Part shown: positions 1 through 39,088 of the stretch, one piece after another
How the letters are laid out: each line of letters starts with the position of its first letter
Position numbering within the stretch: position 1 is the stretch's first letter
Notes under the pieces: model-generated
The model's input: only the letters and a program-made list of their open reading frames with translations
What the model was told of the DNA's origin: nothing
Database searches by the model: none
Program-made: the position numbers and the translations under genes
Virus record (IMG/VR): IMGVR_UViG_3300027559_000001
Location: 1 to 39,088 of that record
Strand: one strand, 5' to 3'
Length of the DNA stretch: 39,088 bases
Origin: a virus

Positions 1-99
1 CAATTAAATATTTAAATTGATATCTGTTGGGGTCGACATTTGTCGGCCCTTTCCATTTAAGGAGATATTATGATTATAGCACAGATGATTATTTGGATT
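1..99. repeat. Terminal redundancy copy A. Nt 1-99 are identical to nt 38990-39088, so the genome is closed or circularly permuted with a 38,989-bp unit.
   Basis: Read directly: caattaaatatttaaattgatatctgttgggg...gattatttggatt is present at both ends. The ORF starting at 70 restarts at 39059. Confidence 0.95.
30..58 (+). terminator. Plus-sense intrinsic terminator closing the portal-distal gene set
   Basis: GGGTCGAC-ATTT-GTCGGCCC forms 8 bp. Its T33-G46 wobble pairs only in plus sense. TTTCCATTT follows. The second copy is at 39019-39047. Confidence 0.6.
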
Positions 100-255
100 C
101 AGGTAATCCTTGTAGCAGCAAAAGCCTTTGGCTTTCTTGATTTAAATTGGAGTTTGACCCTCCTGCCCTTAATTTTTATGACTTTTTTAGCCTGTGTCAT
201 CACAGCAAGCAATACTGTTGAAAAAAGAGGAGAACAAAATGACGGACTTGAATAA
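70..255 (+). CDS. Small membrane protein (61 aa, two hydrophobic helices, charged C-tail; holin-like topology)
   Basis: AAGGAG lies 8 nt upstream of the ATG. Hydrophobic stretches are IIWIQVILVAAKAFGF and LTLLPLIFMTFLACVI, followed by EKRGEQNDGLE. Confidence 0.55.
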   Translation: MIIAQMIIWIQVILVAAKAFGFLDLNWSLTLLPLIFMTFLACVITASNTVEKRGEQNDGLE

Positions 256-832
256 GTTCCAATCTATACACGATCCTTCAAGAGATACCATCGGTAAGAT
301 TTATACCGATATGGTGCAAAATGGCCCAAAAGACCGTGTAGAAGTTGGTGACATGAAAAATGAACTCATGTCCTCTTTGGTTGAAGATCTAAACGAAGAG
401 TTAAATGACCTGGCTCAAGATAAAGATTTCGAATTATTTGATGGTAAGCCCTATTACCTTCGTGTCTATGAAAAAAGAGATTATATTATGCAGGATGTAT
501 TCCGTCGCAATCTCTATCGAACCCTATATAGACCCTATCCTGAACCTGATAGTCTAGTATTTTGGAGATCTGCTGATAGAAATACAATTAAGTTCTGTTG
601 GTCGCTCCCAGAGCGTTATGCGATGCGCAACATGCTTGAATCCCCCGATCTCTTTTGGGATAGAACTGAGGAGCTTAGGATGATCCAGGCTTGGGAGAAT
701 TTCGAACTGGAAGCATTTGGGTTCATCAAAAACGAGATCGGAGAATGGATAGAGAATGATCGCTGGAAGGGCGATGTAGACTTGAAAGCTGCGCCAAAGG
801 CTGGTTCCCATATCATTATCCCCACTTTCTAA
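239..832 (+). CDS. Hypothetical protein (197 aa)
   Basis: The ORF opens at 194, but GAGGAG sits 7 nt before the ATG at 239 (MTDLNKF...). I recognised no family. It overlaps the previous ORF by 17 nt. Confidence 0.7.
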   Translation: MTDLNKFQSIHDPSRDTIGKIYTDMVQNGPKDRVEVGDMKNELMSSLVEDLNEELNDLAQDKDFELFDGKPYYLRVYEKRDYIMQDVFRRNLYRTLYRPYPEPDSLVFWRSADRNTIKFCWSLPERYAMRNMLESPDLFWDRTEELRMIQAWENFELEAFGFIKNEIGEWIENDRWKGDVDLKAAPKAGSHIIIPTF

Positions 833-875
833 AAAAAACGCCAGAGCATAGTACTTAAGATACTATACTCTAGCG
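831..875 (-). terminator. Minus-sense intrinsic terminator in a plus-strand intergenic gap
   Basis: Arms 839-853 and 861-875 form 15 bp. The two odd positions are C.A in plus sense and G.U in minus sense. In minus sense the stem is followed by T8 (838-831). A weaker T5 at 882-886 could give some plus-sense activity. Confidence 0.6.
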
Positions 876-962
876 ACGTGATTTTTAACAAAGTTCAAGA
901 CTCAAATTCCTTTTAACTTCTGTCCACATTTCCTCAAAGGAAATTCATCGCCCTATAACCCA

Positions 963-975
963 AACTTAAATATTT
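963..975 (+). promoter_or_regulatory. Conserved intergenic 13-mer AACTTAAATATTT upstream of the scaffold/capsid operon
   Basis: The same 13-mer occurs at 14130-14142. TTAAATATTTAA also occurs at 4-15. All copies are intergenic and upstream of plus-strand late operons. Confidence 0.45.
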
Positions 976-1099
976 AATTCGACATAAATAAATTTCTTTA
1001 GTAGTTTCCAGTAAAAGGGAGTATAGCACCCTTAAAAAGGCTATTTTTGGCTGTTATATAGCGGAGACAGCCCCGCAAAACAAAAAGGTTTTTATATAG

Positions 1100-1837
1100 A
1101 TGGATGAAGTCTTAGAACAAAACGAAGTTGCCGAGGTCGTACCTCATGAGACTACTCAAGAAGAAACAATTCAGCAGGAAGCTCCTCAACAGGATGTTGA
1201 TCCGAGACAAGAGCGGAATTGGAAAGAACTAAATAGAGCGAAACGAGAGCTTGAAAAAGAGCTGAGATTGCAAAGGGAAATGAATGAAAGACTGCTTCAG
1301 ATGCAGCCTAAAATTCAAAACCTTCCTGAGGCTGATGAATTAGATGCCATTGCAGAGAGTGATTATCTCCAGAAAGGACAAAACAAGAAGTTAGTCCAAA
1401 AAGAGCTAAATCCTCTTAAAAAAGAAATTGAGGACCTTAAAAAAGATCTTCATTTCCAAAAGCAAAAGGATCTTGTCAACAGCTTATCAAGAAAATACTC
1501 AGATTTCAACGATGTCGTGACGCATGAAACATTAGCTTTACTAGAAGAACAAGAGCCAGAACTGGCCGAAGCAATTGCCTCATCGCAAGACCCTTATAAG
1601 ATTGGTGTCCAGTCTTATAAGTATATTAAAGCCTTAGGATTATCGGACAAAGTCCCTGATTCAAGACGCTTGAAGGAAGTTGAAAAGAAGCTGGATAAGA
1701 ACTCTAAAACGGTTCAAACCCCACAAGCTTACGAAAAACGACCTATGGCCGAAGCATTCAGGATGACAGAAAGCGATAAAACTAAGCTCTACCAAGAGAT
1801 GATGGGATATGCGCAACAAGCTGGCGGCTCTTATTAA
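1100..1837 (+). CDS. Scaffolding protein (putative)
   Basis: 245 aa with an acidic N-terminus and long K/E/Q-rich coiled-coil segments. It lies immediately upstream of the major capsid gene, the classical scaffold position. Confidence 0.6.
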   Translation: MDEVLEQNEVAEVVPHETTQEETIQQEAPQQDVDPRQERNWKELNRAKRELEKELRLQREMNERLLQMQPKIQNLPEADELDAIAESDYLQKGQNKKLVQKELNPLKKEIEDLKKDLHFQKQKDLVNSLSRKYSDFNDVVTHETLALLEEQEPELAEAIASSQDPYKIGVQSYKYIKALGLSDKVPDSRRLKEVEKKLDKNSKTVQTPQAYEKRPMAEAFRMTESDKTKLYQEMMGYAQQAGGSY

Positions 1838-1852
1838 AATTGAGGTTTAAAA

Positions 1853-2800
1853 ATGACCGTTAGCATTTCTACAATGCCTCCGCAAATTCAGCAGAGGTAC
1901 AACCAGAAGTTGCTCTCGACTCCAGAACGCAACTTGATTCACAACCTTTTTGCGGTACCTGTTGAGCTTCCAGACAACCAAGGTTTTATCGATAGACAAT
2001 CAAGATATGATCGTCTCGATTTATTCCCTGTGCCTTTAGATGATGCACAGACAAACCCACCAAGCCAACAGCTTAATCGCGTTGACGTGGACTGCCGTGT
2101 ACGTGTTTACGCGACCTATATCGTGTTGACCCGTCAGGTGACTATTACAAACGAAGATCCTGTTCTGAATAGTGCTGCAGCCCGTTTGGGACAAGCTATG
2201 AGAGAAACTCAGGATGTCCTGCAAAGAGACAACCTCGAGGCTACAGCTTCGATAGTAAATTCCGTAAACGGAAACAATGGCGATTTACCTAGTGAAATGG
2301 CTGCAGACGACGTTACAGACGTGTTTACACTTCTTCAAAACAACTCTGCTGAGTTTATCACAAATATCGTAGGTGCCGAGGATAAGTTCGGGACATCACC
2401 AATTGGCGATTCCTATGGTTGCATGATGACAACCAGAATGATCCCTGTCATGTACTCCATGAGCGGTTTTGTGAAGAAATTCCAATACCCAAATATCAAC
2501 AGCACTCTTAGCACTGAAATTGGCGGCGTGAATAACGTTCGTTTCTTCGTTTCTGAGCAAGGTTCTGTAACTCCAGGGGCTTCATTGCTCGGCAATGACA
2601 TCGCTAACTGCTTTGTGGCTGCAAAAGAGTCATATAAAGTCGTGTGGCAAACAGGCGGTAAAGCTCGCTTTATCTATCTGCCTCCTGGCTATAACAATGA
2701 CCCATGTATGCTTCGGCATACCGCTGGCTGCTCGTTCTACCAAGGACAATGCATCACCAATGACCAGTGGATCGTTAATTTACGTTCAACAGGTATTTAA
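1853..2800 (+). CDS. Major capsid protein (HK97 fold; resembles the N4-gp56-type family as I recall it)
   Basis: 315 aa with a GAGG RBS. The N-terminal pattern is QQRYNQKLL...N.GFIDRQSRYDRL. It follows the scaffold gene, and the next gene is closed by a strong terminator. Confidence 0.8.
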   Translation: MTVSISTMPPQIQQRYNQKLLSTPERNLIHNLFAVPVELPDNQGFIDRQSRYDRLDLFPVPLDDAQTNPPSQQLNRVDVDCRVRVYATYIVLTRQVTITNEDPVLNSAAARLGQAMRETQDVLQRDNLEATASIVNSVNGNNGDLPSEMAADDVTDVFTLLQNNSAEFITNIVGAEDKFGTSPIGDSYGCMMTTRMIPVMYSMSGFVKKFQYPNINSTLSTEIGGVNNVRFFVSEQGSVTPGASLLGNDIANCFVAAKESYKVVWQTGGKARFIYLPPGYNNDPCMLRHTAGCSFYQGQCITNDQWIVNLRSTGI

Positions 2801-2811
2801 GGAGGATTAAT

Positions 2812-3849
2812 ATGTTACCTTATCAAATGATCGCAGGGGGACAGTTTAACCCTACTTTGAGCACTGCTTACACTGTAAGTTTACAGTCTCAAAACCCTCC
2901 TGATTTTATCGAATTGAGAAATATGGGGATGAACGCATCCAATGGATGGGGTCAAGTATCCCGTGCACAAGAATTAATGTGGTGGTGGCAGCGTGAAATG
3001 GCACAAGGGACTGCAAAAGGTCTTCGCCAGACATCTGATGCCTCTAACCCTGCCGTGATTGCAAGTTTCTTGGCTTCTGGAGGGATCACAACCTACAGCA
3101 CAAGCAATCCCCCAACCTTTGCTCCTTTGGCGGCTACAGCGATCACTAACGCAAATCCTGCGGTAGTCTCGATGTCCAATACCGGAACAATTGCTGTGGG
3201 TGACTGGGTACGTCTAACTGGCGTAACCGGCATGGAGCAAATTTCTGGCTACACTTTCCAAGTGACTGCCGTAACAGCAAATACAAGCATCACCTTATTG
3301 TTGAATGCTTCAGGATTTGCTGCTGCTGCAACGGCTGCGGAAGTGACCAAGTTCTACCCAAATAAGATGTATCCAAGATACGCCTTTATTACTTCGATTA
3401 GCCAAGCTAATCAAGCGGTAGTAACTTTTAGCGCAAATACCGATTTCACCCCTGGTGAAAATATTGGTTTCCGTGTTTCTGAACCTTATGGGATGACCCA
3501 AATCAATAATCAAACTGGCCGCGTTTTGAGTGTCACAAACACTTCTTCGTCTTCCAGCGTGACAGTTGATCTGAACACAAGTGGATATACCGCTTTTGCA
3601 TTCCCAACAAGTGCGGTGGCTGTTGTAGGAGTAACTCCTGCTGTGGCTGTTCCTGCAAGCTCTGGCGTCGTGCCTCTCAATGGATCGGCTACGATTCCTC
3701 AATCGCCTCCAGGAACAAATCTCTTAGATTCTTTCGACAACAAAAACACAAGAGTCATCAATTTTGGTGCTTCGATGTTTGTTAATGGCCAGTCGTCAGA
3801 TATTTGGGAGTGGAGAGCATATAAATACGACAACTATGCAACCTCATAA
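2812..3849 (+). CDS. Abundant virion protein with two tandem small beta-barrel (FCCH-like) modules; candidate capsid decoration or head fibre
   Basis: AAGGAGG RBS. Modules are ANPAVVSMSNTGTIAVGDWVRLTGVTGMEQISG... (aa 111-168) and ANQAVVTFSANTDFTPGENIGFRVSEPYGMTQINN... (aa 195-259). It is co-transcribed with the capsid gene and terminated at 3861. Confidence 0.55.
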   Translation: MLPYQMIAGGQFNPTLSTAYTVSLQSQNPPDFIELRNMGMNASNGWGQVSRAQELMWWWQREMAQGTAKGLRQTSDASNPAVIASFLASGGITTYSTSNPPTFAPLAATAITNANPAVVSMSNTGTIAVGDWVRLTGVTGMEQISGYTFQVTAVTANTSITLLLNASGFAAAATAAEVTKFYPNKMYPRYAFITSISQANQAVVTFSANTDFTPGENIGFRVSEPYGMTQINNQTGRVLSVTNTSSSSSVTVDLNTSGYTAFAFPTSAVAVVGVTPAVAVPASSGVVPLNGSATIPQSPPGTNLLDSFDNKNTRVINFGASMFVNGQSSDIWEWRAYKYDNYATS

Positions 3850-3860
3850 GGGTTGAAGAA

Positions 3861-3892
3861 GGATCGCCCCTTAAAAAAGGGCGATTCCTTTT
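3861..3892 (+). terminator. Plus-sense intrinsic terminator after the capsid/decoration genes
   Basis: GGATCGCCC...GGGCGATTC forms a stem of 9 bp including a plus-sense G.U pair, followed by CTTTT. Confidence 0.65.
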
Positions 3893-3922
3893 ATGTAAAA
3901 CAGATTTACACAAGGTAAGCAA

Positions 3923-4282
3923 ATGGTAGAAATCAGAACCTTCGGAAGAAAAGCCACTAATAAAGGGACTCCTGAAGGAAATGCAGAACTCTTAAAAAAA
4001 ATGCGTAAAGAGCATGACAAACCCGTTAAGGGCATGTTTGAATTTATCGATGCTCAAGGCGGATGGATAGAATTCGGATATAGAGTTTTTAAAGGTGAAG
4101 ATCCAATGACCATCAAGCTTGTCCACGGTGAAATTTGCGAGCTTCCAATGGGAATTGTCAAACACCTAAATAATACAAAGAAAAAGATTAGAAAATTTAA
4201 AGCTGATCTCGATGCCGCTGGCAAAATGAGTGAACATACTGTTGTTTCGCGCCTTCGTTTTACTCCGATGGATGTAATCTAA
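3923..4282 (+). CDS. Hypothetical virion-module protein (119 aa, basic)
   Basis: ATG with an AAGG motif upstream. TAATG coupling to the next gene. No family recognised. Confidence 0.7.
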   Translation: MVEIRTFGRKATNKGTPEGNAELLKKMRKEHDKPVKGMFEFIDAQGGWIEFGYRVFKGEDPMTIKLVHGEICELPMGIVKHLNNTKKKIRKFKADLDAAGKMSEHTVVSRLRFTPMDVI

Positions 4283-4671
4283 TGGCTTTACACGAGATCA
4301 TACCAAATTGGAAATATATCACGAATATTACCAACGCGCTCGAAGCCGTGGTGACTTGTTCTGAGCCTCATAATTTCTTTTTGTATGAACTCGTGACTTT
4401 GCATGTCTCCAAATACTATGGAATGATCCAAGCGGATGGAATCACCGCCAAGGTCATTAATCTTGATTCTACGACGATAACGCTAAACCTGGACACTACA
4501 TCCTTCTTTCCCTTTGTTTACCCCATAGAACAAAGCCTAGAGATTTTAACAACACCTCCCCATGTAGTTCCTTCAGCAAGCGGAATCATCGATGGTTCAG
4601 GCTATGAGTTTGCTTCCCAGCCATTTGGCAGCACCTTAAACGATGCTTTTGACAATGTGAGGACATTTTGA
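4282..4671 (+). CDS. Structural protein with one FCCH-like beta-barrel module
   Basis: ALEAVVTCSEPHNFFLYELVTLHVSKYYGMIQADGITAKVINLDSTTITLNLDTTSF matches the module seen in 2812..3849 and 6374..8950. Confidence 0.65.
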   Translation: MALHEIIPNWKYITNITNALEAVVTCSEPHNFFLYELVTLHVSKYYGMIQADGITAKVINLDSTTITLNLDTTSFFPFVYPIEQSLEILTTPPHVVPSASGIIDGSGYEFASQPFGSTLNDAFDNVRTF

Positions 4672-5750
4672 GTATTGCAACCCTCAATGATATTGTTAAT
4701 AAGGTAAGACGCTTAACGGCCTCTGGAAACTCTTATCAACTAACCGATAGCCAAATCATCGATTATATCAATAGTTTCTATCTTTATGATTTCCCAGCAA
4801 ATTATCGATCCTTAAAGCTTAAAGACAAGCTGACATTCAATACTCAACGGGGTATTGATACGTATGCTTTCGATAAAGAGCATTACTCGACAGTAGAAGC
4901 GCCATGCTATTGTTTAAAACGCGATGTGCCCCTTTTCTTTGATACTTGGAGTTTCTTTACTTCCTGGTTCAACTGGCAAAATCAGGAGAACTTTACTGAA
5001 GGTAACGGAGGTCCTGGCCCATATAGTGGGATTGTGCAAGCAACTCCTATCATACGGAGCACGAACAACAACCCAATCACCACAACACAGCTTACGAGCA
5101 CTCAAGTTTTTCCCGCAGGTCAACCGGTTTTTCCAAACGATGCAGTCTTTGGAAGAAGCCAAAACCTACTCATCACGGTAAATATTGGACTCGGCAACAC
5201 TTTAAATGTAACAGATGATGGAGCAGGAAACCTTATTGGAAATTGTTTATCAGGTGGCTCAATCAATTATGATACAGGAGAGATCTCTAATCTTATTTTC
5301 ACAAGTAGCGTTCCTTCTGGAGCTGAAATTCAGATTCAATACAACCAAGCAGTACTTTCAGTACCTCTTGCAATCCTTTTCTTCCAAAATCAATTTATTC
5401 TGCGTCCTATCCCAGATCGTGGCTACACCGTTGAATTAACTGCATATCGACTGCCATCGCAAGCACTACTTGGTTCCAAAGACCCTAACAATCCTAACTT
5501 TGCCGGCGCTCCAGAGCAAAATGAATGGTGGGAAACTTTAGCCTTCGGTGCGTCTAAAAAGATCTTTGAAGACCGCATGGACACAGATGGTGTGGCTATG
5601 ATGGATAAGGGTCTTCAAGAACATTATGACCTTATTGAAACAAGAACATATGCGCAACTTGGACAGCGTAGAATTGGCACCATTTTTTCAGATCAACTTT
5701 CTTATGGATATGGATCAACCGGATGGGGTTTTCCTTCCGGCGGTTCTTAA
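4668..5750 (+). CDS. Head-tail adaptor/connector-associated protein (putative, by position)
   Basis: 360 aa. A TTG start overlaps the upstream TGA. It lies between the head genes and the tail-tubular-like pair. The functional call rests on position only. Confidence 0.45.
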   Translation: MSIATLNDIVNKVRRLTASGNSYQLTDSQIIDYINSFYLYDFPANYRSLKLKDKLTFNTQRGIDTYAFDKEHYSTVEAPCYCLKRDVPLFFDTWSFFTSWFNWQNQENFTEGNGGPGPYSGIVQATPIIRSTNNNPITTTQLTSTQVFPAGQPVFPNDAVFGRSQNLLITVNIGLGNTLNVTDDGAGNLIGNCLSGGSINYDTGEISNLIFTSSVPSGAEIQIQYNQAVLSVPLAILFFQNQFILRPIPDRGYTVELTAYRLPSQALLGSKDPNNPNFAGAPEQNEWWETLAFGASKKIFEDRMDTDGVAMMDKGLQEHYDLIETRTYAQLGQRRIGTIFSDQLSYGYGSTGWGFPSGGS

Positions 5751-5762
5751 TAGCGGGGTTTT

Positions 5763-6374
5763 ATGTCTTTTACGTTAGGAATTCCAACTACTGGTCAGAG
5801 CTTAGGGGTGACAAAAAACCCTATTCAGCAAAACTTCACAACGATTTTTAACACGTTTGCCACTGATCACGTCAATCCAAATGGCACAAATGGTTCTCCT
5901 CCTGGCGCACATAATTGGGTGCAAATGCAATCAAATATTTTAGCTAACCTTCCTGCTACACCATCTAGCGTTTGGCTTATTGGTAATCAGCTTTTCAATG
6001 GAACAAATCAGCTTTTCTTAAGACCACCAGGAAATGATCAGTCGGGAATAAATGATCTTCAGTTTTCAGGCCCTTATACAGAGGTTTTAGTAGGAACCTC
6101 TCCCAACCAAACAATCGGTGGTATTTCTACACCGCTTATTGGTGGTTTGTTTTTAAAAAGTGCAACAGTGCCCATGACAAATTTTAAAGCCGTATTGTTT
6201 TCAGATGTTTGCGGATCAGCTTTTCCAAATCAAATTATTGGATTAACGGTGACAATTATATTTACTGGAAGTTCACCAGCAGTATCTCCATTGGTCAGCA
6301 CTGTTTCAGCTACCGGATTTTCAGTATTAACTAACATTACATGTAATATTTCATTCGTAGCAATAGGTTATTAA
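5763..6374 (+). CDS. Tail tubular protein A-like (gatekeeper/adaptor), by size and synteny
   Basis: 203 aa, directly followed with TAATG coupling by an 858-aa protein. This mirrors the T7 gp11 (196 aa) / gp12 (794 aa) arrangement. Confidence 0.45.
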   Translation: MSFTLGIPTTGQSLGVTKNPIQQNFTTIFNTFATDHVNPNGTNGSPPGAHNWVQMQSNILANLPATPSSVWLIGNQLFNGTNQLFLRPPGNDQSGINDLQFSGPYTEVLVGTSPNQTIGGISTPLIGGLFLKSATVPMTNFKAVLFSDVCGSAFPNQIIGLTVTIIFTGSSPAVSPLVSTVSATGFSVLTNITCNISFVAIGY

Positions 6375-8950
6375 TGGGATTGCCTTCCCTTCAGCCAAAC
6401 TTAATTGCCGGTGAGTTAAGAGGTTTAACGAACAATGTTAAGCCAATGATGCTTCCCGATCAAGCATTTCCAGTCATGGAAAATGCCTATTGCTTTCGTG
6501 AAAGAATCGTAAAAAGGGAAGGTATTCAGCTAATTGGAAGATTACGGAGAATTCAAACAGCCGTCTCGGCTGGAAATTATACGACAATCAATGGTACCAA
6601 TACTTTAAATCTTTTTACGGGGCTTGGGGTTTTATCAACAGAGCCGGATGCTGAATTACAGCCAGGAACAAGTGGAGATCCCATTACAATTGTTTTTGGA
6701 GCTCCAATCAGCCAAACCTTGACCGATACTTTAGGTACGGGCCAATTGACCATCACAGGTTCAGGTCCTATTCAATTTGCCTTCATAAATTATGCGACAG
6801 GGATTGTTAACATTCGGGCAAATGCTGCTCTAGGTCCAGCTACAGTAACTTTAACAGCCTCCTATTATCCCACACTTCCAACAATGGGGATTATTGATCG
6901 TGAAACGGTTTTAGCCAATGACGAACAGACCGTTTATTTCGACACAAAATATGCCTATATCGTGAATGGTGGACAATTTCAGGAATGGATACCTGGCACA
7001 ACTTGGTCAGGAGATAATTTCAATCTTTTCTGGTCTACAAATTATCGTGGAGTCACTCCTGATATCCGGTTATTGTTCGTTACCAATTTCGTTAATAATG
7101 CCACAAATCCAATTCGCTATACGGACGGTAATACCTGGACCAATTTTGTGCCCGCGGTTGCAGGAAATCCAGCCACTTTCTTCATGACTCAAGCAAAGAT
7201 ATTAATTCCTTATTATGGCCGTCTTGTTGCTTTAAATGTATGGGAAGCACCAGCAGACATGTCTGGCAACCCAAATTATGGATCTGCGGTAAATTATACA
7301 GCTCGGTGCAGATTTTCACAGATTGGAGATCCCACAGATCAAACTAACGGTTGGAGATCTGATGTGTTTGGAAGAGGGGGTCTTGCTGATGCGCCCACTT
7401 CAGAAGCTATCGTATCTGCTGCCTTCTTCAAGAATACCCTTATTGTCCAATTCGAACGATCCACATGGCAATTGCGTTATATGGGTGAATATGGAGCACC
7501 GTTCCTATGGGAAAGGATTTCATCAGATTTCGGATCAGATTCAACCTTCAGTAACGTTTTATTCAATGATGGCGTACTTACTATCGGTGATAAGGCGATA
7601 ACGTCAGGAACGGCCGTTTCTGTTGATCGTATCGATCTTGATATTCCCGATCAGGTCTTTGATTTCAAAAATACACGAGTCGATCGCGTTTGTGGTGTTA
7701 GAAACTTCGAAAAAGAACTTGTTTTCTGGTGCTATTGCGATTCAGAGTCTTTGGATGTAGGACAAATCTTTCCAAATAAGGTCCTCGTTTATAATTACCG
7801 AAACAACACTTGGGCAATTTTTGATGATAGAGTGACTTGTTTTGGAACCACTCAAAAAATTGAGGGAATTACTTGGGATAGTTTGACTACTTTCTGGGAA
7901 GACATGGATGTCACTTGGGATTCTGTCACAACCCAAAGTTTATTCCCTGCCGTTTCAGCCGGTAATTCGCAAGGATATATCTATTTTTTTGCGAGTAAAA
8001 CCGCCGATGATCCGTCCTATTCAATTCAAGGCATCAATCTTTCCACTTATCCGATTGTCTTGGATATTCCTAATCATACCCTTTCAACAGATGACATCAT
8101 CCAAATTACTGGGATGCAGTTCATTGATAGCGTAACAGGAACGCCTCAAGTTTCATCTATAAACGATGATCTCTATATCGTCACATATGTTGATAATTCG
8201 CATGTCTCTCTTGAGAGATGGAACGGGACTAACTATGTGGGTAATTTCCCCTTTACCTTTACCCCAGGCACTTCAAATCCAATCGTATATGTGGGTGGGG
8301 GGCAAATAACCTTTTTCCCTGTCCTAAACGTTCAAACGAAGGATTTTAATCCTTATCAATCGGGGGGAAAACAAGTCAAACTTGCTTATATCGATTTCTT
8401 GACTGATACAACCCCTTCAGGGGTTATGACAATTCAAATTCTTCTTGATTCCTCTAATGCTGTAATTGGTAATCTCCTTACAGGCAATCAAGAGGTTGAA
8501 ACATCAACAACCCCTAGCGGCTATATTACGGGAGCTACACAAGCAAACCCTTGCGTTATAACCGCTCCAAATCACGGATTAAGGACAGGGGATCAAATCC
8601 AAATAAGCAATGTACTTGGTCTTACGCAGATCAATAATATTAGTGGACCTTTCCCATCCTGGGTTGTGACCTATATTAATGCAAACACGTTTGCCATCAA
8701 TACCGACACAAGTTCTGCTCCAATTGCATATATTTCCGGCGGTCAATGGTCCCAGCAAAACTTTAAGTTCTTCCTTCCTGCATCTCAATATGCTTGGCAT
8801 CGTTTTTATGCCACTTGCGTTGGGCAATATATTCGCATCATCATAACTTATGATGATTTGCTTATGAATGACTTAAATACCCATGAGCAATCATGGACTT
8901 TGAATGCTATAAACTTCTGGACACGTCCGGGAGGCAATTTAATCTTCTAA
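6374..8950 (+). CDS. Tail tubular protein B-like (nozzle) with two C-terminal FCCH-like modules
   Basis: 858 aa. Modules lie near nt 8048-8220 (YPIVLDIPNHTLSTDDIIQITGMQF...) and 8540-8720 (ANPCVITAPNHGLRTGDQIQISNVLGLTQINN...). Confidence 0.5.
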   Translation: MGLPSLQPNLIAGELRGLTNNVKPMMLPDQAFPVMENAYCFRERIVKREGIQLIGRLRRIQTAVSAGNYTTINGTNTLNLFTGLGVLSTEPDAELQPGTSGDPITIVFGAPISQTLTDTLGTGQLTITGSGPIQFAFINYATGIVNIRANAALGPATVTLTASYYPTLPTMGIIDRETVLANDEQTVYFDTKYAYIVNGGQFQEWIPGTTWSGDNFNLFWSTNYRGVTPDIRLLFVTNFVNNATNPIRYTDGNTWTNFVPAVAGNPATFFMTQAKILIPYYGRLVALNVWEAPADMSGNPNYGSAVNYTARCRFSQIGDPTDQTNGWRSDVFGRGGLADAPTSEAIVSAAFFKNTLIVQFERSTWQLRYMGEYGAPFLWERISSDFGSDSTFSNVLFNDGVLTIGDKAITSGTAVSVDRIDLDIPDQVFDFKNTRVDRVCGVRNFEKELVFWCYCDSESLDVGQIFPNKVLVYNYRNNTWAIFDDRVTCFGTTQKIEGITWDSLTTFWEDMDVTWDSVTTQSLFPAVSAGNSQGYIYFFASKTADDPSYSIQGINLSTYPIVLDIPNHTLSTDDIIQITGMQFIDSVTGTPQVSSINDDLYIVTYVDNSHVSLERWNGTNYVGNFPFTFTPGTSNPIVYVGGGQITFFPVLNVQTKDFNPYQSGGKQVKLAYIDFLTDTTPSGVMTIQILLDSSNAVIGNLLTGNQEVETSTTPSGYITGATQANPCVITAPNHGLRTGDQIQISNVLGLTQINNISGPFPSWVVTYINANTFAINTDTSSAPIAYISGGQWSQQNFKFFLPASQYAWHRFYATCVGQYIRIIITYDDLLMNDLNTHEQSWTLNAINFWTRPGGNLIF

Positions 8951-8965
8951 GTAAAGCGGTTTTAC

Positions 8966-9508
8966 ATGAGTTTCTCTTCCGACCAGCCTCTATTGTCCAA
9001 TCAGGTACCAATTTCACTTGATATTCCCCCTCCGAATGATCCTCATTTTCAGGATATTATTTCTCTTTTTACTAAAAGAGTTTCCGATATCATCAACACT
9101 AAAGAAGGGGCTTTACATACACTCCAAGAAATTGCCACCTTCCAACAATACTTCTCCTATGTCGATCCAACAGTTGTTCCCCCAGTTCCTCAACCTTTTA
9201 TCTTTCGCCCAGGCTATCGGCGCACATATGATCTAGTCGCCTTATTCGGAGCAGCTATTCCCACAGGAACCACAACCATTGCTTTAACAGGATCGAATCT
9301 GATCGTAACCAATGCGGGATTCCTTGATCCAGTGAATGGTTATACAGCGGCAACCGCTGCGGGACCGATCTATTATTTTAATGGAATTTATCTAGATGTC
9401 CGTTTCGACAACACAAGTTCTTCAGCACAAAATATCATAATCCAAAATAACACGGGTTCAACTCTTACCAGTTGCATCTATAACTTTGAGTATTTGAAAA
9501 TACCTTGA
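8966..9508 (+). CDS. Hypothetical virion protein (180 aa)
   Basis: Long ORF in the structural operon. The alternative-frame ORF 9018..9236 is weaker. Confidence 0.7.
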   Translation: MSFSSDQPLLSNQVPISLDIPPPNDPHFQDIISLFTKRVSDIINTKEGALHTLQEIATFQQYFSYVDPTVVPPVPQPFIFRPGYRRTYDLVALFGAAIPTGTTTIALTGSNLIVTNAGFLDPVNGYTAATAAGPIYYFNGIYLDVRFDNTSSSAQNIIIQNNTGSTLTSCIYNFEYLKIP

Positions 9509-9560
9509 TTAACGCTATGATTTAGCGTAGAAATTATTTTAAACGAACAAGAGAAAATAT

Positions 9561-10085
9561 ATGTCCGACTTCACTGACTTTATATTTGGAAAGAAAGATA
9601 AGCTAAAGAAAATTGATAACTTTGATCCTCGGCAGAAAAAGTTTTTCAATTCTGATATTGAAAATACTCAAGAGCTTCAGCAAGGCGGATATCAAAATGC
9701 ATTAAAAACCCTAATGCAATATCTTGATCCTCAATCAAGCGCTTACGATGACTTTGAGGCCCCTTATCTGCAACAATTCGAAGATTATGACCTTCCTATG
9801 CTTGCTGAACGCTTCGCAGGACAAAGTGCAATGGGGGCTGGTATTATGAATAGTGGATTTGGGCAGGCGATTGGCGGTGCAAGAGCTGGTTTACGGGCTA
9901 ATCTAGCAGGATTGAAATCACAGCTCCAACGTGGATCTGCGGAAGCACTCCTTAATCAATACAATCAGGGTTCAAATCGTGCTCTTAACGCTAGACCTTT
10001 TGATTATGTTAATAAACCAGGTAACCAAGGCATTTTACTTCCCCTTCTTCAAACTGGTATTGGAGCCTTTGGCAAAGGATTTTAA
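9561..10085 (+). CDS. Internal virion / ejection protein (putative)
   Basis: 174 aa, Gly/Ala/Gln-rich. First of three consecutive genes after the nozzle, matching the T7 gp14-16 position. Confidence 0.45.
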   Translation: MSDFTDFIFGKKDKLKKIDNFDPRQKKFFNSDIENTQELQQGGYQNALKTLMQYLDPQSSAYDDFEAPYLQQFEDYDLPMLAERFAGQSAMGAGIMNSGFGQAIGGARAGLRANLAGLKSQLQRGSAEALLNQYNQGSNRALNARPFDYVNKPGNQGILLPLLQTGIGAFGKGF

Positions 10086-10087
10086 GC

Positions 10088-11656
10088 ATGGTTCAGATTC
10101 ATTATTTACCAAAGCAGCAGCGTGATATTGGCATTGAAGCCCTTGGAAGCTCTATTGGAGAGGGCTTAGGGAAATTCACCACAACTTATTTTGCCAATAA
10201 AGCATTAGATAAAGTTTTGAACGACCAAAGTCTGAAAGATAAAGCCTTATCTGAAAAGATGGATAGGCTTGAAAGTGCTACGAGACCTTATGGTGAGTAT
10301 GGTCAAAACATTCTAGCTCGTCGATTGGGAATTGAACAACAACGACATGGCGAGCAAATGTTTAAAAAAGCAAGAGATGTGGCGAATAAGAAAGGTTCAA
10401 CTCCCGCAGATATTCTTTTTTCTCTTATGGAAGCCGGCCAGGGCGTTCCTGGATCGGAAAGATATATAGCCCCTGCCTATGAAGCATTAACACGTCAAAT
10501 GCAAATTAAAGGTGGACAGGATTATAACCCTTATGGCGAAGATGGCTCCCAAACTGCTCCAAGACAAAGGGAAGAAGATTTTGTAGCTAATACAGCACCA
10601 CAAAGAAATGCTCTTCCAAACTTTAGTTCAACGGGTACTCCTGAACCAAACACCCAATTCTTTCCAACAAACAATTTAGGAAATCAAAAACCTGGAAATA
10701 TCCCTCAACCAACCACAGGAGGTGTGGTAAGACCCATTCCTACGCCAGAACAGCAATTAAGAGAAGCTCAGGATCTTTCTAGGAAGTTTAACATCCCACT
10801 TAATGAATCAATTCCTCTTGTCCGCGATAGAGTTCAAACAATTAAAGACTTCAATAATCAAGTCCAATCAGATACACAGAACCGCGTGACTTCTCAGCAG
10901 CGCTATGGCCAATTAGCTGAAGAAAGGCTTCAAAAATATTTACCTGAAGCAACCGATGAGCAACGGGCGTTCTTTAAAAAGAAAGGTGAAGAAGCTTCTG
11001 AGAATTTTAAAAGCGAAGCTGACATAGATCGTTACCTTTCAGGAGAAGTTCGTAAGTTTAAGAATAATTTAACTAATATTCGTGATTCGATTCCGCCCCA
11101 AAGAGCCTATAATATGCCTCAGCAAACTATTTTAGGGACAAATACAGCCTTTGAAAAGAGAAAAGCTGATATTCGCCAAAAGTTAAAACCTCTTTTGGAA
11201 GCTGGTCTCTATGATACTGCTAGAAATACTTTGAGCGAAGTAGGTTACTATCCTGAAGAAAGAGAAAGCATCATTGGGGATTTGGGTGAAGGTTCCAAGA
11301 AAGCCATCGCTCAAATGCCAACATTCCCTAAAAAATATAAGCCAAGCGCGACAGGGACTTTTTCAGTTGAGATCCCGTCACTTGGGGAAAATGAAAAAGG
11401 TATCATAAAAAATACACTTAAACAAGCACTTCAAAATGATCCTTCAGCTAATACAATTTTGCTTAGACGTGCTTTTGAGGAAAAAAATGTTGATTGGAGA
11501 ACTTTTAAAGATGTCTTCAATGAAGTGGTAGATGGAGAAGAAATTCCAGGATTTAAGTTGAGTGATGATCAATTTAATCAGCTCAATACTTTGGAGAATC
11601 CTCCTTTAAATGGACTTGAAAAGATTCTACATGGCCTTCACCTTATAGGTAGATAA
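10088..11656 (+). CDS. Internal virion / ejection protein (putative)
   Basis: 522 aa, low-complexity, Pro/Gln-rich centre. I saw no lytic transglycosylase motif. Confidence 0.45.
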   Translation: MVQIHYLPKQQRDIGIEALGSSIGEGLGKFTTTYFANKALDKVLNDQSLKDKALSEKMDRLESATRPYGEYGQNILARRLGIEQQRHGEQMFKKARDVANKKGSTPADILFSLMEAGQGVPGSERYIAPAYEALTRQMQIKGGQDYNPYGEDGSQTAPRQREEDFVANTAPQRNALPNFSSTGTPEPNTQFFPTNNLGNQKPGNIPQPTTGGVVRPIPTPEQQLREAQDLSRKFNIPLNESIPLVRDRVQTIKDFNNQVQSDTQNRVTSQQRYGQLAEERLQKYLPEATDEQRAFFKKKGEEASENFKSEADIDRYLSGEVRKFKNNLTNIRDSIPPQRAYNMPQQTILGTNTAFEKRKADIRQKLKPLLEAGLYDTARNTLSEVGYYPEERESIIGDLGEGSKKAIAQMPTFPKKYKPSATGTFSVEIPSLGENEKGIIKNTLKQALQNDPSANTILLRRAFEEKNVDWRTFKDVFNEVVDGEEIPGFKLSDDQFNQLNTLENPPLNGLEKILHGLHLIGR

Positions 11657-12933
11657 TGGTTGCACAAATTGTGAGCGCGCTTTCAACAGGTTTTTCTAGT
11701 CGATCTATCGTTAATCAACTTGTTAAACAATTTCCTCAGTATGCTAAACAAATTCGTGCTGCCGAAACCGCTGGATTTACAGCCGATGCAATCTTAAGCC
11801 ATTTAATGGGATCAAAGAATGCTTCAACGCAAGGTGCTCTTACAGAATATGAACAGACAAAGAATAGAGATACAACACGTAAAAATCAAATTACTTCCAG
11901 CCTTGTCGGGACATTAGGAACTACGGCAGCAATTGGAGCAGGAGTTTACGCACTTTCTAGGAGAAATAATACTCCACAAGCGAATAGTTTGGGACCTTCT
12001 GCTCCTATTCCTCCAAATCCTATGAACTTATCCAAAAGAGGCACACCAAATATTCCTGGGGGCGCTTTACCTGCTTTAGAAAATAATTCTGGTCTTCCAG
12101 TTCCCATTACCCCTACTTCTAACATTGCTTTGGCTCCAGCACCCACGAGACAAAAGAATGTAGAACTTGTTAAAAATCTAAAAGAAGATACTCGACTACA
12201 AAATCTCTTCAGTGGTGGTTTGACTCCTGAAGAAGTTTCTGAGGCTCTCCCAAAAATTATCTCTAAGGAAAATTATAATGCATTTAAAAAGGCTCCTGGC
12301 GGCGTTCAGCAAGTAGTTAAAGATTATTCTGATCATCTTCAAGAAAACCCTAAGGAAAAAGACATAAGTCTTGGTGAAAAGATAGCAAGAGCCACAATTC
12401 CTCAAAAAGGTGAAATAATACCCACGCCTTCCGGAAATGCAACAATCAAAGGTGTGGATGACCAAGGAGTCATTGCCGAGATCAATGGCAAGGTTGAAAG
12501 GTTAACTCCGGATGAGGTTGAACCACCCTCAGAAGATGCTATAGAGACAGTTCAAAGATTATTGAAAATCCCCGAATCAGAACGCAGCTCTATCGTCAGT
12601 CTTTTTACCTATGATCCCGACGAAGATAAAATGTATATTCAGTTTCACAATGGTGAAACATATAAATATCTTGGGGTAGATCCTGAAAAAGTTTTTAAAG
12701 TAGCTGAAAAGCACGGCGTTCCGGTATCAAAAGGCAAAAGCATTTTCGGTGAATGGTCCCCAGAGGATAAGAATTCCCTTGGGGCAACATTAATAAAAGA
12801 AATTATAAATGATCCCAAATACCGAAAGCCCAAGAAAGGTGAGCCACCCAATCCAAACTATGTAAAACTGGAAACAATGTATGACTACTGGAAAAACCTC
12901 AGAAAACGACCAAAACCTAAGAAAGGACTTTAA
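11656..12933 (+). CDS. Internal virion / ejection protein with a central TM helix and a C-terminal KTSC-like domain
   Basis: TAATG coupling. TM helix LVGTLGTTAAIGAGVYAL, then a Pro-rich linker. The C-terminus SSIVSLFTYDPDEDKMYIQFHNGETYKYLGVDPEKVFKVAE fits the KTSC pattern. It ends in a basic tail RKRPKPKKGL. Confidence 0.55.
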   Translation: MVAQIVSALSTGFSSRSIVNQLVKQFPQYAKQIRAAETAGFTADAILSHLMGSKNASTQGALTEYEQTKNRDTTRKNQITSSLVGTLGTTAAIGAGVYALSRRNNTPQANSLGPSAPIPPNPMNLSKRGTPNIPGGALPALENNSGLPVPITPTSNIALAPAPTRQKNVELVKNLKEDTRLQNLFSGGLTPEEVSEALPKIISKENYNAFKKAPGGVQQVVKDYSDHLQENPKEKDISLGEKIARATIPQKGEIIPTPSGNATIKGVDDQGVIAEINGKVERLTPDEVEPPSEDAIETVQRLLKIPESERSSIVSLFTYDPDEDKMYIQFHNGETYKYLGVDPEKVFKVAEKHGVPVSKGKSIFGEWSPEDKNSLGATLIKEIINDPKYRKPKKGEPPNPNYVKLETMYDYWKNLRKRPKPKKGL

Positions 12934-12969
12934 GGCTCTTACGGATTTTGCTTATATCCGTAAAGCCTT
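12932..12969. terminator. Long hairpin at the convergent junction (15 bp with one bulge, no U-tract on either side)
   Basis: AAGGCT(C)TTACGGAT - 9-nt loop - ATCCGTAAAGCCTT. It is flanked by 14-nt direct repeats AAACCTAAGAAAGG at 12913-12926 and 12983-12996. Confidence 0.45.
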
Positions 12970-12986
12970 AAAGGGTAATAAGAAAC

Positions 12987-13160
12987 CTAAGAAAGGTACT
13001 TGATACGAAAGAGTTCTTCCTTTAGAAAACGAATCTCATCGTCACGTTGCTTTTCTTTTTGTGCTTTTTCTGCCGCTGAGGCTCCACAGAAATATCCTAT
13101 AAAATAAATGATTGGTCCTAATATCCAACCTAATCCAATGCCATTATTTGAATTTTCCAT
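12987..13160 (-). CDS. Small single-pass membrane protein (57 aa; holin-like)
   Basis: Below the 60-aa cutoff of the supplied ORF track. MENSNNGIGLGWILGPIIYFIGYFCGASAAEKAQKEKQRDDEIRFLKEELFRIKYLS. Its start lies 1 nt after the upstream stop (TAATATG). Confidence 0.5.
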   Translation of the reverse strand: MENSNNGIGLGWILGPIIYFIGYFCGASAAEKAQKEKQRDDEIRFLKEELFRIKYLS

Positions 13161-13161
13161 A

Positions 13162-13395
13162 TTAATACCTACAAAGTCTGTTTTGCTTAGATGCTTGCTG
13201 TTGTTGAAACTGTAATTGCTGCTCTTGGATTCTTACTTGTCTCTCTAACAATTCAGTTTGTTGCTCCTGATAGTTTTGCTGCTGAATTCTGGCACGTTCA
13301 AAAGCATTTGCGTCTCTTGATGGTAAATAATGAATTCTAGCCGCTCCGCAAAAAGCAGGTAATACTAAAGCCAACATTATAATTATGTTTTTCAT
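13162..13395 (-). CDS. Secreted or lipoprotein-like Gln-rich coiled-coil protein (o-spanin-like candidate)
   Basis: GGAG RBS. Signal-like MKNIIIMLALVLPAFCGA with a Cys at the cleavage region. Q-rich helix and a C-terminal Cys. Confidence 0.55.
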   Translation of the reverse strand: MKNIIIMLALVLPAFCGAARIHYLPSRDANAFERARIQQQNYQEQQTELLERQVRIQEQQLQFQQQQASKQNRLCRY

Positions 13396-13397
13396 TT

Positions 13398-13736
13398 TTA
13401 TTTCTCCAATCTTTCAATTTGTTCGTGTCCTAAATACCAAGGGATTCTAGCTAAAAGTCCTTCAATTCCATTGATCCGACTTTCAATCACGGCAACTCTA
13501 GTTTCAATGCTTTGCAGACGTAAATCAAGTGTAGCTACTTTCCCACTGAGTGCATCGATTCTTTTTGACAAACTTTCTTCTACACCATCAATTTTTTGTG
13601 ATAAACTTTCCTCAACTTTATCGATTCTTTTGACAATTTTATCTTCTACTTCTTGTCTAGTATTTTTTTGCATGAAATAGTTTTGAATTAATATTCCAAT
13701 TCCAAAAGTAATAATTGCAATTATTTCTTGACTCAT
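13398..13736 (-). CDS. N-terminal TM plus coiled-coil protein with 11-residue tandem repeats (i-spanin-like candidate)
   Basis: The start at MSQEII (13736) gives TAATATG coupling; the ORF opens at 13769. TM helix IIAIITFGIGILI. Repeats are IDKVEESLSQK / IDGVEESLSKR / IDALSGKVATL. Confidence 0.6.
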   Translation of the reverse strand: MSQEIIAIITFGIGILIQNYFMQKNTRQEVEDKIVKRIDKVEESLSQKIDGVEESLSKRIDALSGKVATLDLRLQSIETRVAVIESRINGIEGLLARIPWYLGHEQIERLEK

Positions 13737-13737
13737 A

Positions 13738-14046
13738 TTATCCCCCATCATGTTCGCGCATACGGTCATTCAACGTAAGCTCATTTTTTATATTTGTAGC
13801 AAAGGACTCAAGGAAACAAAGCTGTTCATGGAGGTTATCCCTATTGACCATGATATAGCGCAGCACCATTAAATCAATCACAGTCAATGTAATCGCGTCT
13901 ATGGTTTGATCTGGTGTCATTCCATTAGGCAAACGATCCATGCGCAACGATACCATTATCTTGGCCATCCTTTCGATTTGGCTAAGCATGCTATTGGCAT
14001 ATCCAAAAACAATATCTTCACCTTCATGAACTTTCTTTATTTCCAT
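13738..14046 (-). CDS. Hypothetical soluble protein (102 aa), first gene of the inverted cassette
   Basis: Clean ORF on the minus strand with a divergent AT-rich region upstream (14047-14181). No motif recognised. Confidence 0.6.
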   Translation of the reverse strand: MEIKKVHEGEDIVFGYANSMLSQIERMAKIMVSLRMDRLPNGMTPDQTIDAITLTVIDLMVLRYIMVNRDNLHEQLCFLESFATNIKNELTLNDRMREHDGG

Positions 14047-14129
14047 AAACCGTTCCTTTTTCGTCTTGGATCATAGCATATTTTGCACATAAAAAAATAC
14101 ATAAATAAAAATGTTCACACATCATTGAC

Positions 14130-14152
14130 AACTTAAATATTTTTGTTTACAC
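14130..14152 (+). promoter_or_regulatory. Conserved intergenic motifs AACTTAAATATTT and TTTGTTTACAC upstream of the fibre operon
   Basis: The 13-mer is shared with 963-975. The 11-mer TTTGTTTACAC (14142-14152) is shared with 29476-29486. Each 11-mer ends 29-30 nt before the first ATG of a plus-strand operon. Confidence 0.45.
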
Positions 14153-14181
14153 GTTGATTAAAATAATTTGTAGAGGTTTTT

Positions 14182-14736
14182 ATGGTACGTTTGAATCAAC
14201 TTTATGGCGTCGATGCTGCTGTCTGGCCAACACTTCCAGCCCCAATTCAAGCTCAAAGAGCACCTGTGAGCGGACAAGATATTAATTATCCTCAAGGTCA
14301 GCCCTGGTTTGATAATTCTCAAACTCCTCCAGTCGGTTATACCTTCGTTGGTGGAACTACAAATGCATGGGAGAGCAATGCAGCCAGTCTAACGGCCCCA
14401 GGACCAATTGGAAGTGTCACTCCAAGCACAGGAGCCTTTACAACGCTAACCTCGACAGGTGCGACAACATTAGCCTCCGGAGCTGGCGTAGCAGCCAAAC
14501 TTGGAAATTCGACAGGAACGCTTGGGTTTTTTGGAGGGACTGGAACAACAAAAGCTACACAGGCTGCATTGACTAATAGCGTGACCGCTGGAGGTACTAC
14601 AGGCACGATTGCAAATTATACGGACCTGACGGTGTATGCCAATGATTCCAATGCAATTCGCAATGACATTTATCAGCTTTCATTGGCCCTTTCCAATGTA
14701 ATCACAGCTCTTAGAGCTTACGGACTATTCACCTAG
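14182..14736 (+). CDS. Fibre-like virion protein (184 aa, Gly/Thr-rich)
   Basis: AGAGG RBS. IGSVTPSTGAFTTLTSTGATTL and LGFFGGTGTTKATQ motifs and the C-terminal ALRAYGL are typical of phage fibre/adaptor proteins as I recall them. Confidence 0.55.
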   Translation: MVRLNQLYGVDAAVWPTLPAPIQAQRAPVSGQDINYPQGQPWFDNSQTPPVGYTFVGGTTNAWESNAASLTAPGPIGSVTPSTGAFTTLTSTGATTLASGAGVAAKLGNSTGTLGFFGGTGTTKATQAALTNSVTAGGTTGTIANYTDLTVYANDSNAIRNDIYQLSLALSNVITALRAYGLFT

Positions 14737-14740
14737 GACG

Positions 14741-14917
14741 ATGATGAAAAAGAAAGTTGAAGCAAAAAAGATGCATAAGGTCATGGACGAATGGAAAGAA
14801 GGAAAGCTTCATTCCGGATCCAAGAAAGGACCTGTAGTAAAAAATCAAAAGCAAGCAATTGCAATAGGACTAAGCGAGGCTCGCAAAGCTGGCGCAAAGA
14901 TTCCTAAGAAGAAATAA
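14741..14917 (+). CDS. DUF6496-like small basic protein (58 aa)
   Basis: Below the track cutoff. MHKVMDEWKEGKLHSGSKKGPVVKNQKQAIAIGLSEARKAG matches my recollection of the bacterial DUF6496 signature (EFK.G.LHSGS......RKQAIAIALSEAR). Confidence 0.6.
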   Translation: MMKKKVEAKKMHKVMDEWKEGKLHSGSKKGPVVKNQKQAIAIGLSEARKAGAKIPKKK

Positions 14918-14940
14918 AAAACCCCGTTTGGGGCGGGGTT
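14912..14940 (-). terminator. Minus-sense intrinsic terminator in the fibre-locus gap
   Basis: AACCCCG - 7-nt loop - CGGGGTT. In minus sense the stem runs into TTTTTTATTT. In plus sense AAAAGC follows. Confidence 0.5.
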
Positions 14941-15028
14941 AAAAGCAAGGCCAATCCTAAAAAAGGATCACTTTTCCTTAATGGGTGCCCATAATTTAAC
15001 AATTTGAATTTTTTTATACAAGGTAAAA

Positions 15029-15166
15029 ATGGACAAGCTAATTAATAAAGTCGGTAAAGACCTTAAAAAAGGCGATAAGGACATTAAAGTTCTGAAGAAA
15101 GCTGACAAGAAAATGGATAAGAAAATGGCCGAATGCAAAGCCAAAATGAAGAAAGGTAAAAAGTAA
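15029..15166 (+). CDS. Lys-rich micro-protein (45 aa)
   Basis: MDKLINKVGKDLKKGDKDIKVLKKADKKMDKKMAECKAKMKKGKK. The stop overlaps the next ATG (TAATG). It could instead be non-coding. Confidence 0.35.
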   Translation: MDKLINKVGKDLKKGDKDIKVLKKADKKMDKKMAECKAKMKKGKK

Positions 15167-15495
15167 TGGGAAAGCAGATTGAGTATCTTCCAAGAGCTTC
15201 GATTAATTCAGCTACTTTTACAGGAAGTTATCAAGCTTTAGGTTCTCCCATCACGCATGCGGGAACGATTATAAAGATTGTTAATAATAGTACTGTAGCA
15301 GTTGATGTATCAGTCGATGGCGTTAACGATCATGATATTGTTCCTGGTATGTCATTTACTCTTTACGACTATACAGCAAATTCTCCTTTTACTGATGACC
15401 CAAGCTATAGAAAGCTAGGAACTCAATATTACGTAAAGGGCTCTAGTGGAACGGGTTCTGTTTACTTAGTTGTTCAATATATCGTTAACCTGTAG
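15166..15495 (+). CDS. Hypothetical fibre-locus protein (109 aa)
   Basis: Clean ORF, predicted beta-rich, no motif recognised. Confidence 0.65.
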   Translation: MGKQIEYLPRASINSATFTGSYQALGSPITHAGTIIKIVNNSTVAVDVSVDGVNDHDIVPGMSFTLYDYTANSPFTDDPSYRKLGTQYYVKGSSGTGSVYLVVQYIVNL

Positions 15496-15500
15496 GTATC

Positions 15501-16358
15501 ATGTCGCAAGCTGGCGGTTTTGGAACGGGGGGAAGCCCTCCAGTCACTTTCCCGATCACAGTTCCAGAGGGGGGAACTGGACTAACGACAGTTGTCCAGG
15601 GTGATTTGCTTTATGCCCCATCCTTGAATACGCTCGCATCTTTACCAAAACCTGCGATCCCCGGATCAATCCTGACCTATAATGGTTCGGTTCCTAGTTG
15701 GGGTTCTTTAAGTACTTCCATGTTCATGCAAGATGACTTCATTAGTGGAACGACGATGGGGATTCTTGGATGGGTGAACGTAGCTGGAGGAGGAGGATCT
15801 GTTGATCCGGGAGCCCAGCTTTCAACACCTAGCCATCCAGGAGTTTGGCTCTTAAGAGTCGATGGTTCTTTTGCTTCTGCATCAGTCCAGCAAAATACCG
15901 CCATCACTTTTGGGGGCGGAGCAATGACTATCGAATGGATTGCCAAAAACGTCCAGTTAAGCACTTCTACAAACCGTTTCAATATTCAAATCGGAACAGG
16001 TGACGTTTTCAATGGAAGCCCAACCCAAAACGGCGTTTATTTCTTTTATCAGGATAATGTCAATAGTGGAAACTGGCAACTCATTGCAGTAAACGGGGGA
16101 ACAGCGACCACAACCAATACGACAACCCCAGGGGATACGAACTTCCATCGTTTCACTATTGAAGTGAATGCGTCAGGGTCAAGTGCAGAATTCTTTATTG
16201 ATGGTGTCTCACAGGGGACTGTCACCTCCAATATTCCTACGACTAATCTTACTTCATTTCAGATTCAAATAAATAACACTGGTCCTTCTACTAGCACAAA
16301 CTGTGATCTTTGGCTAGATGCCTTTTCTGCTTATCAACTATTCACAACGTCGAGGTAA
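15501..16358 (+). CDS. Tail fibre / receptor-binding protein 1
   Basis: The N-terminus MSQAGGFGTGGSPPVTFPITVPEGGTGLTTVVQGDLLY...SVPSWGSL is a classic fibre anchor pattern. The C-terminal beta-sandwich (lectin-like) region is GWV...HPGVWLL...FFIDG. Confidence 0.65.
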   Translation: MSQAGGFGTGGSPPVTFPITVPEGGTGLTTVVQGDLLYAPSLNTLASLPKPAIPGSILTYNGSVPSWGSLSTSMFMQDDFISGTTMGILGWVNVAGGGGSVDPGAQLSTPSHPGVWLLRVDGSFASASVQQNTAITFGGGAMTIEWIAKNVQLSTSTNRFNIQIGTGDVFNGSPTQNGVYFFYQDNVNSGNWQLIAVNGGTATTTNTTTPGDTNFHRFTIEVNASGSSAEFFIDGVSQGTVTSNIPTTNLTSFQIQINNTGPSTSTNCDLWLDAFSAYQLFTTSR

Positions 16359-16360
16359 TA

Positions 16361-16480
16361 ATGTCACAAATTCCTTACCATTATGATGAAATTATTCGTA
16401 TAATTGAATTAGAGCGAAAAGAAAAATTGATTAAAGATGTAGAAGAATCAATCGGGCAAACCGAAATCAAGGACGTGTAA
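16361..16480 (+). CDS. Micro-ORF (39 aa) between fibre genes
   Basis: MSQIPYHYDEIIRIIELERKEKLIKDVEESIGQTEIKDV. It sits tightly between the two flanking genes. Confidence 0.35.
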   Translation: MSQIPYHYDEIIRIIELERKEKLIKDVEESIGQTEIKDV

Positions 16481-16482
16481 AG

Positions 16483-17028
16483 ATGTCACAAGCTGGCGCT
16501 CTTACATCTAGCAGTGGGCCTCCTCCTCCAACACAAGAAATAACATTCCTTAATGATCAGGATACCAGTTCAACCACGAGTGGAGATGTATTAAATTTAA
16601 TTTCCGACGAATCTGATTTAAATAATGAAAATGGAATTTTTGTATTAGGATCTGGAAACACTTCAACTATCTTTCTTTCTAATCGAATTTCTGGAACGGC
16701 AACCACTACCACCGCAGGGACAGCCAATCTGGTTAGTCTAAATCTTGGGTCGAGCCCTGGCACCTTTGTATTTGACATTCGTGTCTGCGGAGTGGATACA
16801 ACAACGCCGGCCGGTTCAGGCTATAGCATTTTTGCCACATTTTATACGAATGGATCAATGGCAACTTTGGTTCAGGATGCGGACCGTATAAATCAGGAAA
16901 GTCCCCCCGTGATAGGGGGCTTAGCAACCATGATAGCGAGCGGAAATACCGCCGTCGTCCAAGTCACCGGTGTGGCAGGAGAGACTATTAACTGGAATTG
17001 TGTTGGTAACTATACGCAGGTGAACTAA
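16483..17028 (+). CDS. Tail fibre / receptor-binding protein 2 (shares its N-terminal anchor with 15501..16358)
   Basis: MSQAGALTSSSGPPPP. The first 16 nt (ATGTCACAAGCTGGCG) differ at one base from 15501-15516. Confidence 0.6.
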   Translation: MSQAGALTSSSGPPPPTQEITFLNDQDTSSTTSGDVLNLISDESDLNNENGIFVLGSGNTSTIFLSNRISGTATTTTAGTANLVSLNLGSSPGTFVFDIRVCGVDTTTPAGSGYSIFATFYTNGSMATLVQDADRINQESPPVIGGLATMIASGNTAVVQVTGVAGETINWNCVGNYTQVN

Positions 17029-18218
17029 TGGCTGGTTTTGACAATCAAGTAATGTTTGCAAATAACGTAGACTTTCGCGGGGTAAATCCTGTGGTGGGTC
17101 AAGTCATTGCTAACGGTCAGCTATTAATTGGTTCGGTTACTGGAGCTCCGATTCAAGCAAATACCCTTTCCTCTGCGGATGGTTCGGTGACGATTACGAA
17201 CGGACCGGGATCAATTGATTTAAAAGTGGATGGGGGCACCACTGTCGTCACAAGTCTCGTGCCTCAAATTGGTACCTCACCGGTATCTCCAGTAGGCGGC
17301 GTGATCAATCTTAACGGGGCGGTCGTGGCAGCGGGAACAAATCCCGTGCGGACGGATGGAACGGGAACAAATAATTTAGCCATTCAATTGCAGACATCGC
17401 AAGCGATAGCATCGACGAATGCGGCAAATATTGGCCTATCAGCTTTTAATTCCGAAGCCTTTAGTGTGGACGGAAATGGTTTCGTTTCGCTGATCGGTGG
17501 GGGCATCCCCACAACAGATTTTGACGTGGATGCGCATACATCTCCTGGAACCAATCCGGTAGTCCCTTCATCTTCTGGCATCGTGACCATAACAGGGGGG
17601 CAGGTAGCGGCAGGAACTACCTCAAATGTTATCCGAACTAACTCGCTAGCTGCAAATACTTATGCAGTTCAGGTTCAAAGATCTCAGGCTGTGGCTTCTT
17701 CCACTGTTGGAGCTAATGGGGTATCCCATTTCAATAGCGCCCAATTTACCGTTGATTCTAACGGATTTGTGAGTGCAACAGGAACCCTACCAATCCAATT
17801 TACCGGTGATAGTGGAACCCCAGCGGTTCCCTCAGGTGGCAATATTAATATTCTGGGTGGACCTGGAGTCACTACAAGCACAGCGGGAAGTACGGTAACT
17901 ATTAACTCAGTCGTTTTTACGGATCAAGGATCATCAACCACGGTAGCCTCCGATAATGGTTATTTCGTAACAGGCACTTTCAATATGACTCTGCCAGCAT
18001 CTCCCGTACAAGGAGAAATGGTGATCATCTATGCCGATACGACAAACACGGTAACAATTACAGCTAATACAGGTCAAGTCATTCGTCAAGGAACGAATGT
18101 AACGGCCTCTGCTGGTTCCATTACTTCTGGAGCTCAGGGAGACTCGCTCACCCTTCGTTATCGCTCAACTGGAGCCGAATGGAACGCTGTGGGATCAACC
18201 GGGGGATGGATATTCTAA
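17028..18218 (+). CDS. Tail fibre protein with internal tandem repeats of about 95 aa
   Basis: Repeat 1 is roughly nt 17295-17495 and repeat 2 roughly 17577-17775. Both end in G(L/V)S.FNS..F(S/T)VD.NGFVS. A partial third copy lies at 17835-17905. Confidence 0.7.
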   Translation: MAGFDNQVMFANNVDFRGVNPVVGQVIANGQLLIGSVTGAPIQANTLSSADGSVTITNGPGSIDLKVDGGTTVVTSLVPQIGTSPVSPVGGVINLNGAVVAAGTNPVRTDGTGTNNLAIQLQTSQAIASTNAANIGLSAFNSEAFSVDGNGFVSLIGGGIPTTDFDVDAHTSPGTNPVVPSSSGIVTITGGQVAAGTTSNVIRTNSLAANTYAVQVQRSQAVASSTVGANGVSHFNSAQFTVDSNGFVSATGTLPIQFTGDSGTPAVPSGGNINILGGPGVTTSTAGSTVTINSVVFTDQGSSTTVASDNGYFVTGTFNMTLPASPVQGEMVIIYADTTNTVTITANTGQVIRQGTNVTASAGSITSGAQGDSLTLRYRSTGAEWNAVGSTGGWIF

Positions 18219-18367
18219 TGACAAAATGCGTTTCTTGCGATGAGCCTACTGACTTAGATTTTTTGATGTGCGAACGTTGTCGAGATGTTTGTCGCCAAAA
18301 GACAAAACAAAATAATTCCCTAAAGACTCCATGCAGAGGTAAAGATGCCGCTAAAGACAGCCGATAA
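18218..18367 (+). CDS. Cys-rich micro-protein (49 aa, CxxC...CxxC)
   Basis: TAATG coupling to the fibre gene. MTKCVSCDEPTDLDFLMCERCRDVCRQK... It overlaps the next ORF by 23 nt. Confidence 0.4.
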   Translation: MTKCVSCDEPTDLDFLMCERCRDVCRQKTKQNNSLKTPCRGKDAAKDSR

Positions 18368-19685
18368 TAATTATTCTACAACTCGATGGATTGTAAGCGC
18401 AAATTATTCTGATGGATGTAGCCATACAAGCTTAGCTTCGGCCTATGCTTCTTCTAATGCCGGGGATACTATTGTTATCCGAGATGGCACTTATAGTATT
18501 GGCACTCAGGCTATGAAAGCAGGGGTGAATATAGCGGCTTGGAATGGGAATGAGCTAACCCCAAATGTCACTCTCATTGGAACTTTAACAGCTTCCTTTG
18601 CAGGTTCTGCATCGATTTCAGGGATATGTCTCCAAACCAATTCTGCTAATTTTTTAAACGTGTCTGGATCTTCGGCGACAGTTATCAATATGGAAAATTG
18701 CTATCTGAATTGCACAAATAATACAGGCATTTCCTTTTCCAGTTCATCCGCTTCGTCGCAGATTCTTATAACGAATTGTAGAGGTGATTTGGGAACGACA
18801 AGCATTGGATTATATTCTTCAACTTCTGCAGGTTTGATCTTAGTTGAAAAAACAATTATGACCAACTCAGGAAATAGTGCAACAGCTTCCACCCACTCGG
18901 CTGGAACCGTTTCAATCCTTTATAGCCGTCTGCCAATTCCTTTTGCTTCAAGTGGAACTGGTACCTTTGGAACAATTAATTTTACCCTAATCGATACATC
19001 GCCCACGAATACCACCTCGTTAACTCATAACGGTTCGACTAATTGTACTATTGCTTCATCGTATCTTTCTAGTGGAACGGCAACATGTCTTGTTATCGGA
19101 AGTGGCGCGACCGTTCAAGCAAATGATATTCAACTTAGGACGGGAAATACTAATGCTGCCTCGGGAGCTGGGACCCTAACATATACGGATATCCAGTATA
19201 TGGGTATAGGTAAAGGACTTTCTGTAACAACTTTAAATCGTCAACAAGTAGAAGGTGGGTTTTTTCGGGGTATTCAAGATGCAACAACTCCGGGCACAGG
19301 ATGCTTGGGGGAAAGGTTTTCATCTAATGTGCTAACTGGTTCTGCTGTTTCTGTTTCTAATGCCTCAGCTAAGACTATTACCTCTATTACTTTGAGCGCT
19401 GGATGTTGGGACATTAGCGCAATTGGTTGTGCAAAAGGCACTTTAACAGGAACGGACTTCCAGGTATGTATTTCGACCTCAACCAATTCCATCACAGGAG
19501 CTAATGGAGATAACGTTGCTCGCACACCTACAATGCCAACGGCAAATTCAGATTCCACCTTGGTTGTTCCTGCCTGGAGAGTAAATATTGCATCTTCGAC
19601 TACTTATTTTCTAGTGATGCAAATCAATTATTCTGCTGGAACAGGTACAGGATATGGAAGAATTTCAGCCGTTAGGGTTGCTTAG
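18345..19685 (+). CDS. Tailspike with a right-handed parallel beta-helix (candidate depolymerase)
   Basis: 446 aa. The periodic Ser/Thr/Asn/Gly-rich approximately 22-aa rungs (..NCYLNCTNNTGISFSSS.., ..ILITNCRGDLGTTSIG..) are typical of pectate-lyase-like folds. Confidence 0.6.
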   Translation: MPLKTADNNYSTTRWIVSANYSDGCSHTSLASAYASSNAGDTIVIRDGTYSIGTQAMKAGVNIAAWNGNELTPNVTLIGTLTASFAGSASISGICLQTNSANFLNVSGSSATVINMENCYLNCTNNTGISFSSSSASSQILITNCRGDLGTTSIGLYSSTSAGLILVEKTIMTNSGNSATASTHSAGTVSILYSRLPIPFASSGTGTFGTINFTLIDTSPTNTTSLTHNGSTNCTIASSYLSSGTATCLVIGSGATVQANDIQLRTGNTNAASGAGTLTYTDIQYMGIGKGLSVTTLNRQQVEGGFFRGIQDATTPGTGCLGERFSSNVLTGSAVSVSNASAKTITSITLSAGCWDISAIGCAKGTLTGTDFQVCISTSTNSITGANGDNVARTPTMPTANSDSTLVVPAWRVNIASSTTYFLVMQINYSAGTGTGYGRISAVRVA

Positions 19686-19764
19686 AAGCAATTAAAAGTG
19701 CTGCCCCAACGATTCCAATGAAGAATCCGACACTGAGATAAAGTAAAATTTCTCCGTAATGCAT
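19672..19764 (-). CDS. Tiny TM peptide (30 aa)
   Basis: MHYGEILLYLSVGFFIGIVGAALLIASKQP. ATGA overlap with the upstream gene. The 3' end overlaps the tailspike stop convergently. Confidence 0.3.
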   Translation of the reverse strand: MHYGEILLYLSVGFFIGIVGAALLIASKQP

Positions 19765-19949
19765 CACGATTGATCACCTAATGGATAAAGACTCTTAAAA
19801 GCTTGTCCAGCCCTTAGGTCCTGATACTTCTCCGCGTCTGTTCTCTTATCCGTTGATGGAATCCTTTCTATCTTTTGCCTGTAAATCATTTTAGGGCTAG
19901 CTTGCAAAGGACAATCTTGGGGTTGCAATTTTGGTAATGGTGCGGTCAT
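19764..19949 (-). CDS. Hypothetical protein (61 aa)
   Basis: ATGA-coupled on both sides within the leftward operon. Confidence 0.5.
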   Translation of the reverse strand: MTAPLPKLQPQDCPLQASPKMIYRQKIERIPSTDKRTDAEKYQDLRAGQAFKSLYPLGDQS

Positions 19950-20119
19950 TTTGAACCTCCTGCCAATTCGGTAGGCATAATATTTTTCATGACTAAAACA
20001 GTTTTTATGATTGTAACGTCTTTTTCAATTTCATTAATTTTTGTATTTAAATTCCAGAAACATCCTACAAAAGTTGCAATGATTGCAATAGTGTCCGCAT
20101 GTTGCTTGAGCCAATCCAT
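19946..20119 (-). CDS. Small TM plus coiled-coil protein (57 aa)
   Basis: GAGGTG RBS. MDWLKQHADTIAIIATFVGCFWNLNTKINEIEKDV... Below the track cutoff. Confidence 0.5.
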   Translation of the reverse strand: MDWLKQHADTIAIIATFVGCFWNLNTKINEIEKDVTIIKTVLVMKNIMPTELAGGSK

Positions 20120-20256
20120 TATTCACCTCTTGATTTTGCCCATATCATATCAATGAGCAATATTTCAAGTCGAGTTCTTTCCTGTTCAGGCTTAGCCTTT
20201 GCCTCAATGATTTTGACTACTGTTTTCACATGTGGGGTCAAGCTGGGTGGTTCCAT
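20119..20256 (-). CDS. Micro-ORF (45 aa)
   Basis: MEPPSLTPHVKTVVKIIEAKAKPEQERTRLEILLIDMIWAKSRGE. Its TAATG overlaps the next start. Confidence 0.35.
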   Translation of the reverse strand: MEPPSLTPHVKTVVKIIEAKAKPEQERTRLEILLIDMIWAKSRGE

Positions 20257-20270
20257 TACATTTCCACATC

Positions 20271-20576
20271 CTAATCTGGTTTCTTTTTGTTATCTTTCTT
20301 TTTCTGACTTTCTCTCAAAGAGCCATTGGCCATAGCGACAACGCCTTTGACTTCAAGGATCATGTGGTTAAGTCGATTGAAATTGTCATGGTATTTTTGT
20401 TGGGCTTCAATCAATTTGTTAATATTGAGGGTTTTTAATCCTTGATTAATTTCTAATAAACGGTCTGTATTTCGTTCAGACTCCATATCTAATCTTCTAT
20501 GCATATCATCAATATGTTCAAAAATTAGTTCTAATTTTTCCAGCATTTCAGCATGACGCTGTTTCATTCCAAACAT
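20271..20576 (-). CDS. Coiled-coil protein (101 aa) with a basic tail
   Basis: Clean minus ORF. The plus-strand ORFs 20099..20335 and 20232..20438 look like antisense shadows. Confidence 0.65.
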   Translation of the reverse strand: MFGMKQRHAEMLEKLELIFEHIDDMHRRLDMESERNTDRLLEINQGLKTLNINKLIEAQQKYHDNFNRLNHMILEVKGVVAMANGSLRESQKKKDNKKKPD

Positions 20577-20578
20577 TA

Positions 20579-20977
20579 TTATTTCTCTCTATTGTAATAA
20601 ATTTTGTTTTTATCGATATCACTGATAAAATTTTGTAATTTAAAATCGATCGTTCTTAAAAGTTCAGTCATGTCCTTTACTTGGTTTCTCATATCAGAGA
20701 TAATTGAGGGAATATTATTTATCATAATTTTTACATTTTCTTCGTTCACAGGCATTTCATCGCGAAAGTGAAGATTGTTTTCATGTAATAGTCTTTGCAT
20801 TTCTCTCAAAGAAAATTTTCCAACATTTCTCCAGCTCATAATTTCTCTGGTTGTAAATGTCGCAAGCGTCCCTAACGTATGAATATTGTTAAATTTTAAA
20901 ATATTTTCTGTGCGCACACTCATTTCAAACCAATGCAATGGACGTACTTCTGGAGGAAGATTGCATTCCTCATCCAT
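20579..20977 (-). CDS. RNA polymerase alpha-subunit C-terminal-domain-like (helix-hairpin-helix) protein with a coiled-coil tail
   Basis: LHWFEMSVRTENILKFNNIHTLGTLATFTTREIMSWRNVGKFSLREMQRLLHENNL aligns by eye to E. coli RpoA CTD ([53 protein letters not shown]). ATGA-coupled to GroES. Confidence 0.7.
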   Translation of the reverse strand: MDEECNLPPEVRPLHWFEMSVRTENILKFNNIHTLGTLATFTTREIMSWRNVGKFSLREMQRLLHENNLHFRDEMPVNEENVKIMINNIPSIISDMRNQVKDMTELLRTIDFKLQNFISDIDKNKIYYNREK

Positions 20978-21243
20978 TATTCCCTCACAATTGTTAATAT
21001 GTCATCTGGCTTGACTACGTAATAATCTCGATCGCCATAACTCAGCTCTACATATGAGTATTTACTGATGATGACAGCATTACCTGTTTGGAGCTTCTCT
21101 GGCGCATCAGGACCTTTAGCCACTACCCTGGCATGGATAAACTCTTTTTTCGCCTTGGTGACCACAATAAGCCCTCCTATACTGCGAGTTTCAGGCTCGA
21201 ATGGCTCAACGATTATATTTTTGCCTAATGGCTCAAGATTCAT
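20977..21243 (-). CDS. groES: Co-chaperonin GroES-like
   Basis: 88 aa. MNLEPLGKNIIVEPFEPETRSIGGLIV...ARVVAKGP...GNAVIISKYSYVELSYGDRDYYVVKPDDILTIV follows the Cpn10 pattern along its whole length. Confidence 0.8.
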   Translation of the reverse strand: MNLEPLGKNIIVEPFEPETRSIGGLIVVTKAKKEFIHARVVAKGPDAPEKLQTGNAVIISKYSYVELSYGDRDYYVVKPDDILTIVRE

Positions 21244-21247
21244 CTTT

Positions 21248-21907
21248 TTACTCCAGGTTTATTTCGATTGGAAAGTTTACAGGTTTATAGGCTCGGTTAA
21301 CTTGCGAGGCATTGACGAATTGCATATGAGGCATTTCATAGTCGCCACACAAACCAAATCCTTCATGGATGTGTCCAAATACATGCAACTTTAAGTTTTT
21401 GAGCTGTTTAATGCGTACCAGTAATGAAGTTGATCCCGAGTGAAATAGAGTGCCGTCATAGAAGTTTGGAATACCATCAAGGATACTAAAAGGTGGAGAA
21501 TGAGTAATGAGAACATTAGTATCATCAGGTATGAGAGCCCACTTTTCAATTAACTCTTCCTCTGTTTTCAAGGTAAATGCTTTGCACTTTGGGTTCATCC
21601 CAGGAAATTCTTTTGTCCAAGGTGATCCCCAGATTTTAAATCCATTGAATGAACATTCTTTATCTTCAAGGTAAGTTCCAAATTGTAATTTTAATCTTTT
21701 TTCTAGCAAAACATTGTCATGATTGCCGCCAATTATGATTTTAGCTGCATAGTTTTGTTCGTTAAGCCAATAATCAAAAAGCGCCATTTCATTTTCCAGA
21801 TCTCTAGAAGTCAAATCCCCGGCAACGATCAATAGATCGCCCCCAGGAAGCTTTGGATACTTACCATGTAAATCTGCTGTACATGTGATTTTCATGTGAA
21901 TCGCCAT
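21248..21907 (-). CDS. Calcineurin-like metallophosphoesterase
   Basis: Motifs DLHG, GDL, GNHD, THSPP and GHIHEG. The likely true start is MKITCTADLHG at 21895, which is ATGA-coupled to the upstream micro-ORF. Confidence 0.8.
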   Translation of the reverse strand: MAIHMKITCTADLHGKYPKLPGGDLLIVAGDLTSRDLENEMALFDYWLNEQNYAAKIIIGGNHDNVLLEKRLKLQFGTYLEDKECSFNGFKIWGSPWTKEFPGMNPKCKAFTLKTEEELIEKWALIPDDTNVLITHSPPFSILDGIPNFYDGTLFHSGSTSLLVRIKQLKNLKLHVFGHIHEGFGLCGDYEMPHMQFVNASQVNRAYKPVNFPIEINLE

Positions 21908-21987
21908 TTTGTGATGGGTTTCTTAAAGCGATAGTAGTTATCTTTAAGGGGGCATTCTCCCCTAGTGCACATGGTTATATCAGGCAT
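21892..21987 (-). CDS. Micro-ORF (31 aa) ending in the same PITKWRFT tail as the exonuclease
   Basis: MPDITMCTRGECPLKDNYYRFKKPITKWRFT. TAATG-coupled upstream and ATGA-coupled downstream. The tail is identical to the last 8 aa of 22223..23131 but uses different codons. Confidence 0.5.
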   Translation of the reverse strand: MPDITMCTRGECPLKDNYYRFKKPITKWRFT

Positions 21988-22223
21988 TATGCACACCATC
22001 TAGAAAAGTCTATACTAGAACTTTGTAAAGCTTTTGCAGCACAATCTTCAGGATTTTCGCACCTTCCTTGCGCTATAGCCTCTAAAACTGCACAATGTAG
22101 ACTGTCTTCATAAGAATGAGCTCTTTCATCATCATAAGATATACTCTCTAGATAAAGCAACGCATCAAGGATAACTGAAGGAGTGATTTTATCAGGCCAC
22201 ATTGGTGGCTTCTTATGTTCCAT
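21987..22223 (-). CDS. Hypothetical protein (78 aa)
   Basis: GAGG lies 8 nt before the ATG at 22223 (MEHKKPPMW); the ORF opens at 22238. TAATG overlap with the exonuclease stop. Confidence 0.6.
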   Translation of the reverse strand: MEHKKPPMWPDKITPSVILDALLYLESISYDDERAHSYEDSLHCAVLEAIAQGRCENPEDCAAKALQSSSIDFSRWCA

Positions 22224-23131
22224 TATGTAAACCTCCACTTCGTGATAGGCTCTTTTCGATAAGCATCCAAGTTTATCCCTATCAACTCAGGAATCGAGTT
22301 ATAATTCACTCTTCCTTTTTCGACGATCTTGCACACTCTTATGCCCCCCCCAATTGTACTTTGGCCTCCAGTCATTAGGAGTAAATCATTCTTCACAGCA
22401 TCTTTCTCTTTTTCTAGGTCCTTTATGGCATCATCGAGTTGTTTATATCTCTCTGCCTTTGTCTTCCAGTCTTCAGATTCATTTTGCACAAAATCTTTGT
22501 TATCCAAAGATGGTGGGATAAAGTCTTTAACATGTTTCCAAAACTGATGAAGTCTTTCCATCATCGAGGTGACATAACCCATGTTCCTTACAATTGGAAC
22601 AATCACGGTGTCTCCTAAGTCTTTTAATTCACCGCTTTCTAGGATAGCTCCATGATTGGAAATGTAGAGCATGGTATCTAGGCCCATAACTTCCATGATG
22701 CCATTGACTTGACCCACATATTTGTCAGGAATCATCCCAAATTTAGCAAGCTCATGGTCTAACTTATTTGCCGTTTTTATCTCAATAACTGTTTTACCAT
22801 CTGAAGATATTCCGTCTAAGCTTGCGCCAAAATAGGCAATTTTGGGATGCTGATAAACGCAAGGTTGAAATTCTGTTTCAAGTTTGCGTGATACATAGTT
22901 CCTTACGTGGGGTTCTAGAACAACCCCACGTTTCATTGCCTCACTTTGCTGTTGCGTCTCACCTAAGCCTACCATCTCTTCCCATAGCTGATAACGGGTT
23001 TTGTAAGGACTTTCCCCCATGATAACGGGTATTTTAGAGGCTGTGAGTGTATTCAGGCGCCACTTGTGCCATTGTGGGGAGCCTTGTAAAACATCAATCT
23101 TTATTGGTTCATGCCGCATTGATAACCTCAC
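22223..23131 (-). CDS. YqaJ-type (lambda Exo-like, PD-(D/E)XK) recombination exonuclease
   Basis: GSPQWHKWRLNTLTASKIPVIMGESPYKTRYQLWEEMVG is the YqaJ N-terminal signature. It is paired with RecT. An alternative start lies at 23119. Confidence 0.8.
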   Translation of the reverse strand: MRLSMRHEPIKIDVLQGSPQWHKWRLNTLTASKIPVIMGESPYKTRYQLWEEMVGLGETQQQSEAMKRGVVLEPHVRNYVSRKLETEFQPCVYQHPKIAYFGASLDGISSDGKTVIEIKTANKLDHELAKFGMIPDKYVGQVNGIMEVMGLDTMLYISNHGAILESGELKDLGDTVIVPIVRNMGYVTSMMERLHQFWKHVKDFIPPSLDNKDFVQNESEDWKTKAERYKQLDDAIKDLEKEKDAVKNDLLLMTGGQSTIGGGIRVCKIVEKGRVNYNSIPELIGINLDAYRKEPITKWRFT

Positions 23132-23915
23132 CTGTTTTTAAATCCATTTCTAGGTTTGCTTTTTCTACTTCTTTGAGCTTTTCCTGAATACGGTTCAAAA
23201 GAATCTCATAGTCTTCACTTGTGAGATTTTTGAATCCCTTCTTTTTATCTACAACATTGTTGGTCACCATTTTGCGAAAGTTTTCAGGGCATTTGCTAAG
23301 TTCTAACGCAAGAAATTCATGCATCTCAGCAGTTACCCCTGGCACTTCTATGGTTTCCACATCATCGCTATAATGCTGGGCCTCAGCTTCACTTGATGGA
23401 AGATCCCCGCAAATATCTGGAAATGCTTTCTTGATAGAGGCCATCTCAGCGCATTTGATTAACTGACTTTTAGCACGTTCTCTCCAGGTTGCATTCGCCT
23501 CTCTTTGATCACCTTTACCCTTCATTTTAACGCATTCATCGTACCAGGCTTCACCGAAGACATCATGCCACGTTCCGTCTACGGTTCTTTTCTTAATCCA
23601 AACTTTTGCATAGACGGGCATTCCTCGATCATCGAAAGAAAGTTCAGTAGCTCTATCGCTTGGTGCATAATTGCCTGTCCTATCAGCAAGAGCTCTATAC
23701 CCTCCAATCCCTAAGATTGTCTGCATCACATTCCTGCCTGCACCACTATCCCAAATTGGGATCGCATGCACCTGCTTCATGAAAGGATCTAAGTTAAATT
23801 TCTTGCACAAATGGCTGAAAATGAAATACTCGGCATCAGAACAGCCTTTCGCCACGCTAGTCTTAACGGCCGCTTCCACCTCTTTGGTCCATTCGATCTT
23901 CATTAATTGACTCAT
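23109..23915 (-). CDS. recT: RecT/Bet-family single-strand annealing protein
   Basis: FNLDPFMKQVHAIP...ILGIGGYRALADRTGNY...QLIKCAEMASIKKAFPD fits RecT/Bet motifs as I recall them. It lies directly upstream of the exonuclease. Confidence 0.7.
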   Translation of the reverse strand: MSQLMKIEWTKEVEAAVKTSVAKGCSDAEYFIFSHLCKKFNLDPFMKQVHAIPIWDSGAGRNVMQTILGIGGYRALADRTGNYAPSDRATELSFDDRGMPVYAKVWIKKRTVDGTWHDVFGEAWYDECVKMKGKGDQREANATWRERAKSQLIKCAEMASIKKAFPDICGDLPSSEAEAQHYSDDVETIEVPGVTAEMHEFLALELSKCPENFRKMVTNNVVDKKKGFKNLTSEDYEILLNRIQEKLKEVEKANLEMDLKTGEVINAA

Positions 23916-24037
23916 GGTTTCTTCCTTTCGGGTTTGATTAAATTTTCTTCTATATTCTTCTCTAGATTTTCTAGGAACTCTTTCTCATCTTGTTTCAGCG
24001 ATTCGAAGAGAGTTTGCTTGTCAAATTCTTTTTCCAT
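23912..24037 (-). CDS. Acidic micro-protein (41 aa), first gene of the leftward operon
   Basis: MEKEFDKQTLFESLKQDEKEFLENLEKNIEENLIKPERKKP. ATGA-coupled to recT. The longer ORF up to 24337 runs through the divergent promoter region and the cro-like gene. Confidence 0.45.
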   Translation of the reverse strand: MEKEFDKQTLFESLKQDEKEFLENLEKNIEENLIKPERKKP

Positions 24038-24049
24038 CAGGGTTTCCTC

Positions 24050-24107
24050 TTGACTATAAAATATGCGTATGATAATAATATTACTAAAATAAGCGTATTT
24101 TACGCAA
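24050..24107. promoter_or_regulatory. Back-to-back divergent sigma70-like promoters with two operator-like direct repeats
   Basis: Rightward promoter: TTGACT (24050-55), N17, TAATAA (24073-78). Leftward promoter: TTGCGT (rc of 24102-07), N18, TAATAT (rc of 24078-83). The repeat TAAAATA(T/A)GCGTAT at 24057-70 and 24085-98 sits in each spacer. Confidence 0.5.
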
Positions 24108-24125
24108 CAGAAAAAGGAGAAAAAG

Positions 24126-24353
24126 ATGCAAATGAGAGAATATTTATCGAAAAAGGGTATATCGGCAGCTAAATTTTGCCGCGCATGTGACTTAGATTTA
24201 GCGACATTCAATAAAATCTTGAAAGGAGGAAATACAAGTTTTAGGATTGCTCTCAAAATCGTGAAATTTACCGATGATGAGGTGTCTCTTAACGAACTGG
24301 CTGGTCTTCCTAGAGTTCTTCCAAAAGGGTTTTTCAAATCTAACGAAAAATAA
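24126..24353 (+). CDS. Cro/XRE-like helix-turn-helix regulator
   Basis: GGAG RBS. REYLSKKGISAAKFCRACDLDLATFNKILKG is a typical HTH. It is the first gene of the rightward replication operon. Confidence 0.65.
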   Translation: MQMREYLSKKGISAAKFCRACDLDLATFNKILKGGNTSFRIALKIVKFTDDEVSLNELAGLPRVLPKGFFKSNEK

Positions 24354-24382
24354 AAAAGGCCTCGGCGATCCGCGCCGAAGCC
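24352..24382 (-). terminator. Minus-sense intrinsic terminator
   Basis: Arms 24358-67 and 24373-82 form 10 bp. The single odd pair is C.A in plus sense and G.U in minus sense. In minus sense TTTTTTA (24357-51) follows. Confidence 0.7.
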
Positions 24383-24624
24383 TTCCGTCTCCTAAACCTC
24401 AAATTTAAAAGACACACAAACGCAATGTGACTAGAAGCTTATCAAAGACGGTCTTTCTGGTCAATTTCTCTCTAGAATTAAAATTTTCTGGATTTTAAGT
24501 AAGACTTCAGCGACTCTCTGGCTCATTGCTCGCCAACGTGGCAAGCACTGAAAAGACAAAGCCCCCAACAGCTTAGACTCTGTTGAGGGCGGGATCCGAA
24601 TGGTTATTAGCGTGCCTTTCGATG
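24352..24624 (-). ncRNA. Candidate structured leftward RNA (about 270 nt), antisense to the cro-rep intercistronic leader
   Basis: Promoter at 24659-24631 (minus). Internal hairpins at 24561-24590 and 24527-24547 are intact only in minus sense. Terminator at 24382-24352. The only ORF is 15 codons. Confidence 0.5.
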
Positions 24625-24630
24625 TCGGTT

Positions 24631-24659
24631 ATTCTACTTACACATCACATTTGTGTAAA
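24631..24659 (-). promoter_or_regulatory. Sigma70-like promoter for the leftward RNA
   Basis: Minus strand reads TTTACA (rc of 24654-59), a 17-nt spacer, then TAGAAT (rc of 24631-36). Confidence 0.5.
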
Positions 24660-24734
24660 GGGTGAAGACTAAAAAAGGAAGAAAAAATAACCTTTCGGAT
24701 CTTTCAAAAGTAAACATAATTTGAAGGATCAGCC

Positions 24735-25604
24735 ATGACCCACGAAATCCAAGATCCAGATCTCCTGGCCGAAGTTGACACAACTCAAAATTTCATTGAG
24801 CTTGATCAAGATGATATCACCTCAAACTTTACGATTATTCCCAATGCTTTGATTCGGGACAAAAATCTCTCCCCCGATTGTTGCTATCTAATTATATTTT
24901 TACTAAGTAATAGACGTGACTGGCGCATAAACACCGCGCAATTGACGAAGGTATTCAAAGGAAGAATGGGACGGGAAAAGCTCTATAATCTCCTTCGGGA
25001 AGCGATTGAAGCCGGGTATATCAATCGCGAAATAACCAAAAATGGAAATCGATATGACGGATTCAAATATACTGTCGCGTCTACACCTAAATTCAAAAAA
25101 TGTTTGCCGCATACGGGTTTTCAGGAAGCGGGAATTCAAGACGTGGAAAACCAGCACACTAAAGAAGACTATCTAGAAAGAAAACCATCTATAAGAAATA
25201 AAACCTCCTTAAAGGTTCCAAAGGAACCGGATAAGCCAAAGCCAGAAATTTCTAAAGAAGCTAAGCAACTTGGTGATTGGATGAAGGAGGCTATAAAACA
25301 AACTGCTCCCGATGTGAATTTCAACTTCAAGGAGGATTTGTATATTTCATGCGATAGCTTGATCAAAAAGTCAGGTTGGACGGCTAAGCAACTTTATGAA
25401 GTTTTCATTAAGGGACTTAAGAGTGATTTTTGGAAAGCACATCTCCTCAAAGCTAATCCTGCGCATTACCTGTCATTTAAGGATCGTTATGTCACCATCA
25501 GAGAGCAAAATAATAAATCTGAACCACAAAGGAAGTTTGCGGCAGCTTCAACGCATGAAAGTGAAATGGAAATCGCGAAGAAAATGAGACAGGGGGCTTT
25601 ATGA
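24735..25604 (+). CDS. Replication initiator / replisome organiser (winged-helix N-terminal domain)
   Basis: FTIIPNALIRDKNLSPDCCYLIIFLLSNRRDWRINTAQLTKVF...LYNLLREAIEAGYINRE is the usual phage initiator N-domain. A DnaC-like loader follows. Confidence 0.65.
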   Translation: MTHEIQDPDLLAEVDTTQNFIELDQDDITSNFTIIPNALIRDKNLSPDCCYLIIFLLSNRRDWRINTAQLTKVFKGRMGREKLYNLLREAIEAGYINREITKNGNRYDGFKYTVASTPKFKKCLPHTGFQEAGIQDVENQHTKEDYLERKPSIRNKTSLKVPKEPDKPKPEISKEAKQLGDWMKEAIKQTAPDVNFNFKEDLYISCDSLIKKSGWTAKQLYEVFIKGLKSDFWKAHLLKANPAHYLSFKDRYVTIREQNNKSEPQRKFAAASTHESEMEIAKKMRQGAL

Positions 25605-26413
25605 AAACGATGAGAAGTATTTTACAAAAAACTCTTCTTCCTCAAACTGAGCCAAAAACTGTCGACTTTATCGTCGTAATCGGTGGGTGTAAAGCGATTG
25701 AACCAACTCTTTCGAGTGAGATTTCGTGCCCGATTTGTAGCGGTCGCGAGTATTACACCTTTTTAGAAAAAGGTAAGAGGACATGGTTTTGCGCGAATGG
25801 CAATTGCGCAACCAACTCTAAAGAAAACATAAAACCACCGAAATTTTTAAAAGACCCAAACGCAAGAGCAATAGGATGGTCTCAATTTTGCGACGAGAAT
25901 GATTTAGGAGATAAATTCTATCCTGTTAATTTTCATGGAATTAAGCAATCTCAGGAAAAGATAAATTACATGAAAAAGTATTTAGAAAAACCTCAGGGCA
26001 TTATCCTCATGCAGGGTTCAAAGGGGACAGGCAAGACTTATGCTGCATTAGGCATGTGTGAATTTTACACCCGATTTAGCACTTCATGTCGATTCATGAC
26101 CCAGAAAAATCTATTCCATCAGTGGATGCAAAATCGCGATCAAATATTAAATTTTGAGATAAGATTTAAATCACCAGAACTCTTAGTGATCGACGATTTT
26201 GGAACAGGAGAAATCTCGCCAGCGTTTATGTCTTTTTTTATGGATCTTGTAAATTTTCGGGAAGGATTCACAAATAAGGGAACGATTATAACGACCAATC
26301 TTTCTCCTGAGCAAATGATTAGCTATTGCGGGGATGCACTAGCGGACCGTATTTCTGTCGGAGTTTTATTTGAATTTAAAGAGGTATCGAGAAGGGCGAA
26401 AATTTGCTTATGA
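25601..26413 (+). CDS. DnaC/IstB-like AAA+ helicase loader with an N-terminal zinc ribbon
   Basis: Walker A GSKGTGKT and Walker B LLVIDDFG. N-terminal CPICSG...FCANGNC. ATGA coupling to the initiator. Confidence 0.8.
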   Translation: MKTMRSILQKTLLPQTEPKTVDFIVVIGGCKAIEPTLSSEISCPICSGREYYTFLEKGKRTWFCANGNCATNSKENIKPPKFLKDPNARAIGWSQFCDENDLGDKFYPVNFHGIKQSQEKINYMKKYLEKPQGIILMQGSKGTGKTYAALGMCEFYTRFSTSCRFMTQKNLFHQWMQNRDQILNFEIRFKSPELLVIDDFGTGEISPAFMSFFMDLVNFREGFTNKGTIITTNLSPEQMISYCGDALADRISVGVLFEFKEVSRRAKICL

Positions 26414-26796
26414 AAACTAAAATAGAAACGCGAGATTACTTCTGTATTAAATGCGGAAATGACCACTTTATAATTGGTAAAACTTTCATAGATATCAATG
26501 ATGAAGGTTTTCATTTTGATACCCAATGCTGGCGTTGCAATGAATGTGAGTATGAGTTAATGGATAGTGATCAGATGAATATAGCTAGGATGACTCTTCT
26601 GAATGCTAAAATTAACTTCTATGAACGTAAAGTCGCAAACTTTGAAGATACCGCATCTAAACTTGCTATCGCCAAACAGAAGAAGCGGGCATTGGAGCAA
26701 GCTATACAGGCAAACCAAGAAAAACAAGGAAACAATGCACTGGTATCTAAAAACGATAGAGAGGCCCCCGCTTCCCATAAAAGTGTCGATGTGTAG
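26410..26796 (+). CDS. Zinc-ribbon protein with a coiled-coil tail
   Basis: The ATG at 26410 is ATGA-coupled to the loader stop. CIKCGN...CWRCNEC. The 3' half overlaps the RusA-like ORF out of frame. Confidence 0.6.
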   Translation: MKTKIETRDYFCIKCGNDHFIIGKTFIDINDEGFHFDTQCWRCNECEYELMDSDQMNIARMTLLNAKINFYERKVANFEDTASKLAIAKQKKRALEQAIQANQEKQGNNALVSKNDREAPASHKSVDV

Positions 26797-26995
26797 GATA
26801 TCCCCAAGAGAGTATGATTATGACAACCTAGTGGCCTCTATGAAAGAAATTAGGGATAAGATAAGTGATTGGCTAATACCGGGGTTAGCGCCTGGTAGAG
26901 CTGATAGCGATGAAAGGATTACATGGCATTACATGCAAAAGAAGGGTGAGCCTAAGGAAGTTGCGCTTGAAATCACGTTTGAAAACGTGGAATAA
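26603..26995 (+). CDS. rusA: RusA-like Holliday junction resolvase
   Basis: LPIKVSMCRISPREYDYDNLVASMKEIRDKISDWL...DSDERITWHY...ALEITFE aligns by eye with E. coli RusA ([42 protein letters not shown]...LELTITE). The N-terminus SPNRRSGHW parallels PPSNNRYYRH. Confidence 0.65.
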   Translation: MLKLTSMNVKSQTLKIPHLNLLSPNRRSGHWSKLYRQTKKNKETMHWYLKTIERPPLPIKVSMCRISPREYDYDNLVASMKEIRDKISDWLIPGLAPGRADSDERITWHYMQKKGEPKEVALEITFENVE

Positions 26996-27027
26996 ATTAC
27001 ACAAATGCGCATTAAATTGAGGAATTC

Positions 27028-27207
27028 GTGATAATCCATACATCCCCTGAAGAATGGAAGCCCAAGGCACATGAAGCAAGTATTGGAGTAAAATTCTCCC
27101 ATGACATATTCATTGCACCCGCCAAAGCGAGAGAATGGGGTATTGAATTTACGGAAGAAGATTTAGAAGATGGGCCTTGGGGTAGAGTCCTCAGGATTAA
27201 GCGTTAA
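27028..27207 (+). CDS. Small protein (59 aa, GTG start), paralogue of 35559..35777
   Basis: GAGG lies 6 nt upstream of the GTG. ASIGVKFSHDIFIAPAKAREWGIEFTEEDLEDGPWGRVLRIKR versus ATLGVKFSNDIYVTSDIAKEWGINETNAEWVPDHPLGPCWRIKR. Confidence 0.6.
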   Translation: MIIHTSPEEWKPKAHEASIGVKFSHDIFIAPAKAREWGIEFTEEDLEDGPWGRVLRIKR

Positions 27208-27312
27208 TCATTATGCCGACGCCGGCAAAAAGGCTTAGGATTAATCTAGAACCAATTCGAGCATCACCTCGAAATGATCTAGGAACTAGTAAGAAAGGCT
27301 TACAAGTTCAAT

Positions 27313-27353
27313 AATTGCGCCAAATATGCGCCGGATTAATCCAAATTGCGCCA
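27313..27353. repeat. Phased AAT(A)TGCGCC repeats around a GGATTAATCC palindrome
   Basis: AATTGCGCCA at 27313-22 and 27344-53, and AATATGCGCC at 27323-32. The TGCGCC cores are spaced 11 and 20 nt apart. The palindrome is at 27333-42, and GGATTAATC also occurs at 27238-46. Confidence 0.6.
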
Positions 27354-27376
27354 GCTATACGAAATAATCGTACAAC

Positions 27377-27646
27377 TCATGAAAACCTATCCTCCCCAAA
27401 CTTCCAGCTATGCAATTCAACTCCCGTAGTCCAATCACCACAAGCTTTGCATTCTGAAGTCTCATAAGCTACATTCTTACCTTTAAACCATCCACCAGCC
27501 TTCTTACCGCATGCAAAGCATAGGAAATGATCATCTTGCATATTCTCTATTTTCTGAGTGAAATTCGTAGTCATATTCAACATAGGGTTTAAAGGTTTGT
27601 GGAATAGGCAACCAGTATCCAAAGAAGCATATCTCATGAGTACCAC
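27377..27646 (-). CDS. Zinc-ribbon-like small protein (start uncertain)
   Basis: CFACGKK...CKACGDW. In-frame ATGs at 27583, 27574 and 27541 would reduce the 116-nt out-of-frame overlap with 27531..27728. Confidence 0.55.
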   Translation of the reverse strand: MVLMRYASLDTGCLFHKPLNPMLNMTTNFTQKIENMQDDHFLCFACGKKAGGWFKGKNVAYETSECKACGDWTTGVELHSWKFGEDRFS

Positions 27647-27728
27647 AATCGGGGCATCCCCGATTTAATACCTCATCTTTGGCTGGCATAGTGATAAAAT
27701 AATGCCATTCGCATTCGTGCTTGCACAT
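27531..27728 (-). CDS. Cys-rich small protein (65 aa)
   Basis: MCKHECEWH...GCPDCGTHEICF. First gene after a short AT-rich gap. Confidence 0.5.
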   Translation of the reverse strand: MCKHECEWHYFITMPAKDEVLNRGCPDCGTHEICFFGYWLPIPQTFKPYVEYDYEFHSENREYAR

Positions 27729-27809
27729 AGAGCCTCATTGGTTTGCTATTTAGATATCAAGGGGATATTTTAGGTGCAAGGAATAATGTTGCAGATTTGC
27801 GAAGGAAAT

Positions 27810-28016
27810 CTACTCTTTTGGTAATTCGGGGAGAGGCATCCAGTGAGTGATCCGATCTGAGAAAAAGGGACCCTCAGACTTCCAAAGACACTCATCTTGA
27901 TGAATGTTCGCGTCATAATATCTTCCGTAACAAATTTGCTCTGAATCTGTGAAAAGTAAATATTGCTCTGAATCTTCCGAAGGTGTCCTATCTTTTACAC
28001 TTATCCATTCACTCAT
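27810..28016 (-). CDS. DUF551-like protein
   Basis: EWISVKDRTP ... ITHWMPLPELP is the DUF551 signature (WISV.DRLP ... THWMPLPEPP). Confidence 0.75.
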   Translation of the reverse strand: MSEWISVKDRTPSEDSEQYLLFTDSEQICYGRYYDANIHQDECLWKSEGPFFSDRITHWMPLPELPKE

Positions 28017-28282
28017 TTCTTAGACCATTTTAGTTTTGGTTCGCTAAGATAAACATTCCTAAATTGTCTACGTCTCATCTCTTGATATGCACATTGAAGT
28101 CTATATTCTTCAACTTGCTGCTTGCGCTTTTCAGCTTCTTCCCTTTCCTTTTTCATCATATCCTCGAACCATTCTTTATTCTCTTGATATAGCTTGTAGA
28201 GTGAATCTTCGCGATTGTCTTCAAGCAGTTGGTAAGGATTGCTTACTGGTTCAGGAGATGCTCTTCGGGGAGGGCTAGCCAT
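28013..28282 (-). CDS. Charged coiled-coil protein (89 aa)
   Basis: Clean ORF, ATGA-coupled downstream. The plus-strand ORF 28087..28278 is an antisense shadow. Confidence 0.6.
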   Translation of the reverse strand: MASPPRRASPEPVSNPYQLLEDNREDSLYKLYQENKEWFEDMMKKEREEAEKRKQQVEEYRLQCAYQEMRRRQFRNVYLSEPKLKWSKK

Positions 28283-28556
28283 TATAAATTCCTATGATCA
28301 TGTCTTTCGTTTCTTTATCGAGTTTGTCTAAAATTTCATAGCCAGAAGGAAGGCATTCGGGCAAAGGAAACCATGCTTGAACTTCATATGTCTTACCAAA
28401 AGGATATTTGCGAGGCTTTCCAGTTCTTCCGAAAGGAATGTATCGCGTTATCTCATCACGCCAGACGAATCCTTCTTTATATCTCCACATGATCAAAACT
28501 TTTTGACCCTCTTGAGGAAGTCTATCCGAAATCATTATCCATTGGGGATTATCCAT
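28275..28556 (-). CDS. DUF551-like protein (divergent)
   Basis: MDNPQWIMISDRLPQEGQKVLI...QAWFPLPE. The ORF opens at 28604, but the DUF551 domain normally starts at the N-terminus, and 28556 limits the overlap to 8 nt. Confidence 0.6.
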   Translation of the reverse strand: MDNPQWIMISDRLPQEGQKVLIMWRYKEGFVWRDEITRYIPFGRTGKPRKYPFGKTYEVQAWFPLPECLPSGYEILDKLDKETKDMIIGIYNG

Positions 28557-28776
28557 GTTTATCCATGAAATCTTGAATAAATATACATTCTTTATCGGTT
28601 TCATGACATTTCTCTAATTCTTGGAGGAGATGTTCCTTACCATATATCTCATGAAGAACTTCAAGCCTTAAAGTTGATAAAACACCTAGGATGAAAATAC
28701 ATTCTTCACCCTCAAGAATTGGCTTTATTTTTGATTTTAATTCTCTTATTTTTAAAAGAACTTCATTAGCTTCCAT
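28549..28776 (-). CDS. Hypothetical protein (start uncertain; ORF opens at 28818 with TTG)
   Basis: A start at MEANEVLLKIRELK (28776) gives an 11-nt overlap with the upstream gene. An ATG at 28803 is also possible. Confidence 0.5.
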   Translation of the reverse strand: MEANEVLLKIRELKSKIKPILEGEECIFILGVLSTLRLEVLHEIYGKEHLLQELEKCHETDKECIFIQDFMDKHG

Positions 28777-29026
28777 GTTTTCTCGCAAATAAATTGGGTT
28801 CATTAGAGGGGAATTCAAATATAACAGGCTTTTTCTTATCTTTCAGCTCTTCGATATCCTGCATAAGTTTTAGGATAACTTTCCCCTGTTCTCCAAGCCT
28901 TGCAAATAATCCCTTCCTCACATTGTTAGAAATCCTAACAATATTTTGTATTTCCTGTCTCAAAATGTGAGCTTCTTCAGCACACATAGGATTTTTATCG
29001 GTAAAAAGGTCATATTGTAATGTCAT
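28766..29026 (-). CDS. Hypothetical protein (86 aa)
   Basis: Strong GAGGAG RBS 6 nt upstream of the ATG. Confidence 0.7.
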   Translation of the reverse strand: MTLQYDLFTDKNPMCAEEAHILRQEIQNIVRISNNVRKGLFARLGEQGKVILKLMQDIEELKDKKKPVIFEFPSNEPNLFARKHGS

Positions 29027-29073
29027 AAATTACTCCTCAGCATTGGGATCTGCCAAGGAGTATAAGGGGATCG

Positions 29074-29385
29074 TTATCTTTTTTCAAGATGTTTTAACCA
29101 GCTTCTTAAAGTACGCTGAATTCTGATTGGATCTCCGTTGTCTTTAGGCAAAGCAACCATCTCAATATCGACGTTTAAATCGGCATGGTCTTCATAGTAA
29201 TACCATCCAGTTTCCCTATCATATTTACATTCTTGAGCATTCACAGCTGCCTCGAGAGCTTCTTCAATATCTTCATAATATCCTACTCGATGTGAGCAAT
29301 CATCATAATAATCTTGGGTATGATGATTAACGATAAAGTAAAGCTCATCAAGTTCTTCAACTAAGTTTTTTAATTTTGCGTTCAT
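29074..29385 (-). CDS. Acidic hypothetical protein (103 aa), first gene of the second leftward block
   Basis: AAGGA lies 7 nt before the ATG at 29385 (MNAKLKNLVEELDE...). The ORF extends to 29505, but that part covers the AT-rich divergent promoter region. Confidence 0.6.
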   Translation of the reverse strand: MNAKLKNLVEELDELYFIVNHHTQDYYDDCSHRVGYYEDIEEALEAAVNAQECKYDRETGWYYYEDHADLNVDIEMVALPKDNGDPIRIQRTLRSWLKHLEKR

Positions 29386-29475
29386 TCTGACATCCTTGGT
29401 TTGAGGTTTAGGTGTTGTGTATATCAATATACTGCATATACTAAAATATGCGCAATAAAATAATGCTAAAAGAAA

Positions 29476-29486
29476 TTTGTTTACAC
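29476..29486 (+). promoter_or_regulatory. TTTGTTTACAC motif 29 nt upstream of the ParB-like/terminase operon
   Basis: Identical 11-mer at 14142-14152, at the same distance from the fibre-operon ATG. AAAATATGCGCA at 29443-54 resembles the 24058 operator repeat. Confidence 0.4.
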
Positions 29487-29514
29487 ATTTACAAGTCTCT
29501 GTCATACCGAGGGC

Positions 29515-29988
29515 ATGATTACTTGGAAACTAGAAACTAGAAAACTGAAAGAGTTGCGCGAACATCCTCGCAATCCTCGCCAACTCAAAAAAGATCAATC
29601 AGATCATTTAATGCGCTCATTATCAACCTTCGGCATTGTTGAGAAGCCCATTATCAACTTAGATAATATGATCATTGGCGGCCATCAGCGTCTTAAGATT
29701 CTTAAGAAAATGAACTTAAAAGAAATTGAATGCTGGGTTCCTGATCGAAAGCTTGAGGATCGAGAAGTTGATGAGCTTTGCATTCGTCTTAATAAAAACA
29801 CAGGCGATTGGGATTGGGATGCTTTAGGTAATCTTTGGAATCCCCCCGATTTGATTGATTGGGGCTTTCATCCTGATGAATTGCTCGAGGGTATTACAGA
29901 TAACGAAGCTGCATTAACTGAACCTGAAGATTGCGGCTCATGCGAGCTATGTGGTCAAAAGCTAAAGGGTAAAAAGAAAGATGGCTAG
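29515..29988 (+). CDS. ParB-like nuclease domain protein
   Basis: LKELREHPRNPRQL...IVEKPIINLDNMIIGGHQRLKIL is the ParB/Srx N-domain pattern. C-terminal CGSCELCG. Confidence 0.7.
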   Translation: MITWKLETRKLKELREHPRNPRQLKKDQSDHLMRSLSTFGIVEKPIINLDNMIIGGHQRLKILKKMNLKEIECWVPDRKLEDREVDELCIRLNKNTGDWDWDALGNLWNPPDLIDWGFHPDELLEGITDNEAALTEPEDCGSCELCGQKLKGKKKDG

Positions 29989-30466
29989 GAAACCAACCGG
30001 AAATCCTACAGGAAGACCAGAAAAAGAGATTGATTGGACTATGTTCGAGCAACTCTGCCACATACAATGTACACAGTCTGAAATAGCTTCCTTTTTCAAG
30101 ATTCACCATGACACTTTAGCATATCGTACCACAGCCCATTACGGGGAATCTTATTCGGATGTCTATAAAAGGTACTCAGATGGCGGTAAAATGTCTCTCC
30201 GCAGAATGCAGCTTAAGCTCGCACAAAAGAATGCTGCCATGGCTATCTGGCTCGGTAAGCAATACCTAGGTCAAAAAGATAAAGAGGCAACTGGAGAAAA
30301 TGACATTGATGCAATCAGAAAAATTGCTCAAGCTCTTAGAGACTTACCCGGAATTAAAGAAGCTGAGCGACCAGCGTTGGAGATTGGACAACCTTTATTA
30401 CATCAAGAACAGCGAAGGGAACCGAGTCCAGTTCAAGATGAATTGGGCACAAAAGGAACTCTATGA
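29981..30466 (+). CDS. terS: Terminase small subunit
   Basis: GRPEKEIDWTMFEQLCHIQCTQSEIASFFKIHHDTL (HTH) and ...LKLAQKNAAMAIWLGKQYLGQKD are typical TerS features. It lies directly upstream of terL. Confidence 0.65.
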   Translation: MARKPTGNPTGRPEKEIDWTMFEQLCHIQCTQSEIASFFKIHHDTLAYRTTAHYGESYSDVYKRYSDGGKMSLRRMQLKLAQKNAAMAIWLGKQYLGQKDKEATGENDIDAIRKIAQALRDLPGIKEAERPALEIGQPLLHQEQRREPSPVQDELGTKGTL

Positions 30467-31820
30467 CACGCTGCATAATTGCGAGATAGTCCTTAAATGC
30501 AGGCAGATCGGCATCACGACGTTCTTTGCTATCCTCCTATTAGATCAGGTGCTTTGGCATGATAACGTTTCTTGTGGCGTTATTGCTCATACCCTGGATG
30601 ATTCTAAAAGCATTTTTCAGGACAAGCTAAAATATGCTTTCGATCATCTACATCCTGCTATTCGACCCTTGTTTAAGGTTGTGGGAGATTCTGCAAAAGA
30701 GCTTGCTTTTGCTCATGGTTCAGTTATTAGGGTGGGCACTTCTTTGCGCGGTTCTACTCTTCAGTGGTTGCATATTAGTGAGTTTGGGAAGATCTGTGCT
30801 AAGGACCCTGAGAAAGCGCGGGAGATAATGACAGGCTCTTTACAGACTGTCCATGCTGGGCAGCATATATTTATTGAGTCCACTGCAGAAGGAAAAGAAG
30901 GCTACTTTTATGAGCTTTGTAAAGCCGCTTTACACCACGCTCAATCTGGTAAGCCATTTGGGGCCTTGGACTTTAAGCCGCGTTTCTTTCCTTGGAATAA
31001 GCATTATGAATATCGCCTCTCAACCGAAACGCCAATCCCTGAACATCTTGAAGAATATTTTGCTAAAATTCACCTAGAAGGCATCAAATTAACTGAAAAT
31101 CAGAAATGGTGGTATGCGAAGAAATATGAGCTACTCAAAGAAGATACCCTGCGTGAATACCCCACAACTCCGGAAGAAGCCTTCCAAGCTTCACAAGAAG
31201 GATATTGGTATGCTCGACAGATGAAAGAGCTTAGCGATCTTGGTCATATTACCAATGTCAGCTATGATAAAGCCCTTCCTGTTCATACCGCTTGGGACTT
31301 AGGCCAAGCTGATTTTATGGCTATCTGGTTCTTTCAGATTAACAGATCAGGAGACATCAATATCATCGACTATTTCGAGAAGCGAGACTGCCCAATCGAT
31401 CAGATAGCTTCTATTTTACAAGCAAAAAAATACACATATGGCGAACATATATGGCCACATGATGCTAACGCACGAGATAGAGCTGGAATCACTTTCGTCT
31501 CACAGGCGCGAGAATTTGGCCTATCTGGTATAGTACTTGAACAACATGAGGTAAAAGATGGAATCAATCTTGTCAGAGCTACCCTATCACGATGCTGGTT
31601 TGATGCCAAAAACTGCCACCGAGGGCTCATTGCTCTGGAGAGTTATAAGAAAAGATGGTCTTCGGCGATCGGGGGTTTCTCATCTGAGCCAGCCCACGAT
31701 GACGCAAGTCATGGCGCCGATTCCTTCCGCTATCTTGCAGCAGGACTTACCAAAATTGAAGCCTCTATAGGCAGTTTAAACAACGATTTGAAAGCATTAA
31801 GAGCATATTGGGGAGGATAA
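30300..31820 (+). CDS. terL: Terminase large subunit
   Basis: RLDNLYYIKNSEGNRVQFKMNWAQKELY...IVLKCRQIGITT (Walker A-like) and a C-terminal nuclease region (DLGQADFMAIWFFQ..., HDDASHGADSFRY). The start overlaps terS by up to 167 nt. Confidence 0.9.
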   Translation: MTLMQSEKLLKLLETYPELKKLSDQRWRLDNLYYIKNSEGNRVQFKMNWAQKELYDTLHNCEIVLKCRQIGITTFFAILLLDQVLWHDNVSCGVIAHTLDDSKSIFQDKLKYAFDHLHPAIRPLFKVVGDSAKELAFAHGSVIRVGTSLRGSTLQWLHISEFGKICAKDPEKAREIMTGSLQTVHAGQHIFIESTAEGKEGYFYELCKAALHHAQSGKPFGALDFKPRFFPWNKHYEYRLSTETPIPEHLEEYFAKIHLEGIKLTENQKWWYAKKYELLKEDTLREYPTTPEEAFQASQEGYWYARQMKELSDLGHITNVSYDKALPVHTAWDLGQADFMAIWFFQINRSGDINIIDYFEKRDCPIDQIASILQAKKYTYGEHIWPHDANARDRAGITFVSQAREFGLSGIVLEQHEVKDGINLVRATLSRCWFDAKNCHRGLIALESYKKRWSSAIGGFSSEPAHDDASHGADSFRYLAAGLTKIEASIGSLNNDLKALRAYWGG

Positions 31821-32020
31821 TGACTGAGAACGCGATTCATAGTTACCTTGAAAAGGGATGGTCTTATATTCAAACATCGACGACGCATGAATTCTTTGCT
31901 CCGAGAGGGAGCAAGAAAATCATTTACTCAAAACGTTTCCCGATGTTAAGGCTTGGCATTTACCCCGAGGAGGAAAATGTCAAGACATCAATGGAATGTT
32001 ACCAAAAAAGTCTATCATAA
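31820..32020 (+). CDS. Hypothetical small protein (66 aa)
   Basis: TAATG-coupled to terL. Starts with the ATGACTGAG junction motif (MTENAIH...). Confidence 0.55.
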   Translation: MTENAIHSYLEKGWSYIQTSTTHEFFAPRGSKKIIYSKRFPMLRLGIYPEEENVKTSMECYQKSLS

Positions 32021-32144
32021 GCCATTTAGGATCAAAAAAAAGTTGCATTGCTACAATCATTACTTTATATGTGAATGCTCTTGTGGGGCATCATGGCAGC
32101 AAAATATCATTGACAAGGGTGATCCATGTATCAAAGAGATTTGA
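31977..32144 (+). CDS. Cys-rich small protein (55 aa)
   Basis: GAGGAGG lies 5 nt before the ATG at 31977. It overlaps the previous ORF by 44 nt. Confidence 0.5.
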   Translation: MSRHQWNVTKKVYHKPFRIKKKLHCYNHYFICECSCGASWQQNIIDKGDPCIKEI

Positions 32145-32485
32145 AGGTAGAAGTTAAATACCTGGGCTCAAGTGAACCGATTTGGCTTACATCAATTGAT
32201 AAATCAAAAAATAAATTTAAAGGAAATAATATGTCTTGTTGCAAACATACTTCTGAAGAAAATGAAGACGAGATGCTCGAAATTTGTCTCTCTCGTAAAG
32301 ATCTCAAAATTCTTAAAGAAAAGCTTAAAGAAGGTCTAGATCAATATGATGGTGAGATTAAATATGCCACAGCTATGGTAGCCAAACATGGAAATTCATT
32401 AAGTAATTTATTAGAATATACAAATCATCTTAATGAAATTCTTCGAGCTATTAATGAAGCACAAGGCATCCAGGAAGAGGATTGA
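32126..32485 (+). CDS. Hypothetical protein (119 aa; alternative start 32231)
   Basis: Clean ORF with an acidic coiled-coil C-half. Confidence 0.6.
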   Translation: MYQRDLKVEVKYLGSSEPIWLTSIDKSKNKFKGNNMSCCKHTSEENEDEMLEICLSRKDLKILKEKLKEGLDQYDGEIKYATAMVAKHGNSLSNLLEYTNHLNEILRAINEAQGIQEED

Positions 32486-32487
32486 AT

Positions 32488-32682
32488 ATGGAAATTATTG
32501 ATAAAACAAGTGATTTGAGGACATTTTTGATTGTCACAAACACTGGAAATTTTACAGTTAAAGGCACAAGTTTCGGATTTATCGGAAGCGGACCTATTTT
32601 AGTCATTTATGTTGAAGCGGAGCCCGTAGCATGTTTTCCTAATTATTATTATATTATTGACCATGAATTTAAAATAGAATGA
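32488..32682 (+). CDS. Hypothetical small protein (64 aa)
   Basis: ATG at 32488 just after the upstream TGA. ATGA-coupled downstream. Confidence 0.6.
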   Translation: MEIIDKTSDLRTFLIVTNTGNFTVKGTSFGFIGSGPILVIYVEAEPVACFPNYYYIIDHEFKIE

Positions 32683-33119
32683 ATAAAGATTTTTTAGGAA
32701 ACAAATTTCGATATTTTAATAAGAAAGGCGAACCTATTTCTTTAATTGAGTTCAGTATTCTTTTCGAAAATTTTCAATATAAAATTATCAAACAAGAAAA
32801 TGTTGGTAAATATTTTGTTAGTACAGTCTGGCTTGGTATAGATATGAATTATCGAAAGGATGGCCCTCCTCTAATTTTTGAAACTATGATTTTTATGAAT
32901 GATGAAAATGATGAGGATAAAGGAGATCCTTGTGAACACTTTATGGAACAGAAGAAGAAGCCTGCATTGGGCACGAAAAGGCTGTTGAAATGGCCAAATC
33001 AGCCCAAATTGCCCAATAAAATAATGAAACACTTTGAGTGTCAATTGCTTCACAAAAAAGTTCCATTATATCATAATGGATCAATCTTTTCGGTATGCGA
33101 GGAATGTAACAATGACTGA
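32679..33119 (+). CDS. Small conserved phage protein, apparently frameshifted (the family C-terminus is in the -1 frame)
   Basis: YFVSTVWLGIDMNYRKDGPPLIFETMIF matches a widespread phage family as I recall it. The expected Y.TEEEA..GHE.AV end is encoded at 32936-33019 in the -1 frame (LYGTEEEACIGHEKAVEMAK). Confidence 0.55.
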   Translation: MNKDFLGNKFRYFNKKGEPISLIEFSILFENFQYKIIKQENVGKYFVSTVWLGIDMNYRKDGPPLIFETMIFMNDENDEDKGDPCEHFMEQKKKPALGTKRLLKWPNQPKLPNKIMKHFECQLLHKKVPLYHNGSIFSVCEECNND

Positions 33120-33336
33120 GGAAGATAATCTCCTACGAGAAGCTATTTCTAAGATAGCAGGGCAAGAGCGTCAAATCCTTGATGATTTTGCAAAAGCAAA
33201 TATTGCTGCAAAATCATTCCTAACTCATGAAGATATTGCTTATATAATCACGCATCTTCAACTCTATCAGCAAGAAGTTAGAGAAGGAAACTTTTTCGGA
33301 TATAAATATTGGTATAGTTGGAGAGAGAATGACTGA
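33112..33336 (+). CDS. Hypothetical small protein (74 aa)
   Basis: Starts with ATGACTGAGGAAGA (MTEEDNLL). 8-nt ATGACTGA overlap with the upstream stop. Confidence 0.6.
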   Translation: MTEEDNLLREAISKIAGQERQILDDFAKANIAAKSFLTHEDIAYIITHLQLYQQEVREGNFFGYKYWYSWREND

Positions 33337-33344
33337 GGAAGAAT

Positions 33345-33533
33345 ATGCCTTGTACATGTTGGTATGAACCATCGGAAGCTTCTAAGAGCCTAATCAAAAA
33401 TCACTGTCAAGCGATTGTGGATGAGGTTCGTCGTTTGATGCAAATAGGTGATCCCTTGGGTTGCGAAATGAAAGACGTTCATGAGTTACTTGATCACCTT
33501 TACGATCCAGAAAGATGCAAGGAAAAGAGATGA
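33345..33533 (+). CDS. Cys-containing small protein (62 aa)
   Basis: The GAGGAAG of the junction motif serves as the RBS 7 nt upstream of the ATG. Confidence 0.6.
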   Translation: MPCTCWYEPSEASKSLIKNHCQAIVDEVRRLMQIGDPLGCEMKDVHELLDHLYDPERCKEKR

Positions 33534-33928
33534 CTGAAGAAAACGTTCACTGGAGCCAGATTGAAGAGGGCAAACAGGCACTTCTAAAGCTTATCAATGA
33601 AACCTTAGGTCCATTCGACCCTGGGCCTTTTTGCAAGGAAGGTGAAAGCGGTGAGGACAATATATCAATTAAGGTACCTACTGGTTCCGCTAATGTAAGA
33701 AGATCGCCACCCACCTCTTTTTTAAGAATTGATTCAGATGGCAACACATGGATAGAAGTAAAAGTTGGACCAAATGAGTCTGAGCCTTTTTATCGTGAAG
33801 AGGGGATATTTAAAATAATTGATGAAAGAATTCAATGGTGGAATCAATATTTACCAGAGCATTTATTAGTAGAAATTTCTAACTTAATTGTGAAATACCT
33901 AAACGAAAAGAGAGCTGAACATGGATAA
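33530..33928 (+). CDS. Hypothetical protein (132 aa)
   Basis: ATGA-coupled. Starts ATGACTGAAGAA (MTEENVHW). Confidence 0.65.
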   Translation: MTEENVHWSQIEEGKQALLKLINETLGPFDPGPFCKEGESGEDNISIKVPTGSANVRRSPPTSFLRIDSDGNTWIEVKVGPNESEPFYREEGIFKIIDERIQWWNQYLPEHLLVEISNLIVKYLNEKRAEHG

Positions 33929-34340
33929 ATTTGCAGAATTTTACAATGACGAAAACAAAATAGAGGAACTATCAGAATATGTTCATATCAATTTTAAATT
34001 GATTCACACAAAAATGTTATCTGAGATGAGAAGAAAGTTAGAGCTCACACCTGATATGCAAAATTCTGATGGATATGTCTCTTTGATGGTATCGCTATAC
34101 GGAAAAATGTTTAATGAAATGGTTTATTCCTTAGCGGGCATAAGTCAAGCAACAAATACAAAAGTTTCAGACATAATTCCTGCAACGACCTTAAAGGTTT
34201 TTCTGGATCTTTGGGAGGGAAAAAATCCCTTGGAAGGGAGAATGAGAACCGATGTAAAAGATGACCTAGAAGGTTTTAAGAAGTACTATTTAGAAAATAT
34301 CGACAGCTTACGACAGGTTTCTGAAGCTTTGCCAAAATGA
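33921..34340 (+). CDS. Hypothetical protein (139 aa)
   Basis: 8-nt overlap (ATGGATAA) with the upstream gene. Clean ORF. Confidence 0.65.
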   Translation: MDKFAEFYNDENKIEELSEYVHINFKLIHTKMLSEMRRKLELTPDMQNSDGYVSLMVSLYGKMFNEMVYSLAGISQATNTKVSDIIPATTLKVFLDLWEGKNPLEGRMRTDVKDDLEGFKKYYLENIDSLRQVSEALPK

Positions 34341-34603
34341 AAACCGTAACAATAAGAAACATAACCGACATTCTTGACGAAGAGTTTGGGGAATGGTGGG
34401 ATAACCCTTATGTCCTAAACATCTTTGCCTACCAGATGCAGATATTCGATGAAGAGAAGATTAAAACGGAATGCCCATTTTCCACGATAGATGCTTGCCT
34501 TGAGTTTAAGCGTAAGCGTACTGTCAATGGTAAGCCCATCAACGAACAATTCAACCAAAGAGCTTTCGAGAAGCTTATTCAAAGGGAGGAATATGAGATT
34601 TAG
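34337..34603 (+). CDS. Hypothetical protein (88 aa)
   Basis: ATGA-coupled. Clean ORF. Confidence 0.65.
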   Translation: MKTVTIRNITDILDEEFGEWWDNPYVLNIFAYQMQIFDEEKIKTECPFSTIDACLEFKRKRTVNGKPINEQFNQRAFEKLIQREEYEI

Positions 34604-34727
34604 AGCCAAACTATTCCATACTATAATGTGGGTCTTTGTTAAATTAAGACTTTGCTTGGAGTGCAAGATCACTACTTATAATGGAAGTTTCAAGACATAT
34701 GCCGCATGGGAAGAATATGAAAGCTGA
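34593..34727 (+). CDS. Micro-ORF (44 aa)
   Basis: GGAGGA lies 4 nt before the ATG. MRFRAKLFHTIMWVFVKLRLCLECKITTYNGSFKTYAAWEEYES. It bridges the two neighbours with short overlaps. Confidence 0.3.
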   Translation: MRFRAKLFHTIMWVFVKLRLCLECKITTYNGSFKTYAAWEEYES

Positions 34728-35025
34728 GCCATTGACCATAAATATAAATGATAAGAGTCCACTTCCAGATCGTTCAAATGAAATTACTCTTGCCCATGGC
34801 CTTGGTGTCGCTCTTCAACCTGATGGTCGCTTTCGGATATTTCACGAATGGATCAGCGTAAAGGATAGGCTGCCTGATCTATATGAAGAAGTTTTAGTAT
34901 TCAGAAGCCCTCCAGATCAAATTACAATATCTACCATACTTTTGATGGTTGACAATGAACCTCTATGGCGTGATCAAATATATTATAGTCACTGGATGCC
35001 TCTTCCTAAACCACCGGAGGAATGA
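34681..35025 (+). CDS. DUF551-like protein (alternative start 34717)
   Basis: EWISVKDRLPDLYEEVLVF...YSHWMPLPKPPEE. This is the third DUF551 copy in the genome. Confidence 0.7.
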   Translation: MEVSRHMPHGKNMKAEPLTININDKSPLPDRSNEITLAHGLGVALQPDGRFRIFHEWISVKDRLPDLYEEVLVFRSPPDQITISTILLMVDNEPLWRDQIYYSHWMPLPKPPEE

Positions 35026-35270
35026 TGACTGATTTCCCAAAGCATTTAACATTGTTAATAGAGCACAATCCTCATAAAAACTACTACCAAACTTCCAAAG
35101 AATGGTTTTATGATTATCACTGTTGTGAACAAGCCGATAAAGATGAATTTTCAGAAATCGATGATTTTTGGAAAATGCAATGGTATCCCAATACTCCCAT
35201 TGGTTTTCATGTAGTATTTGGAAGAACTTTGGAAGAGTGCCTTGAAAAAGCGAGGAAGTTGAATGACTAA
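35022..35270 (+). CDS. Hypothetical small protein (82 aa)
   Basis: ATGATGACTGAT start overlapping the upstream TGA. It ends AATGACTAA. Confidence 0.65.
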   Translation: MMTDFPKHLTLLIEHNPHKNYYQTSKEWFYDYHCCEQADKDEFSEIDDFWKMQWYPNTPIGFHVVFGRTLEECLEKARKLND

Positions 35271-35325
35271 GGAAAGAATAAAATCTATGAAATTAGAATT
35301 CATAACCAATTTGGAAATTTAACAA

Positions 35326-35523
35326 GTGGATAAAAAGAAATATAGCATTACGATTGAATTTACTGAAAAATCCTTCATGAATGATTTTATTGATCTTATT
35401 AAAGATGAAGACTGGAATACATATATAGAATATAAAATTATAAAAAACAAACCTGAATATTTAAATGAAATGGAAAATATCCTCTTTGAATTAAAAAAAA
35501 TTATTGAAAAAATAGATAGTTAG
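35326..35523 (+). CDS. AT-rich hypothetical small protein (65 aa, GTG start)
   Basis: ORF-track entry. Very Lys/Ile/Glu-rich. No RBS noted. Confidence 0.45.
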   Translation: MDKKKYSITIEFTEKSFMNDFIDLIKDEDWNTYIEYKIIKNKPEYLNEMENILFELKKIIEKIDS

Positions 35524-35558
35524 AATGTCATCATATTTATCAATTACCTGGAAAAAAA

Positions 35559-35777
35559 ATGACTGAGGAAGAATATAACACCGTAAATTTTATAGATGGT
35601 ATTTATAGGCCTCCCCATCATCCTGGGTCAATAGCGCAAAACGCAACGCTCGGTGTAAAATTCTCCAATGACATTTATGTAACTTCGGATATAGCTAAGG
35701 AATGGGGAATTAATGAAACCAATGCAGAATGGGTACCCGATCATCCTTTGGGTCCTTGTTGGAGAATTAAAAGATGA
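35559..35777 (+). CDS. Small protein, paralogue of 27028..27207
   Basis: Starts with AATGACTGAGGAAGAATAT, a 19-mer identical to 33328-33346. C-terminal GVKFSNDIY...EWGI...WRIKR. Confidence 0.65.
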   Translation: MTEEEYNTVNFIDGIYRPPHHPGSIAQNATLGVKFSNDIYVTSDIAKEWGINETNAEWVPDHPLGPCWRIKR

Positions 35778-36004
35778 CTGATAAATTCAAGCGTACCGGG
35801 TCAAATCAAAATATAGATCCTAAATATGTTAAAATAGTGGCTGGAATAAATGAAGATCTTTTAGGTGCATATGATGAAAATGTTTTTGTAATTCATCCTC
35901 CCGAAGGAACGGAATTCAAGGAATGTCCTTTATGCAAGAATCCTTTCGTCTACAATGGAATGCTTTCAAATTGTTTGTGGTGTGAGATTAATAAAGATGA
36001 CTGA
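35774..36004 (+). CDS. Zinc-ribbon small protein (76 aa)
   Basis: ATGA-coupled. CPLCKNPF...CLWCE. Confidence 0.65.
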   Translation: MTDKFKRTGSNQNIDPKYVKIVAGINEDLLGAYDENVFVIHPPEGTEFKECPLCKNPFVYNGMLSNCLWCEINKDD

Positions 36005-36164
36005 GGCAGAAAATAAAATTGTGAATCCTAAAAATGTTATGGAAATTTTTCGTAAACGTGCAAAAAAAAATCCAAACCTAGAAGCTGCATATATTGAAGA
36101 GAAGAAAAAATACTCAGTGATTTTAAGAAAGACTAATGTCAAATCTTTCACAACACTCACATGA
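35997..36164 (+). CDS. Basic small protein (55 aa)
   Basis: ATGACTGAGGCAGAA start with an 8-nt overlap on the upstream stop (MTEAENKIVN...). Confidence 0.5.
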   Translation: MTEAENKIVNPKNVMEIFRKRAKKNPNLEAAYIEEKKKYSVILRKTNVKSFTTLT

Positions 36165-36167
36165 TCT

Positions 36168-36419
36168 GTGAGGGCTGTTTTAATTTTAAAAACATCATAT
36201 GCCTCCAAGACACAACAAGGAGGCACCAAAAAGCCACATAAGGGTTATTATCAGACGTTTAAGCAAGCAAAACTCCCCCTTTCAACTCTTCTGTCTTTAT
36301 CAGGGAAAACCAAAATGTCTTTAGGGGGAAATTCCAAGCTTAGCAAGTCGAGATTTATTCGACAACTCCAAACTTATAAAAAACCCGGGGTACGCCCCCG
36401 GGAAACCATCAACCAATGA
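36168..36419 (+). CDS. Doubtful ORF (83 aa, GTG start, low-complexity basic)
   Basis: No RBS. It contains a GC hairpin plus A-tract (36378-36402) that reads as a minus-sense terminator. The region may be non-coding. Confidence 0.25.
   Translation: MRAVLILKTSYASKTQQGGTKKPHKGYYQTFKQAKLPLSTLLSLSGKTKMSLGGNSKLSKSRFIRQLQTYKKPGVRPRETINQ
36378..36402 (-). terminator. Minus-sense intrinsic terminator upstream of the portal gene
   Basis: CCCGGGG - 5-nt loop - CCCCGGG is a perfect 7-bp GC stem. In minus sense TTTTTTAT follows; in plus sense AAACCATC follows. Confidence 0.55.
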
Positions 36420-36526
36420 AGTGTTCGAAACCCACCTTATTCATGTCCCCATTTCCAGGCAAGAAGTAATAAACATATAAATTAAAATTTATTGTATATA
36501 AAATACTCGGCCGATAATGTCGGGTT

Positions 36527-38563
36527 ATGAGAAACAATGATCCAATTTTTTGGCCCGGTGCCGAGTATGATACATCTTTAAAAGCTCAACGCGATAAAAA
36601 TTACACAGACTGCATCAATATCCTGCAAACGCAGTGGTATCAGGCCGATGTAGATCAACGTTTCGTGTTAGGTGATCAAGATATTTGGGGGTTAATGTTC
36701 CCTGGCGTTGCAATGTATCGCCGGAAGATGTTCAACTTTAACCTAATTCAGTCGCATATCAACATGATAAGCGGCTACCAAAGGCGCAACCGTAAGTCTT
36801 CAATCGTCATTCCTATTCAGTCACCGATGCAAAAGACTGCAGATTTGCTCACCAAATGCCTATATTACGTTCACAATCAGACTGGAGCCTATCAGATCTA
36901 CTCTGATGCATTCGAGCAAGGCGCGCTTACGCAAGGTATAGGGTTCATCTCTATCTATAATGACCTTTCAAACGATCCTGTGAGCGGTGATATCAAACTT
37001 CGCTATATTGATTTCAAATCGGTTATCTGTGATCCCTATTTTAGGAAACATGATTTAAGCGATTGCCGCTTTATTGAAACGCGACAATTTTTTGGTAAGC
37101 GAGAGGCTGCTAGCTTCTATCCACAATTTTCCGATGATATCATGTCACTTCCTGGCGGAAACTATCGTGACGATAAGTTTTACTATATGCCAGAAGTTTA
37201 TCAAATCCAAAGACCTGACGTGATTGCTTTTGACGAGTATTGGTATTTAGCTTCCCGCGAATGCAAATACCTCGTGGATGTAATGACGAATGAATGTCAA
37301 GAATTTCAGGGAGATGAAGAGGATTTAAGAGTTATCCTGACAAACTTTAGAGATAAACTTAAGCTTATCAAAAAACCAAAACCCACTACTAGACGCACTC
37401 TTATTTTAAATGATCGTGTACTAATTGATGAGGCTAACCCCTACGGCATAGATCGATACCCCATCGTTTGTTCCTTAGGATATTTTTCACCTGATAGCCC
37501 GTATTATTCCTATAAATTCCGCGGCGTCGTCAGAGATCTACGTGATGCGCAATATCTCTTCAACAGAAGAAAGGTATCTGACCTTGACATTTTAGAAAGC
37601 CAACAGCAGGGCCTAAAAGTTAAGAAAGGCGCTTTAGTTACTCCTGAAGATGGATTCAACCAAGGTAATGGTCGGATGCTATCGATTGATCCAAAGTTTC
37701 AAATGGATGATGTCCAACCCATGCCGATCATCCCCCCCGCTCCGACGATGATTCAGATGGAAGAGATGCTCCAAAGCGTTATGAGTAGCATTTCAGGCGT
37801 AAACGAGACAATGCTTGGCACTGATATTGATAGCAAAGCTGGGATCATTTCTATGCTTCGCAATAGTGCAGGCATCACCACACTCACAAGGCTTTTTGAT
37901 CAGTTTGATGAAACACAAAGACTTTGCGGGGATATCATTTGCGAAATGATCATGAAGAATTGGACCTTTGGCAAAGTCAAACAAGTAACGGGTGAAGAAC
38001 CCACAGCAGAATTTGATAATAAAGCTTTCTTCAAATATGGCTGCAAAGTGGTTCAAGGGGCACTTACCGAATCTCAACAGCAACTTGAACTTGCACAAAT
38101 TATTCAGCTCAATGAAATGTATCCCGATACGGTTCCTGTTGAAGAAGTGATCGAACGCATGCAGCTTCAAAATAAAGATCAAGTTGTCGAAAAGATTCTC
38201 AAACGTCAACAGGCAGCCAATGAACAACAGCAGAAGATGGAACAACTTCAGATGCAGCAACTTGAAATCGACAATCAAGCGAAGATCTCCTACGCTAATT
38301 CGCAAGATGGTCTGGCCCAAGAAAGACTTGCCAAGATCCAAACAGATATTGCAGTTGCTCAAGATAAACTTAAGAAAGCACATCAAGAAGATACAGCATC
38401 CCAACTCAATATCATTAAGATGCTTAAAGAGCTTGAGGGGATGGATATGGCCAAGATGCAAGCCAAACTGGACTTCCTTCACAGTGTCAACCAAATCAAT
38501 TTCGATCAGGTAGAACAACTTCAGCAAGAACAAGCCCAAGCTGAGAAAACGGCGACAGTCTAG
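36527..38563 (+). CDS. Portal protein
   Basis: 678 aa. Portal-type core (..FNLIQSHINMISGYQRRNRKS..) and a long C-terminal Gln/Glu-rich helical barrel-like tail. Same operon as the terminase. Confidence 0.85.
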   Translation: MRNNDPIFWPGAEYDTSLKAQRDKNYTDCINILQTQWYQADVDQRFVLGDQDIWGLMFPGVAMYRRKMFNFNLIQSHINMISGYQRRNRKSSIVIPIQSPMQKTADLLTKCLYYVHNQTGAYQIYSDAFEQGALTQGIGFISIYNDLSNDPVSGDIKLRYIDFKSVICDPYFRKHDLSDCRFIETRQFFGKREAASFYPQFSDDIMSLPGGNYRDDKFYYMPEVYQIQRPDVIAFDEYWYLASRECKYLVDVMTNECQEFQGDEEDLRVILTNFRDKLKLIKKPKPTTRRTLILNDRVLIDEANPYGIDRYPIVCSLGYFSPDSPYYSYKFRGVVRDLRDAQYLFNRRKVSDLDILESQQQGLKVKKGALVTPEDGFNQGNGRMLSIDPKFQMDDVQPMPIIPPAPTMIQMEEMLQSVMSSISGVNETMLGTDIDSKAGIISMLRNSAGITTLTRLFDQFDETQRLCGDIICEMIMKNWTFGKVKQVTGEEPTAEFDNKAFFKYGCKVVQGALTESQQQLELAQIIQLNEMYPDTVPVEEVIERMQLQNKDQVVEKILKRQQAANEQQQKMEQLQMQQLEIDNQAKISYANSQDGLAQERLAKIQTDIAVAQDKLKKAHQEDTASQLNIIKMLKELEGMDMAKMQAKLDFLHSVNQINFDQVEQLQQEQAQAEKTATV

Positions 38564-38636
38564 TTTATATTGCTAAAATTTATTTTAATTCTTAAGGTGG
38601 AATTAACCCAAAAAGGGATAAACCCCGGAGTTTATT

Positions 38637-38828
38637 ATGGACATGGCTAAAAAAGGCTACAAGCAAGGCGATATGGGCCCCACTGTAGACGATTACGAAA
38701 GACCAGAAAGCAATTTCAGCCAAGCTGGATTCAGCAAAACGACTGAATATGTAGAAAGGCAAGATAAGTTTGTTGGAAAAGAAGCTTCTAAAGTTAGAAG
38801 CCAAGCTTATCAAGGGCGGTATAGCTAA
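38637..38828 (+). CDS. Hypothetical small protein (63 aa)
   Basis: GGAG lies 6 nt upstream. Preferred over the antisense ORF 38592..38813. Confidence 0.6.
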   Translation: MDMAKKGYKQGDMGPTVDDYERPESNFSQAGFSKTTEYVERQDKFVGKEASKVRSQAYQGRYS

Positions 38829-38989
38829 TGGCTAAAGCAAACAAAGTGGAAGTGCAAAGAGGCCCTATTGTGGCCGATCAACGCACCATGAAACATTCAA
38901 CAAGGCCCGAGATCGATCGTCAAGACGCATCTGATCGCGCTGGTCGTTGGGATGGCATGACGCTTAAGCTGCATATGCCAAAACAGTAG
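38828..38989 (+). CDS. Hypothetical small basic protein (53 aa)
   Basis: TAATG-coupled. MAKANKVEVQRGPIVADQRTMKHSTRPEIDRQDASDRAGRWDGMTLKLHMPKQ. Followed by the terminator at 39019. Confidence 0.5.
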   Translation: MAKANKVEVQRGPIVADQRTMKHSTRPEIDRQDASDRAGRWDGMTLKLHMPKQ

Positions 38990-39088
38990 CAATTAAATAT
39001 TTAAATTGATATCTGTTGGGGTCGACATTTGTCGGCCCTTTCCATTTAAGGAGATATTATGATTATAGCACAGATGATTATTTGGATT
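38990..39088. repeat. Terminal redundancy copy B (identical to nt 1-99)
   Basis: Exact 99-nt match to the window start. Confidence 0.95.

Follow-up and report, generated by a model that had tools for sequence, protein, structure and literature searches.

An RNA polymerase alpha-CTD joined to a predicted coiled coil in a small protein encoded in the early operon of a soil tailed phage

The window analyzed here (the whole of IMG/VR record IMGVR_UViG_3300027559_000001, positions 1 to 39,088, 39,088 nucleotides) is the complete genome, about 39 kb in length, of a tailed phage found in soil metagenomes. Its first 99 nucleotides are identical to positions 38990-39088, which indicates that this 99-nt end repeat is an assembly overlap and that the genome is circular or circularly permuted, with a length of about 38,989 bp. 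The genome encodes a large terminase, a portal, a major head protein (capsid), a replication initiator and a DnaC-like loader, and since the large terminase is about 42% identical to the terminases of Klebsiella, Pseudomonas and Vibrio siphophages, the host is probably a proteobacterium. The gene under study lies on the minus strand at 20579-20977 and encodes a protein of 132 amino acids; the identical protein was found on seven contigs of about 39 kb, two of which were retrieved (one from an ENA soil-metagenome assembly and one from a JGI metagenome).

The gene belongs to a leftward early operon, which runs from RecT (23109-23915, minus strand) and a YqaJ-type exonuclease (22223-23131, minus), both recognized by Pfam and PHROG, through an 83-aa ORF to a calcineurin-like metallophosphoesterase of 219 aa (21248-21907, minus; Pfam PF00149 and PHROG), a Cpn10/GroES homologue of 88 aa (20977-21243, minus), the 132-aa ORF, a helical protein of 101 aa with the N-terminus MFGMKQRH (20271-20576, minus) and three small ORFs. 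The genes of the packed leftward run are spaced by -1 to +4 nt; the 101-aa ORF starts 2 nt past the stop codon of the 132-aa ORF, and the metallophosphoesterase gene heads the tight run that continues with the Cpn10 gene and the gene studied here. That a metallophosphoesterase adjoins the Cpn10 gene within one early operon, as the first-pass annotation of this DNA had proposed, is confirmed by the ORF itself and by its Pfam Metallophos and PHROG matches.

Several observations on the surrounding genome can be recorded here in their own right. The metallophosphoesterase matches, over its full length, the PADLOC candidate defence family PDC-S10 (E=2.5e-60, 201 bits), a member of which is thus located in a phage early operon; homologues were found in two of the contigs described below (44% identity in L010 and 66% in L064). 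A Cro/CI-type HTH gene of 75 aa (24126-24353, plus strand; Pfam HTH_26, 21.7 bits, just below the cut-off of 22) overlaps a longer 141-aa ORF with a TTG start (23912-24337, minus), and of these two the HTH gene is probably the real one, marking a divergent early control region. An ORF of 157 aa (29515-29988, plus), located two genes before that of the large terminase, gave a weak ParB_N match (E=0.0058) and may encode a ParB-like nuclease or a small-terminase partner. Finally, a KTSC domain lies within a 425-aa protein of the structural region (11656-12933, plus), and DUF551 proteins are encoded in a minus-strand block at 27.8-28.6 kb (28275-28604, minus, and neighbours); DUF551 genes also flank relatives of the 132-aa protein in the contigs L010 and L058, in the latter on the downstream side.

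Residues ~8-72 of the 132-aa protein (20762-20956, minus) form a true RNA polymerase alpha-CTD, as opposed to a generic helix-hairpin-helix (HhH) domain. Pfam places PF03118 (RNA_pol_A_CTD) on residues 17-66 (E=1.9e-10; 40.8 bits, the gathering cut-off being 23.8), and of the helix-hairpin-helix clan it is the sole family to match the protein at E<=1. A phmmer search of all PDB sequences matched 42 chains, all of them RpoA, over a query span of ~7-77; the best match was Francisella alpha-1 (9e-8, query residues 7-71), and the PDB phmmer alignment gave the offset of +243 that is used below to convert residue numbers to those of E. coli RpoA. The homology begins at the RP motif with which the domain opens and runs through to the GLxL motif that closes it. 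While an AlphaFold2 model from the single sequence was unusable (pLDDT 50.7), a model from an alignment of 14 family sequences reached pLDDT 92.3 and consists of four short helices at residues 21-66 and a single long helix at 79-131. In a Foldseek search with this model against the PDB, the best 50 matches were all RpoA alpha-CTDs (50/50, ~32-36% identity), and they include DNA-bound structures (9zum, 3n4m and 1lb2); alpha-CTDs in complex with AT-rich DNA, with CAP-DNA, and with sigma region 4 plus UP DNA are all represented. Where the matched chain is an isolated alpha-CTD, the TM-score to target is 0.8-0.89, and the best of these superpositions reach an rmsd as low as 1.0-1.5 A. Hence, the likeness to the RpoA alpha-CTD that had been read from the sequence by eye is borne out by the Pfam score, by the PDB sequence matches and by the fold, and the generic HhH fold unrelated to the alpha-CTD, named beforehand as the outcome that would speak against it, was not what the Foldseek search returned.

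The domains of the alpha N-terminus (PF01193 and PF01000) are absent from the 132 aa in Pfam, and the protein is therefore not RpoA or a polymerase subunit; consistently with this, the NCBIfam rpoA models match it over their CTD part only. Neither PHROG profiles (E<=0.01) nor the PADLOC anti-phage defence profiles matched the protein. As a side observation, NCBIfam NF005841 (PRK07758, an equivalog named only as a 95-aa 'hypothetical protein') gave a weak match over its C-terminal 54 positions (22 bits vs a cut-off of 115), which suggests that a cellular family of stand-alone alpha-CTDs exists among the NCBI models.

In place of an alpha-NTD, the protein carries a C-terminal tail, as had been anticipated: the long helix of the pLDDT 92 model spans residues 79-131 (20585-20743, minus) and is separated by a linker of ~12 residues from the alpha-CTD. 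In the alignment of the 14 homologues, hydrophobic columns fall at positions 86, 89, 93, 96, 100, 103, 107, 110, 114, 117 and 121, so that the 3/4 spacing of a/d positions is unbroken from 86 to 121 and covers about five heptads, at least four having been asked for before a coiled coil was called. We therefore predict that the tail is a coiled-coil oligomerization stalk. It is also family-specific, as a tail-only HMM recovers the proteins of L004 and L010. Further hydrophobic positions in the distal tail (112, 109 and 118/119) could point to a bundle formed with another partner instead of a homodimer.

The alpha-CTD of bacterial polymerase contacts the minor groove of A/T-rich UP elements through R265, N268, G296, K298 and S299. 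Four of these residues are kept in the window protein (R22=R265, N25=N268, G53=G296 and S56=S299, in E. coli numbering), and the position of K298 is taken by Phe (F55), a replacement that may weaken binding of the UP type. Across 14 family members (the window protein and 13 representatives, placed on E. coli positions by the +243 offset), the R265 equivalent is Arg in 14/14; N268 and G296 are each kept in 13/14, the K297 equivalent is K or R in 13/14, and that of S299 is S or T in 12/14. The K298 equivalent is Lys in 9/14 and non-basic in the other five, among them the window protein. Four of these residues are also retained in the seven other phage alpha-CTD proteins that were compared (N268 7/7, G296 7/7, S299 as S/T 7/7, R265 6/7), the one exception at R265 being Finch gp200, which has Gln. 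The remaining surfaces are less constant: the sigma-contacting 261 determinant is partly kept in the window protein (H15, W16 and E18, with D258 changed to His and D259 to Trp), its E261 equivalent is acidic in 8/14 members, and the positions of both the 261 and the CAP-contacting 287 determinants vary across the family. Since these vary while the R265, N268, G296 and S299 positions are all but invariant, the DNA-binding face is, in this alignment, the part of the protein under the clearest constraint. We also searched the window for candidate target sites. UP-element-like patterns were found 30 times against 24.5 +/- 6 expected, i.e., without enrichment, a count that describes the phage genome and is silent on the host genome; the promoter and terminator scan of the window was not above chance, and neither a repeated operator-like site nor a promoter enrichment was found there.

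The gene immediately upstream was annotated from the outset as a full-length Cpn10/GroES gene, and this reading stands: the ORF at 20977-21243 (minus) matches PF00166 over profile positions 1-92/93 (E=6.5e-14, 52.2 bits vs 21.1), and its PHROG match is co-chaperonin GroES (PHROG 3188), while the NCBIfam GroES models match it below their cut-offs. Set beside phage co-chaperonins (T4 gp31, RB49 CocO and the PHROG 3188 GroES homologues), this 88-aa neighbour keeps the mobile-loop segment, as its GGLIV aligns with the GG(V/L)(L/V) of solved Cpn10s in PDB alignments; its roof-loop region is ~9 residues shorter than that of cellular GroES. The two genes had been described as sharing an ATGA junction, which is incorrect: the sequence reads TAATG (20975-20979, minus), with the Cpn10 stop codon TAA at 20979-20977 and the start codon ATG at 20977-20975 overlapping by one base, and an SD-like GAGGGA is read just 5' of the start. 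By this arrangement the two genes are, in the window phage, co-transcribed and probably translationally coupled. The same TAATG overlap joins a Cpn10 gene (Pfam 31.4 bits) to a family member in L010, where the alpha-CTD proteins are 36% and the Cpn10s 17% identical to those of the window and the surrounding genes are rearranged; such a recurrent pair could suggest a cassette.

The pairing, however, does not hold across relatives, and of the coupling to GroES that had been proposed, the stop/start overlap is real and repeated in L010 but is not conserved elsewhere. In the closest relative found (L064, 364-1684), in which the metallophosphoesterase and Cpn10 are 66% and 69% identical to those of the window, the gene order is Metallophos, Cpn10, a TGATG junction and then an ORF that begins MMFGMKKRH and is homologous to the 101-aa ORF of the window (20271-20576); the alpha-CTD gene is absent from between them. 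When the window and L064 are compared base by base, the difference amounts to an exact ORF-sized presence/absence between the TAATG and TGATG junctions, and because of this precision at stop and start codons the alpha-CTD gene can be read as a discrete accessory cassette. Conversely, in L004, L058, L062 and L063 the gene upstream of the family member is unrelated, and the family member has no Cpn10 gene beside it. The two genes thus stand side by side in the window and L010 only, rather than as an obligate two-gene module, and since L064 lacks the alpha-CTD gene and these four contigs have unrelated genes in the upstream position, the GroES link is, on the loci compared, facultative, with neither gene requiring the other as a neighbour.

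Judging from homologous sequences, the 132-aa protein is not an orphan but belongs to a rare phage family sharing its two-part architecture. When 1.84 billion cluster representatives were searched exhaustively with HMMER, 813 matched at E<=1e-3, and among these at least 13 further proteins of 114-142 aa align end to end with the window protein at 25-35% identity. Thirteen representatives, clustered at 50% identity, were taken into the alignment (A1) that defines the alpha-CTD plus coiled-coil family; its members have in common the alpha-CTD, an L(K/R)D(E/D) linker, an IPxxL motif and the heptad helix, and an HMM built from A1 also recovers the ORFs of L004 and L010. All of the family contexts long enough to assess (the window, L004, L010, L063 and L058) are phage-like. 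L004, a contig of an NCBI metagenome assembly, encodes a P22-type portal, a capsid protein and a terminase 42% identical to that of the window, and L010, an IMG/VR contig, has RecT, the exonuclease, the metallophosphoesterase, DnaC and further genes in common with the window (27-47% identity), though in another order. Shorter phage alpha-CTD proteins that lack the tail were found in L005, L007 and L009, and all of these keep R265, N268, G296 and S299. One of these contigs, the IMG/VR phage contig L007, carries two alpha-CTD ORFs, one of 141 aa (7800-8225, plus), which directly follows YqaJ-RecT, and one of 207 aa (10349-10972, minus).

Other searches added little to this family. A word-indexed protein search returned only the window protein itself when it was the query and five proteins when the query was A1; A1 was too diverse for locus scans. 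Searching IMG/VR with the window protein gave no match. Profile scans of genome contigs with alignments A2 and A3 found no relative, and therefore no prophage or host could be assigned by this route. Most hits of a metagenome scan were true rpoA genes or proteins with two CTDs, and the scan added no full-length members to the family; the plasmid collection yielded rpoA genes only. Among cultured phages, blastn with 7.9 kb found no match, tblastn found Finch and a few faecal contigs only, and tblastn with the L009 protein found mostly bacterial rpoA contamination, plus Ruegeria phage V16. The cellular part of the HMMER search brought up alpha-CTD architectures that appear uncharacterized (P0002, P0003, P0007, P0013, P0022 and P0012); among these, a protein of 1031 aa carries 10 alpha-CTD repeats in tandem, a widespread family of ~440 aa combines TPR repeats with two alpha-CTDs, and in one RpoA the CTD is duplicated.

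That phages encode alpha-CTD proteins is no novelty in itself, since databases already list such proteins under automatic names. Small viral proteins with an alpha-CTD fold are named 'RNA polymerase, alpha subunit, C-terminal' in BFVD; they include entries of 111-135 aa from uncultured Caudovirales (A0A6J5NZM6, A0A6J5MNY7, A0A6J5M7I6, A0A6J5QDR9 and A0A6J5L490), which we liken to the window protein by the alpha-CTD fold alone, and entries from cultured phages, i.e., Rhodococcus phage Finch gp200 and a Mycobacterium phage Mithril protein. Finch gp200, which was the protein behind the tblastn match, differs from the window protein in its length of 240 aa, in the Gln at the R265 position and in lacking a coiled-coil tail of the window type. 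No function is described for the BFVD viral alpha-CTD proteins, and our literature search found no published work on phage-encoded alpha-CTD homologues. As far as we searched, the architecture of an alpha-CTD followed by a coiled coil, the family-wide conservation of its DNA-binding face and its cassette-like behaviour have not been described before. Compared with the alpha-CTD of RpoA (PF03118), the domain has the same fold and the conserved R265, N268, G296 and S299 but is phage-encoded, lacks the alpha-NTD and the interdomain linker, is followed by a coiled coil and has Phe for K298; without an alpha-NTD, it cannot assemble into polymerase. Cellular non-RpoA alpha-CTD proteins resemble it in that the module stands free of RpoA, and many of them carry it more than once, but there multiplicity is achieved by tandem repeats in one chain, accompanied by other partner domains, whereas in the window protein it would be achieved by the coiled coil.

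We propose, tentatively and at somewhat less than an even chance, that the protein is an oligomeric binder of the AT-rich minor groove that acts as an alpha-CTD mimic and competes with the host polymerase. The coiled coil would join two or more alpha-CTDs on flexible linkers, and the resulting assembly would copy the two tethered CTDs of the alpha dimer without the NTD that is needed for entry into polymerase. An isolated CTD binds weakly as a monomer, and because of this it is the oligomer that should bind AT-rich, promoter-upstream DNA with avidity. Such an oligomer might occupy UP-element-like DNA, and possibly the partners of the alpha-CTD, while delivering no polymerase; early in infection it would compete with the alpha-CTDs of the host polymerase at promoter-upstream sites, and transcription would be diverted from host promoters that depend on UP elements or activators. 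Cpn10 would then serve a separate co-chaperonin function from the shared transcript, as a non-obligatory partner. The position of the gene in the early-left operon with RecT and the exonuclease speaks for this model, and lambdoid phages keep host-modulating accessory genes in that operon. Also in its favour are the specific identity of the domain, the conserved DNA-binding residues, the heptads kept along the family-specific tail, the phage-like contexts and the ORF-sized presence/absence relative to L064. Against it stand the Phe at the K298 position, the loss of most of the acidic 261 patch, the absence of an enrichment in UP-like patterns, the chance-level promoter scan and the additional hydrophobic positions of the distal tail.

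The same features bear on other readings of the protein. It is possible, though in our opinion unlikely, that it is a transcription activator or regulator of the phage itself, whose alpha-CTDs sit on AT-rich DNA close to phage middle or late promoters and draw in or stabilize the host polymerase by way of the surfaces that an alpha-CTD normally applies to sigma region 4, so that it would work as a positive factor and not as a competitor. Conservation of the DNA-binding residues, both in the family and in the other phage alpha-CTD proteins, would suit such a role, as would the E261 equivalent, kept in the window protein and acidic in about half of the family, and the fact that no Q, Ogr or sigma late regulator was recognizable among the window ORFs scanned. 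However, His and Trp replace the acidic residues at 258 and 259, the window offers neither a repeated operator-like site nor promoter enrichment, and the absence of the gene from L064, the closest relative, would be surprising for an essential regulator. If, instead, DNA binding were irrelevant and the protein merely soaked up host proteins that engage the alpha-CTD (e.g., class I activators, NusA AR2 or Spx-like proteins) or enzymes that modify it, the overall alpha-CTD surface seen by Foldseek and the avidity that predicted oligomerization would confer could both be accounted for. Nevertheless, the best-conserved residues are those that contact DNA, and the 261 and 287 determinants vary freely; the pattern of conservation thus favours DNA binding over a pure protein decoy, which we hold to be improbable.

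The genomic contexts allow two further readings to be weighed. A role in DNA metabolism, with the HhH domain tethering DNA for the RecT/YqaJ recombination or the replication machinery and having no part in transcription, would agree with the place of the window gene within the RecT/YqaJ operon, with RusA ~1 kb upstream of the family member in L063, and with two tail-less alpha-CTD genes, one in L007 that immediately follows YqaJ-RecT and one in L009 that is flanked by YqaJ and an AAA_24 ATPase gene. Sequence and fold, on the other hand, are specifically those of an alpha-CTD and not of HhH domains of the Rad51-N, RuvA or ComEA type; in L010 a distance of 5.5 kb and a change of strand separate the gene from those for RecT and the exonuclease, and in L004 and L005 the alpha-CTD gene lies beside the packaging module (in L005, near the terminase). 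Moreover, adjacency to RecT/YqaJ is weak evidence, because early operons mix recombination and takeover genes, and we consider that this role, too, has a low probability. A small terminase, which likewise combines an N-terminal DNA-binding domain with a coiled coil, was also considered in view of the terminase genes near the L004 and L005 members, and was rejected, as in the window a distance of 9 kb separates the gene, located in the early operon, from TerL, whose immediate upstream neighbours are other ORFs. Finally, the protein might be a functional partner of the phage Cpn10, e.g., an adaptor or a client. The Cpn10-TAATG-alpha-CTD order persists in L010 in spite of low identities and rearranged flanks, but with a Cpn10 in L064 that has no alpha-CTD gene, and alpha-CTD genes in L004, L058, L062 and L063 that have no adjacent Cpn10, this reading seems very improbable.

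Returning to the alpha-CTD mimic, its target would be a prominent one, as on bacterial polymerase the alpha-CTD is the hub for UP elements and most class I activators. T4 Alt and ModA ADP-ribosylate R265 of alpha, and gp67 of the S. aureus phage G1 also hits alpha-CTD/UP-element function. To our knowledge, phages that interfere with this hub do so by modifying, cleaving or blocking the host protein. A further factor of this kind is Rac of a Pseudomonas phage, which is linked to alpha cleavage (PMC7552054, PMC3694059 and PMC2988021). The proposed outcome is the same for Alt/ModA, gp67, Rac and the window protein, namely the loss of alpha-CTD-dependent use of host promoters early in infection; the former, however, act on the host protein and share no homology with the window protein, for which mimicry and competition are inferred. 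In its boldest form, which we regard as doubtful, the proposal would make this the first example of a phage weapon copied from a domain of the host's own RNA polymerase, with an oligomerized free alpha-CTD occupying UP elements and/or docking partners and thereby shutting down rRNA-type and activator-dependent host promoters, and the relatives would form a 'mini-alpha' takeover family.

If the competitor model is true, a coiled coil that gathers several copies of a phage alpha-CTD would represent a different principle, that of domain mimicry and competition, and would offer a separable, ready-made tool to probe or switch off UP- and activator-dependent transcription. The family is small and its members are compact (~120-140 aa) and easily tested, and a function established here could shed light on the equally unexplained cellular non-RpoA alpha-CTD proteins.

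Follow-up and report, generated by a model that had tools for sequence, protein, structure and literature searches.

A putative antisense RNA opposite the leader of the replication initiator gene of an uncultured phage

On balance, the gap between a cro-like gene and a rep-like replication initiator gene in an uncultured phage would appear to encode a small leftward non-coding RNA that is antisense to the rep leader, of the same kind as OOP of phage lambda and the countertranscripts of plasmids. The best reading of the region is as a leftward non-coding unit that is convergent with, and complementary to, the cro–rep leader. This reading is favoured because a promoter and terminators are found in the correct order on one strand of a gap that is free of open reading frames (ORFs). 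Such a unit would most likely add one more case to a familiar kind of control and would not amount to a novel class of RNA. The window analysed is the whole stretch of 39,088 nt (IMG/VR record IMGVR_UViG_3300027559_000001, positions 1 to 39,088), and the features of the region are collected in Table 1. The gap contains promoter-like and terminator-like signals, structures and pairings that are mutually exclusive; it is from these that the production of the antisense RNA, its end points and its effects are inferred.

The gap spans positions 24354–24734 (381 nt) and separates a 75-residue helix–turn–helix (HTH) gene from the Rep-like gene, which is the presumed target of regulation. The phage has a P22-like portal, and its Rep is unrelated to that of the enterobacterial lambdoid phages. 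The sole match to the cro-like protein among 5.8 billion proteins was the protein itself. The promoter-like site upstream of cro presumably gives rise to the rightward transcript reaching rep across the gap. No plus-strand promoter-like site (at least 9/12 matches with a 16–18 nt spacer) was found in the gap and no plus-strand terminator-like site was found within 23500–25500, and transcription of rep must therefore start at the cro promoter and run across the gap. This is in line with the sequence-only reading, which had held that rightward transcription must cross the gap in order to reach the rep and dnaC-like genes and had described the gap as 381 nt without an ORF. We likewise found no credible ORF: none of at least 15 residues in the gap has a usable Shine–Dalgarno sequence. 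A 35-residue minus-strand ORF (24568..24461, TTG start) was rejected as it has no Shine–Dalgarno sequence. A 20-residue plus-strand ORF runs from a GTG at 24662 to a TGA at 24722–24724, where the stop codon overlaps the rep Shine–Dalgarno sequence by two bases. Because the only Shine–Dalgarno-like motif of this ORF directly abuts its start codon, a tap-like leader peptide in the gap is unlikely. A scan for tRNA and tmRNA genes gave none, and no cII-like gene was detected between cro and rep.

Table 1. Features of the cro–rep region, with positions in the window.
Feature	Position	Strand	Description
cro promoter-like site	24050..24079	+	TTGACT-18-AATAAT; 10/12 match
cro-like HTH gene	24126..24353	+	75 aa; Pfam HTH_26, E = 2e-4, just under cut-off
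T2, predicted leftward intrinsic terminator	24344..24386	-	13–14 bp stem, one G.U, tail TTATTTTTCG; abuts cro stop codon
10-bp hairpin	24428..24463	+	-10.6 kcal/mol in plus sense, -5.2 kcal/mol in minus sense
Weak second promoter	24464..24436	-	TTGACC-17-TGaTAAGCT; candidate alternative source of transcripts ending at T2
H2 hairpin	24523..24551	-	9 bp and 3 flanking pairs, one G.U; no T-tail; scores as non-terminator
T1 hairpin and tail	24551..24590	-	11 bp (24590..24561), 8-nt loop, one G.U, then UUUGUCUUUU; predicted terminator of short RNA
Predicted short antisense RNA	24625..24551	-	~75 nt; 34-nt mostly unpaired 5' tail and T1 hairpin
Long imperfect inverted repeat/hairpin	24591..24703		113 nt; directly precedes rep Shine–Dalgarno; contains antisense promoter
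Perfect palindrome	24638..24658		TTACACA-N7-TGTGTAA; apex of long hairpin; overlaps -35 hexamer and spacer of antisense promoter
Antisense promoter-like site	24659..24631	-	TTTACA-17-TAGAAT; -35 24659..24654, -10 24636..24631; 10/12 match
Alternative 11-bp helix	24698..24730	+	GAUCUUUCAAA (24698–24708) with UUUGAAGGAUC (24720–24730); covers rep Shine–Dalgarno
rep (Rep-like replication initiator)	24735..25604	+	PHROG replication-initiation families; homologues found
DnaC-like helicase loader gene	25601..26413	+	Profile matches; translationally overlaps rep

The minus-strand promoter proposed in the sequence-only reading was recovered with 10 of 12 matches, as scored by sigma-70-type rules that, like the rules for terminators, are assumed for the host of this phage. 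Only 12 promoter-like sites in the whole window are as good, both strands counted, and the chance of finding one on the correct strand no more than 120 nt upstream of the first hairpin (T1) is about 0.02. At a threshold of at least 9/12, promoter-like sites are no commoner here than in shuffled sequence. From the position of the -10 hexamer, we infer that the RNA would start near 24625, 5–8 nt downstream of it. Over both strands of the 39 kb, T2 (24385..24355; -21.9 kcal/mol) and T1 (-18.8 kcal/mol) are the second and fourth strongest sites at which a hairpin is followed by a T-tail. Two T-tailed hairpins on one strand of one 381-nt gap are far beyond chance (about 0.03 expected).

The T1 stem (24590..24561) is directly followed by its own T-rich tail (TTTGTCTTTT), an arrangement that is terminator-like; the U-tract is interrupted. 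By an identical formula T1 has a terminator score of 8.9 and lambda tO one of 12.6, and T1 thus scores about as well as tO; its score in the plus sense is -69. The score of T2 is 28–52 in the minus sense compared with -23 in the plus sense. Because T1 scores like tO, the primary product is probably an OOP-sized RNA of ~75 nt and the 270-nt species a read-through product. Only the read-through RNA would contain H2, and T2 would form the 3' end of this ~275-nt species. The predicted antisense RNA, whether it ends at 24551 or at 24346 after read-through, lies wholly within the cro–rep intergenic leader and is fully complementary to it. The short form overlaps no ORF and lies 110–184 nt upstream of rep, the read-through form reaches only the cro stop codon and the -10 hexamer ends 99–104 nt upstream of the rep ATG. 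The region had earlier been read as a single leftward countertranscript of 270 nt that surpasses OOP in both length and structure. The leftward unit and its complementarity to the leader are supported, but a 270-nt species would need read-through of T1; the contrast with OOP is not supported, as a terminator comparable to tO predicts ~75 nt, with an unstructured 34-nt tail and one hairpin.

It is doubtful, although worth weighing, that the functional species is instead one structured leftward RNA of ~270 nt, with T1 as an internal stem-loop and T2 as the sole terminator. T2 is much stronger than T1, which has a large loop besides its interrupted U-tract, and a strong T2 implies that leftward transcription gets there; T2 could, however, serve the weak second promoter within the gap. 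The single wobble of H2, which follows T1, is likewise in the minus sense, but the stretch 24387–24520 is AU-rich and poorly structured in that sense and its sole good hairpin favours the plus sense. Several distant relatives have two tandem minus-strand terminators, yet the antisense RNAs predicted in relatives are 54–220 nt and mostly 54–150 nt in length, and the likeness of T1 to the terminator that ends OOP also argues for the short RNA.

The stems of T1, H2 and T2 each have one position that is G.U in the minus sense and C.A in the plus sense, as described previously, and each stem is 4–4.7 kcal/mol more stable in the minus sense (for H2, -15.3 compared with -11.4). Such a pattern in three of three stems has p = 0.125 and by itself is a weak argument for the strand. 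The strand difference in the whole 291-nt fold is modest (z = -3.6 in the minus sense compared with -2.7 in the plus sense). The related claim that the folds are intact only in the leftward transcript holds for these three chosen stems and fails for two others: the hairpin at 24591–24703, which is 8 kcal/mol better rightward, and that at 24428–24463.

The hairpin at 24591–24703 is the strongest structure in the gap and was not noticed in the sequence-only reading. Its lower stem pairs 24592–24608 with 24686–24702 (15/16 complementary). It is about equally significant on both strands (z of about -5.3 and -5.2), with folding energies of -40.7 kcal/mol in the plus sense and -32.0 kcal/mol in the minus sense, so that it is more stable in the sense of the rep leader. 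The antisense RNA is complementary to its left arm. The palindrome at its apex is a possible operator, and an A-rich stretch (24665–24690) flanks the antisense promoter. The rep Shine–Dalgarno sequence, GAAGGA (24723–24728), can be covered by the alternative 11-bp helix, which has an energy of -9.5 kcal/mol compared with -0.5 kcal/mol for a 6-bp version. This helix and the base of the long hairpin are mutually exclusive because both use 24698–24702. When 24551–24624 was blocked in silico, the unpaired probability of the Shine–Dalgarno sequence fell from 0.21–0.28 to 0.01 in constrained folding. Binding of the antisense RNA would then be expected to free the right arm, allowing the 11-bp helix to mask the rep Shine–Dalgarno sequence; this switch is predicted from thermodynamic folding.

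The arrangement was compared with 40 distant Rep-family loci, with control regions taken alongside. A minus-strand terminator with a stem of -12 kcal/mol or stronger is present between -300 and -20 from rep in 25 of the 40 loci, whereas plus-strand terminators occur in the equivalent interval in two of 40 and minus-strand terminators occur in 3–4 of about 40 control regions. In 21 of the 25 loci the minus sense gives the more stable terminator stem, and a minus-strand promoter-like site lies between the terminator and rep in about 19 of the 25. The terminator is present with the upstream gene co-oriented (17/28) or divergent (7/11). In three loci (L005, L006 and L010) the -10 hexamer, CATAAT or CATATT, falls on the rep ATG, which is exactly the geometry of lambda pO. 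The leader from the terminator to rep is highly structured (z no higher than -3) in 15 of 22 loci, compared with 1/22 and 1/20 in control regions, and blocking the antisense target is predicted by folding to lower the accessibility of the Shine–Dalgarno sequence or the AUG in nine of 13 loci, with a control stretch leaving it unchanged. The architecture therefore recurs among Rep-family loci, without conservation of sequence. Some relatives form subgroups whose sequences can be aligned, such as L011/L014/L025 and L021/L026. In an all-against-all blastn of the antisense regions, the window matched neither lambda nor any of the relatives. As the antisense RNA shares no sequence similarity with the units of the relatives or with lambda oop, the family pattern is one of analogy, not homology. 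No close relative was found, with no cro or Rep homologue exceeding 48% identity. Two other copies of the phage, L001 from ENA and L002 from JGI, show no difference in the gap (100% identity) and so carry no covariation information. Neither a blastn search of GenBank phage DNA with 24000–25700 nor scans of IMG/VR using the T1 sequence or the Rep protein as query gave a match, and a metagenome scan with a degenerate T1 pattern returned only six unrelated hairpins.

It is very unlikely that there is no leftward RNA and that the hairpins are processing sites, stabilizers or attenuators of a rightward cro–rep mRNA, the promoter match being due to chance. All of the stems do also fold in the plus sense (z = -2.7), promoter-like matches of at least 9/12 occur at chance frequency and a hairpin immediately after the cro stop codon could stabilize a processed cro mRNA. 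However, the T1, H2 and T2 stems are all weaker in the plus sense, the T-tails are on the minus side only, in keeping with the negative plus-sense scores given above, and the asymmetry of 25 to two between the strands across the family cannot stem from elements of a plus-sense mRNA.

It is also unlikely, if less so, that the gap functions at the level of DNA, with the 113-nt inverted repeat and its GGTTATT and GGATC repeats forming an origin or a region bound by Rep or a repressor, the terminators shielding the early promoters and cro against spurious antisense transcription, and the RNA being incidental. The equal significance of the repeat on both strands, the perfect palindrome at its apex and the lack of a consistent strand preference of the long hairpin across the relatives are consistent with such an element. 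The word GGTTATT, counted with its complement, is present in three copies where 0.2 are expected, and CGGATC also in three where 0.13 are expected. Relatives (L016, L012, L007 and L005) carry obvious iterons between the minus-strand terminator and rep, a hint that the region may serve as an origin or operator in those phages. In the present gap, however, an iteron origin, taken as at least three direct repeats of about 15–22 bp beside an AT-rich unwinding region, was rejected: there is no multi-copy direct-repeat family and only short words recur. Five GATC sites lie within 24590–24765 (176 nt; 0.9 expected), but this count is equalled in other 200-nt windows of the genome and the cluster is therefore not treated as evidence. 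A DNA element would also leave unexplained the overlap of the hairpin base with the helix that sequesters the Shine–Dalgarno sequence, and the hairpin here is the better by 8 kcal/mol in the mRNA sense. An insulator, for its part, requires a leftward promoter, and one is present. The two readings are moreover compatible, as lambda couples pO activity and origin function (PMC3985674).

In the preferred reading, that of an antisense RNA, a sigma-70-type promoter (24659..24631) would start the RNA near 24625 and most transcripts would end at T1 (24590..24561 and its U-tract), giving ~75 nt. Those that read through would end at T2 (24386..24354) beside the cro stop codon, giving ~275 nt, and T2 would in this way keep antisense transcription out of cro. 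The RNA could lower initiator synthesis by three routes. Firstly, its tail would pair with the left arm of the 113-nt hairpin, and the freed right arm would close the 11-bp helix over the Shine–Dalgarno sequence. Secondly, the 75-bp RNA duplex would be open to cleavage by a double-strand-specific RNase, in the manner of OOP and the cII–O mRNA. Thirdly, converging polymerases may hinder one another, as happens at lambda pR/pO. That only this last effect matters, through promoter interference or occlusion of the transcript from the cro promoter, and that the RNA has no sequence-specific role, is decidedly unlikely. In lambda, active pO depresses transcription from pR and adjusts replication without the involvement of cII (PMC3985674); here, the tandem terminators bound a collision zone and the sequence of the antisense RNA is not conserved among the relatives. 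Convergence alone leaves unexplained, however, the exclusive pairing of the leader hairpin with respect to the Shine–Dalgarno sequence, the drop in accessibility on target blocking in the relatives and the long single-stranded 5' tail of the RNA.

The parallel with OOP and plasmid countertranscripts drawn in the sequence-only reading is apt, both from the family-wide pattern and from identical scans run on lambda, which recover pO/tO and the geometry of the -10 hexamer on the ATG. OOP and pO of lambda are the precedents (PMC5869508, PMC3985674), and an OOP-positioned RNA, OOP-BTP1, was found by transcriptomics in the Salmonella prophage BTP1 (PMC7067206), so the OOP arrangement recurs beyond lambda. 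Both OOP and the predicted RNA are short, leftward and untranslated (77 nt in lambda and ~75 nt here), lie between the cro side and the initiator gene, converge with the rightward early transcript and have promoters of the sigma-70 type and intrinsic terminators that score similarly. There are also differences. The lambda promoter lies on the start codon of the initiator gene, with CATAAT as the -10 hexamer on the ATG and its -35 hexamer within the first codons, whereas in the window the promoter is ~100 nt upstream of rep inside the long leader hairpin; among the relatives, the three noted above have the -10 hexamer on the initiator ATG. OOP is antisense to the 3' end of cII and cleavage of its target mRNA depends on RNase III, and OOP-BTP1 and similar RNAs belong to enterobacterial lambdoid phages that have cII, whereas here there is no detectable cII, no ORF is overlapped and the rep leader itself would be the probable target. 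The present unit is also set apart by a second strong terminator 200 nt further on.

Cis-encoded antisense RNAs transcribed from the leader of an initiator mRNA are also found in plasmids, as copy-control countertranscripts (ctRNAs; pMV158 RNAII, R1 CopA, ColE2 RNA I, pT181 and pIP501), although the setting here is a phage early operon. CopA and ColE2 RNA I act at a distance by changing the fold of the leader, and the action predicted here, upstream of the Shine–Dalgarno sequence via leader refolding, resembles theirs. The single-stranded 5' tail and one terminator hairpin resemble pMV158 RNAII, which has this form and blocks repB translation (PMC4485353). The attenuation type of pT181 and pIP501 differs in that no plus-strand attenuator terminator is present here; a plus-strand attenuator was rejected on the scan of 23500–25500. 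The R1 type differs in its coupling through tap, for which the gap offers no convincing leader peptide. A search of the whole window against Rfam, a check suggested by the sequence-only reading, gave no match at gathering thresholds. None of the ctRNA models (pND324, pGA1, pT181 and p42d) reaches its gathering threshold; the best sub-threshold match is to ctRNA_p42d, which scores 16.7 bits where 50 are required (E = 1) and involves the T2 hairpin only. Rfam in E-value mode on the gap gave a sub-threshold match to FopS (25 bits against 56) that is driven by the same hairpin. The lambda oop region and 13 relatives also gave no Rfam match; Rfam contains no OOP model, and membership of OOP therefore cannot be scored in this way. 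Comparison with the lambda oop region by blastn-short gave no match.

ColE1 RNA II and the origins of phages T4 and T7 are precedents for transcripts that act as primers or form R-loops. A leftward transcript that serves in this way for leftward DNA synthesis at an origin beside rep is highly improbable here. The transcript would adjoin the initiator gene, its promoter is flanked by the A-rich stretch and relatives carry iterons in the equivalent region, but two efficient-looking terminators point to a released RNA and the phage encodes a DnaC-like loader, which presumably recruits the host helicase and primase. A primer role has, in addition, been given up for lambda oop (PMC3985674).

More tentatively, the terminator, the long hairpin and the embedded antisense promoter might together constitute an undescribed conserved cassette in a large family of uncultured phages. 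In one version this cassette may be a plasmid-style copy-control switch, in which a short antisense RNA flips a leader hairpin of ~110 nt and the freed arm sequesters the ribosome-binding site of the initiator; acting in trans, it could exclude superinfecting relatives. In the other version the inverted repeat may be an origin, with the antisense transcript coupling transcription to initiation.

Neither gene callers nor Rfam detect these short antisense units and leader hairpins, for which a strong antisense terminator 50–250 nt upstream of rep could serve as a signature in annotation. If the RNA is real, OOP-type countertranscription against an initiator message would not be peculiar to the enterobacterial lambdoid phages, but would recur as a solution in an unrelated Rep family known from metagenomes of soil and peat. 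Here it would operate without cII and would thus target the initiator itself, in the way that plasmid copy control does.

The window is a circular phage assembly of ~39 kb (genome ~38,989 bp) with an exact 99-nt direct terminal repeat (1–99 = 38990–39088) and a P22-like portal gene. The gap between the cro-like gene and rep is free of ORFs, as the sequence-only reading had it: none of ≥15 aa with a usable ribosome-binding site is present, and scans of the gap gave no tRNA and no Rfam family. No plus-strand promoter or terminator was found there either, and the transcript from the cro promoter must therefore cross the gap to reach rep, again as had been proposed. Between the divergent early promoters lies an operator-like region (24057–24102) with two direct copies of TAAAATAWGCGTAT (24057 and 24085), both inside a 46-bp imperfect palindrome and overlapping the cro promoter TTGACT-18-AATAAT; this motif is unlike the TTACACA palindrome of the antisense promoter. 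Downstream of the DnaC-like gene, two 130-aa plus-strand ORFs (26404–26796 and 26603–26995) share 194 nt, read in different frames, and neither had a match in Pfam. The early-left operon also encodes a 132-aa protein (20579–20977, minus strand) that matches the RNA polymerase alpha C-terminal domain (Pfam RNA_pol_A_CTD, E = 2e-10) and could redirect host transcription.

Genes and signals in and around the gap between the cro-like gene and rep
Feature	Coordinates	Strand	Remarks
Leftward early operon	RecT, 23109–23915	−	42-aa ORF, RecT, YqaJ/RecE-like exonuclease, metallophosphatase
Divergent promoter region			between leftward early operon and cro-like gene
cro-like HTH gene	24126–24353	+	75 aa
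Gap	24354–24734		381 nt, between cro-like gene and rep
T2, terminator-like	24386..24354	−	by cro stop
Plus-favoured hairpin	24428–24463	+	
Second promoter-like site	24464..24436	−	8/12, extended −10 TG
T1, terminator-like	24590..24561	−	followed by TTTGTCTTTT
Antisense promoter	24659..24631	−	TTTACA-17-TAGAAT
Long hairpin	24591–24703		lower stem: 24592–24608 with 24686–24702
11-bp helix	24698–24708 with 24720–24730	+	GAUCUUUCAAA with UUUGAAGGAUC
Rep-like initiator	24735–25604	+	
DnaC-like loader	25601–26413	+	overlaps rep

All of the elements listed in the sequence-only reading were found, at the positions given there. The antisense promoter matches the consensus at 10 of 12 positions; both strands of the window together contain only 12 sites of this quality, and the probability of one falling by chance on the right strand in the 120 nt that precede the first hairpin is ~0.02. 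In a whole-window scan of both strands the two hairpin and T-tail sites of the gap rank second and fourth, with ~0.03 sites this strong expected per strand per 381 nt. These ranks and the rarity of the promoter-like site show that the leftward signals are real and beyond chance. In each of the three stems originally singled out (24561–24590, 24527–24547 and 24358–24382) a single position reads G.U in minus but C.A in plus sense, and the minus-sense fold is stabler by 4–4.7 kcal/mol. Three stems out of three make a weak case when the G.U argument is taken alone (p = 0.125), and the strand is better supported by the T-tails.

The first of these stems, with its T-rich tail, is itself terminator-like (T1), which had been missed. 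On a computed d'Aubenton-Carafa-type score, T1 reaches 8.9, the functional lambda terminator tO 12.6 and T2 28–52, and all plus-sense versions are strongly negative. A transcript starting near 24625 and stopping at T1 would give a primary product of ~75 nt, predicted by folding to comprise a largely unpaired 34-nt 5′ tail and a single terminator hairpin. The RNA had been put at 270 nt, much longer than OOP, the leftward antisense RNA of lambda; the predicted primary product is instead of about the size of OOP (77 nt), and the 270-nt form is kept as a read-through product past T1 to T2. That it is the single species, as it could be with an inefficient T1, we consider improbable. The weak second promoter-like site could feed T2. 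Most genes of the phage are on the plus strand, yet its six top-ranking terminator-like sites are without exception minus-strand ones. Besides T1 and T2, these lie at 875..839 and 36402..36384 (between plus-strand genes), 21849..21816 (within the metallophosphatase ORF) and 29586..29551, and could represent further antisense units or insulators. The second of these falls, together with a 10/12 minus-strand promoter-like site at 35465, in a 1.5 kb region upstream of the portal gene (35026–36526, with a low GC of 0.32) without an ORF of ≥90 aa.

The strongest structure in the gap, also missed previously, is a 113-nt imperfect inverted repeat (the long hairpin). Its fold has z = −5.3 on either strand and an energy of −40.7 kcal/mol when read rightward, as in rep mRNA, versus −32.0 kcal/mol leftward. 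It stops 20 nt before the rep Shine–Dalgarno sequence. Because both this structure and the hairpin at 24428–24463 are stabler in plus sense, the earlier statement that the folds are intact only in the leftward transcript holds for the three chosen stems and not for these two. The antisense promoter lies within the upper half of the long hairpin, whose apex, a perfect palindrome (TTACACA-N7-TGTGTAA), overlaps the −35 hexamer and spacer of the promoter. The signals in the gap are best explained as a putative gene for a short, OOP-like antisense RNA, backed up by a second terminator and lying opposite a long structured rep leader.

The 5′ tail of the antisense RNA is the complement of the left arm of the long hairpin and is nearly identical to the right arm (AAUAACCAUUCGGAUC versus AAUAACCUUUCGGAUC), so that tail and right arm would compete for the left arm. 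Residues 24698–24702 (GAUCU) belong both to the hairpin base and to the 5′ end of an 11-bp helix that covers the Shine–Dalgarno sequence GAAGGA. On folding, the free leader contains only a 6-bp version of this helix (−0.5 kcal/mol), with a Shine–Dalgarno unpaired probability of 0.21–0.28; keeping 24551–24624 single-stranded, as a stand-in for antisense binding, let the 11-bp helix form (−9.5 kcal/mol) and brought this probability down to 0.01. The thermodynamic prediction is that capture of the left arm by the tail would close the helix over the rep Shine–Dalgarno sequence. The RNA duplex might also be cleaved by a double-strand RNase, or polymerases might collide with those transcribing from the cro promoter; both have precedents in lambda (PMC5869508, PMC3985674).

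The parallel drawn earlier with lambda OOP and plasmid countertranscripts is borne out by position, size, promoter and terminator design, and convergence. However, it breaks down in three respects that define OOP: the OOP promoter sits on the initiator start codon and OOP overlaps the 3′ end of cII, whereas the window's unit does neither, and the two share no sequence homology. Rfam contains no model of OOP against which membership could be judged. The closest in shape and target is pMV158 RNAII, which has a 5′ tail and a single terminator hairpin and targets the initiator's leader (PMC4485353). Rfam countertranscript models did not match the window's unit, which also differs from attenuation-type countertranscripts in having no plus-strand attenuator and from leader-peptide control in having no convincing leader peptide. 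By analogy, the unit is best explained as working like lambda OOP and plasmid countertranscripts.

The phage is an orphan. Across the gap, its other assemblies (ENA, JGI) match the window with 100% identity, and searches found no Rep homologue above 48% identity, no homologue of the cro-like protein and no related DNA in GenBank phages, IMG/VR or JGI metagenomes. As no covariation test was possible for the window's RNA, the architecture around distant Rep homologues was surveyed (five loci via protein look-ups, 32 from IMG/VR and four from genomes; rep starts assigned). Two Rep-family contigs filed under archaeal MAGs, PLXT01000065.1 (L043; Methanobacterium sp.) and CAZRIK010000076.1 (L044; Bathyarchaeia), are probably mis-binned phage contigs because their Shine–Dalgarno and promoter signals are bacterial-type. 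Of 40 non-redundant loci, 25 had a terminator-like site on the minus strand (stem ≤ −12 kcal/mol plus T-tail, at −300 to −20 from rep), compared with 2/40 for the plus strand; control regions gave 4/41 and 1/41 inside rep and 3/39 and 3/39 further upstream. This asymmetry, and the position of the T-tails on the minus-strand side, make it unlikely that the structures in the gap serve the plus sense only. The stems are stabler in minus sense in 21 of the 25 loci, and the pattern, seen with co-oriented (17/28) and divergent (7/11) upstream genes, is concentrated among closer relatives.

A minus-strand promoter-like site lies between terminator and rep in ~19 of the 25 loci, with predicted RNAs of 54–220 nt. 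At three loci (L005, L006 and L010; rep starts 185, 1019 and 3001) the rep ATG is the exact complement of the CAT in an opposite-strand −10 hexamer (CATAAT/CATATT), and 17 nt deeper into the gene stands a TTGACA-like −35 hexamer; lambda pO, analysed with the same tools, has the same geometry (TTGAGT-17-CATAAT on the O start codon, tO 57–84 nt upstream). At these loci a semi-conserved V-N/K dipeptide at Rep codons 8–9 coincides with the −35 hexamer, and the second gene after the DnaC-like one in L010 encodes a RusA resolvase. The stretch from terminator to rep Shine–Dalgarno sequence has z ≤ −3 in 15/22 loci (controls 1/22 and 1/20), mostly as a single hairpin across the region. Blocking the antisense target in silico lowered Shine–Dalgarno/AUG accessibility in 9/13 loci and left a control stretch inside rep unchanged; at another four loci the predicted RNA itself overlaps the Shine–Dalgarno sequence and AUG.

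The long hairpin region could alternatively act at the DNA level, as an origin or operator, a plausible role that may coexist with the RNA. The long hairpin has no consistent strand preference across relatives, and in several relatives the stretch that separates rep from the minus-strand terminator contains clear iterons (L016, ~1180–1250, six to seven ATTATCAG-type units; L012, ~1250–1380; L007, 2900–3000, two copies of GGTAGCCTTATTGTTAA; L005, ~100–180), which are likely origins or Rep operators. In lambda, pO and ori-lambda are coupled (PMC3985674). In the window's own gap, however, no iterons were found, only short recurring words (GGTTATT and CGGATC, three times each). A GATC cluster at 24593–24759 (five sites in 176 nt versus 0.9 expected, P = 0.002 uncorrected) includes GGATC at 24592, 24697 and 24726, one at each foot of the long hairpin and one in the rep Shine–Dalgarno sequence, but the same density is reached at two other places in the genome.

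The relatives' units show no sequence resemblance to that of the window, and the shared architecture reads as a recurring design, not homology. Because the relative placing of promoter and hairpin differs among loci (in L015 the whole hairpin would lie inside the antisense RNA), we regard a leftward non-coding unit in the gap as probable, negative control of rep by it as an evenly balanced proposition and the specific Shine–Dalgarno switch as tentative. The survey is suggestive of a design recurring across the Rep family, with a long hairpin and, in antisense orientation, a terminator and a promoter upstream of rep; this recurrence would be a more interesting product of this analysis than the single RNA.

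Follow-up and report, generated by a model that had tools for sequence, protein, structure and literature searches.

A dual-stop start motif recurs at gene boundaries in a phage terL-portal island and may act as a coupling junction and cassette border

Junctions at which one phage gene meets the next come in several described kinds, and the one reported here is a variation on SAS, PeSL and ATGA overlaps. Experiments in E. coli and Haloferax have demonstrated coupling where stop and start codons overlap (PMC6728339), and RecET reportedly recombines DNA at homologies of 5-13 bp, at low frequency (PMC2327257). Cyanophage S-PM2 carries an "ORFanage" that undergoes a spontaneous 9.5-kb deletion (PMC4503421). 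The junction that we describe is built on the 8-mer ATGACTGA, which holds one ATG and one TGA in each of the two remaining frames.

We analysed a window of 39,088 nucleotides, the whole of virus record IMGVR_UViG_3300027559_000001. At 31820-36004 on the + strand, ATGACT(G/A)A occurs nine times, each time at an ORF boundary and exactly where a first-pass annotation had placed it. The copies occupy the slot between the large terminase and portal genes. The terminase gene (terL, 30300..31820, +; PHROG phrog_2 terminase large subunit, E = 1e-24) has relatives whose proteins are 61-69% identical to it in amino acids, and its start in public gene calls is 30438. The portal gene (36527..38563, +; Pfam P22_portal, E = 7.6e-59; phrog_156) forms the right border of the slot. 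The island itself (31820..36164, +; 4.3 kb) comprises about 15 co-directional genes and two mini-ORFs. Its small genes are mostly orphans, a DUF551 gene at 34681-35025 being the exception, and GC varies gene by gene from 0.21 to 0.42. The genes form a near-continuous chain with overlaps of 1, 4 and 8 nt, gaps of 2-8 nt and three breaks.

Copy 1 (ATGACTGAG, 31820..31828) starts a 66-aa gene (31820-32020) and shares one base with the terL stop as TAATG, and the last terL codons, TGG GGA GGA TAA, supply a GGAGG ribosome-binding site for this first island gene. Copy 2 (ATGACTGAGGAAGA, 33112..33125) starts a 74-aa gene (33112-33336) and overlaps gene 32679-33119 by 8 nt, supplying that gene's TGA (33117-33119). 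Copy 3 lies in a 28-nt repeat (33319..33346); its TGA (33334-33336) ends gene 33112-33336, and the ORF that begins at its ATG (33329) has just 12 codons (33329-33367). Copy 4 (ATGACTGAAGAAAA, 33530..33543) starts a 132-aa gene (33530-33928) with zero homologs among 5.8e9 proteins, and its TGA at 33531-33533 is the stop of gene 33345-33533, a 4-nt overlap. Copy 5 (ATGATGACTGA, 35022..35032), which reads ATGATGA, starts an 81/82-aa gene from ATG 35022 or 35025, with the DUF551 gene stopping at TGA 35023-35025. Copy 6 (ATGACTAAGGAAAGAAT, 35263..35322) differs from copy 7 by one substitution and a 1-nt insertion; its TAA (35268-35270) is the stop of gene 35022-35270, and it opens a 19-codon mini-ORF that ends 3 nt before GTG 35326. 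Copy 7 (35549..35576), the partner of copy 3 in the 28-nt repeat, starts a 72-aa gene (35559-35777) that found zero homologs in a word-indexed search and has one weak relative, with a longer N-terminus, in the related genome L223. This copy neither overlaps the upstream gene nor has a clear ribosome-binding site, and its conservation therefore cannot be put down to coupling. Copy 8 (ATGACTGAT, 35774..35781) starts a 76-aa gene (35774-36004) and overlaps gene 35559-35777 by 4 nt at TGA 35775-35777. Copy 9 (ATGACTGAGGCAGA, 35997..36010) is a candidate start for the last island gene (to 36164), for which ATG 35955 is the alternative; its TGA (36002-36004) is the stop of gene 35774-36004, again an 8-nt overlap.

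The ORFs opened by copies 1-9 run to 66, 74, 12, 132, 81, 19, 72, 76 and 55 codons, and recomputation gave the same two mini-ORF lengths as the annotation. Upstream ORFs end inside the 8-mer at six of the nine copies, to which the TAATG at 31820 and the ATGATGA at 35025 may be added. As the annotation had described, the upstream stop falls either at motif positions 2-4 (33530, 35774) or at positions 6-8 (33112, 33329, 35263, the last as TAA, and 35997), in the latter case leaving proteins that end in ND, ND, ND and DD. Purine runs resembling ribosome-binding sites precede 7-8 copies. The motif had also been said to provide the start of the next gene: public calls on identical contigs choose the motif ATG for six copies and prefer 35955 to 35997 for the last gene. 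Other 8-nt overlaps exist in the genome, one of them within the island (ATGGATAA, 33921..33928, +, joining the stop of 33530-33928 to the start of 33921-34340) and others at 29981 (+) and 28282 (-), both ATGGCTAG, and at 28556 (-), again ATGGATAA.

The two mini-ORF copies stand before genes with starts of their own. GAGGAAG (33335-33341) lies 3 nt 5' of ATG 33345, its GAGG core 6 nt 5', and is suitably placed for the role of ribosome-binding site proposed for it. All six homologs of gene 33345-33533 begin MPC(T/M)C... behind an AGGAG-type site of their own; none has the motif, and by this comparison ATG 33345 is the native start of its gene. Homologs of gene 35326-35523 (GC 0.21) align from residue 1, and genome L096 has the same GTGGATAA start in an 8-nt overlap with a different upstream gene. 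Motif copies flank each of the two genes (33329/33530 and 35263/35559), whose GC departs from that of the genes beside them and whose homologs elsewhere keep the native starts and are motif-free. The mini-ORF copies may be left-hand junctions that were stranded when these own-start genes were inserted, and a relay of ribosomes across them would still be possible.

Over both strands of the window, ATGACTRA has 12 matches; shuffled sequences gave 3.07 +/- 1.68 and never more than 7. Those outside the island set are at 19989 (+, ATGACTAA), 20664-20671 (-, ATGACTGA) and 32599-32606 (-, ATGACTAA); the annotation was right that the second is the only other ATGACTGA and overlooked the two ATGACTAA copies. 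Its five copies of the 9-mer ATGACTGAG are present, against a chance expectation of 0.36 (about 0.15 in the annotation). In the genome-wide enrichment check that the annotation had suggested, made here with an order-3 Markov model, ATGACTGA, ATGACTGAG and ATGACTGAGG each rank first for their length (8, 9 and 10 nt); over-representation in the genome peaks on ATGACTGA(G)(G) at all three lengths. By count alone this enrichment is marginal after correction over all k-mers, and its weight comes from the clustering of ATGACTGA, with 8 of 9 copies on one strand within 4.2 kb, and from the ORF-boundary position of every copy. Motif-started genes number 7 of 15 in the island versus 0 of 48 outside (Fisher, P = 1.2e-5). 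Codon 2 after the motif ATG is ACT in all nine copies, whereas 22-29% of the genome's Thr codons are ACT (P about 1.5e-5). The 19-mer reported as identical at 33328 and 35558 was found, and it lies within the 28-nt repeat (33319-33346 / 35549-35576), which matches at 25 of 28 positions and flanks a 2.2-kb block; among the copies the repeated length ranges from 8 to 28 nt. The uniform ACT, the two mini-ORF copies and the stops taken in different frames support the annotation's view that the motif is conserved as DNA, not as protein, and independently of one coding role.

The seven public copies of this genome are all 100% identical, so they hold no polymorphism that could reveal gain or loss between motif copies. 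In relatives the terL-portal slot is hypervariable: its length runs from 385 nt up to about 6 kb, and the genes in it are unrelated. No ATGACTRA junction occurs in the large same-slot islands of relatives L006, L095, L222 and L223. The annotation had taken motif-free boundaries in relatives as counting against its reading; the motif is indeed absent there, though these islands carry unrelated genes and so offer no equivalent boundaries for comparison. Nor was the motif found at homologs of island genes in other genomes. In relatives, a weak homolog of the first island gene (31820) stands upstream of the terS/terL genes and differs at its N-terminus, and the genes starting at 32679 (in L003) and 33345 also have relatives in other contexts.

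ATGACTGA also starts arrays of small genes in 11 or more further sequence-unlinked viral contig clusters, the S-PM2 ORFanage among them. A triple-pattern scan picked out 25 array loci, which fall into 12 clusters, or 11 once the exact tandem repeat L097 is set aside; their GC runs from 0.28 to 0.62 and their flanks differ. Among 126 unique start-type copies, TGA(2-4) serves in 52, TGA(6-8) in 46 and neither in 28, and positions -11 to -8 hold a G-rich site. Control scans found ATGAGTGA in 8 clusters, ATGAATGA in 5 and the single-stop ATGACAGA, one such 8-mer, in 2; the lead of ATGACTGA over other dual-stop 8-mers is moderate (11 versus 8 and 5). The terL-portal slot of an unrelated phage, L088, contains three ATGACTGAG junctions, one of them a 5-codon mini-ORF whose GAGGAAG lies 5' of the next start. 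In S-PM2 all 14 copies in the ORFanage are at ORF starts; the motif serves at 10 of 39 annotated starts there versus 0 of 59 in 50 kb of core genes.

In arrays of T4-like cyanophages, another phage group with the same 8-mer, identity starts and stops exactly at ATGACTGA: one cassette switches at the motif on both sides (L134 10162-10390 = L121 1717-1945), and among 73 alignment blocks eight left and eight right ends coincide with a motif copy in the two genomes at once. The breakpoint test proposed in the annotation is positive in these arrays; for the phage of the window, whose relatives and island-gene homologs are motif-free, its idea of a recombination linker has only indirect support. Gene-boundary breakpoints are also to be expected from random recombination with selection for intact genes, and the ends of the S-PM2 deletion lie off the motif.

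The evidence supports regarding the copies as shared junctions, at gene boundaries, of a presumably coupled head-to-tail chain of small accessory genes. With somewhat better than even confidence, we favour a frame-robust stop-restart junction (translational coupling) that is also a cassette boundary and has spread by short-homology recombination. With an ATG and a TGA in both other frames, an upstream gene would end within 8 nt of the next start whatever its frame, and a ribosome finishing that gene could reinitiate at the junction, aided by a purine-rich Shine-Dalgarno stretch in the last upstream codons; the termination-reinitiation reading fits the anatomy of the junctions as read from sequence. 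Since stop and start occupy the same few bases, a crossover there would leave two intact, coupled genes. The junction could then be a practical cassette boundary, copied at gene gain or swap. A RecE-like exonuclease (22223-23131, -; PHROG phrog_434, E = 2e-54) and a RecT-like single-strand annealing protein (23109-23915, -; phrog_2449 / phrog_2780, E = 3e-29 / 2e-27) form the phage's own recombination module, for which short homologies could be substrate. The GAGGAAGA(AT) extension would be a lineage-specific 5' gene end that was copied recently. The positions, the overlaps, the conservation as DNA, the native starts of the two own-start genes, the recurrence in other phages and the cyanophage breakpoints on the motif are observed directly; coupling itself and, for this phage, a use of the motif in recombination we infer.

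An unlikely alternative is that selection, acting gene by gene, has repeatedly arrived at ATGACTGA (Met-Thr-Asp/Glu with a dual stop) merely because ribosomes restart well there, with no recombination and the cassette-boundary pattern a by-product of selection on whole genes. Its presence in sequence-unlinked clusters of GC 0.28 to 0.62 with differing flanks, the roughly equal use of the two TGAs and the standing of every dual-stop variant above the single-stop control all suit such selection, but the motif appears only in orphan-gene islands and at none of the overlapped core genes (0/48 in the window, 0/59 in S-PM2), some window copies are identical over 14-28 nt, and the full 8-mer is kept in no-overlap and mini-ORF copies. 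We consider it improbable that the genes are diverged tandem paralogs, serially duplicated at about 200-240 nt with only the initiation end still recognisable. The spacings (217, 201, 238, 215 and 223 nt; genes of 55-81 aa) would agree, as would weak likenesses between 35559 and 35997 (51 nt at 75%) and between 35774 and 35997 (29 nt at 79%, protein z = 2.8), and some arrays in other phages are clearly paralogous, such as the MTDDLVxxLR family; however, leaving out the first four residues, 0 of 105 pairs of motif-started proteins show significant similarity, GC spreads from 0.21 to 0.42, and the genes at 31820, 32679 and 33345 have the relatives described above, with a different N-terminus or in other contexts.

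Quite improbable, in our estimate, is an operator, AUGACUGAGGAAGA, through which a translational repressor, a nuclease or a small RNA encoded by phage or host would bind and co-regulate the island genes, much like T4 RegA targets and a proposal made for mycobacteriophage SAS. A conserved initiation region in a single orientation and at non-structural genes only, as in SAS (PMC3203893), and the RegA encoded by S-PM2 speak for it; against it, the genome elsewhere lacks complementary sequence, zero Rfam families, tRNAs, or RegA-like or RNA-binding matches among scanned proteins were found, the invariant part is the 8-mer alone, its bases accounted for by start and stop codons, and unrelated phages use the same 8-mer with different flanks. 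Direct motif repeats around single genes (33329/33530, 35263/35559) and around the 2.2-kb block recall an integron-like cassette system or transposon-like target duplication, which we hold to be very improbable given zero integrases or transposases among scanned proteins, zero attC-like inverted repeats adjoining the copies, an inconstant repeat length (8 to 28 nt) and bracketed genes that are motif-free in other genomes. Chance with codon constraints could appeal to the marginal 8-mer count, but is refuted by the single-strand clustering, the boundary position of all nine copies, their uniform ACT, the Fisher test and the 28-nt repeat, and we give it next to no credence.

If coupling at the favoured stop-restart junction is real, changing ATGACTGA to ATGACAGA or ATGACCGA would affect downstream translation. 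If the junction is general, then among ATGNNNNN starts in hyperplastic islands ATGACTGA would exceed the frequency predicted from codon usage.

The octamer ATGACTGA falls under the pattern ATGANTGA, itself part of the wider pattern ATGNNNNN for 8-mers at gene starts; we followed it in the degenerate form ATGACTRA and set it beside the variant octamers ATGAGTGA, ATGAATGA and ATGACAGA, ATGACCGA being a further variant. The first-pass annotation had listed nine ATGACTRA sites between the large terminase and portal genes, and a pattern count confirmed every one of them, at 31820, 33112, 33329, 33530, 35025, 35263, 35559, 35774 and 35997, all on the plus strand and each at an ORF boundary. On both strands of the window ATGACTRA occurs 12 times, against 3.07 ± 1.68 expected from dinucleotide shuffles of the window, and ATGACTGAG occurs 5 times against 0.36 expected. 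In an unbiased genome-wide ranking of over-representation under an order-3 Markov model, ATGACTGA, ATGACTGAG and ATGACTGAGG came out as the top-ranked 8-, 9- and 10-mers, so that the k-mer enrichment suggested by the annotation is borne out by rank, while by count alone it is marginal once corrected for all k-mers. Eight of the nine copies of ATGACTGA lie within 4.2 kb on one strand, and it is the position of the copies (clustered, on one strand, at ORF boundaries), not their number, that gives the enrichment claim its strength. A 19-mer that had been reported as identical at two sites is real and forms part of a 28-nt repeat (33319-33346 and 35549-35576; 25 of 28 positions matching). The conserved block, ATGACTGA(GGAAGA), begins at the ATG, and the 20 nt upstream are not conserved.

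The two ends of the window repeat each other (1-99 and 38990-39088, a 99-nt assembly overlap), and an exact-protein look-up placed the same genome on seven public contigs, of which the four that were read are 100% identical to the window. The identical contigs, which come from four samples (JGI 3300001593 and 3300001124; ENA ERZ27313983 and ERZ27256131), are circularly permuted, and this shows the window to be a complete circular genome of ~38,989 bp. It encodes a lambdoid-style replication module, as well as a RecE-like exonuclease and a RecT-like annealing protein. Between the large terminase gene terL (phrog_2; 30300-31820) and the P22-type portal gene (36527-38563) lies an island (31820-36164) of about 15 small co-directional genes and two mini-ORFs, among which Pfam and PHROG scans assigned a single DUF551 gene. 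In relatives with 42-69% terL and 52-71% portal identity the same slot ranges from 385 nt to ~6 kb and is occupied by small genes unrelated to these, by a methyltransferase or by an HNH endonuclease, and this varied size and unrelated content mark it as a hypervariable insertion site.

Several other features of the genome were recorded alongside. There are three DUF551 (phrog_924) paralogs in these 39 kb, two in the leftward early operon (27810-28016 and 28275-28556, minus strand) and one in the island (34681-35025, plus strand). The gene-poor gap of 362 nt upstream of the portal gene (36165-36526) contains a strong terminator-like hairpin at 36384-36402 on the minus strand (CCCGGGGGCGTACCCCGGG followed by TTTTTT), and a weaker one stands at the island end (36156-36172, plus strand); alignment of the gap among relatives shows no conservation. 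A 12-nt palindrome, TTAAATATTTAA, at 4-15 (equivalent to 38993-39004) and at 966-977, two sites ~960 nt apart, may be an operator or binding site. Four exact copies of AACCCTTATG (3845, 10526, 34403 and 36237, two per strand; ~0.06 expected) are scattered over the genome.

Within ATGACTGA the ATG is in frame 0 and TGA is found in both frame +1 and frame +2, and therefore an upstream ORF in either frame stops no more than 8 nt from the restart codon. At six copies the upstream stop falls inside the motif, either at positions 6-8 (TGA or TAA; 8-nt overlaps at 33112, 33329, 35263 and 35997) or at positions 2-4 (TGA; 4-nt overlaps at 33530 and 35774). Copy 31820 shares 1 nt with the terL stop (TAATG), the stop upstream of copy 35025 overlaps the preceding ATG at 35022 (ATGATGA, a 4-nt overlap), and copy 35559 does not overlap its upstream gene. 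Shine-Dalgarno-like purine runs of the GGAGG, GAGGA or GGAGA type precede seven or eight of the nine copies by 4-13 nt; none was found before copy 35559. Tight junctions chain the island genes together, with three breaks, after 32020, 34603 and 35523. Public gene calls on the identical contigs take the motif ATG at 31820, 33112, 33530, 35025, 35559 and 35774, use ATG 33345, and start the last gene at ATG 35955 rather than 35997. A promoter or terminator role for the copies was rejected for lack of enrichment, with 22 promoter-like sites found against 25.2 expected and 8 terminator-like sites against 5.6, none of the latter at motif copies. Two further 8-nt stop/start overlaps are repeated in the genome, ATGGATAA at 33921-33928 (plus) and 28549-28556 (minus), and ATGGCTAG at 29981-29988 (plus) and 28275-28282 (minus); standardised junctions thus go beyond ATGACTGA.

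The motif is conserved as DNA. Eight genes outside the island begin with Met-Thr, and their threonine codons are mixed (ACG, three ACC, two ACT and two ACA); at the island copies the codon is ACT in nine of nine, although the share of ACT among threonine codons is only 22% in the island and 29% in the rest of the genome (P about 1.5e-5 for 9/9). Of the 15 island genes 7 start at the motif, and none of the 48 other genes does (Fisher P = 1.2e-5). When the first four residues of the motif-started proteins were removed, no significant pair remained among 105 (best z = 2.8), and BLASTP among the island proteins detects similarity at the first residues only. A search of 5.8e9 proteins gave no homolog for genes 35559 and 33530, both started at the motif; a weak relative of the 35559 product in contig L223 has an N-terminus that is longer and different, and the same is true of a relative of the 31820 product in the contig L001.

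Absence of the motif from equivalent boundaries in relatives had been named in the first-pass annotation as evidence against its reading of the motif, and on this point the result is formally adverse: among relatives with 42-69% terL or 52-71% portal identity no ATGACTRA array was found in any, including those with 4-6-kb islands in the slot. The motif is no family trait of this phage and does not travel along with the genes. Nearer genomes were also sought for breakpoint mapping; megablast against cultured phages gave no match, terL scans of viral and metagenome contigs reached at best 71% amino-acid identity, and the seven matching public contigs, being 100% identical to the window, offer no polymorphism.

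The relatives have peculiarities of their own. In one (L012/L063, 2477-3031) the terL frame is split between residues 240 and 241 by a ~550-nt insertion, perhaps a mobile gene, an intein or an intron, and the slot of the closest (L001/L053, 11509-12051, minus strand) carries a 180-aa opposite-strand ORF with HNH-like motifs, homing-endonuclease-like. Relatives L217-L224, on ~40-kb contigs, sit in genome bins labelled Chlamydiae, Myxococcales, Verrucomicrobia, Planctomycetes, Acidobacteria, Deltaproteobacteria and Nitrosopumilaceae; host assignment from bins was rejected, as these are seven different phyla and evidently mis-binned. The sole host hint, and a weak one, comes from a distant relative that lies on an Acidobacteriota contig of 360 kb.

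At 33329 and 35263 the motif opens mini-ORFs that precede genes with starts of their own (33345 and 35326). Motif copies bracket both genes (33329 and 33530 around gene 33345; 35263 and 35559 around gene 35326), and the GC content of both is unlike that of their neighbours. Gene 33345-33533 has six homologs at 57-74% identity, all beginning MPC(T/M)C; those in contigs L092, L094 and L095 each carry an AGGAG-type site of their own, 6-8 nt before the start, and lack ATGACTRA in the vicinity. In the window the site for ATG 33345 is supplied by the motif's GAGGAAGAAT, which resembles the native AGGAGAAAAT of L094. Homologs of gene 35326-35523 (GC 0.21) align from residue 1, and in contig L096 an identical GTGGATAA start overlaps a different upstream gene by 8 nt. 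The 33345-33533 product represents a small Cys-rich family of ~62-67 aa (MPCTCWYEPSE...DPLGC...LLDHLYDP..C) that is also present in L092, L094, L095 and L222; its members, which have no family annotation, are found in phages of several types, close to RecT/YqaJ genes or else between terL and portal.

The ATGACTGA junction is also found in other phages. When viral contigs were scanned with a pair pattern, L088 was picked up, a phage that has no detectable similarity to the window. Three ATGACTGAG junctions lie between its terL and portal genes: one opens a mini-ORF of 5 codons with GAGGAAG placed ahead of the next start, two are 8-nt overlaps, and one of the three serves as the start of the portal gene. 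A triple-pattern scan, defined by three ATGACTGA copies at 198-228-nt spacing, returned 51 loci, 25 of them arrays of 50-120-codon genes each started at the motif, with up to 15-16 copies per locus. The 25 arrays form 12 clusters unlinked by blastn, with GC 0.28-0.62, or 11 clusters without one that is an exact tandem repeat. Across 126 unique start-type copies the upstream stop is TGA at positions 2-4 in 52, TGA at positions 6-8 in 46 and neither in 28, and there is a G-rich site at -11 to -8. The extension GAGGAAGA(AT) was seen in the window and L088 only, G being found at position 9 in 6% of copies elsewhere, and is most likely a recently copied 5' gene end.

Scans with the same pattern, a few controls on which the chance expectation for arrays is based, gave 8 clusters for ATGAGTGA and 5 for ATGAATGA, both of which also hold stops in the two other frames, compared with 12 (11 without the tandem repeat) for ATGACTGA; the sole single-stop control, ATGACAGA, gave 2. 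As the two-stop octamers exceed this one control, the two-stop property looks general. The lead of ATGACTGA over the other two-stop octamers is clear in array size and moderate in cluster number, and the 11 clusters against 8 and 5 only weakly favour the idea that C at position 5 is preferred for avoiding an out-of-frame ATG, GTG or TTG, an idea on which no argument here is built.

Other matches were set aside or noted separately. Some matches were not gene junctions but internal protein repeats, tandem repeats or a CRISPR-like array, namely L089 in the pair scan and roughly half of what the triple scan returned, and a 19-mer scan of viral contigs gave 14 matches, 12 of them uninformative because they encode internal MTEEEY peptides of long ORFs. 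The CRISPR-like array (viral contig L137, 2257-3690) has eleven ATTTCCATGACTGAAAAGTCATG copies at 72-80-nt spacing and the look of CRISPR-type repeats and spacers. The exact tandem repeat (L097, 11084-11486, minus strand) comprises three 201-nt copies with a 43-codon ORF starting ATGACTGAT, and reflects either faulty assembly or tandem duplication of very recent date. In L091, a relative of L088, the portal start reads ATGAACGAAGAAGAGAGACAGG (6741, 6953); a near-copy, ATGACTGAGGAAGAGAGACAAAG, stands 212 nt before it, within the ORF that precedes portal, a sign that the 5' end of the portal gene may have been duplicated. No array was as extreme as that on the minus strand of L128 (IMGVR_UViG_3300032030_000121, 468-7803), which has 15 small genes in 8.2 kb at GC 0.28, with a common ~28-nt initiation region, GGTGATTTGA-ATGACTGAAAAACGATTT, and many proteins beginning MTEKRF.

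T4-like cyanomyoviruses make up the largest array cluster. In their arrays identity rises from background to 90-100% exactly at the motif and drops at the next copy; thus L134 10162-10390 equals L121 1717-1945, with both flanks unrelated. Over 73 alignment blocks, eight left and eight right ends fall on the motif in both genomes. The test of gene gain and loss breakpoints proposed in the first-pass annotation is positive in cyanophage arrays sharing the octamer, whereas the relatives of the window offer no close genome that differs from it. The cyanophage pattern is also expected from selection for intact genes.

Cyanophage S-PM2 has an "ORFanage" region of small co-directional orphan genes (PMC2984593, PMC4503421). 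The 10.9 kb of it that we read hold 14 copies of ATGACTGA, every one of them on the plus strand and opening an ORF; the motif serves 10 of the 39 annotated starts. In 50 kb of core genes, by comparison, there is a single, internal copy, and none of 59 starts uses it. The ORFanage thus resembles the window in being an orphan-gene block with the motif at gene starts and nearly absent from the core; S-PM2 differs in being a T4-like myovirus of Synechococcus with its island in the early region, not between terL and portal. A 9.5-kb spontaneous deletion of the ORFanage has been published (PMC4503421); placement of the endpoints of this S-PM2d deletion on the motif was ruled out, as neither falls on ATGACTGA. 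A literal literature search for ATGACTGA returned primer sequences only, and the motif is unmentioned in searchable papers on the S-PM2 ORFanage.

Overlapping stop/start pairs couple translation by termination-reinitiation, usually with an intragenic Shine-Dalgarno site (Huber et al. 2019, PMC6728339). As in these ATGA/TAATG pairs, neighbouring genes in the window run in one direction, have 1 or 4 nt common to stop and start, and carry a Shine-Dalgarno stretch within the upstream gene; the window has two plain ATGA overlaps, one TAATG and four 8-nt extensions of the same idea that fall outside the overlaps tested in that study. Unlike them, it reuses one two-stop 8-mer at nine junctions of a single island and keeps it even where the overlap is unused. 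The start-associated sequence (SAS) of Cluster K mycobacteriophages, a 13-mer (GGGATAGGAGCCC) 3-7 bp upstream of the start with the ribosome-binding site inside, is present in 11-19 copies and conserved across the whole phage cluster; its function is unproven, with a role in translation initiation proposed (Pope et al. 2011, PMC3203893). It too is short, asymmetric, in one orientation and at gene starts, is confined to the non-structural part of the genome, sometimes contains the upstream stop, and is linked to genes of different families, just as the nine window copies lie on the plus strand at starts of unrelated small genes. The window motif, however, spans the start codon and codons 2-3, has a variable ribosome-binding site, and shows neither the 13-bp consensus 3-7 bp before the start nor conservation across related phages, from which it is absent.

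PeSLs of T4-type phages are promoter and stem-loop terminator units between genes, and so act on transcription; recombination between copies shuffles, deletes or inserts single-gene modules, and they have an expression function too (Arbiol et al. 2010, PMC2839356; Comeau et al. 2014, PMC4122927). They share with the window motif the character of short repeats between small orphan genes in hyperplastic regions. In the window, by contrast, the genes overlap, the repeat is an 8-14-nt translational junction, and there is neither promoter or terminator enrichment nor the sigma-70-like early promoter and stem-loop terminator between genes. The motif therefore fails the defining features of both SAS (sequence, position, cluster conservation) and PeSLs (promoter plus terminator). 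Short conserved boundary sequences, or linkers, have also been proposed to serve the exchange of modules in lambdoid phages (work cited by Martinsohn et al. 2008, PMC2327257), and the window is likewise a lambdoid-type phage with a RecE/RecT-type module and short gene-boundary sequences that could support homologous exchange; those linkers are common to different phages of the group, whereas this motif is repeated within one genome and occurs, convergently, in unrelated phages, but is not found in the relatives of this phage. By these likenesses it would act as a mixture of ATGA/TAATG coupling and PeSL cassettes.

We suggest that the island genes are translated as coupled chains and that the mini-ORFs may pass ribosomes to ATG 33345 and GTG 35326. 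With stop and start in one short shared block, a crossover inside it would leave both genes intact, and the motif would so be a viable exchange point between overlapping genes. Copies may have spread through such crossovers, which is plausible because the phage has a RecE/RecT module; for RecET, low-frequency recombination between homologies of 5-13 bp has been reported (PMC2327257).

Among other explanations, a pure translational optimum in which recombination has no role is rather doubtful: the motif is limited to orphan-gene islands in the window and S-PM2, which argues that turnover as well as translation maintains it. Descent of the genes as diverged tandem paralogs would fit their regular spacing, and we think it improbable given the mosaic GC and the lack of protein similarity along the bodies of the motif-started genes; paralogy among the island proteins is not supported, on the latter ground. 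We would be surprised if the motif were an operator for a regulator, since a partner was sought and none found and the codons account for the invariant bases; an antisense partner or regulatory RNA was likewise rejected, with no complementary site, Rfam family or tRNA found. An integron-like or transposon-like system is very improbable, as the window shows no integrase in Pfam or PHROG scans, no recombinase, and no attC-like or inverted repeats beside the copies or at cassette ends. Chance is refuted by the statistics and can virtually be dismissed.

Tentatively, then, and as a possibility rather than an expectation, phages may make wide and convergent use of ATGACTGA, together with ATGAGTGA and ATGAATGA, as a "universal adaptor" in their hyperplastic and orphan-gene islands: with a start codon and both alternative-frame stops in one 8-mer, any crossover would yield two intact, coupled genes. 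The window alone is a well-defined, unproven example of such a junction. Of the phage genes whose function is not known, most lie in fast-turnover islands of tiny overlapping genes, and there is little understanding of how such genes can be exchanged while neighbours stay intact and expression is preserved. If the proposal is true, a standard junction that can end a gene in either frame, start the next one and take a crossover would provide a simple rule of turnover and explain how mosaic boundaries can be precise to a single nucleotide. Annotators would gain a marker for true starts and island boundaries. The junction would do for translation what PeSLs do for transcription: overlapping genes could be exchanged seamlessly, one at a time, across phage lineages, and new ORFs could perhaps be captured as well.
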